Shown here: one piece after another, positions 1 through 64,000 of the stretch
How the letters are laid out: every line of letters begins with the position of its first letter
How positions within the stretch are numbered: position 1 is the first letter of the stretch
Origin: Squalus acanthias
Lineage: Eukaryota
Assembly (NCBI GenBank): GCA_030390025.1
Contig: CM059431.1
Coordinates: 127,164,001-127,228,000 of the forward strand
Reading direction: 5' to 3'
DNA length: 64,000 bases
Translations under genes and position numbers: made by a program
Notes under the pieces: generated by a model
What the model was told of the DNA's origin: nothing
Seen by the model: the letters and a program-made list of their open reading frames with translations, nothing else
Database searches by the model: none

Positions 1-1147
1 TGGCGAGCGCGGTCTTCGTGGAGTCAAAGGCGGCGGACGCGTCTGCCGTCCATTCGACCGCCATCTTGCCGCTCCTGCCCCGGAGGGCTTCATACAGGGG
101 CCTCATGAGGGACGCCGCTTTTGGGATGAAGCGGTTATAGAAATTCACCATCCCGAGGAACTCCTGGAGGCCTTTGATGGTGGTGGGGCGGGGAAATTGT
201 TGGATGGCCTGCACCTTGGTGGGCAGGGGAATGGCCCCAGCATGGGTGATGTGGTGGCCGAGGAAGTCGATCTTGTCCAGGCCGAAGTGGCATTTGGCTG
301 GGCTGAGGATGAGCCCGTGGTCGCTGAGGCGCCCGAACAGGATTCGAAGGTGTTCGAGGTGTTCCTGCTTGGAGGAACTGGCTACCGGGATGTCGTCCAG
401 GTAGACAAACAGGAACTTCAGGTCCCGAAGGACCGAGTCCATGAGCCGTTGGAATGCCTGGGCCGCGTTTTTGAGGCCGAAGGGCATCCGCAGGAACTCG
501 AACAGTCCGAAGTGGGTGATTACGGCCGTCTTGGGGACGTCCGCGGGGTGGATGGGGACTTGGTGGTAGCTGCACACCAGGTCGACCTTGGAAAAGACTG
601 AGCGGCCGGCCAGTCTAGCCGAGAAGTCCTGAATGTGCGGCACGGGGTACCGATCAGGGGTGGTGGCGTCGTTGAGGCGGCGGTAATCCCCGCAGGGGCG
701 CCAATCTCCGCCTGGTTTGGGGGCGATGTGGAGTGGGGAGGCCCAGGGACTGTTGGAGCGGCAGATGATGCCGAGCTGTTCCATGATGGCAAACTCGGTC
801 CGTACGATCTCCAGTTTGGTCGGGTCCAGCCTGCGGGCGTGGGAGTACACTGGGGGGCCTGTGGTGGGGATGAAGTGTTCCACCCCGTGTTTGGTGGCCT
901 CCACGGAGAAGGTCGGATTGGTAAGGGCCGGGAATTCGGCCAGGAGTGCCGAGTAGTCATCCGTGGCCCGGGCGTGTCACTGTGACGCCATGTTGCCAGG
1001 TTGACGGGGGGCCATGGCGCCCAGGATGGGGGACATGGTGTTCATGTCCACGAGGCGGTGATGAGGGATGTCTACCAGTAGGCCGTGGGCGCACAGGAAA
1101 TCTGCGCTGATGAGAGGGGAGAGCACCTTGGCAGTGATGAACTCCCA

Positions 1148-2065
1148 TCAGTAGCGGCAACAAGTGAGGTCGAGGGTGACTGTCTGGGTGCCGTACGTCC
1201 GGATTTCCGAGCCTTTAGCAGCAGCCAGCGCCGGTCCTCGTTCGCCCTTTTGGATGTCGAGGGAGGAGGCCGGGATGATGCTGTGCTGAGCCCCAGTGTC
1301 GCACAGGAACCGGCGGCCGGTTTTGTCATCCGTGACGAACAGCAGGGAGCCCGCGTGACCCACGGCCATCGCGGGGGCTGGTACGGGGTCGGACTTGAAA
1401 GAGCAGGGAGGTGTGCACCGTTGTGCCCTGGCGCCGAACCGTGCGTGGTAGTAACAGTGGTCCGGGTTAGTGGGGCGTGAAGGCCCCGTGGGCCTGGTGG
1501 CAGGCCCTTGTGGCCGCGTGGTGGCCAGTGAGGGGCGCGCCCAGGCATTGGCTGCCAGGTCCGGAGTGACGTTGCGGCTGGAGTGAGCGGACAGCAACTT
1601 GTCGGCCTCATCGGCCAGGGCTTCCAGGTTCGTGAGGCCGGACGCCACAATCGCTGGGCGGATGCTGAGAGGGAGCTGGCGGCTGAACAGCGTGCGGAAG
1701 AGGGATCCGGGTGGGCTCTCGTCGGTGAGGGACAGCATGTGGGAGAGGAGGTCTGACGGTGAGGCATCACCGAGGCCTGGAAGGTCGAGGAGGTGGCAGT
1801 TTCGCTGATATGCCGAGGCCGTAAATTTTTTAAGGAGCACTGTCTTGAGATGTGCGTACTTGCCTTCCTCTGGTGGGTTCTGCAGCATTGTCCAAACCTT
1901 CGAAACTGTGGCGCTAACGAGTGATGTGACGAGATAGTCGTACTTCGTCCCATCTGTGGTGATGCGTCGCAGCCGGAATCGAGATTCAGCTTGGAGAAAC
2001 CAGGCTTCGGGCTGGTTTTCCCAAAACTCCAGCAGTTTCACGGAAACTGTGTTCGTGTCCGCCAT
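1148..2065 (-). pseudogene. Gypsy gag-protease ORF ending at a premature stop; pol continues in broken frames to the window start
   Basis: 305-aa ORF in the track; protease-like sequence resumes after the TGA at 1148-1150 (WEFITAKVLSPLISADFL). Confidence 0.85.
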
Positions 2066-2092
2066 TGCAGTGCTCGGAATATGTTCTGAGCA

Positions 2093-2104
2093 TCGGGGTC
2101 ACCA
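2093..2104 (-). promoter_or_regulatory. Primer-binding site TGGTGACCCCGA
   Basis: TGG-initiated motif 4 nt inside the LTR terminal CA and just upstream of the gag ATG. Confidence 0.8.
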
Positions 2105-2108
2105 ATTT

Positions 2109-2344
2109 TGAGGCTGCCGCGAAACTCAAATTAAGGCTGAATCCATGTGTGTTAAACAAGAGACTTTTTAATCAACTGCATGGTCAAAATGGCTGAACAG
2201 AATGCTCCCAGAATTCTCTGGAAAAATCCTGAGGCCCCGCCCACTCCTGCCTTAAAGGTGAGGTGCCTTAAAGGGAAGGTGCATCGATATATTTTCCATG
2301 GACGGAAATGTGGATAATGCCCGTTTAGGTGGCGATCCGCCACA
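2109..2344 (-). repeat. 5' LTR (~236 bp) of the Gypsy element
   Basis: Minus strand reads TGTGGCGG...CAGCCTCA (imperfect terminal inverted repeat) and abuts the PBS on one side and CR1 sequence on the other. Confidence 0.8.
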
Positions 2345-2605
2345 CCCTCGCATTTCTGGTATCATCCTTGTAAATCTTCTCTGCACCCTCTCCAGTGCCT
2401 CTATATCCTTTTTATAATATGGCGACCAGAATTGTACACAGTACTCCAAGTGTGGTCTAACCAAGGTTCGATACAAGTTTAGTATAACTTCACTACTTTT
2501 CAATTCTATACCTTTAGAAATAAACCCTAGTGCTTGGTTTGCTTTTTTATGGCCTCGCTAACCTGTGTCGCAACCTTTAGTGATTTGTGTATTTGTACTC
2601 CGAGT
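2345..2605 (-). mobile_element. CR1 LINE ORF2 fragment interrupted by the Gypsy insertion
   Basis: LYRTLVRPHLEYCVQFWSPYYKKDIEALERVQRRFTRMIPEMRG, which stops abruptly at the LTR edge. Confidence 0.9.
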
Positions 2606-3774
2606 GCCCAAAGTATAAATTGAAGATATCCAGAGAAATTTTCAACTTAATTTCTTATTTTGTGAGATGTGTCTTGGAAAATAAGTTGACTCGTTAACAG
2701 GCAGATTCTTTAAGACAATTCAGAAGGGACATTTACAATGAACATAAGCCCATGAGGTTGACGCTGTGTAAGCATGTACTCATGGATAAACATTCAGCTT
2801 GCTCCTGCTGCTTTCTGTTCCTCTTTCCTGTTTCCTGTACAAATACCAGGAGGACAGTGTCTCTGATATGCCACTACAGGCATGGGTGCCCACTCCAAAT
2901 GACTCCATCCCTGGGATTTGAGAAGGGGTCAATAGCAAGCCAAATTGAAGGTGAAAGTCCTGCCCTGCAACCCTTTTGGCCCTTTAAAAGGATCTTGGAT
3001 TTTTATGCCAAATGTTAAAAAAGCGAGAATATAACAGGAAAATTATAGACCATTTCACCCCTGATGTTGCTACTTGTCCCCTTATTCTTTCCTCAGCCAA
3101 TTTATCATGTCTTTGTGGATTGGGAATCAACATAATTTGTTAAAGTCATTACACAAACCAGAGATTACAGCATAGTAATTACTGTTTGCGATATTAGCGT
3201 ATGAATGCTTAAAGGATTATATGACACTCCTCTGTCAGCTATTTTAACAGAGGCATTAATCTACTGATTTTAAATACGTTAAATGCTTCCATTAATATAG
3301 CAGACAAAGCATTCAAACAATGCTGTAAAATTTCCTACATTGATCTCATAAACAATAATTTTCATGCCGAATAGTTTGCAGTTTAATACAAACAGCTGTA
3401 AAATATGATAAAGTAAGGAACTAGAGATACGCAAAATATTAATGAACCAAATTTAAAATGTGATTTCAAAATATTGTAAAATATTAGCAGCCTCTCAGAC
3501 TGTTGACTCTGAAGAACAGACATGGCTAAAATCCTATGGTTGGAGTGAGTTTAATTTCTTACCTTTCCATCTTTGTGTACTGGAACTGTTACTGAACATT
3601 TCTTGGAAATTGCATAATGGTCTGTGAAAGGAATAGACTAATTGGGCGAGTGGTCTTTTCTTTACCATGTTTTTTTTATGTTCTTACCCCAATCTGTACA
3701 TTTACACATGTGCTTGCCAGGACTGTCACATACACCACATGACAGAAGTCAATCAAGTGAAAAATAATATTTCT

Positions 3775-4000
3775 TTTTATTCATTCTCAGGATATGGACG
3801 TCGCTGGCAAGGCCAGCATTTATTGCCCATCCCTAGTTGCCCTGATTTGATACAGCGGAGTGGCTTGGTCGGTCACTTTACATGGCAGTTAAGAGTTAAC
3901 CACTTTGGTGTGGGACTGGGATCATATATAGGTCAGACGAGGTAAGAACCAAAGGTTTCCTTCCCTATACGACACTAGTGAACTAGTTGGGTTTTTAACA
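3775..4000 (-). mobile_element. SINE-like non-autonomous derivative of LINE family B (5' body joined to the LINE 3' tail), 5'-truncated
   Basis: Reverse complement matches ~35570-35737 joined directly to the tail at ~37285-37360 (GGGCAATAAATGCTGGCCTTGCCAGCGA); junction near 3845-3851. Confidence 0.8.
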
Positions 4001-4434
4001 CAGTTATATTGAAACTATTAATTATGAAATATAAAATAAATGCTCTATTAACTGGTTACAATAATATTTTGAAGTGCTGCTACCAGACAAACGTACTTTT
4101 CTTAACAGAAGACTAAACCAGGTCACTTATGAGTATTAAATTTAGAAACAACAGAATCAGGCTGACATCCTCCTAAAATAAAAGGCCAAAAGGAGAGTAT
4201 TATTATACACACACCATACAAAATACCAAGCAGCTTTTGTTATCTGCATGCAGACTGATTGAGCTGTGCTGACTTTGAGCTAACAAGTTAATTGTAATAA
4301 TTTAGAACTTTTCACTCTTACTAAATTTAGTTATTCGGAACTTCAAAAGTGAAAGCATTCAATTGAGCAACAGATAGTTTTGATTCCCTTTGCGTAGTTA
4401 TCATTCCTTTTTCCAAAGAGCTTTTTAATGTCAG

Positions 4435-5302
4435 TTTTTTTTATTCATTCCTGGGATGTGAGCATCGCTGGCAAGGCCAGCATTTATTGTCCATTCCTAA
4501 TTGCCCTCGAGAAGGTGGTGGTGAGCCACCTTCTTGAACCGCTGCAGTCCATGTGGTGAAGGTACTCCCACAGTACTGTTAGGGAGGGAGTTCCAGGATT
4601 TTGATCCAGCGACGATGAAGGAACGGCGGTATATTTCCAAGTCAGGATGGTGTATGACTTAGAGGGGAACTTGGAGTTGATGGTCTTCCCATGCGCCTGC
4701 TGCCCTTGTCCTTCTAGGTTGCGTGTTTGGGAGGTGCTGTCGAAGAAGCCTTGGTGGGTTGCTGGAGTGCATCTTGTAGATGGTACACACTGCAGGCACG
4801 GTACGCTGGTGGTGCAGGGAGTGAATATTTAAGGTGATGGATGTGGTGCTAATCAAGCGGGCTGCTTTGTCCTGGGTGTTGAGCTTTGCCCTGGTGTTTA
4901 GCTTCTTGAGTGTTGTTGGAGCTGCACTCATCCAGGCAAGTGGAGAGTATTCCATCACAGTCCTGACTTGTGCCTTGTAGATGGTGGAAAGGCTTTGTGG
5001 AGTCAGGTGAGACACTCGCTGCAGAATACCCAGCCTCTGACATACTCTTGTATCCACAGTATTTATGTGGCTGGTCCAGTTAAGTTTCTGGTCAATGGTA
5101 ACCCCCAGGATGTTGATTGTGGGGGATTTGGTGATGGTACTGCCATTAAATGTCAAGGGGCGATGGTTAGACTTTTTCTTGTTGGAGATAGTCATTGCCT
5201 GGCACTTATGTGGCGTGACTGTTACTTGCCACTTATCAGCCCAAGCCTGAAGGCCATCCAGGTCTTGCTGCATGCGGCACGCACTGCTTCATTATCTGAG
5301 GT
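4435..5302 (-). mobile_element. LINE family B (CR1-group RT), 5'-truncated copy
   Basis: ORF 4659-5273 (WADKWQVT, ILGVTIDQKLNW, IYKAQVRTVMEYSPLAW) with the shared 3' tail and an A-rich end. Confidence 0.9.
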
Positions 5303-5672
5303 TAATGAGTAATTCATCTCTCCCATTATTAGCAAATGGAGAGAGAATTTAGATAACTGGATGATCTTCCCCATCCCTATGAGTATGAAAACATTATAAA
5401 AATCCTACCTTGAATTCACTATGTATTTGAAATATTTCCAGTAGACTCCCTCTAGGCTACTGTTCTTTCAATTTAATAGACATATCGCCCCACTTCATCA
5501 TGAATTACAATTCTCCATGAATAAAACTTTGAATATTCCAATTATCTAAGCAAAAGGGAAGGATGAATTCATCTACCTCTATATTACATGCTCAGCCTCA
5601 GTAAGGAGCATGATTCATATCCCATCTGATGGCAATCTGATACAATTCATTTTGTATATGTTCATCTAAACT

Positions 5673-6322
5673 GGGTTGAATCTTGCGGCAAAGGGACGCC
5701 TCCTTAGCAGCCCTGATAAATATTGCAGGTAGCATGCACACACTCATTCCACGCCAGAGGTGCGCCACTCGCCATATTGGCTGCTAAGTTGGTATCGAGG
5801 GCGCATGCCTGAAACTGATGCATGTGCAGATCAGGAGCCTAATGCCTGTTTCAGGCCCCTTTGCCAAATTGGAGTGTGAATGACTGCAGCATGCACCGTG
5901 AATGCTGTGGTCAGCTCCTTATGTGCTCTGCAGCCAAACCACCTTAAAGGGGTGCTCCTGCATCCACATTGAAAGAGGTGGGAGTCTGCCACCCTAAGGT
6001 TAGTTTAAAGATTTTTACTTACCTTATTGTGGATCCGGGAGGAGCACTCCTGCTCCTCCCGGTTCCACATTAAAACTTCCGGCCACTGCTCACCCCACCT
6101 CCTGATTGCCTCCTCCCCTCCTGAGAACCTCGACCAGCATCCGAACTGACTGATCTAGCTGCCCCCGCTCACCTCTGTGACCATCGAGCTGCCTCTGGGC
6201 CCGCGAATGGCCCCTGAAGCTCACCGGTACTATGCTAATGAGGACCCATTTACAGTGTTCGTGCGACCGGCATTATTAGCTGCATGAAGCATGCGATTCG
6301 GGCACAATCCAATTTCTAGGCC
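5673..6322. mobile_element. Non-autonomous Harbinger-like element (MITE), degenerate
   Basis: Right end CCAATTTCTAGGCC matches the Harbinger TIR at 14162 and 18349; internal CTTAAAGGGG and GGAGCACTCCTGCTCC motifs are shared with other MITEs; left boundary uncertain. Confidence 0.6.
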
Positions 6323-6703
6323 TATAACTGCAAAACAAATGTATATTATTTGCAATACAATTTTTGATCCCTTTGGTGTTGCCTTATTATTTGTTATCTC
6401 TAATCCCTGGCAGTTTATTAGGGTGGATCGATATTATGCTTCTGTATCTTGGATTATTTCTCTTCATGCTGGGAGAGATAAAATACTGAGCTTCAAATTT
6501 AGATTCAGGGGATTCGAATTTGAGGGCCTACAAATGCAAAACCAAAACACGTGTTCATCTAAAACCTCTTCCTTACTTAAGTCTGTCAGCTGTGCAGCAA
6601 AAATAGCTGTAACTACTTTCAAGGAAGCGTAATCTGTTCTATTGCAATAAACCAACTGGATAAACCACTAATTATTGCTTTAATACATTTGGACAAACAT
6701 CAA

Positions 6704-7525
6704 GGGGGTGATTTTGCCAATGGGGACATGATGGAGGCGGGACTGCTGCTTGTCGGGTTTCAGTCCCGCCTCCATCGATGTCCGGCCAACCCACGCTATT
6801 TTCCGTTGATTGACCTTGTGAAGCTCGCCCAGCGGGCTTAGCAGGCCAATTAAGGGAAAGTCGGTTACTGGTGATGTTAGCGAGTGACGTTTCATCTGTC
6901 AAGAGCTGTTGACAGATGAATTGTTATCATTTGAGAGCTCTGTGAAGCTGTCAAACACTGACAATCTGTCTTCTAAGTTGAGACCTGGGACACAGGCTCA
7001 CTTAGAGATCTCTCCTGAGCAGAAAGCAGAAGGCTGATGCATTTGAGAATGCAGCGGCCATTCTGCTTTCTCTGCCGGTGAGATGAGGGACTCCCGAGAC
7101 CTGAAGGGATGAAGCCAGGAGGAAGAAGCAAAGGTAAGTAAAGCTTTTAAAACACTCTACACTCACCTCACACATGTACCTCTGCACACATGCACCCATC
7201 ACTCACCTGCACACCAGACATCTCGGCCCCTCCAAGCCCCGCAGACCCACGGCTCGCCTCGAGGTTCGGAGCCGTCAGGAAGCCCACACTTTAGGGCTCA
7301 AAATATGGATAATCCAAAAAACCTACCTGTTAACAGGCAGTTAATTGGCACTAATCCCCTTCCCGCCTCGAGGAGGCTGCTACCAGCGCGGGTCAGGTAC
7401 CCTCTTCCATGGAAGATGGCACGGAGGCGGGTTAGGGCTGGGTGGGTACCCGCTCCCAGATTCTTCCATTTTCCCGGCAGAACCGCCTCCATACCCGCCT
7501 CCCCAGGGCTGGCAAAATCACCCCC
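6704..7525. mobile_element. Harbinger-like MITE with perfect 16-bp TIRs
   Basis: GGGGGTGATTTTGCCA at 6704 and its exact reverse complement ending at 7525; no TSD visible. Confidence 0.8.
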
Positions 7526-8215
7526 TCTGTCACTCTGTTGTTACAAGCAAGTTTACATTTCATTTTCAGCAATTTTCAGAACATAAGAAAGCATGGAACA
7601 AGAGAAAATCAATTCAGGCCATCACTTCCATAGATCATGCCCAGTCCTCTCTTTTGGACTCGTCTATTTAAGTTTCTGTGTAAATATTGTGTAGAGGTTG
7701 TTTCTGCTCTACCCACCAACCCTCCAACTCGATAGTGCTAAATCATGCAAAACTCTAATATTATATAAGCTTACACACCACATTGATCATCTTTGACTTT
7801 TGGCCTTCCATGCCATGCCACTCACATGGTTCCAACAGCACATAAAGCATCGTGTATCACATGGGCTAGAAATTTGTTATTGCCAGGGAAAGGGCGGTGT
7901 CAGTAGTAAAGTTGAAAAATTAGCGCCAGGTACAAATGCTTTCGACTGCACAAAAAATGTGTGCCACTGCTCAATAAAATGATTGGCGTCCGAAATCAAG
8001 TCTTAAAACCCAAGCTCATTGGCATTACACGTAAAGGGTGGACAAAATATCGGGTGCAGTCTAATCGCAACTCATCATTGCCACAGGCTTTTTTCACTAC
8101 TTAAAGGGGAGGTTCATTGATGCTGCAGCACTTCATTCTCAGCATTGCTGCCTCAGCAAGCAGAAGCAGAAGCAGAAGCAGCCAAAGGACCCGAAGAACT
8201 GAAGCAGGTGTGCTC

Positions 8216-10100
8216 ATGGCAGGTCCACGCCCCAGGGAGAGACGTCGCAGATTCTTCGATGAAGCTTTGGAGGCATTGGTTTTGCTGTGGAGAGACGGAG
8301 GGTGGTGCTGTACCCGGCAAGTGGCTGGAGGACCTCGCCACAAGTCTTCTGCACCATGTGGAGGGAGGCAGTGCAGTACGTCTTGGGTAACACTGTGGTC
8401 CCCAGGACCCACACACAGTGCAGGAAGAAATTTAACGACCTCACTCGGGTGGTCAGGGTGAATGAATGCTTCAAGAAATGCTACATAACACCATCTGTAC
8501 CACAATCTTCACACACTGCCCAAAGCATCACACCCCCAGCATTCACCCACCAACAATCGCTACCTACCAACACTCACATCCACATCTCACACCTTGAACA
8601 CAATGACAGCTATTCAACTATGGCAGGCACATCACTCAAACACATTGCTCTACACTCACTGAAATCCTTTCCTTTCTCTTGCAGGCCAAGGTGGTGCATA
8701 ACAGGAGGGGGCAGAAGTGCACAGGCAGCAGAAAAGCAGACACCCAACCACTGTCTGTGCTGGAGAATCCAGTGGTGCAAATCATTGGGTGCCAGGTGGT
8801 GGGCGCTGTGGCCATTGGCGACGCTGACCCCCTTGGGGACAACAATGGTATGTTCAACCCTACTCCTTCTTCTCACATCCCATTTCCCCCTCACCCCACA
8901 AGCGTTTTCCACTTTCCAGCTAATCATGCTGTATGCATACATTTCTCCCTTCCTGCCCCCATCCCCTCACCTTAACCCAACTCTTGTGCCTTTATGCTTT
9001 CAGATAATCATCAAGCTCCTGGGCAGCCTGTCCCTGAGGGCACAGTAGAGAGTGAGGCGGGAGAAGAGGAGAAGGAAGAGCACACCACGTCACTGCATTG
9101 CTCACCTGCAAACACCATTCTTTAGAGGCTAGCATAGTAGCGGGATCTGCACAGGGTGATGCACCGGGATGAGTGGGCTCAGTAAGGTCATGGCGAAAGG
9201 GTAGCTTGGGGTCCACCTCCCCGGAGGGCGAGTTCGCGTGTGAGTTCTGCTGCACAGGACTCAGATGAGGACTTCGATGGGAAGGCATTTAGAAGGAGGG
9301 TGATGGGCATGCACACAGAGATGATAGGTGCAATGGCAAGGGTGCCCGAGAGCCTCTCGGCAATGGTAAAGAGCGTGGAGGAGTCCACCTCCAACATTGC
9401 ACAGAACTCTGCACACACCATGGAGCCCATCATTTCCAGTCTGCAAAGGATGGTAGACTCCCAGAGAGACCGTGGCGACCCAGGCCTGATGCTGCGCGTG
9501 ATGGGCAATCTGGCAGCTTCCATTGTAGCACAGGCGGAAGCGACGCAATGTCTTAGTGCTGTAATGCAGTCTATGCTTGGCGGCATCCAAGCTCAGACTG
9601 CTCTCATGCAGTCTCAGCTTGATGCCACGCAAGCTCTGGCTGCTGCCATCTTGGCTGGGTCTACCACCGTCGACTGGGGCTTTCATGCTGTCGTAGCAGG
9701 CCAGCAATCTGTGCTGCAACAGATTGCTAGGGATGCTGAGGTGCTGCCCAGGAGGAGTTGCAGTGGATCAGTGGAGAAGGAACCTGCTGTCTCTCTCAGG
9801 ATGACAGCATTCCTGCTCCCACCACTGCCACTCCGCCATTGCCCTTGTCGCTGCCTGTCATCTAGCCAGCTCAGACTGCTGCCATCCATGCTGAGGTGGT
9901 GCAGTCTACAGCCGGGCCTTCCAGGCCCAGAGCTGATCGAGGACATCCTGCAAGGCAATCTGAAGTCTCCCGCATGGACACTCAGCAGCCTTCCACTAGC
10001 CCTGCTGCAGCCATTGGGCCAACACTTCATAGGAGCGCGAGTGCAAGAAAAACTCCCATTAATGAGATGCACTAAGGGATTGCACAAGGATGAAAAGTAA
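8216..10100 (+). pseudogene. Harbinger A Myb/SANT-like DNA-binding gene (NAIF1/MSANTD-like), 3 exons: 8216-8457, 8685-8847, 9004-~10100
   Basis: RFFDEALEALV...PRTHTQCRKKFNDLTRVVR|gt; cag|AKVVHNRRGQKCTG; canonical GT-AG sites; frameshifted. Confidence 0.8.
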
Positions 10101-10262
10101 ATATTTTTGGTGTAAATATGTGTTCACTACTTTTTGATAAATTTATTATTTCACTTACCATCCTTTTGTGGTGTCTCTCATATCAGCTTTGCACTGTGAT
10201 ATGGCCTGCGAGAGGGATGGAATGATGGGGACGTGGTGAACAAAGGGGATCTGGGATTTAAA

Positions 10263-10550
10263 TCATCCTGGTGTGAGTCTGGAGGTCTGTTTGGAGGAGG
10301 TGGCAGAGTTCTGTGACTACCACCTTGGTGAAGAGGAGCCAACTAATACACTGCTCCTCGCTTAATTGAAGGTAGGAGAAGTGCTCTCTGGAATTCCCTC
10401 AGAGGGTAAGGCCTCCTGGTGAGAGACCTGATGTCCCTCCTCATCTCTCTGTACACATGTTGCCGTATTTCTCGCTGCCTATGCTCCCTCTGCCGTAGAT
10501 CCTGGAGGGCGAGGTGGCATGCCAGTACAGCCACCATTAATGTTACCAAG
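10263..10550 (-). pseudogene. Harbinger A transposase N-terminal remnant
   Basis: RRPYPLREF... and KVVVTELCHLLQ match the start of the transposases in elements B and D. Confidence 0.7.
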
Positions 10551-11329
10551 CGTAGCAGTTTGAATCTTTAAAGAATACTTTTAGTTGTCGGAAGACTCCT
10601 GATACAAAAGAACCTTGAAATCAATTAATGAAACTGTTTCAGTGGGTGAAACTAACAAAATTCCACTGAAACTGCACTAACTTGACAGCTGCGAGTGATT
10701 ACTGATGATCCCTTTAAATAACATCCCTGGAGCCAGCTTCCTGGTGCTGCACATCAGCTCTCCCTGTCGATGTTTACTCCAGATGGTGAGATAAGTGGTG
10801 AAAATCAATTTTGCAAATCGTATGGTCAGTGAGCGTTGCACACTCACTGACATCACGATCTACCTGGTGTTGGCGTTCCCGGCGATACTGGTGCCGGTAT
10901 TGGGGGGGGGGGGGGGGGTGCTGGATTTGCGTGCGGCGCTGGATTTGCCTCGCCCCGGCGATACTGGTCTAGCGCCCTATTAGCACCATCTACTGGCGCT
11001 AATTGGAGGTGCTAAGGGGATAAATGTTTCCCCCACTGTATTTTAATAATCTCTATTTAGTACTTATTTTTATAACCCTGACCCTGTTCCTAACTAAACT
11101 GCACAACACTAACCTAAACCAAAACAGAGCATACCAGCTGAAATATGCAGTAAGTAATATCTTTTTGACACATTCACTAGTCATCTTTGATACTGAGATT
11201 ACATGTAACCAATCTGAATTCATGTAAACATCCACATAACAAGTCATGAGGTTAAGAGGTGCTCTCTGACAATGCAGGTAACGACTTATGTTTTTTTTTA
11301 AATAACAAAGGCGATTAATTTAAATAAAG

Positions 11330-11570
11330 AAGAGCTGTCTGCAGATACGGTCAGAGATCTCATCAGCAAGCATGTAAAGTTTTTAACTTTAGTGCATATA
11401 GTTGCAAGGTCATTCATGTACAACAGAAACAGCAGTGGACTCAGCAGATAGCCCCGGGGCATAATGACTGTAACATTGTAAAAAATAGAATCAGTATTCT
11501 CAATCATAACCTTCTGTTTTCAGTCATACCAGTAATATAAAAACCATATTACTGTACTTGGGAACAAGCC
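11330..11570 (-). mobile_element. Ancient LINE RT fragment
   Basis: PRGYLLSPLLFLLYMNDLA resembles the RT PQGSxLxPLLF..YxNDL motif. Confidence 0.6.
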
Positions 11571-13319
11571 AAATACTTATAATCACAAGGAATTACTTAT
11601 GCTGCAGATTTTGTACTGATTCATGATGGTTTTTGCATTATACTAATGCATTATCGATTATATAACTGCACTTTAAAGCAACCAATGTGAGGGTGAACCA
11701 ATTGCTCCGAAGCAGTGTGAGACCACCTTACACCACTGTGATTTCATGTGCAGTACTCCACTAACATCTGGTCATTTAAGAAAAAAACTGTTTTGTATAA
11801 TTTCAATCATCATTGCGCTTCTAGTTCAAGCACAGTTGGAATAATGGGGCAGAATTTGTGGTTGATATGATGGGGCACTCTCAGAGTACGCTGACATACC
11901 GCCTTTGAAATTGACCACAAGTTCGGGAATTCCGCCTGCGCTTGCTCCAACTGTATTATCCTCATTGCTGGCGCAGAGTTGGGCTAATTGCCCATCAATT
12001 ATGCATGAAAATTTTACAGCTGGTGGAAACAGACGCAGGAGCCTGTTTGTACACCATACTTGTGAATTCTACAAATTTGAGCAATATCCTTATTGGTATT
12101 GCCAGAAAATAAATTACTCTGATATGTTTTAAGTGGGTCCAGAAGTTGTGCGGCTTTCTTCTCACTATGTAAATACAAAACAATTGTCAGGAAAAGATCT
12201 ACAGTTTCAAAGTAATGGTCATCTTCCTGCCAGCTTTACTCAAGCAATTAGTTTTGGCAACAGTAAAACGACAAATGTATTTCTGCTAACTTCTCTACAT
12301 TACATTACCTCTCTATCGTTGTTAAACAGTTTTTAACTTTGGAAAGCTTTTCTGATACGGTCCGACTGGATGTGGCTGTGAATAAACACAGCAGTGTTGA
12401 TACCTGTAACCCCGCTACTTATCAGAGGATAGAAACCCATCAAGGAGATTAAAGCCTCAGTCTTAAATTGATCAAACACTCATCAAAATTTCAGTACACT
12501 CAAGTCGTCTGTAAATGAATTAAAGAATGCAAGTGTTGTAGAATAATTGGCAGTCCAAGCACACTGGGTCGGAGGTTGTTGTTACAACGTGATGGTCATC
12601 AATTAATTCTAGTACTGTCAGAACATTGAACTACAGCAAACAGCTGCTTGTGGGATGTACTGTCACTAAGTTGTACAGTATGCGACCACATAAAATAGTG
12701 TAATTGACAATGATGCAGACTAGAGGTTGAGTTAAGAGAGGTCCCAGTGCCTTTTTAAATTTTTATGTTTGAACCTAATTCCAGAGGTATGTGTTTTTTT
12801 ATATTGATAGTCTCATCAGGTAACGATTGCGGCTACACAGACTTCACCAGATTGAACTGGGACCTCATTAACCAGGGGTGTAAACCACCTTTGCTGTGAA
12901 TTGGCAGACTACTCTTTTCATTCGGGTTGCTGTCGTACAAGATGAGTTTATTACCTGGAATTCAAAGACCAATTCAACTAATAAAGAGGTCAATGGAGTG
13001 AATGAGAGACCTTCTGTTTCCTGATTGGAGCACCAGTCCATGTGATCCCAGGTACGCTTACGCACACGGTGCACCCCCAGGATCCATGGGCCACTACGCT
13101 GCGCTCGACTCTAACAGCAACTTCTCGAAGGAAGGTTCCCAGCACATAAGTGTGCATTCCATTCTGATGCCAGCGGCGTAATCCTTAGTTACGCCGCCGA
13201 CCGCAAAATCCAGGCCTATATCTCATCTTATTATACCAATAGTACGTAATGTTGAATTTGCTAAAGCTTCTCCAATAGTATCAATGGTATAACAGAAGTG
13301 ATCAATAATTCCGAACATA

Positions 13320-14110
13320 TGTACGTACCAAAAAGGACAGGAAATGTCCATCTGCTCCATCAAGCCAGTTCCATACAGGCGAAGTGTAGCCGATGTGCAC
13401 CATCAGCTCGTCTTTCAGCCATGAAATCTCCCAGAAAAAAACAAAAATAAGGAAAAAAAATTAGATCAGTTAGGACAAACTCTGCAACATTTCTCTCCGT
13501 CCCCCGAAGACAATCAAGCAAGTCCGAGAGCCCACAGTAACTCGTGCGTATCACTTATCCCAGCTAACCTGCCACCTACCATCTCTAACTTCAAACATCC
13601 TCATCTCTCAGGGAATTATCCAGCTCACTTATGAAGGTTGACAGGAAGCCCACACTCACTACGTGCTTCAATAAACTGCTCCAGCAGTGGATAATTGTTT
13701 GAAAAGCATCTAACCTACTTCTTTGCTTGCATATTTTGTACTCATGTCCACGTACCATACTCGTACTCCCAGTCCTACCTAGCTCAAACCATCTATCCAC
13801 TAGACAAACTCTATTCTCGTCGGCATTTAAAAAAGATTCATCTTATAAGTTTACCTTTTTCCAGCAGGAAAAAAAACAATTTCTTGAGCCTATCATAGGA
13901 GGTCCATCTAGTTTGCCTTCTACCATCCCTGTAGTCACATGATACAATGATAATGATGTTATTGACTAATCAGAACTATCCTGATGGTTAAGAGCCCAAA
14001 AATTGGTGATCATTTTGGTTCCCCTGCTCTGGAACTTCTTCAGAGACTCAGTAGCCCTCTCTATGTGTGGGGATGAAAATATGGCTGTAATTATGTAATG
14101 TACAACCTAA
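13320..14110 (-). mobile_element. Old CR1-like LINE 3' fragment
   Basis: DRWFEL...RGHEYKICKQRSRLD...IIHCWSSL resembles the CR1 ORF2 C-terminus; boundaries approximate. Confidence 0.55.
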
Positions 14111-14373
14111 ATATAGTATTGTTGGTAAATATAATAATCTAGCAATAGACCCTGATACTCTGGCCTAGAAATTGGATATAGCCACAAAACTGGCAGTTTT
14201 AAGGCCTAACGATGTTAGCTGCACCACCTCAAAATGCTCTAGGTAGCATGCTCACTCCTCATTAACATGATTATAGTCTTGATTTCAGCACTATAGCAAC
14301 TGCTCATTAGCTTAACACTCAACAGGTGGACCAATATTGGGGCCAGTCTAATTCCCAGACATATGTGGCACAG

Positions 14374-14404
14374 GGAAGAAGAAGAAGAAGAAGAAGAAGA
14401 AGAA
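14374..14404 (+). repeat. (GAA)n microsatellite just upstream of the Myb-like ATG
   Basis: About 10 GAA units read directly. Confidence 0.9.
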
Positions 14405-14414
14405 AAAGAGTTAT

Positions 14415-16489
14415 ATGGCAGAGTGTCCTCAAAGGGAGTGAGCCCGGAGAGTGTCTGACGCAGCTCTGGAGGCACTGGTTGTGGCTGTGGAGAGGAGGTG
14501 GGCTGTCCTCTTCCCACAGACTAGAAGGAAGCCGACGCCAATCACCTCCCGAAGGATGTGGCAGCAGACAGCCGCCCATGTAATGGCCAGCACTGTGGTG
14601 CCAAGGTCGGCTATCCAGTGGCAAAGAAGTTTAATGACCTCACACGAGTGGTCAAGGTGAGTGAAGGCTTCAGCAAATGTAATATCCCACCATATGCACC
14701 ACAAGCCTATTATCTCCAGAACTCTCTCCTCCAGCTGCCTGAGGTCCTAGATGTCATTATTCAATGCACCATACCTCCAGCACTCACCTACCAACAATCC
14801 CCACCTATCACCACTTACAGCTCACAATCACAGCTTCACTTCAGCCTCACAACCTTACCACTGCTGCAACATTCACACCCACATCTCACACCTTGCACAC
14901 ACTGACAGCTATTCAACTATGGCATGCTCATCACCCAAACACATTGCATCCCACTCACTCACACACTTCTCTTTCTATTGCAGGCCAAGGTTGCACATAA
15001 CTGCTAGGAGCAGCAGCGGACAGGCAGGGGGCAGGATGACATCTGGGACCTCAGCCTGCTGGAAGAGAGAGTTCTAGAAATAATTGGGTGGCAGATCGTA
15101 GAGGCCGTGGCAACTGGCGAGGTTGAACCCCTTGGGGACAACAACGTTATGGTCATTCCTAATCCTTCTTCTCACATCCCACTTTCCCCTCATCCCATAA
15201 TCTCTTCTCACTTTCAAGCTACTGATGCTGTATGCATGCATATCTTGCTCTCTTCCCCACCCCCCACCCCTCCCCTTTGCTCACCATAATCTGAGTCTTG
15301 TGCCTTTATGCTTTCAGCCAATCAACAACAAGCACCAGAGCAGCCTGTCCCTGAGGTGATGCACGAGAGTGAGGTGGGAGAAGACACCAGCTCAGAAATT
15401 GGCACGGCACGTACTTTAGAGGCTAGTGTAGTAGTGGGATCTGTATAGGTTGAGGCACCGGACACAAGTGGGCTGCAGCAAGGCCAGGGGGAAAGGGCAG
15501 CTCGGGAGCCAGCTCCCTGGAGGTTGAGTTCGCGAGCGAGTTCTGCTCCACAGGACACAGATGAGGGCCTTGAAGGACCGGCCTTCAGAAGAAGGGTGAT
15601 GGGCAGGCACACCGAATTGCTAGGTGCAATGGCAAGCCTGCCAGAGAGCCTCCTGTCAATGTCAAGGAGCATGGAGGAGTCCGCCTCCAACATTGCACGG
15701 GCCTCTGCTCAAAGCTTGGAGCCCAGGTTTTCTAGCCTGGAAATGATGGAAAACTCCCGAAGAGATGGTGTCGAACCAGATGCGATGGTGCGTGTGATGG
15801 GCTATGTTACAGCTGCCATTGCAGCGCAGGTGGCAGTGACCCAATGTCTTAGTGCTGCAGTGGAAGCGCAGACCCCTCTCATGCAGTCTCTGCTTGGTGC
15901 CATCCAAACTCAGACTGCTCTCATGCAGTCTCCGCTTGATGCCACCCATATTCAGACTGCAGTCATGCAATTTCAGTGTGATGCCACCCAAGCTCAGACC
16001 ACAGTCATGCAGTCTCCGCTTGATGCCACCCAAGCTCAGACTGCTGCCATCATGGCTGGCTTTACTTCAGTCGATAGGTGCTTGCGGGATGTTGCAGCAG
16101 CCCAGCAATCTGTGCTCCAATAGATTGCTGAGGAGCCGCCCTGGGGGAGTGGTGATGGATCAGTGGGGCAGGACCCTGCTGTCCTTTCTCAAGATGACAA
16201 CATTCCTGTTCCCACCATTGCCACTCCCCCATTGCGCTTGCAGCTGCCTGTCAGCCAATCAACCCAGACTGCTGCCGCCCATGCCAAGGTGGTGCAGTCT
16301 ACAGCCAGGCCTTCTGGGGCCAAAGCTGCTCAAGGTTGTCTTGCAAGGCTATCTGAAGTTTCCCCCATGGAAACTCAGCAGCCTTTCACCAGCCATGCTG
16401 CAGCCACAGGGGGAGCATTGCGTAGGAGCACTAGAGTAGTAAATGGCACACAAACAACAGGCACTAAGGGATTGCACAAGGGTGATTAG
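14415..16489 (+). pseudogene. Harbinger B Myb/SANT-like gene, 3 exons: 14415-14656, 14984-15146, 15318-16489
   Basis: SDAALEALVVAVERRWAVLFP...KKFNDLTRVVK|gtgagt; exon 2 donor mutated to TT; stops and frameshifts present. Confidence 0.82.
15864..16051 (+). repeat. 42-bp coding tandem repeat, ~4.5 units (14-aa QAQTAxMQSxLDAT)
   Basis: Units start at 15864, 15906, 15948, 15990 and 16032. Confidence 0.9.
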
Positions 16490-16667
16490 TTCATATCGTT
16501 ACTGTAAATATGTGTGAAGTGATTTTGGATCAAATTTATTAATTTTGTTTGGAATCTTTTGTGCTGTCTCTCATTTCAGCTTTGTTCCCAGGAGGACACT
16601 GTGCTATTCCGTGACAGAAGGATGGTATGATGGGGATGTGGTGAGCAACGGGGGTCTGGGGTTTCAT

Positions 16668-17843
16668 TCATTGGAATCGAAGTCTGATGAGGCGTTAACG
16701 GACAGCCCGTTCAGAAGGGGGATTGGTTGCCTGCCTCCTCCCTCCTTCCTCTTCCTCTTGCTCCTTTTCCTCTTCCTCCTCCTCCTCCTTTCCCTCGACT
16801 TCCTCCTGAAGTGGTCCTACAATCCCTGGTGGCAAAGGCTGTGCCCTCATGATGGCCAAGTTGTGGAGCATGCAGCAGACCACCACGAAATGAGACATCC
16901 ATTCTGGCATGTACTGGAGGGCTCTTCCCGAGCGGTGAAGGCAGCGGAACCGTTGCTTCAGTAGCCCGAAAGTCTGCTCGATGATGTTCCTGGTGCAAGC
17001 GTGGCTCTCATTAATAAAGTGCTGGGCAGGAGTGTTGGGGTTCAGGAGGGGAGTCATGAGCCGGGTGGAGCGCGGATAGGCCTTATCTCCGAGCGGCCAC
17101 CCTCGAGTTTGCTGTGGTGGCTGGAAGATTGCTGGCACACCGGATGACGCAGGATGAAGGCATCATGCTGCTGCCAGGATAGCGGGCATTGACCATCAGG
17201 AATCGCTGGATGTGGTTGCACAACAACTGCACATTGAGTGAGTGGTAGCCTTTGTGATTACATAAGATCTCGGGATTATAGGGCGCCTGGAAAGCCACGT
17301 GTGTGCATTCGATGGCACCCTGCGCCATTGGGAAGCCAGCTATTCTGGCAAAGGCACATGCACACTCGTCCTGCTTCTCTCTGCTCAGAGAGAAGACAAA
17401 ATAGTCCCTTCTCCTAGTGTAGAGAGCCTCAGTGACCTCCTGGATGCAGCGATGGACAGCGAACTGAGAGATGTTAGCTGTGTCTCCTGCTGCAGACTGG
17501 AAGGATCCGCTGGCAAAGAAGTTAAGGGCCAAGTTTACCTTGACTGCCAATGGGAGAGCCCTGTTCGCCCTGCTCTCAGGCTGCATGTCTAGTTGTAGGA
17601 AATGGCAGAGTTCTGTTACCACCTCCTTGATGAAGCAGAGCCTCTTAATACACTGCCTCCTCGCTTAAATGGATATAAGAGAAGTGCTCTCGGAAGACCC
17701 TAGGTGGGTAAGGCCTCCCGTTGAGAGCCCTCTTGGCCCTCCTCCTTCTCTGTCTGCGGGCATCATCTTGTCTTCTTCACTGCCTCCACTCCCTCTCCCG
17801 AAGATACTCAAGCAGTGAGGGGGACTGCCAGTAGACTCCCCAT
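16668..17843 (-). pseudogene. HARBI1-like DDE transposase of Harbinger B
   Basis: ALNFFASGSFQ, GAIECTHV (canonical GAIDxTH), KGYHSLNVQ, LGDKAYP, RNIIEQTFGLLKQRFRCL, CCMLHNL; several frameshifts. Confidence 0.93.
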
Positions 17844-18723
17844 GACTGTGAGCAAGTGTTGTGTGCAGAAGCCTTTAAATAAGAATGAAGATGTTCTCCA
17901 CTTGCAACAACACTCCCTGTTACCTTAGAATCTTGCAATAAGTTTATAAAGCTGTTGGAGTTGCAGAAAGTAACACAGAGCCAGTCAAACTGCAGAAACA
18001 TGTCAAGTGCAAGTAATTGCTGATGATCCCTTTAAATACCACTGTTGGAGCCTCCTTCCTGCTTGTGAACATTTGCTCAGCTCGTCATACTTAAGACATG
18101 CCGATAAGTGGAGCGGCGAAGTACAAACTCGCAGATCGGGCATCAAGTGAACGTTGCACACTCACTGACGTCACAATCTGCTTCATTTCAATGATTTTTG
18201 TGATCGCTGCTATCGGCAGCACTACCGGCCATCCAAAAATGGCGGCTGTCGCGGGACCCACCGTCGGCTGGTGGAAGAGCGGCAGCTGCCATTTTTTTCG
18301 CCCGAGTATGGCGGTAACGGGTGGCAATAAACCACCCAATTTCTAGACCTCTATTTTTTTCCAATGGCTTTGCCATGCTGCTTGGGGACCTTCAATGTAT
18401 TTCCCACTATAACCCCCCGGTTCGACTCCTGCTCTGTAACGTTCATTGGATATCCCTGCATTATACACAACTAGGGCTGGAAGTACCCAAATGCAACACA
18501 CTAATTGTTATAATCAGCAGTTCATCACCATTTTAGTGAAGCGACATAACTCATGACGGATAAACTTGCTAGCATAGGAGAAAGGATCATATGTGCCTTT
18601 ATGGTCCGCATGTCTCTGTCAAATTACTAATGGTCTTATGGGAAGGGAAGTATGCCTGTCTTAATTCTGAATTAATAAGTCCGCTGCTCAAATTTTCCTC
18701 TGCGGCATGATTGCCACCTGAAG

Positions 18724-18970
18724 TGTGATGGTGTAGGACTTCCAACCACCTGACTGTCATAAATTGCAAGTAACAACTCAGGAAGTACTACTGGGCGGCC
18801 AGCTGGGGCGCCGTCCAGGGAGTATAAATACTCCGGCATGGGCCCACCTTGGGCAGAGACAATCTGGAAACAGGAAGCTAGTGACTGCTAACTAGACCTC
18901 CATGTTTTGTTACAAGTTGATTAAAGCCTTGCTTTATGTTCAAGTGCGTAGTGAGTCTTTATTACGTCAC
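18724..18970 (+). mobile_element. Probable solo LTR (~245 bp)
   Basis: TGTGATG...ACGTCA ends with internal TATAAATA and ATTAAA; no clean TSD. Confidence 0.5.
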
Positions 18971-19927
18971 TGACTATACCCGTTCTGAACCCACCAAAGT
19001 CTCCAGGATCAGACTAATTTGCATATTTTAGGTGAGCTCTGGGCATTGTCAACAGCTCTGATGGGAAGCTTGTATATCTGAGGGTGAGAAATGCAACAGG
19101 GGTTATTTCCCTGCTGCAGCTTGAAGTCCAGGCATCAAAAAAAAAGGATGCTTTGAGTGAAAGCAGGAGTTAAAATCACTGGACAATGTCACAGGGATTT
19201 GTTGAAGAGCACAGCACCTTATGTTAATCAAAGGCATCAGTGTAAGTGTAGTTCGTCCAATTAAGCCAGAGGAGAGAGGTCCTGTTTCGGACAAGAGCAG
19301 AAAGAACCCTCCAAAAGAAGTGCCCAGGTCCAGTAGAAGCAGGTAGCCAGATTAGTCAGTGACAACTTGGCAACCCCACTCATGGTAAATCAGTTTAATG
19401 ACCTGAGCTCATCAGACAAGGTGTGAGGAGCCAAATATTCCTTCCAATAATGCACTGCACTAAGCATGCTTGCCACTTCCAGTCACCTTTCCCTCAATAT
19501 GTTAAAGTGCTTCAAGATTAAACATTAATGCCCTGGAGGTAGCACAGGACCCTTTACACCCCAGGCTTCATCTGCAAGTTTTCCATCACTGGCAACTTTG
19601 CTGGAAGCTGCACCTAAACAGCAAGAGACAAACCGACAATGCTGATTTTTGTGGATCCCAGAGGAGCATCGAATGCTTCTCGTGGCCCCACAAAAAATCT
19701 TCCCACCAGCTGCTCCACTCCCCAATTAAATGCTCACTTCCGGCTTGGCTCCACAGCGATTTCTCACGCCCCCACCCGCCTCGATCAGCAAGTTGGCAGC
19801 TTGTCGATCCCATCAAATGAGGCCCAACCACGAAAATGGTTCAAGCCTGTCGCTAATGTCATCAGGCGGGCGGTGGCGTCCGTCCTCCCACCGCCACACG
19901 GTGCGCGCTCTATATGAAAATCAGCCC
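18971..19927. mobile_element. Degenerate Harbinger-derived sequence including a Myb exon-1 remnant
   Basis: CAGTTTAATGACCTGAGCTCATCAGACAAG|GT at ~19391-19422 (QFNDL..K|gt) and a TIR-like end GAAAATCAGCCC; may be two elements. Confidence 0.55.
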
Positions 19928-21512
19928 GATAGGTGCAGCATGTTTGATACACACTGCTAGCAATTCAGGACCGAGGTGCTTGCGGGCATCATTAATGTTG
20001 AGAACACGTTTAAGTAAAATCAGCTGATTGTGGTTGATTTTGACCTGCTTAAAACAGAAGTAAACAAAAATGTAGTTGTAGAAAAGTTCATCTTCAAGCA
20101 ACACCCCCAACCCTTCCTCTTTAATTTCTAATGTGCACACAGTCGCAGTCTCCTTTTATCAGGGTTGTAGATTTTTACAATCCACCGAATACCAGTCATT
20201 ATCTTCTATTTGACAATGTGGAATAATTGTAGTACATAATAGAGCACTGACACTTTCAAACTCCGCTCGGCACTTTTTTGTTACGACATGAAATGTTACC
20301 CTGGAAAGCAATTTCGTTTAACAGATCATTGCTTCCTTCCTCAGTTAAAAGCTTTAATTACAAACCGTAAGTGAAATTTCCTTGAAAAAGCTACTTCAAC
20401 AAACATTTAGGTTATATGCATCAGTTTATTATACAAACTGAAAAATATATTCATAATGACTGGAAAAAAATGTCAATAATTGTAGGAAGTTATTTCATAT
20501 TCCCTATGCATTCCTTCCCTCGCAAAACAATTACAAAATGTATTTAATTTAATTGCTGTTCATACTGTCATTGTAGACTTTATAATCCAGAAATTGCTCC
20601 TTGCGATATTAACATATGAATGCTTAACACATTCTGATGATGTTCCTCTATTTAATATAGGTATTGATCTGTTTGTTTTAAATGGGTTAACACTGCCAAT
20701 AAGATAGTGGATAGGGGAATATCACATGAATATGTTCAGCATTCCAACACTAATACAGGAAACTGTCATTTCTAGGCTTACATGTTTTCTCCGTGGAGTA
20801 TATTTTCCTCCAATTGTTAAATGTAACAATCAAAGACTAGTGCATTAAAAGGAGCAGGGTTGCAGTGATACAGTCCAGTCGTGTTGCCAATACTTTCTCA
20901 TGTTCCCAGCTCAAATTCAACTTTCATAATTTTCCAATGTGTTGTACAATGTATATCAGAACTATTGATTTATAATGATTGAACAAATTAATTTTACTTT
21001 TATTATAGGGCATTGTGTTAATATTTTGAGGCTTGAATTCCATGATTGTGTGGATATTTGCACATAATGAAGCTCACTCTGCCAGCACAAGTTTAGTGGA
21101 ACTCCCAACCATCCATACAGAAAGATGCAGAGCCCACCTAAATTGCTGGGACAGGGTCATTAGCAGGATCAGGGCACATGGTCCATACATGCATGGGCAC
21201 ATCAGGGGCACCTGTCCCACTCCATCAGTGTATATCAGGGGGCTCGATTTTAATTCCCGAGGCGGTTTGGAGTCGGGTTGCGTGGTGGGCGGGTTCCGGA
21301 GCCGCTTCCGGTGGGATCAGCTGCTGATGTCCGATTTCGATTTAATCAGCTTGTTGATTTCAATGAGGCGCACTGGCCGGTCCAATGCCTGCGATCGGGT
21401 CGGCTGGCCGCCTCTGATGACATCATCATAGCAGCTGGTTTTAAATCTCCCATTCAGCCTAAGCCTTTCTCTTCTGGATTCCTGGACTCATTGATGTTGA
21501 TTTATACACAAT

Positions 21513-22269
21513 GGGCCGGATATTCCAATCCCTACGGGTGGGTACGCGCTGTGTACCAACCCGTAGGGACATCGGAAATGCCGGTTTCAGGCATGAACTT
21601 AACATGCGCTGGAAACCGGCATTTCCGATCTGTCAAGAAAGCTCTTGACAGATCCTCCGGCTGCCCAGGAGAAGGGCCTCTGTGGGCGGAGAGTTCCGCT
21701 TTTTGGAGACCCTCCGCCTGCAGAAAACCCTTACAATTCTTGCACCTGGTAAAAGCAGGCGTAAGGCCTGCTTTTACTAGGATAAGAGTTGAAAAAAGTT
21801 TTTAAAAAAAATTTCCACTGATTTATCATTTAAAAATACTTTAAAAAAAGGTAAGTTTATTTTTAGCCCCGTAAAAAACATAACTTTAAATTTTTGAAAA
21901 AAATAATTATTGTTTAAAATAGTTAATTTATTGGACTTTCAAGTCATTTTAAAAATGTGATTTTTAAAAAAAATGTATTTAAAGTTTTACTATGTTTTGG
22001 GGGTGATCTCCATTCATATATTTGACAGGTCTTCTTGTCAAATGTATGAAGGGAGATTCCCTTCTTTGATTGGCTCCCCATGGCCCACGTGATCCCAGGG
22101 ACGCTGCGAACTACCTGCGCCTTGGAATACGTGGGCACTGCACACCGGCAGTTTGGAGAGGCCCAGCATCGGAATTGTGCGCATCCCGGGAGCCCTCAGG
22201 TAAGGGCGCAGATTTTTCCAGATTGCAGTCCTCCGCCCGCGGGAGGCCTGCGATCGGAATATCTGGGCC
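21513..22269. mobile_element. Harbinger-like MITE nested in element C
   Basis: TIRs GGGCCGGATATTCCAATC / GATCGGAATATCTGGGCC; TSD AAT. Confidence 0.88.
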
Positions 22270-22272
22270 AAT

Positions 22273-24215
22273 TACTTCTTCCAGCGGCAAAGCAGCTCCT
22301 CGATTTAATGATGACTCCCTCCATGCTCTTGTGGATGCTGTCAGAGGGTGCAGGGAGGTTCTCTTCCCTCCTGATGGCCGGAGGAAGCCTGCTCAGCAGA
22401 CCAAGGCAGCCTGGCTGCGCATTGCTGAGGAAGTCAGCGCAAGGTCCATATGTTCACGCTCATGGATCCAGTGCCGAAAAAGGTTTTCTTGTGCGAACAT
22501 CAAAAGTGAGTATCCCATCACACTTACCTTCAATCTGCTTCCCTTCTCTTCTCATCACCAGCACTCTGCATTGTAATACTGCTCCTCCACATACCACCTT
22601 TCCCTTACTTCCCTTGTACCCTTACCTATCCATCCCTGTCTCTGCACTGAATCACTTCAGCATCCTGCCTATGCACCCTTTAGACTCACTCTCACTGTCA
22701 TGCAGTGACAACAACTAACAACGCACAGGGAGCTAGCCTCCTCTTGGCACCTTACCCCATCTTCGTCTCCTCCAAAGCTTCTATGGTAGGGATTATTCAC
22801 ACTCACTCCATTACTGTGGATGAAACATCGCTTGTGTCCCTCCTTGCAGGAAAAGATAGCCCACAACAAGAGGGAGAGAGCAATGACTGGAGGGGGAACA
22901 CCTACCCTTGCAACATTGACCAGTGCTGAGGAGGCTGCTAACGAGATTGTTGAAGGTGGCGAGGACCTGGAAGTGGGCGACGGAGAGACGGGCACACTAG
23001 AGGAAGCTGGTGACATAATAAAGTTTCATCCCTCTCCGACTGCAATGGCATATGATGTTCATAGAGAATTGGGTTGTATCATCTGCTCAAAAGGATGTGT
23101 CTGCTACATCAATATCAGATGTCTAAATCATGCCTTTACTCTCCCACAGGACCATCGAGCGCCCCCCTCCCCACGATCCAGGACGAAGAGCCGGACAACT
23201 CCTCAGAGGAACCTGAAGCATCTGAGGGAGCAGCGTCACCAGGACTCAGCGCACCCAGCACCAGCGCAGCAATGCACACCTTGGTGGGGCCCTCACGAGT
23301 TAGAGTAGTGTTGCCACCTGATCTATCACAGCACACAAGTGAGCATCAGCAGATGGTGGAGACAGCGACAGCAGTGCAGAGTCCTCGGCGGAGGTCACAG
23401 CAATCTCCTAGCTCTGCTGAGCTGCATGCAGACACTGCCTCTGGGGCCATCCAGAAAAAGAGCGTTTCAGGAAATAGAGGAACAAATGTAGGAGTCTCTG
23501 GAAGGGTTTGCCTCCAGGGTTAGTGCAAGTGTGGATAGAATGGAGGAGTCCATCTCTAACATCAGCACTACTGTCGTGGAGGCAATGGTGCATGAACACA
23601 CCACCATGGATAGGATGGCAACCTCCATGGAGAGCATGGCAACCTCCGTGGAAAGGTTGGCTACCTCAGTGGAAAGGATGGCTACTAACATGGAGGAAAT
23701 AAGTCGCCAGAGTCAGGAAAACATGGTGAGTGTTCAAAATAGAATGTCATCTCTGGAGGAGAGATGGGTAGCAATTGAGCAGAGAGCTCAGAGCTTCATG
23801 GATGTTCTTGTGATGAGGACTGCCAGTGCTGATACAGGTCCTCATGGTCCCCTTGAAGTGCAGCAAGGTGCTCTCCAGCCACTTGACAGCAGTGAGCTGC
23901 GGCTGACCCATGAGAGGGATATTGTTGGCAGGACAGAAGGAAGTGTGGGCTCCTCTCAAAGCACTCACACAACCATGCCACTGCGGAGCCCTCGGTCAGA
24001 GATCCACTTTGCGGAGACAACTGAGATGGCTGTTAGAGCCGCAGGAAGAGCAGACTGTTGAAAAGCCCTCCCCGGCTCCCAAACCCAGAGGACGCCCGCC
24101 AAAGGCGTCTAAGCAGGCGCAGCATCCATGTCAGCAAGGTGTCTCTACATCTGCTAAAGCCACAGGGGAAGCACCACGTAGAAGCACGCGTAAGAGAAAG
24201 ATTAAGCACCTGTAG
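22273..24215 (+). pseudogene. Harbinger C Myb/SANT-like gene, 3 exons: ~22273-22505, 22850-23009, 23150-24215
   Basis: APRFNDDSLHALVDAV...TKAAWLRIAEEVSARSICSRSWIQCRKRF; cag|EKIAHNKRERAMTGGG; basic C-terminus RRSTRKRKIKHL. Confidence 0.85.
23615..23698 (+). repeat. 21-bp coding tandem repeat (heptads MATSMES / MATSVER / LATSVER / MATNMEE)
   Basis: Four adjacent 21-nt units. Confidence 0.88.
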
Positions 24216-25605
24216 TCACAAGGGGACTCACTTGGGTGTTTTGTCTTTTTTTTCTGACTGTTCTTGGTTTATTATCCTTTTGTCATGTGTAAAAGAAAAA
24301 TTATGGCAAACCGTTGATTGTGTGGCCTATGTGTTCTGGGAAATGGAAAAAGCGCATTGAGGACTCAGGATGACTTGCTGTTGTAATACTGATGGTGAAA
24401 GTGATAGGAAATAACAGGGTCTATCAGAGATGATGTATGACATTGGACAAATGTCGCCTGCAACTACAGAGCCATATGGTGGCCACCTATGGTTGAAGAG
24501 TAAGCTTATGCTAATGTGGCATGGCAGTGTTGCATACCCTGCTTGACGGGCAGCAGTGAACTGGAGAGATGCTGCATTGGTCACAACAGGGCATGCAAGG
24601 CACCCCTCGTCCTCCTCCTCCTCCTCTTCCCAGGAAGATCTGCGTTGAGCCACGCAGCTGCTACTCCTCCGATTATGAGGACCAGGATGAGAGGGCATAA
24701 ATGTTTCCCATCCCCTTGCTATAGATTTCATTTGAGGCAACAAGATTGCAAGTGCACAGTCGAAGTGGCCTGAAATGATTCCATTCAGGTCACGCTGCAG
24801 ATGGGTGTCAGCTTGAACAGTCATAAGGTCAGTAGATGTGCAAAATCTTATCCCATACCTACAACCGCAAAGTTGTTGAATTTGAATGTCAGCCATGTTT
24901 CAGGGGCGCTTTTAATGTGCTCCACCAATGACTACAAATCATGTTCTCCAGCAACTCGTCTCCTTGAACCTGGCCTGTTTCTGACAAGTTGGGAAACAGG
25001 AGCCAGAAGCATGAAAATGGGAAACCACTATCAAAATAGGATTAGCAAGGCAGTTAACAGGCTGTTAACTGCCTTAACTACCTGTCCCACCGGTTCCAGT
25101 CGGGTCAGTTTGGGAGCAGCTAAACAGACACTCACAAAAATCAGGTGGGGGCGGGATGGAGGTGGGTTGGGTGTCTGAAGCCATTTCTTCCGATTTTTGC
25201 TACAGACCCGCCTCCAAACCCGCCTCCTCAGGGCTATTAAAATTGAGCCCAGGGTGCCCCTGCTCCAAAGGCAGATCAGAGGCACGAGAAGAGCCAAAGA
25301 GGAACAGGACAAACATTTTTTTTTAAATAATCCTAAAGGAACGTTGTGCCGCTGTTGAACCGGTAATCAATCCCCATCGATTGCCTATGCCTGTGTGACT
25401 TCTGGGGCCTCTCCAAGGGCCTCAATGCAACTCGTGCTAGCTCTCAGCTGGTGAGCATTCCACTGAGGCCTTACTAGGTTGATGTATGGGTAGTAAATGG
25501 AAAACATGCCCACTTCCTCTGGCCAGAATATAGGACAGAATTGGGTTCCACTTGAAATTCTAGGCCCCCGTTGGCCAATAAAACCACTCTGCGACAAAAC
25601 TAATA

Positions 25606-26295
25606 GGGAAATTTTAACTCCTGGGCCTCATCTGCATGCCGTCATCGGTTTCCCACACAAAACGAGCAGGAAGCAACAGTTAAAATCAGCCAGATAACTC
25701 ACCTGCCGAGTTGTGCCTGGATCCCAGCATCTTCCATTTTAACCTGCGCTTCTAAACAGGCGGCAAAGGAATCCACCTTAAACCAGTCGTGTCAATCTTT
25801 AAAAAAGCAGATCAGGGTCCAATGACATCGTCGGGCCCCAATTCCAATTTTAACTGATGCAGCTTTCCCGCCAGGTGAAGACAGCCAAAAGAGGATCCGG
25901 GAGCAGAAGAGGCCATTTAAAGTAAGTTTTTTCAATTTCCTTGTGAGCAGTCCTGCTCCTCTGAGTCACACAAAGAACCGTTAGGTCTCCCTTGCCCAGG
26001 ACATCCCCGCTTCCCTCTCACATGGGATCCTCCTGAAGCCCCCTCCCTGTGACTTTCCTACCTGTCAGCAAGCCTTCCTTTTGGTGCCGACTGGCGCTTC
26101 CTGCCGGCCTAACCTCCACTCTCGCCAATTGGTCTGATGCTGCTTCCTGCCCGTTTTGTGTGGGCAACTGATGGGTGGCATGCAGATGAGGCCCAGGAGT
26201 TACAATTTCCCAGCCTCACACTGCCGAGGTTGGGCATGTTTGGCCCTTGGCCTGCTCCTCAACTGTCCAATCCCATCCCCGGTAAAAATTCCTCA
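25606..26295. mobile_element. MITE-like element containing a ~73-bp inverted repeat (25606-25678 / 26138-26211)
   Basis: Arms are reverse complements with about 7 differences; internal motifs are shared with other MITEs. Confidence 0.7.
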
Positions 26296-26559
26296 TTAAG
26301 CTTTTTTTCTTGAAAGGATTCATTGACTGTTTCAATCCTCTCACTGATATTGGATATCAACTTTGCATCAGATCATAACGTGAATGAGAAATATATGAAT
26401 GTAGTGCATAATAAATAACTGTTTTAATCTCTGTTTCCATTTATGGCCTTCATCACCCATTTAACAAAGTGTCTCGATACAATCAAACACATATTCATAC
26501 TTCGCTTCTTTCCTCAGTATGTAAAAGCAAAACCATTTAAATTTGTTCCACATAAATAT

Positions 26560-28423
26560 ATATAAGTATATTAAGGGCAAGAGTATAACCAGGGAAAGAG
26601 TAGGGCCCATTCGGGACCAAAGTGGCAATCTGTGTGTAGAGCCGGAAGATGTGGGTGTGGTTTTAAATGAATATTTTGCATTTGTGTTCACTATGGAGAA
26701 GGACGATGTAGGCATAGAAATCAGGCAGGGGGATTGTGATATACTTACACAAATTAGTATTGAGAGGGAGGAGGTACAAGCGGTTTTAGCGGGCTTAAAA
26801 GTGGATAAATCCCCAGGCCCAGACGAGATGTATCCCAGATGTATCCCAGCATCTGCAGTATTTTGCTATCGAGATGTATCCCAGGCTGCTTTGTGAGGCA
26901 AGGGAGGAGATTGCAGAGGCTCTGATACAAATTTTCAGAACCTCTCTGGCCACAGGGGAGGTGCCAGAGGACTGGAGGACAGCTAACGTAGTACCATTAT
27001 TCAAGAAGGGTAGTAGGGATAAACCAGGGAACTACAGGCCAGTGAGCCTAACATCAGTGGTCGGGAAATTATTGGAAAAAATTCTGAGGGACAGAATTAG
27101 TCTCCACTTGGAGAGGCAAGGATTAATCAAGGATAGTCAGCATGGCTTTGTCAGGGGGAGATCATGTCTAACCAATTTGATTGAATTTTTTGAGGGGGTG
27201 ACTAGGTGTGTGGATGAGGGTAGTGCATTTGATGTAGTCCACATGGACTTCAGTAAGGCTTTTGACAAAGTCCCGCATGGGAGACTGGTCAAGAAGGTAA
27301 AAGCCCATGGGATCCAGGGCAATTTGGCACATTGGATCCAAAATTGGCTTAGTGGCAGGAGGCAGAGGGTGATGGTCGAAGGTTGTTTTTGTGACTGGAA
27401 GCCTGTGTCCAGTGGTGTACCACAGGGATCGGTGCTGTTTGTAGTGTACATTAATGATTTAGATATGAATGTAGGAGGTATGATCAGTAAGTTCACAGAT
27501 GACATGAAAATTGGTGGAGTGGTAAATAGCGAGGAGGGAAGCCTTCGGCTGCAGGATGATATCGACGGGTTGGTCAGATGGGTAGAACGGTGGCAAATGG
27601 AATTTAACCCTGAAAAGTGTGAGGTGACGCATTTTGGGAGGACTAACAAGGCTTGGAAATACACAATGAATGGTAGGATCCTAGGAAGGACAGAGGATCA
27701 GAGGGACCTTGGTGTGCATGTACATAGATCCCTGAAGGCAGCAGGACAGGTAGATAAGGTGGTTAAAAAGGCATATGGGATACTTGCCTTCATTAGCCGA
27801 GGCATAGAATATAAGAGCAGGGAGGTTATGATGGAGCTGTACAAAACGATAGTTAGGCCACAGCTGGAATACTGTGTGCAGTTCTGGTCGCCACACTATA
27901 GGAAGGATGTGATTGCATTGGAGAGGGTGCAGAGGAGATTCACCAGGATGTTACCTGGGCTGGAGCACTTCAGCTATGAAGAGAGACTGGACAGGCTGGG
28001 GCTGTTTTCCTTAGAGCAGAGAAGGCTGAGGGGGGATCTGATTGAGGTGTACAAAATTATGAGGGGCCTATATAGGGTAGATAGAAAGGAACTTTTCCCC
28101 TTAGTAGAGGGGTCAATAACCAGGGGGCATAGTTCCAAGGTAAGGGACAGGAGGTTTAGAGGGGATTTGAGGAAAAACTTTTTCACCCAGAGGGAGGTTG
28201 GAATCTGGAATTCACTGCCTGAAAGGGTGGTAGAGGCAGGAACCCTCACAACATTCAAGAAGCATTTAGATGAGCACTTGAAATGCCATAGCATACAAGG
28301 CTACGGACCAAGTGCTGGAAAATGGGATTAGAATAGATAGGGCTTGATGGCCTGCGCGGACACGATGGGCCGAAGGGCCTCATTCTGTGCTGAATAAATC
28401 TATGACTCTATCTATGACTCTAT
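26560..28423 (+). mobile_element. CR1 LINE (HER1-like), 5'-truncated
   Basis: RT ORF plus the 3' tail GATGGGCCGAAGGGCC...CTATGACTCTAT repeats. Confidence 0.95.
26874..28331 (+). pseudogene. CR1 ORF2 reverse transcriptase region (485 aa open)
   Basis: NYRPVSLTS, DFSKAFDKV, GVPQGSVL, KFTDD; lacks the endonuclease and the usual GPL after GSVL. Confidence 0.9.
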
Positions 28424-31184
28424 AAATAGCTTTCTTTCGTTAATCCATCTCGCCTTCATTTGTAGCTCTTTTTTATGGAGAGAAGTTTAAAAAAAAGGTA
28501 ACATATTTTGATACAAATGGATGATAAAAGCAAAGTTGCACCTAATTGTTTAAAAGGAGGAATATGCCATCATCATCATATTATAAAATGCTAGGAAAAT
28601 TAAGGACTTTAGTAGGTGCCTTGAAACCCCTTCAGCATTTGTACCCACCATTATGTCTGTCATTAGTATTTGACATTCACAAAGCTCCAGATGTTATGCC
28701 AATCTATTACAAACATTCGACTTATGTTGTCGTGCTTCCACAATAACTTCCCACACTGTAAATACAGTGTTGTTCAATGGATGACAGAAAGATTTCACTA
28801 CATGTGACACTCATTCAGAGTGATAAGCAAAGATCACATTGAGGCATACAAAGCATGGCATCATCCAGATGTTCGGATATTATAAAGCAAATCTCAATGT
28901 GGGCTCCTCCTTAACATTTGTGCATCAAAATGTAATTTTATCAGGAGCTTAAAATAACAATTGATTCGGCCCAGAAGTTGCCAGAAGAAAACAGTCCGTA
29001 ATCAGCCAAACCTATTTCTATCTACCATGTCACTGAGTTTTGCCTATACAGAAAAATTGTAAAATGCTTCTCAGATATCTAAGTGGAGATTTTCTGCATA
29101 GAGGAAAAATAAATGGCTTAGTGTTTTTAATCTCCTTCACTCTTAACGCTCTTGTGATTTCCTGCAAGATGGGCTGCTCAATCCATATCACTCAACATGC
29201 TGCATGCAGGTATTTCAACGTATTGAAGCTGGCATGGGATGTTTTAGCAGTGTATGAAAAGGCATCTGTATGGAATAGATTTTTTTTATGAGCTTCATTT
29301 CATTGTTTTGATGGTGCGAATTTCATTTTCTTGAAGGAAAATTTAGTTCCGATGCTGCTTCCTCAGAAATAATAGCAACCTTCCCACAATGTTTATGTAA
29401 AAACGTGGGCAACATAACAACTGATCGCCTCAGAAAATATCTTGGCTAAATGTTATGGGGGTTACCTTAAGTTCATATTGTGGCACATTACCTATGGAAA
29501 TGCATTTCAGCTCCCCATCTTCCACCACCTCACCCCCTCAAAGATGCAGAATTATATTAGAGTACACTTGGAATTGATTAAGTAGCTTTTATACTGTATT
29601 GGAAATAACAAGCTTTAAGTGCATATACTTGGAAAAGTGCCCTAGCTTTCTCAGTACACATCTGGAAAGCACAGTATCAAAGCAGAGAAAATATACTTTA
29701 ATAAAATGCTGTTAAATTGTGAATTTCTTGCTATTTTTATCCTTAGCCACTGTTATGTTGCCTGAAAGGTGAAACATTTCATTGCATTGAGCAGCGTGGA
29801 TACCAAAGCTATTAACCTGACAGACATCCAATCAATACTATCCCATATTTAATTAAAAGTTGCCTCTAGATGCACGTTGGGGTTTCGCAGCTCATCGGTA
29901 ATATGCCTAATTTCGCGTCAGCTTCCAGGCTCCAGCTTCTGGCATTCGCTCCCAGCTTCCAGGCCTGAAAACGGGCCGAAACTACTAAGTTTCAGATGAA
30001 GAACAATCTGCTCTTCCACAGTGGTGACATCTCAGACTAACATAAAGATTCAGACAATTTCATTAGAATTCTCATGCCAGCAAAATAGTTACTTAAATTT
30101 CCCCTTATGCTATGCACCATTCCTGGACCATAAAGTTGAGCAATGGATTGCTCCCAGGATTCTGCCATTGCCTTTCTGGAGTTGCTCACTGACGTTGTGC
30201 AAGAGCAACTGGATGAATTGTCCTTTTTTTTAACTTTCCTCTCTTCTTGGTGAATTGCCTGGTTGTACTCATTGCCGACTCTTAACAGCATGGCACAAAT
30301 CATAAACCCATAAGCCATAAACGCACCATGTGGGGATCGGCCCCGGGAACTACCATCACAGCACTCCATGTTTCATTGGCAACAGTACAGCTGACTGTGC
30401 AATCACATTATTAGCTTTCAAGTAACTGTTGTAATATTTCAGAAGTAGCCATTCCCAGATATACACGGCGATGAGTGTGTTTCACAGTCCCTATTGGATT
30501 CAATCAATGCTACTTGTAGTAAGAAACCTTAGGCACACATCAGGCACACAAAAGGATCCTGGCTACATAAAGGAGAAATGATGACTCAGGTCCAAGGTCT
30601 GTTGGAATAGGGTAAACACTTCAATTCTTTTTCTCATAGAACAGCATGTAGAAATGGATGTGCCCACTTTGCAGACTGAAGTGTATGCCCAGAGTCACAA
30701 AGATAAAGATAACAGCAGTAATACTGAATATCTGGTGGGATACTTCTCTCAACTGGAGTTACTTTTAGTATCAACAGTGAACTTGGCGGATTTGCTGATA
30801 ACACCAGTGTCCCTGCCATTGGTCTATATTAAAAATAGAAGGATCCTGAAACTGATCTCTGGGATATGTTTTTTAAACCAAATATTAATCTAGCACCACA
30901 TTTTAATCCCACTCCTTGTTTTAGACATTAATCATCAATGTGGAACAATGTCAAAAGTTTTCTGAAATTCAAGGCTAGTATCAATTACATTTTTGATGTC
31001 CACTATGTCTCTAACATCTAGAACAAAACATTCTCCGTTCAGTTAAATATGACCTCCTTGTACAGAAGCTGATGGTGCACCTTTAACAGTGGGCACCCTT
31101 TTTATGGAAAGCCATGCCACAAATGCTTGGCAGGCTGAGCCATAACCCTCAATTAGGGATTATTTCGAAGCTAAAAGCAATTAT

Positions 31185-31931
31185 GAGCCAGAATTTGCTG
31201 CCAAAATAATGGTGAATTGAAGGTGCATATCATCATTAGAGTGTAAAACATCCAGCAATTTTTGGCGAGGAAGAGATACACTGTGAGTTGCAAATCACCA
31301 CAAATTGCTGGACGATTTATGGCACTCCTCTGTTAGCCTTTTAAAAACGAGATCTCGCTGTCAAGCTCCACGTGAGTTTCAAGAAATTACTGGATTTGCG
31401 TCGTAAATATGAATTAAACTCGTCGCAGAAAGATAGAACCAGTACTTAATAACGTAAGGATCCTTTTAATCACAAGATATATGTTCCTGCACTGCCACTC
31501 AACCTCTCTGGCCCACAGAGGGAAGAACTGTAGGGTTTCACTCCTGCAGGTAGTAAATTGTTCCTAGATATTTTATAAATTTTAAATTTTACTTTTCTTT
31601 TCTGTCTCTTCATTTACTGTCTCTGAAAACAATCTTTCTTTCCTTCTCTTTATTTCGGTTTCTGTATCTAACTTGACTCTAATTCCCCCTATTTCCTTCT
31701 CTGTCGTTTGCTCTGTTTCTTTCTCTATCCTTAAATTTAATTGGTTAAGAAGATAGACTATTGGTCCCATTGTTCACCAAAGTCCCAGATGCCCTATTGA
31801 CCTCGCCACACCGTTATCAACTCGCAATTCCAGCAATTTGCAGCGCAGAATTAATTGGAGCTGAAAGGTGAAGACAAAAGGCAACTCACTGCGCCCACCA
31901 CGAAACACCCTGCTCCAGCAAATTCTAGACC
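31185..31931. mobile_element. Harbinger-like MITE
   Basis: TIRs GAGCCAGAATTTGCTG / CAGCAAATTCTAGACC; TSD TAT. Confidence 0.8.
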
Positions 31932-32080
31932 TATGTCTTTTGGGGAAGTTAATGAAATCTATCATCAGGGACAGAGTGACTGAGCATTTCAACAAGTATG
32001 AGCTGATCAAAGATAGTCAGCATGGATGTGTGAAGGGTAAGTCATGTCTGGCTAAATCTAGTTGAATTTTTTGAAGAGGT

Positions 32081-34743
32081 GGCCGTAGTATATAGGCCTC
32101 CTAATAGTTGCAACTCTGTTGGAAGAAGTATTAATCAGGAAATAGTTGGGGCATGTAATAAGGGAACAGCTATAATTATGGGGGATTTTAACTATCATAT
32201 TAACTGGACAAATCAAATTGGGCAGGGCAGCCTTGAGGAAGAGTTTATTGAGTGTCTTAGGGATGGATTTCTTGAGCAGTATGTAACTGATCCTACAAGG
32301 GGGCAAGCAACCTTGGACCTGGTCCTGTGTAATGAGTCTGGATTGATTAATAATGTCCTAGTTAAGGATCCCCTTGGAATGAGTGACCATAACATGGTTG
32401 AATTCCATATCCAATTAGAGGGTGAGAAGGTTGGTTCTCAAACAAGCATACTGAGCTTGAATAAAGGAGACTATGATGGCATGAGAGCAGAATTGATTAA
32501 AGTGGACTGGGAAAATAGATTAAAGGGTAAGATGGTACATGAGCAGTGGTGTTCATTCAAGGAGTTATTTTACAACTTTCAAAATAAATATATTCCACTG
32601 AGGAAAAAAGGGTGTAAAAGAAATGACAGCCATCCATGGCTAAGTAAAGAAATTAAAGAAAGTATCCAACTAAAAACAAGGACATATAAGGTAGCCAAAG
32701 TTAGTGGGAGGATAGAAGATTGGGAAGTCTTCAAAAGACAACAAAAAGTAACTAAAGGATTGATTAAGAAAGGGAAAATAGACTATGAAAATAAATTAGC
32801 AAAAAATATAAAAACAGATAGCAAGAGTTTCTATAGTTATATTAAAAGAAAAAGGGTGGTTAAGGCAAACGTAGGTCCCTTAGAGGATGAGACCGGGAAA
32901 TTAATGGTGGGAAACATGGAGATGGCAAAAATGCTGAACAAATATTTTGTTTCAGTCTTTACGGTAGAGGACAGTAAGAATATCCCAACACTGGACAAAC
33001 AGGGGGCTCTAGTGGGGAGGAGCTAAATACGATTAAAATCACTAAGGAATTGGTACTCAGTAAAATAATGGGACTCAAGGCGGATAAATCCCCTGGATCT
33101 GATGGCTTACATCCTAGGGTCTTGAGGGAAGTGGCAGTAGGAATTGTGGATGCTTTGGTAATAATTTTCCAAAACTCCCTGAACTCAGCAAAGGTCCCGG
33201 CAGATTAGAAAACTGCTAATGCAACACCCTTATTTAAAAAGGGTTGTAGGCAGAAGGCTGGAAATTATAGACCAGTTAGCCTAACATCTGTGGTGGGTAA
33301 AATTTTGGAGTCTATTATTAAGGAGACAGTAACGGAACATTTAGATAAACATAATTTAATAGGACAAAGTCAGCATGGCTTTATGAAGGGGAAGTCATGT
33401 CTGACAAATTTGCTCGAGTTCTTTGAGGACATAACGTACAGGGTGGATAAAGGGGAACCAGTGGATGTAGCGTATTTAGACTTCCAGAAGGCATTCGACA
33501 AGGTGCCACATAAAAGATTATTGCTCAAGATAAAAAATCACTGGATTGGGGGTAATATTCTGGCATGGGTGGAGGATTGGTTATCTAACAGGAAGCAGAG
33601 AGTTGGGATAAATGGTTCATTCTCGGACTGGCAACCAGTAGCCAGTGGTGTTCCGCAGGGGTCGGTGCTGGGTCCCCAACTCTTTACAATCATAATTAAC
33701 GATTTGGAGGAGGGGACCGAGTGTAACATATCAAAGTTTGCAGATGATACAAAGATGGAAGGGAAAGTAGAGAGTGAGGAGGACATAAAAAACCTACAAG
33801 GGGATATAGACAGGCTGGGTGAGTGGGCAGAGATTTGGCAGATGCAATACAATATTGGAAAATGTGAGGTTATGCACTTTGGCAGGAAAAATCAGAGAAC
33901 AAGTTATTATCTTAATGGCGAGAAACTGGAAAGTACTGCAGTACAAAGGGATCTGGGGGTCTTGGTGCAAGAAAATCAAAAAGTTAGTATGCAGGTGCAG
34001 CAGGTGATCAAGAAAGCCAATGGAATGTTGGCTTTTATTGCTAGGGGGATAGAATATAAAAACAGGGAGGTATTGCTGCAGTTGTATAGGGTATTGGTGA
34101 GACCGCACCTGGAGTACTGCATACAGTTTTGGTGTCCATACTTAAGAAAAGACATACTTGCTCTCGAGGCAGTACAAAGAAGGTTCACTCGGTTAATTCC
34201 GGGGATGAGGGGGTGGACATACGAGGAGAGGTTGAGTAGATTGGGACTCTACTCATTGGAGTTCAGAAGAATGAGAGGCGATCTTATTGAAACATATAAG
34301 ATTGTGAAGGGGCTTGATCGGGTGGACGCGGTGAGGATGTTCCCAATGATGGGTGAAACTAGAACTAGGGGACATAATCTTAGAATAAGGGGCTGCTCTT
34401 TCAAAACTGAGATGAGGAGAAACTTTTTTACTCAGAGGGTAGTGGGTCTGTGGAATTTGCTACCCCAGGAAGCTGTGGAAGCTACTTCATTAAATAAATT
34501 TAAAACAGAAATAGACCGTTTCCTAGAAGTAAAGGGAATCAGGGGTTACGGGGAGCGGGCTGGAAATTGGACATGAGTTTGAGTTCGGATCGGTGGCGGA
34601 GCCGAGTGGCCTGGTCCTGCTCCTACTTGTGTTCTTTAGAGTTGAGGTTGGATCAGATCAGCCATGATCTCATTGAATGGCGGAGCAGGCTCGAGGGGCC
34701 GATTGGTCTACTCCTGCTCCTATTTCTTATGTTCTTATGTTCT
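32081..34743 (+). mobile_element. Younger CR1 LINE with partial endonuclease and full RT
   Basis: VYRPP, MGDFN, SDH (EN; ORF 32079-33026), KFADD (RT; ORF 33290-34576), frameshift at ~33020, tail TTCTTATGTTCTTATG. Confidence 0.95.
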
Positions 34744-35397
34744 AGGTCACTAGCATGGTGAATTGGGGAATGCCTATAGATGCTATCTATATGGAGTTCC
34801 AGAGGCATTTGATAAGGTTCTACACAAGGGATTGTTAGTAAAAATGAGAGCGCATGGAATTGGAGGTAACCTTATGATATGAGTTAGAAATTGGTTGGGA
34901 GGGAGGAGACAGAGAATAGGGATAATGGAAATGTACTCTGATTAGCAGGATGTGACAAGTGATGTTCCCCAGGAGTCTGTACTGGGGCTTCAGCTTTTCA
35001 CCATATATAAGTGTGAGGTCATCAACTTTGGATCCATGAAAGGCAGATCAGAATTTTTTATTAATAACGAGAGACTAGGAACTGTGGAAGAGCAAAGGTA
35101 CTTGGGTGTCTAGGTACATAAATCATTAAAAGCGCGTGCACAGGTACAAAAAGTAATCACAAATGCTGATGGAATATTGACCTTAACTCAAGAGGGTTGG
35201 AATTCAAAAGTGAGGAAGTTATTCTTCAGTTGTATAGAGCTTTGATGAAACCCCGTCTGAAGAATTGCATTTAGTTCTAAGCACCATAGCTCAGGAATGA
35301 TATATTGGCCTTGAAGTGGGTACAGCTCAGATTCACTAGAATGACACCAGGCCTTAAAGGGTTAAATAATGAGAACAGTTTGCATAAGTTTGGCTCT

Positions 35398-37361
35398 GGT
35401 GGGAGAACGGTAGCATAGTGGTAATGTCACTGGGCTAGTAATCCAGAGGCCTGGACTAATGATCCAGAGACGTGAGTTCAAATCCCACCATGGCAGCTGG
35501 GGAATTTAAATAAATCTGGAATAAAAAGCTAGTATCAGTAATGGTAACCATGAAACTATTGGGTTGTCATAAAAACCCATCTGGTTCACTAATGTCCTTT
35601 AGGGAAGGAAATCTGCCATCCTTACCTGTGGGTCTGGAGTCACATATAGGCCATACCAGGTCCAGGTCAGATACCCACAGCAATGTGGTTGACTCTTAAC
35701 TGCCCTCTGAAATGGCCTAGCAAGCCACTCAGTTGTAACAAACCGCTACGAAAGACAATAATAAGAATGAAACCGGACGGACCACCCGGCATCGAATTTG
35801 GCACCGGCAAAGGACACAGCAATGGCACAACCCAGCCCAGTCGACCCTGCAAAGTCCTCCTCACCAACATCTGGGGACTTATAGTCGGGAAGGAGTGGCC
35901 CTGGGAGTCCTCAACATTGACTGCGGACCCCATGAAGTCTCATGGCTTCAGGCCAAGCATGGGCAAAGAAACTTCCTGCTGATTACCACCTACTGCCCTC
36001 CCTCAGCTGATGAATCAGTACTCCTCCATGTTGAACACCACTTGGAAGAAGCATTGAGAGTAGCAAGGGCACAAAATGTACTCTGGATGGGGGACTTCAA
36101 TGTCTCAGTTGCACCACTGCTGGCCAAGTCCTGAAGGACATAGCTGCCAGTCTGGGCCTGCAACAGGTGGTGAGAGAACCAACACGAGGGAAAAACCTAC
36201 TTGACCTCGTCCTCATCAATCTACCTGTCACAGATGCATCTGTCCATGACAGTATTGGTAGCAGTCATTGTGGAGAGGAAGTCCTGTCTTCACACTGAGG
36301 ACACCCTCCATCGTGTGTGTGGCACTACCAGCCTGCTAAATGGGATAGATTCAGAACAGATCTAACAGCCCCAGGACATCACTGCAGGAGTTCCTCAGGG
36401 CAGTGTCCTCGGCCCAACCATTTTCAGCTGCTTCATCAATGACCTTCCCTCTAACATAAGGTCAGAAATGGGGATGTTCTCTGATGACTGCACAGTGTTC
36501 AGTGCCATTCACAACTCCTCAGATAATAAAGCAATCCATGCCCACATGCAACAAGACCTGGACGACGTTTAGGCTTGGGCTGATAAGTGGCAGGTAACAT
36601 TCGCGCCACAGAAGTGCCAGGCAATGACTATCTCCAACAAGCGAGAGTCTAACCACCGCCCTTGACATTCAACAGCATTACCATCGCCGAATCCCCCACC
36701 ATCAACATCCTGGGGGTCACCATTGACCAGAAACTTAACTGGACCAGCCACAGAAATACTGTGGCAACAAGAGCAGGTCAGAGGCTAGGTATTCTGCGAC
36801 GAGTGTCTCACCTCCTGACTCCGCAAAGCATTTCCGCCATCTACAAGGCTCAAGTCAGGAGGGTGATGGAATACTCTCCACTTGCCTGGATGAGTGCAGC
36901 TCCAACAACACTCAAGAAGCTCGACACCATCCAGGACAAAGCAGCCCGCTTTGAACATTCACTCCCTCCAACACCGGCGTACCGTGGCTGCAGTGTGTAC
37001 CATCTACAAGATGCACTGCAGCAACTTGCCAAGGCTTCTTTGGCAACACCTCCCAAACCCGCGACCTCTTCCACCTAGAAGGACAAGGGCAGCAGGCGCA
37101 TGGGAACATCACCACCTCCAAGTTCCCCTCCAAGTCACACACCATCCTGACTTGTAAATATATCACCGATCCTTCATCGTCGCTGGGTCAAAATCCTGGA
37201 ACTCCCTACCTAACAGTACTGTGGGAGTACCTTCACCACACGGACTGCAGCGGTTCAAGAAGGTGGCTCACCACCACCTTCTCAAGGGCAATTAGGGATG
37301 GGCAATAAATGCTGGCCTTGCCAGCGATGCCCACATCACATAAAAATGAATTAAAAAAAAA
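35398..37361 (+). mobile_element. LINE family B copy with a tRNA-derived 5' head, EN and RT remnants (internally deleted) and an A-tail
   Basis: Head with A/B boxes, then VLLTNIWGL, TTYCPPS, MGDFN (EN), GVPQGSVLGP, FSDD (RT), the 3' tail and poly-A. Confidence 0.88.
35411..35485 (+). promoter_or_regulatory. RNA polymerase III type-2 internal promoter (A box TAGCATAGTGG 35411-35421; B box GAGTTCAAATCC 35474-35485)
   Basis: Matches the TRGCNNARYGG and GTTCRANNC consensus at tRNA-like spacing. Confidence 0.8.
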
Positions 37362-37931
37362 TACAGAACAAGTTGACACAATCTTAAAATGAGAGCTAGG
37401 TCATTCAGGAGTGAAATCAGGAAGCACTTCTTCACACAAGGGATAGTGGAAATCTGGAATTCTCTCCCCCCAATAGGCTGTCAATACTGGGTAAATTGAA
37501 ATTTACAAGACAGAGATTGACAGATTTTTATTAGATAAGGATATCAAGGTATATGGATCAAAGGTGAGTAAATAGATTTGAGCTTCAAATCAGCCATGAT
37601 CTGATTGAATGGCGGAACAGGCTTGAGGAGCTGAATAGCCTACTCCTGTTCCTATGAGAGGGCTAGCAATAACATTGGGGCTGCCAACCCTTCTGGATTG
37701 TTTAGGTGTCTCCAGGGATGGAAATTAATCTCCCGGGCACTGCTGCTAACAATCCAGGAGAAAAGTGGAGTTCATGCTTTGAATTAGTGGACTGTTTCTG
37801 TGTACTTTCTTCACCTGCTCACGGGAGGCCCCCCTGGTCCTCGGAACATCTCTCGCAACAACAGCTAACGTAAATCCACGATAAAGGACACTCTACTGCA
37901 GGGGGCCCTACCTTTATAATGTAAATTCAAT

Positions 37932-38824
37932 GGGTGAAAAATTCAGTATCTCCCCATTTGGGGCGCCATTATCGGCCGTGCGCAAAATTTAGCGCCTGAC
38001 GCTAATTATCGCCTCCGACTACAAACTTGACTTTTATCGCCCCTGGAGGTGATTGGAGTGCTAAATCAGGCGCTACATATCTGTCTTAAGGCGCAAAGGC
38101 CGAGCAGCGAGGAGCTACCTCAGAGCGCTGGCGAAGCTCATGCGATGTCAGTCAGCAATGGAACACAGACACACTGGCGCCGGCCAGTTCTTAAAGGGGA
38201 GGGTCAATCTTGCTCTCCATCCACATCCTGCTCATTGCAGCCTTGAATCTCGGCCTGAAGAGACCTGTACATCAAATCTGTTGGAAAGAACAATGGAGAG
38301 GCCCAGGGAAAGAGCTCAGACTGCAGCCCCCATATTCTCTTCTAAATCAATGCAAGGAAGATCAAACCAGAAAGAACCTGCAAAGTGCTGCTCAGTACCC
38401 AAAACTCCTCAACACAGCTTTGAATATCTCCTGCAATCTCTCTCTCTCACTCAGAATGCGTGGTGCAAAAATTTCGCCGACAAAAAAAAGCAGGAAACAG
38501 TCGCCTTTAAATAGCGCTCCCCCAGTCCCTTCCTGACTGCAAAACACTTCCCCTCAACCTGTCGTTGCTAGCGGCAGGTGGTAAGACAGGGGGCGCCACT
38601 CAATATCTGGCCCGGGGCGCTACCTGGGCATTGCACTCTCGACTGATGTCACGATCGGCCGGCGCAGGAGATCGTGGCGGTAGTGTTTAGCGCCGCCGCA
38701 AAATGTCTAGTTAATTTTGTGAGCGGTGCAAAGATCACCGCGCACGGGCACTACTTGCTTTGTGCCCCATTAGCGCCCTCTTAAGGCGCTAACGGGAGGC
38801 GCAATCCAACTGAATATTTCCCCC
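37932..38824. mobile_element. Harbinger internal-deletion derivative (MITE)
   Basis: TIRs GGGTGAAAAATTCAGT / ACTGAATATTTCCCCC; TSD AAT; retains the start codons of both genes. Confidence 0.9.
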
Positions 38825-39194
38825 AATGACTCTTGCAAATTGCGGACAAACGTTAAATGCCACATGATTAACTGTCATGTGATTGAATGCTATGTGATCA
38901 AACCTCCAGGAATGCATCCAACCAGATTTGGCAACCCTAAGTTTTATTGCAGATGCAGGAGCAGCGCTCCTGCTCCTTCTGGCCTCACAAAAATACAAAA
39001 TAAAAATTTCTTCAGCTATTTTTTTTAGCTGCCTTCATCATTGCCATTAAGGACCGTTGGTTTGGCCACCCAATGCCTGATACCAATGGGTGGAACGTAT
39101 CTGGGGCACGTACTGCTCATTTGTACCTGAAAATTGCAATTAAGGTCCTACAATTGGCCTCGGACTCCAATATGCATATTTAATCAGTCTCCTG

Positions 39195-39973
39195 TGTAAG
39201 ATTCTAGAAACTGTAATAAAACCACTGCTACCTTGTGGAGATCGAATTTCAGAACGAATTGTGAAATGGTTCAAAATGTAGGAGGTCAGCATGTGTTCTT
39301 TGTTTGTGAAGACACAAAATGGTGGAAGTCAGCAGGGGGTCTTTTGTCTGGTGGTCAGCATGGTCCTTTGTTTGAAAGGCCACATGGACAGGAAAAAGAA
39401 ACACGACTGACAAGGAAGTCCCACCCCTCACGTACCTCACAGGAACATGAACATGTCATGCGGAAGAAACTCCAATCAGGGAAGGTTTGGAGTGAAACTG
39501 ACCTATCAGAGAGAGGCAGACAGTAATATACGAGGGAGGCTGGCAGAAAGGCCCTATAACAGAAGTGACCCAGAAGCGGGGAATTCAGAACACAGAAGAA
39601 AGAAAGAAGACAGAATGGAAAAACAGATGAACAAAGAACGCTGGCCAGTCTATGTTTCGGCTTACAACGTTACTGGACTGATCACCCAGAGATAAAGGAG
39701 TATGTATGAAAGTCGGACATAGAGCTTAGATATTATTAAAGGGTACTTTTATGTATGGTTGACTTGGGATATAAATCGCCAGGGGGTAGCGTATGAGTTA
39801 CTGGGGGTACTTTTATGTACGGGTAAATTGGGCGCAAATTGATTGCGACGTACACTTGAATTTTGAACTGTAGTGTGAATAAAGATCAATTTTATTGATC
39901 ACATACTTGTCTGCCATTGTTACGCTTATTCGTAATTCTCGAAGTCCGAACAGTAGTAAGAGAAAGGCTTACA
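39195..39973 (+). mobile_element. Solo LTR (779 bp) inserted into a MITE-like element
   Basis: TGTAAG...CTTACA termini, 4-bp TSD CCTG (39191-39194, 39974-39977), AATAAA at ~39878. Confidence 0.85.
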
Positions 39974-42440
39974 CCTGCCAAAAACAGGCTGGCATTCTGC
40001 TTGCCCATTTACAGGCCCTCCTGAAGGCTTTGGGCATCAATGGGATGGCCAAGGTGTCCGTCACCGGTTGTCAACTGCTGCCCCCCATTTGTTAGATGAG
40101 CAATGGGTGCTTGGTAGTTGAATCCTCCCAGAAATAATAAGGGCATTCTTGAGCTGTCAGCTTTCTTGGGACTGTGTCAGTTCTTTCAAAGCATTTGTTC
40201 AGTTTTTGCTATTCCTCGAGCTTTTGCACGTAAATCTGATTGCTCATTTATAACCAAATTGCTCTATTAGGCAGCATTTGGCAAAAGAAAAATCTTGAAT
40301 ACAATTTGGTGCAGTTTTTTCCCCTGGAACATGCTCAGGTTGGTATTTTTTTTGATTCTGACAGTAAGTTGAATTATTTCTAAAGCAACTAGCAATCCTT
40401 TTGTTTGTGTTCAATAGAACAGCACAGCTTCAGACACTTACCAACTTTGACCTTAGCTGAATGTATTGACCTTGTAGCTGTCCCTAACATATTTTGCACC
40501 ATGTGTCTCAATTCATCAATATTGAAGATAAACATAGGCTAAAGTGCCTCGGAGACCTGCTCTTTTGGATTTGTTAAATTAGATAAAAACAGTAAATATT
40601 TTAACCCACTTACAGCTCTTGTAGTACAAGTAAAATATTAAATATCGGAAAGCTTATTCTTTGAGTGCATAAATTTAGGAAGATTACTGTTTCTTACATT
40701 CAGAAAATGTAGCCATTTGCTTTTCATAATGCAACATCTATATTTACTGTTTATTTATGAAAATGTAGTTCAGCTCTAATCTTGTCTGAATCTAAAACAA
40801 GTTATCAAAATCAGTATGTCAACCTGTTTGCTGGTACATTGATAATTTTCTACTCTTCATATCTAAATCTGAATTTCCATGCATATGCTAGTCACAACTT
40901 ACATTGTATTGAGTTGCAAACTATGTCAATGTCAATTTAATGAACAGTGTTATAGTGCAATTTCCCCCCTATGCATTATAAATCTGGGAACTTGGAAGCA
41001 TTTAGAGAAGACATTTTATCATGAGCAGTGCACATATATAAAAGTACACTCATCCGCAAATCAATTATCTGTCATTCACGGCAGAACTGTCTGGTGCAAA
41101 GCAATATTAAAAAGCTGGTGCTATTGAAACTAAGCTAGACGCTTCCAACTCTTTGCATTCACGAACAGAAGCCCCTACTTGACCTGCACTTGCTGCTTAA
41201 ATAAGTGGTACATTTCAAGCATGTTTATGAAGTACTTAATGCAGCAGCACATTACAGAAACTTCTTGTCTGCTTAGACGTTAGGTTTCCCCATTAAGTGT
41301 CAAGTGAATCCACTTAGCAACAGTTAGACAGTTAAATATTTTGCTTTAATTATTATTCATTTTCCAGTGGCCTGTGTTACATCTAAAATTCCCTTCGGTG
41401 TAATCAGTCTGGAGTGTTTCCAGTTTTAATTGCTGCATGGAACAAATATGAGACTAAAAATTGCAAAATAATCTCCTTATAATTATATTCAAAACAAATC
41501 TAGTTTATGTTAATAAAAATGGTGATTAACCTGCAGGACACAGTAAAATCCAAATGGTGATTAGAATTGTAATTAAATTGCACCAGCAAATTCAAAAAAG
41601 TTTTTTTTACAAGCAACACTGGTTAAAAATGCAAATAACTGGCCTTGAGTTTTTTGGCAGGCTTTAAGACTTCCTCCTGGTAAAACTGAATGGCTGGAGT
41701 GAAAACATGAAAAACAGTTCTGCTGTCTTTATCAGAAGGTGATTAATGGCCAGCTGGCAGGCTGGTAACCCAGGAACATAAACAGGTAGTTAAGGCTTTA
41801 TGAGTATGCAAAAAGGATGATGCAACAGGGTACAAGCTGTGCCTACCAGTAGGTAATTACAGCCGGGTATTATGCAAAGATAAAATGAAGATAAACATCA
41901 ATGTACTGCAATTGGGTTTTGTTCTCAGTCTGATACCAATGCAAATTAGTTGAGACTATTACACTTAATCAATTTGATTGGCCAAGATCAAGCATTAATG
42001 TACAAAAAAATTTACATTCCTAAGAAAGAGTTTTAACAGCTGAAAAGTGGGACCACTTAAGTTCTTAAACTGGTACCACCATTTTCTACTTGTACTTGCC
42101 CTGTCTGCTAATTGTTATAATCAATCTTCCAGCGTATTTTCCTGGAAAAGGAACTGATACTGATTAATGCACAGTCCTTTTGCTGAAAAGAGCATCACAT
42201 TTGCTTCAAAACTCAATGCTCTTGTACTAGCCGGTTCTGAACACCATCCGGTTAAAACTACAGGGAGTTTCAGAGCTTAGGAGAAAACATGGCCCCCTCC
42301 CCACCCATTACCTGGTCGTTTTCCCTTACTGTACTTACTTAAATGGAAGAGGACCCTGGACAACTTGGAGCGCAGACGTATTCCCTGAATTTTGTTTATT
42401 TTTAATTCTAAAACGATGTCAGCTTTACCAAATTAAATAC

Positions 42441-43518
42441 AAGAAAGAACTTGAATTTATGTGGAGCCTTACATGACCGCAGGACCACCCAAACTGCTTT
42501 ACAGCCAATGAAGTGCTTTTGAATTGTAGTCACTGTTGTAATGTGGAAAATACGGCAGCCAATTTGTGCAGAGCAAGGTCCCACAAACAGCAATGATATA
42601 ATAACCAGACAATGGGGTAGAGTTTCCGCTTTGGGCGAAATCGGTGAAACGAGCGCAAATTGTGTCCAAAAATGCGCGAGTTTTGAAAAGTGTGTTTTTT
42701 TCTCCAGTTTCTGCTGAAACTCATTTGCATATCACCAAACGCAAGGTAAGAGTGGTAACTTGGTGCAGTTCGATTAATACAGCTGACAATGGGTTTGTCA
42801 CAAAAAATAAGCATTTTTTTAATCACACTATCAATACACCACCTGTGAGTAATCCGATTTTAAATGACCGAAAATGACTAAAAAAATATACAGAACCATT
42901 TGCTAGTTATATTGGAGTAGAGTAGGCAGTTTCTTAAAAATCTAAAAAAAGCTTTTAAAACGTTCCAATTAGAGTCCGTGCACACAAAAGTTCCAGCTTA
43001 ATTTTTAGAGCCTCCTCAAAGACCTGCAAACGAGCGCATTTAGTGGAAACTCTCAATGGTGATTAATTCATCCTGGGGCGTGGGCAGCTTTGTGGGTGGG
43101 GCCTGATTCCAGCGCAATGTTTTTTCAACTAGCGCAAAAGATGGCGGAAACTCGAGTTGCGCTGAACGTAATTTGCGTTTAAAATTCTGTGATCTTTTGC
43201 GCTTGTTACGCTGAATTCTGTCGAGTTACGCCAAGAATACCAGCATAACCGAGCGGAAACTGCAGACCAATCTGTTTTAGTCGTTTGGGTAGAGGGATAT
43301 ATATTGTCCAGGGCATGGGGAGAATGCCCCTGCTCTTCTTTAAATCATGCCATGAGGTCTTTTACATCCACCTGCGAGGGCAGATTGGTTTACTGTCTCA
43401 TCAGAAAGATGGCACCTCCAACAGTGTCAGCCTAGATTGCGTGCTCAAGTCTCTTGAGTGGGAATTGAATCCACAACCTTCTGAGTCAGAGGTGAAGGTG
43501 CTACCACTGAGCCAAGGC
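42441..43518 (-). mobile_element. tRNA-derived Deu-domain SINE (SacSINE1/AmnSINE-like), interrupted by a MITE
   Basis: Minus-strand head GCCTTGGCTCAGTGGTAGC...GGATTCAATTCC; the body matches my recollection of the Deu domain (plus strand GCAGCCAATTTG...CCCACAAACAGCAATG). Confidence 0.78.
42614..43268. mobile_element. Harbinger-like MITE inside the SINE
   Basis: TIRs GGGGTAGAGTTTCCGCT / AGCGGAAACTGCAGACC; TSD AAT. Confidence 0.85.
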
Positions 43519-43544
43519 TGTTATCCAGGCATAAAATCCATCCA

Positions 43545-44295
43545 ACCTGGCAGGCCAGGGCAAATGAGGCACAAGGATCAACCCCTGCAACTGAATGAGT
43601 AGGACTGATGCTCAGCTGATAGTGGGCCTTGTTTGAATTGCACCGGTGAGCTGCAGACACCTACCGAGCATCCCCAGATAATTTGCCGGCAGTCGCCCTC
43701 AGGTAAGTCTTCAATGCCGACTGGGAGGTGGGCAACTGGGAGACGGTGACGACCAGGAGGGGGGAGGGGTGACCGCGGGGATGGTGGCAGCGATCGGGGA
43801 GGTCGAGATTACAATCGGGGGGGGGGGGTCAAGGTCGTGATTGGGGGGGCTCAAGGGTGTGATCAGGAGGGCAATCGAGGCAGTGATCGGAACAGGGTTA
43901 GAATGGCAAGCAGCGGTCGGCTGCGGCCCGTGGTTTTGCTGTGGGGTCAGGATGAGTTCTGATCCTCTCGGCTGCACATTCAATAAGTACTTTCACAAAA
44001 TTACGTTTTTGGTAGCCTCATAGGGACCGCCGTTTAGGCCGCAAGTAGACCTAGTTTTCCTGAGTGCTGGCGCCGTGTGCAGTCAGGACTATCCAATGTT
44101 ACACAAGGGGCCTCTACCAGGCGTTAGACCACTAATTTGAATATGCAAAAGACCTAACGCCTGGTTCATATTTTATGGCTATACCAATTTGGTGGATGGC
44201 GCACTTCCATCTCGTAATGAGAGTGTGAATCCTGCCCGCCATATTGGAGGGTTAGGCGTCCATTTAGCGCCCAAAACCCCGTAGATTCCTGGGCC
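43545..44295. mobile_element. Degenerate MITE-like element
   Basis: TIR-like right end GATTCCTGGGCC, TAGCGCC motif and internal CAGGTAAGT; left boundary uncertain. Confidence 0.5.
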
Positions 44296-44350
44296 TCAAT
44301 GTCCAATGTAGCACTATATGTAGTACAAAACACAAGGTGCAGCTAAAGAT

Positions 44351-44475
44351 TGTAATATATGTGGGTAGAACAAGTGAAAGACAGAGACACGATGAGTTGC
44401 TAGTCCATGTGCTTGCTTTATTAGGCCAGAGTGAATTGAGCATGCTCATACCAAACCATGTGATAATACATTACA
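44351..44475 (-). repeat. 3' LTR (125 bp)
   Basis: TGTAAT...ATTACA next to the PPT; matches 49528-49624. Confidence 0.92.
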
Positions 44476-44601
44476 CTGCTTTCCCCCTCAAAAAATATGT
44501 CTGTATTCCCCTCTCAAATACAACAAAACTATGGTCCCACCTTTCCCAGCATTACATGTACCACATAACAAAAACTCTTGGCTTTTTGTCTTTTAAATGA
44601 A

Positions 44602-47600
44602 CTACAAATCCAGTTTAATAACAGGTGTGCGGAGCGTTCCTGATCTCCTTACAGAAGGTTTTGGTGTTGAACCAATTTTCGGGCTGTTTTGTTTTGGTTC
44701 CGAACTCAAAGATGATCCTGTTTCTATCTCAGACTTGTTTGAATCTAGTACTTCAGTTACTGAAGTATGAACTGAGTCAAACTCATGTATGAGTTCATGA
44801 TCAAGTGGTTGACGATCATTTCTTGGTTCATCGCTAGCAGAGATCATCTGATCTACATGAACACTTCGGATTTTGTCACCAATTTCAACCAAATATCTCT
44901 TGGTTCCACCAACCTCTACTGTGGTTCCTACATCCCACTTGTGTGCACTCGACTTGCCAGGGGGACTGAGAACACGAACACACTCGTTTTGTTTGAAACT
45001 GCGTTCTTCCTGATTGGTGTCATAATAACGTTTCTGACTCAACTGTTTCTGTTCAACTCTTGAGGCCAAATTTGTTTGAACAAGACTCAATCATGTTCTC
45101 AATCTCCACTTCATCAAGAGTTCTGCTGGGGTATGTCCAGTTGTAGTGTGCGGAGTAGTTCTGTACTTCAGCAAGAAACTTGCCAAATGTTGCTTCATGC
45201 TGAGTCCCGAACAACCCCGCAACACTTGCTTTTTGAGAGCTTCTTTCACTATTCTGACTGATCTTTCGGCTGCTCCATTTGAAGCTGGATGATATGGTGG
45301 AACGAGAATGTGTTTGATACTGTTCCGTTTCATGAATTCTTAGAATAGAGCACAACGGAACTGAGGGCCATTGTCAGAAACAAGCTCTTCAGGTAAGCCA
45401 TGACATGCAAAGATTGACCTCAACTCATCTATGGTATATTCAGTTGTAGTATTTGAACCCATGGGGGAAAAATTGAGTTGCACCCCCTTTAGGGCGCTAA
45501 CTTCGCCGGGCCGCTACTGGAAGAGCCCCACCTCCCTCTTGGGGCGCTGTGGCATGTCGCGCCGCGGTATTGCAGGCCTTCCTCCCCTTCTTAAAGGGGC
45601 CTTGCGCAGCGTGACCCGGGGCCCAGCTGGGCCACCGGGGATCGGAGTGCTGGCAAAAGAGCCTGGCACTCAAGAGAAGTGCCGGGCTCATGGAGTGCAG
45701 CCGGCACTCCGCAGGGGGGTGGGTCAGGAGGCTGGGGACGGCAGCAGAGGCAGGTGCTGGCAGGCGGCCAGCAACAAAAATGGCCACCCAGCACCTCGCC
45801 TTTAAATAGCGCCGCCCCGGCCACAGGTAGGCCCCCATTGACCCCATCGGACATAGCGTCCCGCGGTAAGTCAGGGGGCGCTACTGAAGATCGTGGCCGG
45901 GGCGCAAGCGGGGTGCTGTGCATGGTGATGATGTCATCGCCGGTGGCGCAGCACCACGGGGCGCTAACGGTTACCGCCTCCGCTAACCTCCCGCTGAATT
46001 TCGCGGGAGGCGTTGGCAGCAACGCGCCCGGGCGCTAGTTGCTTTGCGCCTCCCGTTAGCGCCCTCTTAGGGCGCTAACGGGAGGCGCAAAGCAACCGAA
46101 TTTTTCACCCCCATGTGTTTAACTTCAATTCACTCTGAGTGACTATCTACAAGTACCAGGAAATATTCATTTGCTTTCTCACATGTACTGTCTGAAAAGG
46201 TCTACTTGGCCATGACATGGGTTGTAGTGGAGTTTAGGGTGGTTTGTTTCTGCAATTTTGGCAAATGCTGCATTTGCTGACAAGTGATTCAAGATCACTG
46301 TCCAATCCAGGCCAGTAAACAAAGCTTCTTGCAATTGATTTCATACTAATGATCCCTGGATGTTCAGTATGAAGTTCGACTAGAATTCTATCTCTCAAAG
46401 AAGAAGGTACCACCACTCTGTTTCCCCACTTGATACAACCTTGCTCACAAGACAAGTCAATACAATGGTTATGGAATGGTTTCAACTCTGTGTCCGTACA
46501 CTGATCAGTCCACCCAGTCAAGGTGTTTTCATACTCTTTTCAGTACTGAGTCCTTTTGAGTCTCATCTGCAATCTCAGTTGCATTCACAGGAAAGTCTCT
46601 GTCAACTGCACCTGGCGTGAAAATCGCACCTTCACTCCCAACACACGAGTCCTGATGTGGCAACCTGGACAAGGCATCTGCGATTGCGTTTTGCTTTGAA
46701 GTGCGATATTCAATCATGTAGTCATATTGTGACAACAACACTGCCTAATGTTGCATTCTTGATGTGGCCATTGTAGGGATGGCAGATTTGGCCCCAATAT
46801 TGTTAGGAGCGGTTTGTGATCGGTTATCAGGGTAAACTTTCTGCCGATCAGGAACTTTTGGAATTTCTTGATTCCAAACACTATGGCAAGTGCTTCCTTT
46901 TCAATTTGCGCAAGGTTTCTTTCGCTCTTTGTGAGGGTTCGCTATGCGAACGCGATTGGGTTCTCTTGGCTGTCATCCATTATGTGGCTTATGACAGCTC
47001 CCACACCATAGCGAGATGCATCACACGCTAACTTAGGCTCACCCTCTGTGTCGTAGTGCACAAGTAGAGCATCACTAGAGAGACTTCTCTTACAAGCATC
47101 GTAAGCTTCCTGTTGCGCTTTCGTCCACTTCCACTGAACATTCTTCGTGAAGAGCTCGTGCAATGGAGCTAACATGGTCACAAACTCAGGTAAGAAACAT
47201 GCGTAGTACTGGACCATTCCAAGGAAAGATCTTAACTCAGCCACGTTTTGTGGCTTTGGAGCATTGATGACAGCATCAACCTTTTCCTTAACTGGTTGCA
47301 AGTCATTTTCATCAACTTTCAAACCAAGGTACACAACCTCAGGCTGCACAAAAGCACATTTGCTGTTTTTCAATTTGACATTGTGGGCAATCAACCTTTG
47401 AAGCACTATATCCAACACTTCTAGATTTTCTTCCCCGCCGTTTGTTGCGATCAGCACATCGTCTTGATTGCATAAGCAATTTGGAACTCCTTGCAAAATC
47501 TTATCCATCGTAGCCTGGGGGAGAACTTTACACCATACGGCAGCTTGGTGAATGAATACATTCCCTTGTGTGTGTTGATAGTGGGATACTGTTGACTCTC

Positions 47601-48307
47601 TTTGTCAATATTCAGCTGAGCGTAAGCATGCGACAGGTCAAGCTTGGAGAAAAGCTTTGACCCAGATAGTGCTGCATACAAATCTTGCGATGTACTTAAT
47701 TGCTACTACTTATCATCAACTGCTTGGTTGATAGTAACTTTGTAGTCACCGCACAAGCGAACAGTTTTGTCTGCTTTGGGCACTACCACAATCAGGGTAG
47801 CCCATTCACTTTTGTCAGTTTTTGCTAGCACTCAGTTTTCTCTGAGCTTCGCTAGCTCTTCCTCCACCTGACTTTTCAACGCATAGGGGACCGGCCTTGC
47901 CTTACAATAGACGGCTTCGCGTTGGACTTGATGCGGATATGCGCGCCATACCCAGTGGTGCCCTCATAACTGTCTGAGAACATGCTTTCATACTTGTTCA
48001 GCATTGTGTCGAGTCAGTTCTTTGAAGCATCTACACTGAAGATGTTTTTCCAGTCTATTTTTAACTTTCTCAACCAGTCTTTGCCCATGAGAGTTGGCCT
48101 GTTGTTGTAGCTCGCTACAATAATAGGCAGCTTTACTGACTGGCCATTGTGTTGAACTGTACATTCCATTTGTCCACATGTCTCTAGGATTCCTCCGGAG
48201 TAGGTTTTTAACTCTGTGGTAATCTTTGTAAGTAGTACTTGATTAAACTTACTCTCATATGTGTCCTGACTCATGATAGAGCAGTCCACCGCAATGTTGA
48301 TACACAT
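44602..48307 (-). pseudogene. Gypsy pol (protease, RT, RNase H, integrase), multiply frameshifted
   Basis: KLDLSHAYAQL, NQDDVLI, LACDASRYGVGAV, ADALSRLP, HTEHPG...CSIC, PYHPASNGAAER. Confidence 0.92.
45464..46112. mobile_element. Young GC-rich Harbinger MITE inserted in the Gypsy integrase
   Basis: TIRs GGGGAAAAATTGAGTTGC / GCAACCGAATTTTTCACCCCC; duplicated ATG (or CAT); removing it restores EVKHMGSNT. Confidence 0.92.
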
Positions 48308-49272
48308 ATTGCTCGTTGATCAAAAATTTTGTACGGAAATCTTTCTCACGACTGTTAGCATTGCCGCTAGTGGCATAGATACTGTAGATGCCTAGTTCTT
48401 CAACATCAGGTGTGTTCACTTCAATATTGTGAACTCCTCCCTTTTGTTGTCGGTGCATTGCATTGCCACTAGAATGGTTCTTACTTCCTGCTTTCGATCT
48501 AGCTCTGCAAGCTGTTGAAATATGGCCTTGCTTCTGGCAGCGAAAACACTTTGCATTTCTGTACTGGCAGGACTGTGGTGAATGATTTCCATTGCAGCGA
48601 TAACAATTCACTGAACTGCTCTCACTGACATGCTTTTGACTCGGTCTCACAGCTTTTGGTTTGGCGGTCGTTTTGTGACTGGAGACCTCAGCTGAACTAG
48701 TCACTTGAGTTGGACAGAGCTCCCTAGCATTCTTAGACACCATCTCCATAGATAGGGCAATTTTGCATGCTAAGTCAAACAATAGGTTCAGAGTGTACAG
48801 TAACTTGGACTGTGTGTGCACATCCACCAGTCCACACACAAACTTATGTCGCAACGCACAGTCCAAAAATGTGCTGAAGTTACAATGCAAAGACAGGTTC
48901 TTAAGAGCTACACTATACTCACTGCTGGTTTCACTTTGTTTTTGGTTTCTGGTACCAAACTTACAGCTCTCCACTATTTCTAACAGCTTATGGGTTCAAA
49001 TGGTCCTCGAGTTTCTCGACAATGACTTCAAGTGACGCATCCTTCGCTTTCCCTGGCGCGAGTAGGTTTGTCAACGTTCCGAAGACATCTGGCCCGATCT
49101 CCGTTAGAAAAATTACTTTCTTTTGAGCTTGAACATTCTCATCTGCACCTTCGGTCTCAATAATGTTATTGGCCCTAAAAAAAATCTCCATCTGCTCAAT
49201 GTAAGAGCTGAATAGTTCGTGAGCTTGGTCATACATGCCAAGGCAAACAATGAATCCCGTAGGTGCAGCCAT
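48255..49272 (-). pseudogene. Gypsy gag with two CCHC zinc knuckles
   Basis: CYRCNGNHSPQSC and CFRCQKQGHISTAC; split by a stop at ~48988. Confidence 0.9.
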
Positions 49273-49527
49273 GATTGTTCTGATCCCGTCGAACAGTGGC
49301 TCAGCATGCTACCTGTGTACATGTGAGGATCAATGCTGCTGTTGCTGTGTATACATACACGCGAAGGCGAAGCACAGACGATGCTGCATGAGCATTAATG
49401 GTAAAACATCGTAAAAATTCAGTTTAGGTGCCACAAATTCACCTTAAACTTGTCCACTCGAAGGTTGACACTGTGTCCTTCCATGATCCCTAAAAATGTC
49501 TTTGGAATCCCATCCTCATTGCCAAAA

Positions 49528-49624
49528 TGTAATATATGTGGGTAGAACAAATGAAGGACAGAGACACAATGAATTGCTAGTCCATGTGCTTGCTTTATTA
49601 GGCCAGAGCAAACTGAGCATGCTC
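49528..49624 (-). repeat. 5' LTR, truncated by the adjoining LINE
   Basis: 90/97 identical to 44351-44447; the distal 28 bp are missing. Confidence 0.9.
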
Positions 49625-51252
49625 TTCATTTTTTATTTGTTCCCAGATGTGGGCGTCGCTGGCAAGGCCAGAATTTATTGCCCATCCAAAATTGCCCTTG
49701 AGAAGGTGGTGGTAAGCTGCCTGCCTTCATGAACCTCTGCAGTCCTTGTGGTGAAGATACTCCCACAGTGCTGTTAGGGATTTTGACCCAGTGACGATGA
49801 AGGAACGGCGATATATTTCCAAGTCAGGGTGGTGTGTAAGTTGGCAGGGTACTTGGAGGTGATGGTGTTCCCATATGCCTGCTGCCCTTGTCCTTCTAGG
49901 TGGTAGAGGTTGTGGGTTTGAGAGGTGCTGCTGAAGAAGCCTTGGCGAGTAGCTGCAGTGCCTCTTATAGATGGTGCACCTTGCAGCCATGGTGCGCCAG
50001 TGGTGGAGGGAGTGAATGTTGAAGGTGGTGAATGGGATACCAATCAAGTGGGCTACTTTGTCCTGGATGGTGTTGAGCTTCTTGAGTGTTGTTGGAGCTG
50101 CACTCATCCAGGCAAGTGGAGAGTATTCCATCATATCCTGACTTGTGCCTTGTAGATGGTGGAGAGTTTGGGGAGTCAGGAAGTGAGACACTCACCGCAG
50201 AATACCCAGCCTCTGACTTGCTCTTGTTGCCGCAATATTTATGTAGCTGGTCCAGTTAAGTTTCTGGTCAATGGTGACCCCCAGGATGTTGATGGTGGGG
50301 GATTCGGCGAAGGTAATGCCGTTGAATGTCAAGGGAAGGTGGTTAGACTGTCATTTCTTGGAGATAGTGATTGCTTTGCACTTGTGTGGCATGAATGTTA
50401 CTTGCCACTTATCAGCGCAAGCCTGAATGTCGTTCAGGTCTTGTTGCATGCGGGCATGGACTGCTTCATTATCTGAGGAGTTGCGACTGGAACTGAACAC
50501 TGTGCAGTCATCAGCAAACATCTCCACGTCTGACCTTATGATGGAGGGAAGGTCACTGGTCATTGATGAAGCAGCTGAAGATGGTTGGGCCTAGGACACT
50601 GCCCTGAGGAACTCCTGCAGCGATGTCCAGGGGCTGAAATGATTGACCTCCAACAACCATAACCATCTTCCTTTGTGCTAGGTATGACTCCAGCCAGTGG
50701 AGAGTTTTCCCCCTGATTCTCATTGACTTCAATTGTACGAGGGCTCCTTGATGCCACACTCGGTCAAATACTGCCTCGATATCAAGGGCAGTCACTCTCA
50801 CCCCACCTCTGGAATTCAGCTCTTTTGTCCATGTTTGGACCAAGGCTGTAATGAGGTCTGGAGCCGAGTGGTCCTGAGCATCAGTGAGCAGGTTATTGGT
50901 GAGTAAGTGCCACTTGATAGCACTGTCGACGACACCTTCCATCACTTTTGATGACTGAGATTAGACTGATGGGGCGGTAATTGGCCGGATTGGATTTGTC
51001 CTGCTTTTTGTGGACAGGACATACCTGAGCAGTTTTCCACATTGTCGGCTGGATGCCAATGTTAAGCCTGTACTGGAACAGCTTGGCTAGAGGAGCGGCT
51101 AGTTCTGGAGCACAAGTCTTCAGCACGACAGCTGGGATGTTGTCGGGTCCCACAGCCTTTGCTGTATCCAGTGCGCTCAGCCGTTTCTTGATATCATGTT
51201 GAGTGAATCAAATTGGCTGAAGACTGGCTACTGTGATGGTGGGGACCTCAGG
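49625..51252 (-). mobile_element. LINE family B copy (RT through 3' tail)
   Basis: GPDNIPAVVLK, NYRPISL, DIEAVFDRVWHQG, GVPQGSVLGP, MFADD, shared tail. Confidence 0.93.
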
Positions 51253-51254
51253 AG

Positions 51255-52765
51255 AAATAGGAGTGGACAAAGATAGATCCTTGGTGGACAACAGAGGTAA
51301 TGGTGTGGGAGCGGGAAGAGAAGCCATTGCAGGTGATTCTCTGGCTACGATTGGACAGATTAGAATGGAACCAGGCAAGCGCAGTCCCTACCCAGCTGGA
51401 CGATGGTGGAGAGGCGTTGGAGGAGGATGGTGTGGTGCAGACAGGTGGAGAAGGATGAGGAGGGATAGTTTACCTTTGTCATAGTCACATAGGATGTTAC
51501 TTGTGACTTTGATGAGAGCCGTTTTGGTACTGTGGCGGGATGGAAACCTGATTGGAGAGATTCAAACATGGGCACAGATTTGTGAGGCGACAACACATTC
51601 AATGACTCTGGAGAGGAAAGGGAGATTGGAAATGTGGTGGTAGTTTGCAAGGACGAATGGGTCAAGGTTTGGTTTGTTGAGAGGGGTGATGACTGCAGAT
51701 TTGAAGAAGGGGGGACAGTACCTGAGGAGAGAGAACCATTAATAATATTAGATAACATGGGAGCCAGTACAGGAAGTTGGGTGGTCAGTAGTTCAGTGGG
51801 AATAGGGTCAAGAGAGCAGGAAATGGGTCTTATGGACATGATGAGCGCGGAGAGGGCATGAGGGGAGATCGGAGAGAAACTGGAGAAAGATGCTAGTTCA
51901 GGGCTAGGGCAGGGGGGAATCTTAGAGGAGGTGTGGCCCCGTGGACTAGGGGAAGGGAGGGAAGTGGAGGAGACAGCTGATCGGATGGTCTCATCTTAGT
52001 GACAAAGAAGTCCATGAGCTCCTCACTCTTGTTGTTGGAGGTGAGGGTGGAGAGATAAGAGAGAGAGGTTTAAGAAGATGGTTTGCAGTAGAGAAAAGAA
52101 GCCGGGGGTTATCTTTGCCTTCCAGAATGACCCTGGAATATTGAGCAGTTTTGGCAGACGAGAGCAGGGCCCGATAGTGCTTTATGTGGTCTAGCCAGAT
52201 CTGGCGGTGAATGGCTAAAGCAATTGTTCGCCATATCCGTTCAAGTCTGCGTCCCTTGGACTTAAGGGAGCAGAGACGAGAGCCGTACTAGGGAGAACAG
52301 CCAGGGTGAAAGAGAATAATTGTTTTAATAGGGACTAGGGCATTAAAGGTTTTGGTGAGGGTGTGGTTGAGCAGATCGATAGCTGCAGAAATGAAGTGCC
52401 AAATGGAGAATGGGTGAATGGAGGGCCAAAGGCTAGACAGTTGGAGTTTTGAAAGTGCAGTTGTAAGTCAATTGGGAGAGAGTTTTTTCCAGGGGCGGAT
52501 ACAGAAGAAGTAGTGTTGGGACGGGAGGAAGGGGGATGTGGGTGGAGAGCGATACAAGGAAGTTATCAGAGAGGGCCTTATTTGTGATTGACACGATGGG
52601 AATAGTGAGGCCATGTGAGATGGCAAGGTCAAGGGGTGGCCGTGAATATGGGTTGGGGAGATTACGTGGAGGGAGGGATTAAGGGAGGATAGGAGGGCAG
52701 TGAACTCATAGGAGAGAGAACATGATGAATTGAGATGGAGGTTGAAATCAAAGGGAGAAAAGAAA
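51255..52765 (-). mobile_element. L2-clade LINE fragment (EN to early RT)
   Basis: DFNLHLN, PTHIHGHPL, SCSLDPIPTELL, SLQSGFHP. Confidence 0.85.
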
Positions 52766-53119
52766 AAGGGGGAGAAAAATGTGGAAATATAAGGATTTGG
52801 CTCGGGTCCAGAGGGGCAGCCAAAATGTGCACGCAAATGGACACAGGAAAAACTCAAGTTACGTAGGCCTGGTTACATAGCAATTATTAGGATACATAAA
52901 TCCTAGCAGTAACAGGGAATAGATTGGAGACAATAGGAGGGAGTCCAGAGTTAATGCACTCAGCAACGCTCTCATTGCTGGGCTGCACGCATTAATAATG
53001 TTAATTAGCATGCAGCACGAATGTCGCGTGCTGCCTGCACTACTTTCAATTGGCGTGGGGCGATTGTGCATCACAATCCCCGCCCCCGTTTTCAGACCTA
53101 CTTGAATTTTTAGCCCATT

Positions 53120-53242
53120 AAATCTCTAACATCTTCCAGTTCTGATGAAAGATCATTAACCTGAAATGCATGACCTTCTGAGAGGTGCCAACATTTTTTT
53201 AAATTTCAGAATTCCAGCATCCGCAGTATTTTGCTTTTGTTT
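53120..53242 (+). mobile_element. Degenerate Penelope-type terminal repeat fragment
   Basis: CCAGTTCTGATGAAAGATCATTAACCTGAAA...TTCCAGCATCCGCAGTATTTTGCTTTTG, homologous to 54325-54478. Confidence 0.7.
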
Positions 53243-54249
53243 TGAAGATAGATACCAGAGGAACAATCTTTGGAAATGTATGAATCTTGCTGTTTTCAGC
53301 TGTGTAGAGATTTTTAAGTGCCTGTGGGGTTGAAATCAGAGAGTGGTATCAGCAATTAAATCATTAACATATTTGGTATAAAATGCTTTACTTTTTAATG
53401 CAGGTTTAACCCATTTTAAAGAAATAAAATCAACATGTTAAAGGGTTCGTATGAAATTGCTAAAATTGCTAAACTAACAGACAAAGGAATCTCATACAAA
53501 CCCTTTAACATGTTCAATACTGCACAGCACAAAGTTCACCCCTTGTTGATTTAAATGTTTTCTTTAACAAAGAATTGGAATTGCCAGGAGTTCTATTGTA
53601 TTTATGTATTCAATTTTAAATTTAGCTTTTTATTCAGTTTTCAATTTGAATGCAAATAGAATAGATGCACTAAGCTAGGTTTCACATCTGTTACTACAGT
53701 TTATTATACCAAAGCATCCAATTTATGTTATCCTCAATCAGCTCTTTTTCAATGTTTTTTTCACAATTTTACGTTAGTTTACATACTGATTTAATTATAC
53801 ATTTTCCTTACAGGAAATTTGTAGGAGCATGCATTAATACAATAACTCTTTTGGAGCACATATACATACTGGGATAGTAAGTGATGCTACCTACTTCAAG
53901 ATCAAGGTGTTTTGTTAGCAATGGCCACACTGCTTGGGTGAGGGGCAAATAATTGGACAGAAGCTATGCTTTCTTTTCTTAGAGTGCATTGGATTGAGTA
54001 GCTTTTCTTACGCCATTTGCAGTGGGCAGAGGATGTACTCCCATCATCCTTCTCATGTCAACCCTCTGTCGGAGTATGTTCTGGTGTTTGGGAGGTGGGG
54101 CTTGTTTTACAGGCCACTAAGAATAGGTGCAGATTACTTGCAACTTATACATTCCTAGGCAAATGCTGAACACCACTCACATTTATTGGCAATTGTGTTA
54201 CAAATGCTTTACCTACATGTGTGGTGGTGGAAGCAGTTTCTTGCTACCT

Positions 54250-54478
54250 CTAACACAGACCTTCCCTTTTGTTCTTTCCTCCCCTCCCCCTTTCCCTGCC
54301 CCTGCACTTGCTTAAAAATCTGTTACATCTCTAACTTTTACCAGTTCTGACGAAGGGTCATCGACCTGAAACGTTAACTCTGTTTCTCTCTCCACAGATG
54401 CTGCCTGATCTGCTGAGCATTTCCAGCATTTTCTGTTTTTATTTCAGATTTCCAGCATCTGCAGTATTTTGCTTTTGT
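54250..54478 (+). mobile_element. Solo Penelope-type terminal repeat (non-autonomous)
   Basis: Homologous to 58680-58812 (minus) at the 3' end of the GIY-YIG element; carries a hammerhead core. Confidence 0.75.
54343..54379 (+). ncRNA. Minimal type I hammerhead ribozyme motif
   Basis: AGTT-CTGACGA-A-GGGTC/ATC/GACCT-GAAA-CG-TT-AACT: stem I AGTT/AACT, 5-bp stem II, palindromic stem III AACGTT. Confidence 0.8.
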
Positions 54479-55754
54479 TCTTGTTACCTCTGTTTTTTTG
54501 TTTTCCCAAACCAATTTCCAGTATACAATTCTTTCCAAATACAGCTATATTTTTATACCCAACCCTTTAGTTTGCTTTTTTCCAGCTCTTCCAATTATGG
54601 TGTACAATCCTTTTAGCTATCAGGATTTTCTTCTTAAAATTCCACTTCTCCAAATTCTTCTGACATCCCAAGATAATCATGAGGGAAGTTCAGTAACTAA
54701 TGGCCTGTAAGAATTGTCGTTTTTGTTTAGTAATGAACAAGCCACAGACCTAATGTAACCGGCTGGAAAGTGAAAGATAAGCTTAGATAAGTATAATGAT
54801 CTCAGAATAATAGTCTGAAAATTTTAATTCTGTTGGCAGTCAGCAGAAGAAACGAGCTGTGTTTTATATATGTCAGAGTTTCTGCCTGTCAGTTCACAAG
54901 TTTGAATTGAAATCAATGAAAATACAAATCGCAGGAGATGTAAAATGGGCTGCCGACTCGCTATTACCCTTTTACACTATCGCACAAAGTCAAGATCTAC
55001 CTCATTGACTCACTCAAGAAAATGCAATGAGTATTTATCACTTAACACTGACAGAAAGCACAAAATGACTCTAACAATTAGCTTTTCTCAGTTGTAACCT
55101 TTGAGTTTGTAGCAGATTTGAATTGTACGTCAAAAACTGCTGGTCACGGTGGAACGTTACTATCGTTATGTTTGAATATATAGGAGATTTTTGGTTCAGG
55201 CCCGTATTCGGTGCTGCACCCACGACATTGGAACAAGGCTACAGTTGGGGGAGACAAACTATTTTCATGTTCAGGCCTCATTTAAATTTTACCAACACGC
55301 TGTGAGTGTCAAACAGGAGCTCTATTGCAGCTCGTTGGCTCAATGCCATGGAAAAGCGGCCTGCTTCTGCACGGAGCCAGTCGACAGATAGGGCCTGTTT
55401 GGGGGGGGGGGGGGGGGGGAGAATTCTGGTGGGGACGGCGGGTGGGGGGGGGGGGGCGGGGGGGTGCGGACGGGACGAGAATGAACCAGCAGCAGGCCAG
55501 CAGATTTTTGTGAGGTCAGGAAGAGCATGAATGTGGTACATGAGGAGAAAGATGTTGCTGCCTGGAGGCTAAAATGGAGTAGCCCCAGGCCGAAGAGCTT
55601 GGGGATTTGGAGCTCAGTTTGGTTTGAGCTGCACTTATGGCAAAGTTACGAGAACATTTCCAGCTGTAGTTTCATGAAAATTGTGATAATAGAAATTAAT
55701 TTAGTCTGGCTTGAATTAATAATACAGTAGTTGGGTTATATTCCCAACTGATGA

Positions 55755-56484
55755 GGAGGATAAGGGGTGAACTGATTGAGGTATTTGAAATAATGAAGAG
55801 AATTCACACGGTAGAAAGAGAACAATTCTCTGTCTACTGGGGAATCCAGGGCCTCATTTTAAAATTAGAACTAAACTAGTTAAAAGCAAATCCAGAAAAA
55901 GAAATGGTCTCACAAAGAGTTGCAAGAATGTGGAATACATTTCTGCCCCAGGAGGTTACTTGGGAAGAAAAAGTAAGTACATTTTAAAATCCTCATCCTT
56001 ATCTTCAAATTTCTCCATTGCCTCACCTCACGCTAACTCTGCAATCACCTTCACCCTAAATTCTGGTCCCCTAAATTTGGCCTTTTATGCATTTCCCCTT
56101 CCTTCACTGCACCACTGGTAGAACAACCTTCAGCTCGCTTGACCCTGCTCTCTGGCACTCACTCGTTAAGTCTCTCCTCTCTGCATCTCTCTCCACCTTT
56201 GAAAACCTTCTCAAAACCCATCTTTTCAACCAAGGTTTCAGTCATCTCTCTTAATCTCGCCCTCTATAACTTGGCATCTCTTTCCTTATTTATTCATTTT
56301 TTTCTCCTCTGTATAAAGTTCTGTGGGACATTTTTTATGTTAAAGTCACTATATAAATGCAAATTGTTATATTAAGGGATATGAAGAAATGGGCAAGTTG
56401 GAATTAAAAAGATAAAGAGCTGTCATGGCTAACAAAATGGTGGAGCCGGTTCGATGACTGAATAGTCTACTCCTGTTCCTATGT
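55755..56484 (+). mobile_element. Old CR1 3' fragment interrupted by an L2-like 3' fragment (~55985-56370)
   Basis: RIRGELIEVFEIMK, CR1 tail CTACTCCTGTTCCTATG; inner piece ends CTATATAAATGCAAATTGTT. Confidence 0.6.
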
Positions 56485-56689
56485 TCAGCAGGAAAATGAT
56501 TGCACCTCTTAAAATTTTCCTTAACTATCATTGTTTTATCACAGATCATTGTTAATGAAAGATGTTTAGTTTACACAGGTGAAGGTGTTATTGGCAACAA
56601 AATAAATGATGTATGGCCTATCAAAGCCCTTGCTGAAAAATTACTTCTGATCTGTCACTGTTTGCATCAATTCAGAATTGGAACCAAAG

Positions 56690-56800
56690 CTATGTTTCTG
56701 ATGAAGGTTCTGATTCAAAACATTCATCTATCTTTTGAGTGTTGATTGACCTGCTGCATGGTCTGTTATTTAATTCAGATTTACAGCATTCAGTTTTTCT
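56690..56800 (+). mobile_element. Highly degenerate Penelope-type terminal repeat
   Basis: CTGATGAAGG...GACCTGCTG...TTCAGATTTACAGCAT, similar to 54347-54460. Confidence 0.5.
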
Positions 56801-57871
56801 TTATAATTCTACTAAAAAAGAACAAGTGATTTAAAAAAATTAATTGTTTGCATTAATATTCTAGTTCGTAGTATATGGGAATAACTAGATAACTATTGTT
56901 ATTCTGTCACATAACTGAAGTAGTCCTAAGTGCAGACATTAATCTATTAAAAATTCACCCTCATGGAGTCTTGAAACTTTCTCAAGGCTATTAAAAATAT
57001 ATTGTATCTTTTCTGCTTACATATTAACAGTTTTATTTTAACTTTTCATAGGATTTTGCACACTTCAGTAAACATGTCCCAGCAATAAACTAGTCGAATA
57101 AGGTAAGATGAGAGTTTGGATCACCCCATGTTCTCCAGAGGGTTGTAAGACCTGTCTGGAGCTTTCATTAGTGTCTGTGGTGATATAAAACTGTGACTTC
57201 CACCTTATTCTTCAAACTCTAAAATTTTACTTCCATCAGCAGCTGAGATTAAATCACATTCCCATTTCTAATTTTAAACATGCCAGTTTCTACATATCTT
57301 TATTTACCCTGTCAAGCCAGATTAAATTTTAAAATAAATTTAAAAAAAACTATCTCTTACAGCTGTCATAATATCTCAGTGCCCTAATGCATCCTATAAT
57401 TTTACAGAGTGTGCATGACAGAAATCCAGTGAAATTGAATACATGAAGACAAGTGCAGAGGTCTTGCCTTGAGCACAATTGTAATGGATACTCTGGTGAC
57501 GCTAGTCCAGACACCACACTCTCATAAACTTGACTTTATTTTTACAATATAGCTATCGTACCATTATATAGCAGTAACAAGTGTCACAAACAGTAATGAT
57601 TTGAGCACACATGATTCTTCCCATGGGAGGAGGAAATGTTGGCAGCTGTAGTAACAGAACTGGAGGTGAAGCAGCTGTTTGGTTGAAAAGAAGGAAAGAA
57701 GACCCTCTGTTATGGTAGTTTTAATAGCAATAATGTTATTCCCTAAGCAGTCCAAGTTAGCAGGAATTGTTGTAATATTTGTATGCAGAGAAGTATAATG
57801 ATTACATAGGACTGTTTTCCAAAGTCCACCCAATACTACCACCTTTTACATTTGATGGTGACACCGTTAGT

Positions 57872-57964
57872 TCATAGAATCATGGAGCACAGAAGGAGGT
57901 CATTCGGCCCATCGTGCCTGTGCCGGCATTTTTGCAGAGAGCTATCCAATTAGTACCACTCTCC
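57872..57964 (-). mobile_element. HE1-like SINE/CR1 3' tail fragment
   Basis: Reverse complement of GGCACGATGGGCCGAATGACCTCCTTCTGTGCT...ATTCTATGA. Confidence 0.7.
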
Positions 57965-58418
57965 AGGGGCTAAATTCGATAAGGCCCGAAAACCGGCGCG
58001 GGGATCGCACTGCGTGATCTGCCTGCGCCCGTTGAAAGTCATGCAGGCAGCGTGCGAAATTCATGCTGCCTGCTAGTTAGCATGATTGAAGCGCTGAGCC
58101 CAGCACTAAGCATGCTGCTGGTTGGCTCAGTGCTCATCAGGGGGCCCAATATCATGGGATCTGTGATCTCTATTTAAAGCTAGCCTGCAGTGTGAAACAC
58201 TGTCTGCACTTCTTAAAGGGAAGGTGCTTTTGGAAAGAAGCACCTCATTGTCAGTGTAGCTAAGGAAAGGGGCAGGAAACTATGGCTCAACAGGGCAGAG
58301 AAAGGACACCTCGGTTCTTGGACACAGCACTGTGGGCCTTAGTACAGGGGGCCTGAAAGGAGGAGACAGGTCCTCTAGCCACAGGGGGCCAGGAGGCCCT
58401 CCAGACAGAGTGTAAGAA

Positions 58419-59457
58419 ATGTGAGAAGTCGCACAGCACCAGGTTATAGTCCAACAGCTTTATTTGAAATCACAAGCTTTCGGAGCGCTGCTCCTTCGTC
58501 AGGTGAAGTGAATAGATGCATATAGGCACAGCATATATAGTCAGAGAACACTGCCAGATGATTACAGTTAATCTTTCCAACTACCGTTTATCACACCTCG
58601 GCAGAGAGATAATCACGGCAATCAAAGGTGTGGATGGTGTCCAAACAGGTCAGGCAGGAAAACATTACATCAAAGACAATGTGGCAGATGCTGGGGTCTG
58701 TATGGAAAACAAAAAACTTTTTTTGCTGAAAATCACAGCAGGTCTGGCCGCATCTGTGTAGAGAGAACAAGCCAACGACGACTCGAGTCTGGATGATTCT
58801 ACGTCAGGTGGGGTTACATGTAATGTGACATGAACCCAAGATCCCGGTTGAGGCCGTCCTCATGGGTGCGGAACTTGGCTATCAGTTTCTGCTCGACGAT
58901 TTTGCGTTGTCATGTGTCTCGAAGGCCGCCTTGGAGAACGCTTACCCGAAGATCGGAGGCTGAATGTCCTTGACTGCTGAAGTGTTCCCCGACTGGGAGG
59001 GAACACTCCTGCCTGGCGATTGTTGCGCGGTGTCCATTCATACGTTGTTGCAGTGTCTGCATGGTCTCGCCGATGTACCATGCATCCTTTCCTGCAACGT
59101 ATGAGGTAGACAACGTTGGCCGAGTCACATGAGTATGTACCATGTACCTGGTGGGTGGTGTCCTCACGTGTAATGATGGTATCTGTGTTGATGATCTGGC
59201 ATGTCTTGCAGAGGTTGCCGTGGCAGGGTTGTGTGGTGTCGTGGTCGCTGTTCTCCTGAAAGCTGGGTAATTTGCTGCGAACGATGGTCTGTTTGAGGTT
59301 AGGCGGCTGTTTGAAGGTGAGTAGTGGGGGCGTGGGGATGACCTTAGCGAGGTGTTTGTCGTCATCGATGACATGCTGAAGGCTGCGAAGAACATGGCGT
59401 AGTTTCTCCGCTCCGGGGAAGTACTGGACGACGTAGGGTACTCTGCTGGATCCACAT
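58419..59457 (-). mobile_element. Penelope-like retroelement, 5'-truncated, with GIY-YIG endonuclease
   Basis: AWYIGETMQTLQQRMNGHR...VGEHF...GLNRD; 13-bp TSD CAGAGTGTAAGAA (58406-58418, 59458-59470). Confidence 0.92.
58470..58506 (-). ncRNA. Minimal type I hammerhead ribozyme motif
   Basis: TCAC-CTGACGA-A-GGAGC/AGC/GCTCC-GAAA-GC-TT-GTGA: stem I TCAC/GTGA, perfect 5-bp stem II, palindromic stem III AAGCTT. Confidence 0.85.
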
Positions 59458-61297
59458 CAGAGTGTAAGAAGGCAGTGAGCAGATTGCTGAAATGCTCAGT
59501 GCCACCAGTCTTTCCCCCAGGACCTGGATCCAGGCCCGAAAGAAGTTTAATGACCTCACACGAGTGGATAAGGTCAGTGAATGCATCTTCAAATGCCATA
59601 TCCCACTAACTGCACCACGAGCCTCACACACTGCTCAATGCACCACACCCCCATCACTCAACTATCAACAATCTCTACCAAACACGACATATACCTCACA
59701 ATCATAGCTTCACCTCACCCTCACAAACTTACCACTGTTGCAAGCCACACATCCACATCTCACACCTTGCACACACTGCAAGCTATTTCAACCATGATAG
59801 GCACATCAGCCAAACACATTGCAGCACACTCCCTGACACACTTCCCTTTCTCTTGCAGGCCAAAGTGGCACATAACCGGCGCCAGCAGCAGCTAACAGGC
59901 GGGGGGCAGTCACAGCTGCAGGACATGACCCAGCTGGAGGAGACAGTGCTGAATATCATTGGAAGGGCCATCACTGAGGCTGTGGTGATCGGCGAGGCTG
60001 AAAGCATTGATGATGACGGTATGCTCCTGCCTAATCCTCCTTCTCACAACCCACTTCCCCCGTATACCACAATCTCTTCTCACACACAAGCTGCTGATGG
60101 TGTAAGCAGCACATCTTGCTTTCCCCCGCTCCCCTCATCACAACCCTACCCTTGTGCATTTCTCCTTTCAGATACCAATGAACTCCAACCAGCCCAGCCT
60201 GTGCAGGAAGAACAAGAGGAAGTGAGTGATGGAGAAGAAGAGACACCATCAATCGATCTGACAGTCACAGGCAGCAGCTCAGAAAATGACAAAGCGTGTA
60301 CTTTAAAGGGTAGTATAGAGTCAGAACTGCACATGATGAATCACCAGGCATGATTGGCTGCAGCCAGGGCAGGGGGAAAGGGTAGTGCAGGTGCCAGCTC
60401 CTCAGACGGCGAGGTCACACATGATTCCTGTTGCAGAGAACTCAGATGAGGACTTCGATGGGGCGGCCTTCAAAAGAAGGTTGATGGGCATGCACACAGA
60501 AATGCTTGGCCCATTGACAGGCCTACCAGAGAGCCTGTTACCACTGTCAAGGAGCATGGAGAAATCTGGATCCAACCTTGCACAGGGCTTTGCGTAGAAC
60601 TTGGAGCCCATGATTTCCAGATGAAAGTGATGGGCACCTCCATTAGAACACTTGTGGACCCAACCATGATGCAGGGTCTGATGCGCAATGTCGCAGCTTC
60701 CATTGCAGCACAAGCAGAAGCGACCCAGCGTCTGAGTGCTGCCATTCAAGCTCAGACTGCTGCCATTGCGGCTGGGTTTACAAGTATTGAAAGGGGCTTG
60801 CAGGGTCTCACAGCAGTCCAGTAAGACGGATCCTCTCTCAGGATGACAACATTTGTACTTCCACCACCGCCACGCCGCCAATGCCCGTGCCGCTGCCTGT
60901 CAGCCAGTCAGCCCAGACTGCTACTGCCCATGCCGAGGTGGTGCAGTCTACAGCTGGGCCTTCTAGGTCCAGAGATGCTCGAGATCATTCTGCAAGGCCA
61001 TCTGCAGGGTAGCCCACTGAAAGTCAGCAGCCTTCCATCTAGCCATGCTGCAGCCACTGGGGTAGCACGTCGTAGGAGCACTTAGGCAGGTAAAGGCACA
61101 CGACAGACAGGCACTAAGGGAATGCACAAGAGCGACTAGTTGACTTTGTTATGTAACTTTGGAATGAATCAATTATGTTTGGAATGTTTGTTTTTTTGTG
61201 GCTATCATTTCAGCTTTGTGCCCAAGAGGATGCTGTGATGTTCCATGACAGAGGGATGATAAGGTGGGGAAGTGTCGAACAACGGAGACCTGGGGTT

Positions 61298-62122
61298 TCA
61301 TTCAGGGGAACCGGAGTCTAATGATGTGCTCACGGGCAGCCTGTCCAGAAAGGGGATTTGCAGGCTGCCTCCTCTCTTCCTCCTCCTCTGCTCTTCCTCC
61401 TCCCCCTCCTCTTCATCCTCCTGAGGTTGTCGCGGAAACCGTAGTGGCAAGGCCTGTGCCTTCATGATGACCAAGTTGTGGACGATGCAGCAGACCACCA
61501 TGAAATGGGACACCTGCTCAGCCGAGTACTGGACATTTAAGTAAGTGGTTCTCTTTGCGGTTACGGCATATCTCACCATTGATATGCGGTGCCCGCAAAG
61601 CCACGTGTGTGCAGTCAATGGCGCTCTGCAACATGGAGAAGCCTGATATCCTGCAAACCCACATGAGCACTCCTCCTGCTTCTGTCTGTTTGGAGAGAAG
61701 ATAATGAAGTTCCTTCTCCTAGAATACAAAGCCTCTGTGACCTCCTGGATGCAGTGATGGATGGTGAACTATGAGATGTTTGCTATCTTGCCTGTTCCAG
61801 CCTGGAAGGATCCGCTGCTGAAAGAATTCAGGGCCATGATCACCTTGAGGGCCACTGGCAGCGCCGTCGTCACCCTGCTCTGAGGCTGCAGTCTGGTTCC
61901 AAGAGGTGGCAGAGTTCTGTTCTGCGGAGCCACCGAACACACTGCTCCTGGCTTAAGTGCAGGTAGGAGAGGTGCTCCCTGAAGACCCTTGGTGGGTAAG
62001 GCCTCCTGCTGAGAACCCTCCTCCTCCTCCTCCTCCCTCTGCGAGCAGCTTGTCTTCTTTGCTGCCTCTGCTCCATCTCCATCATGCTGCAGCGCGAGGG
62101 GGACTGCAACAAGAGTCCCCAT
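61298..62122 (-). pseudogene. HARBI1-like transposase of Harbinger D, catalytic middle deleted
   Basis: RRPYPPRVFREHLSYLHLS, ALNSFSSGSFQ, then LNVQ joined directly to YSAEQVSHFMVVCCIVHNL. Confidence 0.88.
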
Positions 62123-63462
62123 GTCTGGGAGCAAGTGGTGTACTCAGAGGCCTTCCAGTACCAGCCAACATCTTCCCAAAGTCCAGAAGTACTCCCTGCA
62201 CACTTTAACAACTTTTTAAATGTCTTCCAGCAACCCAGTACTCCTACAAACACTGCAAGAGCCAGTACAAGAGAAATAATTAACTTACCTGCAAGTTGGA
62301 TGTGTCCCTTTAAATAGCACGTATGGGGGGTCCCTCATGCAGCTGAACGCATGTTCAGCTGTCCGTGTTTAGGAGAGGGCATTGATTGGAGTGGCGACAT
62401 CCAATATGACAGGTCGTGTGTCAAATCTGTGTTACACGCTGACTGACGTCACGATCTGCCTACTCTGCATACTGCCGGCGTGCGCACATCCCGCCCACGC
62501 TATCATCTCAACAAGACAGCGAACAGCGCGGGCTGCACCAGAGGTGGGCCAATGCGAGGCGGACCCCATTTTTTTGTCCAAACTGGCCTTAACTACCGGT
62601 GCTAAGGTGCTGAATTTCGCAGCCTTTGTTCCAATGACTCCACAAATTTCCTGTACAATTCTGAAAGCTTCTTGTTGCTGTTAACTGTTTATTAAGTAAT
62701 AAACAATGCCCTCAGCCCCACCAATCACACTCCTATACTCCCTTTGGATGGAAGGTATCTCTTCCTGTTGGCAGATAAAGACCAGAGGCAATGATCTCAA
62801 TCAGATCATTTACCATTTATCCGTAAGCCAAGCCAATGACTGTAAAAGTTGGAAACTCCTGCACCCCAATATGCTGGATGCATGCAGGTGTCATCCCTCT
62901 CAAAGGCTTCCTTACCCAATCTGCCTAACAAAGGAGAGACTGGGATTACTGACCCTTTGCTTGGATATGCTTCCATTTCAACTGCTACACTATCCAGACA
63001 TTTTACACTGATCTTACATTAGCACACATGATAATCTGATGTCATAGCACTCCGACACTGTGACATGAACAACACTACGTTAGACATCATTGATATTGCA
63101 ATGCCTAGCAACCAACTACTGTTAACACTTCTCATTATGGGCTGGCTTCTGGTTAATGCGGTTGAAAATTGAAACATGGGCTTCCAGCAGAGCAGATGCT
63201 ATGCTGACTGTGTGAGTGCTCAGCTTTGTGCTTCTCGAAATGAAATCTAACCCTATCTTCACTTTATACCAGCAATTAAATGTTGTTTTATATCGGAAAT
63301 CTGCCAAAGATGATTTCAGATAAACAAGTCATTCCTGAATGCCAGCACCAAGAACACTGCAAAATAAACAATCTTGCTTACAATTTCCACAGATGTTCTC
63401 CAGTAGGAAGCTGTTGATACATAGGAATATAGGAACAGGAGCAGGCCTATTTAGCCTGTCGA

Positions 63463-63970
63463 TTCCACAACCAATGGATCAGATCAAAGCTCTGCAGTCC
63501 TGCCACAGCCAGTTGTGAATGGTGGTGGACAATAAAACAACTAAAGGGAGGAGGAGGCTCCATGAACATCCCCATCCTCAATGTTGGAGGAGCCCAGCAC
63601 GCGAGTGCAGAAGACAAGGCTGAAGCGTTTGCAACCATCTTCAGCCAGAAGTGCCGAGTGGATGATCCATCTCGGCCTCCTCCTGTGGTCCCCACCATCA
63701 CAGAAGCCTGCCTTCAGCAAATTCGATTCACTCCACATGATATCAAGAAATGTCTGAGCGCACTGGATACAGCAAAGGCTATGGGCTCCAACAACATCCT
63801 GGCTGTCATGCTGAAGACTTGCGCTCCAGAACTAGCCGCGCCTCTAGCCAAGCTGTTCCAGTACAGCCAAAACACTGGCATCTACCCGACAATATGGAAC
63901 ACTGCCCAGGTATGTCCTGTCCACAAAAAGCAGGACAAATCCAATCTAGCCAATTACCGCCCCATCAGTC
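63463..63970 (+). mobile_element. LINE family B internal fragment
   Basis: DKAEAFATIFSQK, KAMGSNNI, CPVHKKQDKSNLANYRPIS. Confidence 0.9.
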
Positions 63971-64000
63971 AGGGAATCTGGCGCACACATGCATAATCAT

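Follow-up and report, generated by a model that had tools for sequence, protein, structure and literature searches.

In textbooks and in the available text of PMC10886601, LINEs are treated as transcripts of RNA polymerase II (Pol II) and RNA polymerase III (Pol III) heads are found only on short, non-coding SINEs, with Pol III limiting length. There, Pol III is considered poorly processive and SINEs are put at under about 700 bp. The same text describes Cassandra, Helenus and Ajax (TRIMp3) as LTR elements with Pol III promoters that are 311-1263 bp long, non-coding and non-autonomous, and argues that their autonomous partners need Pol II, given the processivity of Pol III. The available part of PMC3747384 lists the HE1 SINE and the HER1 LINE as a pair with a common 3' tail, and presents UnaL2/UnaSINE1 and ZfL2-2 as cases of L2-clade LINEs that have tRNA-derived SINE partners and a common tail. 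In SINE2_Gav/RTE-11_AMi and Bov-tA/BovB, the SINE consists of a tRNA head, an RTE 5' UTR and an RTE 3' UTR, and only RTE and Vingi 5' regions are reported as contributors to SINEs in the accessible sections of PMC5786205. The origin of conserved SINE bodies is left unexplained in the excerpts of PMC5786205 and PMC6887750 that were available. Chimeras of U6/L1, tRNA/L1 and Alu/L1 made by template switching are described in the part of bioRxiv 10.1101/2025.02.02.635956 at hand, where the tRNA/L1 chimeras number 21 loci and are mostly tRNA halves, mostly antisense.

Here, a coding LINE has passed on a SINE head through thousands of copies, and no Pol III terminator interrupts its 3.3 kb. The initial annotation had pointed to a LINE with a tRNA-type head at 35398..37361 of the window (the whole 64-kb stretch of DNA that was analysed), and this observation is confirmed as real. 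The literature that we searched holds no description of a LINE starting with a tRNA-derived head; Repbase and Dfam lay outside this comparison.

Results

Structure of the window locus

The locus is best explained as a decayed, internally deleted copy of a CR1/L2-like LINE family of ~3.3 kb (family B), with a single ORF encoding an APE endonuclease and a reverse transcriptase (RT) (Table 1). When the window sequence was rechecked, all coordinates given in the initial annotation held, including those of the A box TAGCATAGTGG at 35411-35421 and the B box GAGTTCAAATCC at 35474-35485. Relative to full copies, the window copy lacks 174 nt at about 35880-35883 and about 1.1 kb, comprising the linker and the N-terminal RT, at about 36367. 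Blastn of the full copy L038 against the window places its positions 642-1171 on 35883-36369 and 2275-3293 on 36365-37360. A further rearrangement, at 35626-35661, is an inversion private to this copy. An in-frame TAA stop lies directly upstream of the long frame, the family stop TAG is at 37293-37295, and the tail contains AATAAA at 37304-37309 and a terminal A-run at 37353-37361. The sole TTTT of the copy (36421-36424) falls within the part for the C-terminal RT and C-terminal domain. The bases GGTGGGA at the 5' extreme stand before the usual family start, (G)GAACGGTAGC, and either were added without a template or belong to the element itself as its beginning.

Table 1. Coordinates of the window locus, of other family-B copies and of the short SINE form within the 64-kb window.
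Feature	Position	Strand	Basis
G-rich extra 5' bases, GGTGGGA	35398..35404	+	5'-end comparison, 14 + 20 loci
tRNA-derived head with A and B boxes	35405..35497	+	Rfam RF00005, ARAGORN
SINE-like body, remainder of the family 5' UTR	35498..35735	+	Alignments with other copies
Start of the long frame and N-terminal APE endonuclease	35736..36134	+	Pfam Exo_endo_phos_2 / Exo_endo_phos on relatives
Remaining endonuclease region, up to the second internal deletion	36135..36369	+	Blastn of L038 against the window
C-terminal RT and C-terminal domain	36365..37295	+	Pfam RVT_1 on homologous stretches of other copies
3' UTR/tail (GGGATGGGCAATAAATGCTGGCC...), common with the SINE form	37296..37361	+	Tail comparison with the SINE form
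Family-B copy, 5'-truncated, 3' 0.87 kb	4435..5300	-	Sequence alignment
Family-B copy, 5'-truncated, 3' 1.6 kb, one sense T4	49646..51254	-	Sequence alignment
Family-B internal fragment reaching the window end	63460..63970	+	Sequence alignment
Short SINE form, 5'-truncated copy	3790..3997	-	LINE 5' UTR ~179-330 joined straight to the LINE tail

Four family-B copies lie in the window, one at 35405-37360 (+) and three listed in Table 1, and only the first of these extends to the 5' end, as the initial annotation had cautioned. Its count of two sense-strand TTTT (T4) runs in the four copies was reproduced (0, 1, 1 and 0 in window order), and the LINE at 26560-28423, said to have ten or more, has 12.

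The Rfam tRNA model RF00005 matches 35410-35489 with 26.3 bits (E = 0.0022), and both the D-arm (A box) and the T-arm (B box) are intact in this match. Because the score is slightly below the Rfam gathering score of 29, a default Rfam scan is empty. ARAGORN called a single tRNA-like gene in the window, at 35425-35497. The variable-arm region of the head is extended by a 22-nt insertion (about 35448-35469). Among 80 metagenome relatives, ARAGORN, which is insensitive and finds only 1 of 14 family-B heads, called no tRNA-like gene; a regular expression for the A and B boxes, which recovers 7 of the 14 decayed family-B heads, matched twice, both times within ORFs.

The head-to-ORF junction recurs across the genome

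Head, body, ORF and tail have been retrotransposed together as a single RNA, thousands of times. A query across the junction (35640-35900) gave 726 first-look candidates, and among the best 40 that were scored, all 39 non-self matches cross the junction (window 35673-35880), at loci on many contigs with unrelated flanks. In this junction-selected sample, 9 of 29 copies begin at query positions 4-10. A second sample consisted of 20 copies selected by the APE region alone. All 20 have the same 5' region as far as each extends; four begin at GAACGGTAGC, two more begin within 27 nt of it, and the remainder are truncated at scattered points with unrelated flanks. Full-length copies begin at (G)GAACGGTAGC, within a few bases of tRNA position +1 (14 + 20 loci), where the starts cluster, and 5' ends as a whole are spread over element positions 1 to 500 (20 copies, unrelated flanks). 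A full-length copy with a different 5' UTR or with an ORF1 was not seen.

The family is also uniform along its length. In 10 copies, the aligned segments are 84-93% identical to L038 all the way from head to tail, and divergence from the majority sequence is nearly equal in the 5' UTR (3.97%) and the ORF (3.95%). Contigs of other sequencing runs cross the junction as well, for example a contig of run X1 at 1267-1448 of L037, and the contigs of runs X1, X5, X10 and X18 cover all 30 bins of L037:801-4404. These contigs are mostly short (most of those listed about 135-220 nt, some up to 719 nt), and their depth increases toward the 3' end in four of four runs. No target-site duplications were evident at the nine copies with both ends located, and their absence is usual for CR1/L2-type elements. 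Across the UTR/ORF junction, variants at 49 sites with the minor allele in at least four copies, mostly CpG transitions, gave a mean r2 of 0.035.

There is strong support for a 5' end that belongs to the family itself and consists of the tRNA-type head and the SINE-like body, followed by one ORF with no ORF1. The structural half of the initial annotation, a single-ORF LINE starting with a tRNA head, stands on the recurrent junction, the one frame and the lack of an ORF1.

A short SINE form shares the 5' module and the tail

The 5' module and the tail of the LINE occur together in a short SINE as well, which is older. This form consists of the head, a conserved-looking body and the LINE tail, and the tail of the LINE is the same in kind as that of the SINE. 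The junction between SINE body and tail recurs, with all of the best 40 scored matches out of 1431 candidates spanning it. When 12 fetched loci with this junction were aligned to the LINE 5' majority, the body was common to both forms up to about ...CAGTTGTA. Free SINE copies are 80-90% alike, and diagnostic differences set the LINE-linked 5' module apart from them. The 3' UTR contains AATAAA and copies end in variable A-runs, while the 5' UTR contains AATAAA at 118 and 129 and ATTAAA at 114. Element positions 301-450 form a CpG-dense patch, with 11 CpG and an observed/expected ratio of 0.99, compared with 0.45 overall.

One long frame with no family-wide start ATG

The full unit spans 3.2-3.3 kb and comprises the tRNA-like head, the SINE-like body, one APE+RT frame and a short tail. 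The majority sequence (3302 nt) has one open frame of 973 codons, preceded by about 355 nt that make up the head and body, with no ORF1. Of 11 translated fragments, two matched Pfam Exo_endo_phos_2 and Exo_endo_phos, and six matched RVT_1 (five above the 29.6-bit cut-off; best E = 4.7e-40).

The initial annotation had taken the ATG at 35767-35769 as the start of this frame. That assignment fails, as this ATG is in frame with the endonuclease only in the window copy, via a private 1-nt insertion; in 38 of the 46 natural copies measured, the matching ATG lies 80 nt from the reference codon and out of frame. The first 286 codons of the majority frame contain no in-frame ATG and 8 upstream ATGs precede the ORF. 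Relatives have a Met just upstream of the corresponding endonuclease motif. An in-frame ACG lies three codons downstream of the upstream stop. A programmed -1 frameshift that would lead from the out-of-frame ATG to the APE frame was set aside, no slippery site of the form X XXY YYZ being found by eye between that ATG and the first endonuclease motif of the majority sequence. Because the ATG at 35767 is not shared by the family, unconventional translation or proteins supplied in trans weigh more than had been assumed.

Shared non-CpG variants are enriched for synonymous changes (34/89 versus 205/762, Fisher P = 0.019) and depleted at codon position 2 (P = 0.015). From this pattern we infer that the shared variants reflect weak purifying selection and that the ORF was probably still used during the spread of the family. 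Among the best 107 scored copies, none has an open frame of at least 900 aa, the maximum being 821, and the family may be extinct in this genome.

Oligo-T runs and Phe codons are scarce

The majority sequence contains no T4 in 3302 nt, as had been suggested for the consensus, and uninterrupted natural copies contain 0-2 each. In the comparison with codon-preserving shuffles that had been proposed, the T4 count is borderline (0 versus 1.8-1.9, P = 0.11-0.14). The mean T4 count is 1.86 under a synonymous-codon shuffle (P = 0.107) and 1.42 under a dinucleotide shuffle (P = 0.21); zero T4 by itself is weak evidence for avoidance of T-runs. TTT occurs 5 times in the ORF versus 13.3 expected from the synonymous-codon shuffle (P = 0.001 to 0.003 by shuffle type), in a test that is over-dispersed, with 3 of 31 control LINE ORFs at z <= -2.69. 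Over the whole majority sequence there are 7 TTT versus 25 under an iid model, and A4 is normal (13 versus 14.5).

The comparison with other LINEs points in the same direction. The observed/expected ratio for TTT is 0.38 versus at least 0.74 in the 31 control LINE ORFs, and Phe, at 1.8%, is the lowest of 100 (99 relatives: minimum 2.1%, mean 4.1%). Each of 29 related LINE ORF regions contains 5-44 T4, with 0 in none, and the two other LINEs in the window contain 12 and 11. Judged from sequence, avoidance of T-runs appears at the level of TTT, in the low Phe content and in the comparison with 31 other LINE ORFs.

Discussion

Which polymerase reads the family

Transcription of the family by Pol III is plausible from these sequence features, with chances close to even. 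In the mechanism that we propose, the complete tRNA-derived SINE head and body make up the family 5' UTR, and the A and B boxes would form an internal promoter from which Pol III makes the full-length template. A sense strand cleared of oligo-T, with no T4 and with few TTT and Phe codons, would let Pol III proceed over about 3.3 kb. Taken jointly, the SINE module as LINE 5' UTR, the internal Pol III promoter and the oligo-T-cleared sense strand make a reading that is quite possible, if somewhat short of an even chance. The frame would be translated unconventionally because it has no in-frame AUG, and the in-frame ACG is one candidate start; alternatively, the protein may be supplied by other transcripts. 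The strongest version, an autonomous coding LINE whose 3.3-kb Pol III transcript is both genomic and messenger RNA, purged of oligo-T and Phe and translated without an AUG, we consider rather unlikely. The 24 sequencing runs listed include none on record as RNA, and the contigs of X1, X5, X10 and X18 carry neither starts, strand nor expression.

Several observations count against Pol III. The T4 count of zero is within the shuffle range, and 3 of the 31 control LINE ORFs are also TTT-poor. A long AUG-less frame stands behind the 8 upstream ATGs. The AATAAA of the 3' UTR and the A-run ends also fit Pol II polyadenylation.

It is possible, tentatively, that the family is instead a Pol II LINE with an exapted SINE 5' UTR. 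Here, an internal Pol II promoter would start at the same point, the head and body would have been captured once, by template switching or by recombination through the common tail, and the poverty in T and Phe would be a quirk of the lineage. The T4 count inside shuffle expectation, the strong TTT deficits of the three control ORFs and the signals at the 3' end all agree with this, as does the CpG-dense patch, and all known LINEs are taken to be transcribed by Pol II in the portion of PMC10886601 available. However, such a promoter must initiate exactly at tRNA +1 to keep the head through thousands of copies, and eight upstream ATGs before an AUG-less ORF fit cap-dependent scanning poorly. The AATAAA and ATTAAA motifs in the 5' UTR also speak against Pol II, and the depletion of T-runs and Phe is the most extreme of all LINEs compared.

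A non-autonomous "long SINE" is improbable. It would consist of the head and body fused to a LINE RNA without a start codon, transcribed from the head and copied in trans by the proteins of an autonomous partner with a common tail. The ORF would then be a passenger, and a short burst would be the sole reason why it is intact in the consensus. The retention of a 973-codon open frame in the consensus argues against a passenger, and the synonymous enrichment and the depletion at codon position 2 point to selection on coding during spread. The purge of Phe and TTT within the ORF likewise implies long coding evolution under a T-run constraint. A head-less partner with the same ORF was found in 0 of the 20 APE-selected copies, a sample that a rarer or more diverged partner would escape, and the best 40-107 scored genome candidates are all family B. 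On the other side, the existence of the short SINE form demonstrates that the tail can be used in trans, and a passenger ORF would accord with the 286 codons lacking an in-frame ATG, the nearby out-of-frame ATG of 38/46 copies, the Met that relatives have upstream of the same motif and the count of 0 intact copies among the 107 best-scored.

That a LINE inserting site-specifically into SINE copies mimics a SINE-preceded LINE is very unlikely, although the SINE form is older and common in this genome. Upstream of copies truncated within the ORF, at element positions 421, 439, 458 and 500, the DNA is unrelated and not SINE, and no SINE remainder follows the tail in 8 of 9 copies with the tail motif located (the ninth, L032, has no terminal A-run following the motif). 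The SINE-like and ORF parts are equally diverged in each copy, while free SINEs are only 80-90% alike, and the diagnostic differences of the LINE-linked module contradict the idea further. A chance SINE beside a LINE at the window locus, or an assembly artefact, would suit the single window copy that reaches the 5' end and has a negligible probability, being refuted by the same junction at 39/39 other scored loci, which are spread over many contigs and have flanks unrelated to one another, and by contigs of other runs that bridge it.

If the family is read by Pol III, an autonomous element would have a new route of expression, independent of Pol II promoters and silencing, which would bear on the maximum length of Pol III transcripts and on the translation of tRNA-headed RNA. 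If the autonomous Pol III reading is true, the divide between Pol III non-coding SINEs and Pol II coding LINEs is not absolute, and the conserved SINE body of the short form is a working LINE 5' UTR. If Pol II reads the family, either the LINE took its 5' UTR from its own parasite or the conserved SINE body is a LINE 5' UTR; this case bears on the origin of conserved SINE bodies.

Comparison with known systems

In the family, one polyprotein contains the RT and, ahead of it, an APE-type endonuclease domain, and the 5' ends of copies show the scattered truncation, unrelated flanks and 3'-ward increase in depth of a LINE. The family lacks the ORF1 upstream of the pol ORF that is typical of CR1, and its RT is 30-32% identical to two CR1-like RTs in the window; identity to the best database relatives is 47%. 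Full-length copies open, like SINE2 elements, with a tRNA-derived head that contains A and B boxes; they have a LINE-derived 3' tail, and the sense strand of the majority sequence is free of internal Pol III terminators (T4 or longer). The 3.2-3.3 kb and 973-codon frame of the family set it apart from SINE2 elements, which are short (about 100-700 bp) and non-coding. A LINE that targets SINEs would leave SINE sequence upstream of truncated copies and after the tail; here the upstream DNA is unrelated and the remainder is absent.

UnaL2 and ZfL2-2 resemble the LINE described here in length, both being about 3.3-3.6 kb, and in a tail that is common with a tRNA-derived SINE. They are stringent-type LINEs with a single APE+RT ORF and no ORF1; their 5' UTR is their own, and their ORF starts with an ATG. 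We know of no report of a tRNA head on the UnaL2 or ZfL2-2 LINEs. The short form and the LINE may be HE1 (V-SINE) and HER1 of sharks and rays. HE1/HER1 combine a tRNA-derived SINE and a CR1-like LINE with a common 3' tail, and the short form here has the same layout. This likeness is one of description, and a tRNA head at the start of HER1 is unstated in the available text of PMC3747384.

The short form also fits the bipartite model of Kojima 2018, with a head, a LINE 5' UTR and a LINE 3' UTR. In the SINEs of that model the body is the 5' UTR of the partner LINE and the tail its 3' UTR, the same relation that we see between the short and long forms. However, those partner LINEs are without a tRNA head, whereas here the head is on the coding LINE itself, in every copy long enough. 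Their partners are RTE and Vingi elements, and the LINE here is CR1/L2-like (Exo_endo_phos_2; 30-32% to the CR1-like RTs in the window).

The TRIMp3 elements are alike in that the transcript of a Pol II-type class of retrotransposon starts with a Pol III promoter derived from a small RNA. They are short, non-coding and non-autonomous, whereas the element here is coding and 3.2-3.3 kb long. In the L1 chimeras, too, a single retrotransposition event has placed a small Pol III RNA in front of LINE sequence, and by analogy template switching of this kind is a plausible origin of the first head-bearing copy. Those chimeras are one-off, dead insertions with variable junctions, whereas the element here has spread as a family with one and the same junction.

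The family-B copy in the window

We re-read the window copy of family B, a ~3.3-kb single-ORF (APE+RT) LINE with a tRNA-type head, at 35398-37361(+). The order of head, body, ATG, APE-RT and tail described in the initial annotation holds, with boxes and coordinates in agreement. The Rfam tRNA model aligns to 35410-35489 through a D-arm, an anticodon arm, a 22-nt variable-region insertion and a T-arm (26.3 bits, E 0.0022). Because this score lies just below the gathering score of 29, a default Rfam scan gives no tRNA match. The only tRNA-like gene that ARAGORN finds in the window is also located at this head.

Relative to full copies, the window copy lacks 174 nt at ~35880 and ~1.1 kb at ~36367, and it carries a private 36-nt inversion at 35626-35661, where 27/29 loci match on the minus strand. 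It is nested in another CR1-like LINE, 32034 to ~37700(+). The host segments are 32034-35397 and 37362 to ~37700(+), the 3' part resuming directly after the family-B A-run; host frames encode APE (32034-33026) and RT (33209-34576), and the host has 11 sense-strand runs of four T (T4) in 3.4 kb.

Features of the window copy, of the family-B unit and of the rest of the window
Feature	Position or size	Strand	Basis
A box TAGCATAGTGG	35411-35421	+	sequence
B box GAGTTCAAATCC	35474-35485	+	sequence
SINE-like body	~240 nt, 3' of tRNA-like head	+	sequence
ATG	35767	+	sequence; APE and RT coding remnants downstream
Short tail with A-run	ends 37361	+	sequence
Family-B 5' UTR	~355 nt	sense	head and body
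Family-B open frame	973 codons, stop to stop	sense	Pfam Exo_endo_phos_2 / Exo_endo_phos and RVT_1
Family-B stop TAG	within ...CAATTAGGGATGG...	sense	majority sequence
Family-B 3' UTR	~55 nt with AATAAA	sense	majority sequence
Family-B 3' end	...CGAATAAAAAAA(n)	sense	copy comparison
ORF fragment, weak DDE_Tnp_4 match	17083-17664	-	24.2 bits, just below cut-off
LTR-type retroelement fragment	46942-47604	-	RVT_1 and RT_RNaseH_2 (RT and RNase H)
GC-rich stretch (62%), strong GC skew	1-2000		long open frames on minus strand

Elsewhere in the window, the fragment at 17083-17664(-) is probably a remnant of a PIF/Harbinger-type transposase. The long minus-strand frames of 1-2000 have no Pfam match.

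Head, body, ORF and tail recur as one unit

We searched the 3.7-Gb assembly with a 261-nt query across the head-body/ORF joint and scored the best 40 of 726 first-look candidates. All 39 non-self matches among these extend over the junction, covering window 35673-35880. In the 29 non-self loci that were extracted, the match to the window copy continued upstream to varying points, starting at query positions 4-10, the head start, in nine. The junction therefore recurs at independent loci, the check that the initial annotation had asked for, which rules out a chance SINE-LINE chimera at this locus.

For a sample independent of the junction, a 401-nt APE query taken from a full copy gave 2384 candidates, and the upstream DNA of 20 matches was examined. 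As far as it reaches, each copy has this family 5' region (20/20). Four begin at GAACGGTAGC, two others begin no more than 27 nt from there, and 14 are 5'-truncated at scattered positions from 70 to 500; DNA beyond the copy ends is unrelated in all 20. Full-length copies with a different 5' UTR or an ORF1 had been named as evidence against the proposal, and neither was seen upstream of these 20 copies. TSDs, looked for at family-B copy ends, were not evident.

Aligned to the full reference copy (L038), ten further near-full copies extend over its 3.3 kb, with aligned segments 84-93% identical. The 3302-nt majority sequence was built from 11 copies that lie 3.1-5.8% away from it; near-full copies diverge from it by 3.97% in the 5' UTR and 3.95% in the ORF. 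This equal divergence, in copies aligned end to end, indicates that head, body, ORF and tail are copied jointly as a single RNA. A LINE that targets SINEs is contradicted, since truncated copies have no SINE upstream, no SINE remainder lies downstream of the tail, and the SINE-like and ORF parts are equally diverged.

Two local features of the unit were also observed. A CpG-dense patch spans the ORF start (element 301-450, window ~35700-35850; 11 CpG, o/e 0.99, compared with 0.45 for the whole element), and the 5' UTR contains polyadenylation-type hexamers (AATAAA at 118 and 129, ATTAAA at 114).

The open frame and its start

Family-B RT is 30-32% identical to two other window LINEs and at most 47% identical to any sequence in a large protein database. 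Database relatives are proteins of 930-990 aa on contigs of 3.2-3.8 kb, and so share this compact layout with a single ORF. The longest open frame in 107 scored genomic matches to an RT fragment is 821 aa, and none of these matches was an intact copy. Shared non-CpG variants are richer in synonymous changes than singletons (34/89 vs 205/762, P 0.019) and underrepresented at codon position 2 (P 0.015). These data suggest selection on the frame during the spread of the family.

The ATG at 35767, initially annotated as the ORF start, is not a family feature. It is in the APE frame only in the window copy, owing to a private 1-nt insertion; the distance from this ATG to a reference codon is 80 nt, out of frame, in 38/46 natural copies and divisible by 3 in 3/46. 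In the majority frame, codons 1-286 include no in-frame ATG and the remaining 687 include 17; out-of-frame ATGs (11 and 3) are not depleted in the first stretch. A natural copy that we examined likewise has an AUG-less open frame from the upstream stop through to the APE motif. All 74 relatives of similar length have 1-11 Met in the corresponding stretch, and relatives have a Met start just ahead of the LTN.RGL motif. An in-frame ACG three codons 3' of the upstream stop could conceivably serve as a near-cognate start. The 5' UTR holds eight ATGs. At family level, the in-frame AUG desert is seen at window 35739-36134 and at loci L031-L044.

Family B avoids oligo-T on the sense strand

The suspicion that the consensus might have no T4, the Pol III terminator, was borne out: the majority sequence has none in 3302 nt, with A4 normal (13 vs 14.5 expected), and uninterrupted natural copies have 0-2 T4. 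Against shuffles of the kind that the initial annotation proposed, the absence of T4 is weak evidence. Because the strand is very poor in T and TT, shuffles yield few T4: the mean was 1.42 by dinucleotide shuffle (P(0) 0.21), 1.86 by synonymous-codon shuffle of the whole frame (P(0) 0.107) and 1.78 by codon-order shuffle (P(0) 0.139). TTT is clearly depleted, with 7 observed vs 25 expected under an iid model (Poisson P 2e-5) and, in the ORF, 5 vs 13.3 by synonymous shuffling (P 0.001; codon-order shuffling P 0.003). The shuffle test is over-dispersed (z <= -2.69 in 3/31 control ORFs), and by shuffle TTT obs/exp is never below 0.74 in control ORFs (n=31) and is 0.38 in family B.

The depletion also shows against related elements. 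In 29 long related LINE ORF regions from metagenomes, T4 ranges from 5 to 44 (median 19, none with 0), and TTT obs/exp is 1.15 at the median and 0.47 at the lowest, compared with 0.28 for family B; two other window LINEs have 12 and 11 T4. Phe makes up 1.8% of family-B residues, less than in any of the 99 long relatives (mean 4.1%, minimum 2.1%) or in the three other window LINE ORFs (3.9-4.7%). We conclude that family B does avoid oligo-T in a strand-specific way and is unusual in this, although the T4 count taken alone does not prove it.

A short SINE form shares the 5' module

At window 3790-3997(-), LINE 5' UTR ~179-330 is fused straight to the LINE tail. This body-tail joint is spanned by all 40 scored of 1431 candidates, at only 80-90% identity. 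Most of twelve loci examined consist of head, body to ...CAGTTGTATC and then LINE tail, and they can be told from the LINE-linked 5' module by diagnostic positions of their own. These copies represent a short and older SINE form, and the 5' module of the LINE thus belongs to a SINE lineage of greater age. Two origins are conceivable: capture of the SINE module by the LINE, or descent of the SINEs from an earlier LINE that already carried the head.

All LINE-linked heads have the 22-nt insertion (~35448-35469); short SINE copies differ, some with and some without it (L146 and L153 vs L148-L150, L155 and L156). The insertion resembles a local duplication and could date the split of LINE-linked from free heads. 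Contigs from four different organisms (runs X1, X5, X10 and X18), aligned to the family-B locus L037:801-4404, cover the whole LINE and several distinct body-to-tail joints; family B and its short forms are therefore common to several related organisms.

Transcription of family B

The unit of one RNA has its 5' end at tRNA +1 and its 3' end at the shared tail. Presumably an internal promoter sets this start: transcription from the flank would carry flanking DNA along, and initiation further downstream would drop the head. The canonically spaced A and B boxes would be a ready-made internal promoter of exactly such kind, and reading through 3.3 kb by Pol III would call for just such an oligo-T purge. 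On this evidence we lean towards Pol III synthesis of the family-B template. The fuller proposal, a Pol III element whose ORF is used, is tentative: structure (head, single ORF, recurrent junction) and TTT/Phe depletion favor it, but the T4 count is weak and the annotated ATG private. The title of Gunnery & Mathews 1995 suggests that Pol III transcripts are able to act as mRNA. A 2026 abstract states that some yeast pre-tRNAs are capped.

A Pol II reading of family B is possible though less likely. Passages of Kojima 2024 (PMC10886601) treat non-LTR elements as Pol II transcripts and element length as limited by Pol III processivity; on the other side stand the start at tRNA +1 and the oligo-T avoidance. 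A non-autonomous 'long SINE' made by Pol III would share that start, and is improbable given the signs of selection on the frame.

Comparison with known elements

As far as our searches reach, the tRNA head would be a lineage-specific acquisition. ARAGORN found a tRNA-like head 5' of the ORF in 0/80 metagenome loci that encode relatives (sensitivity on decayed family-B heads 1/14), and an A/B-box pattern gave two matches in the same loci, both within ORFs (sensitivity on family-B heads 7/14). We found no LINE family with a tRNA-derived 5' head in the literature; Repbase/Dfam may already record such a structure. A table in PMC3747384 places HE1, a V-SINE, and its partner LINE HER1 in sharks and rays, and tRNA/L1 chimeras are described as one-off events in bioRxiv 10.1101/2025.02.02.635956. 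In Kojima 2018 (PMC5786205), the LINEs whose 5' UTRs gave rise to SINE bodies are RTE and Vingi elements only, and they are themselves head-less. Family B differs from the LINEs described there in that the LINE itself carries a tRNA-derived head.
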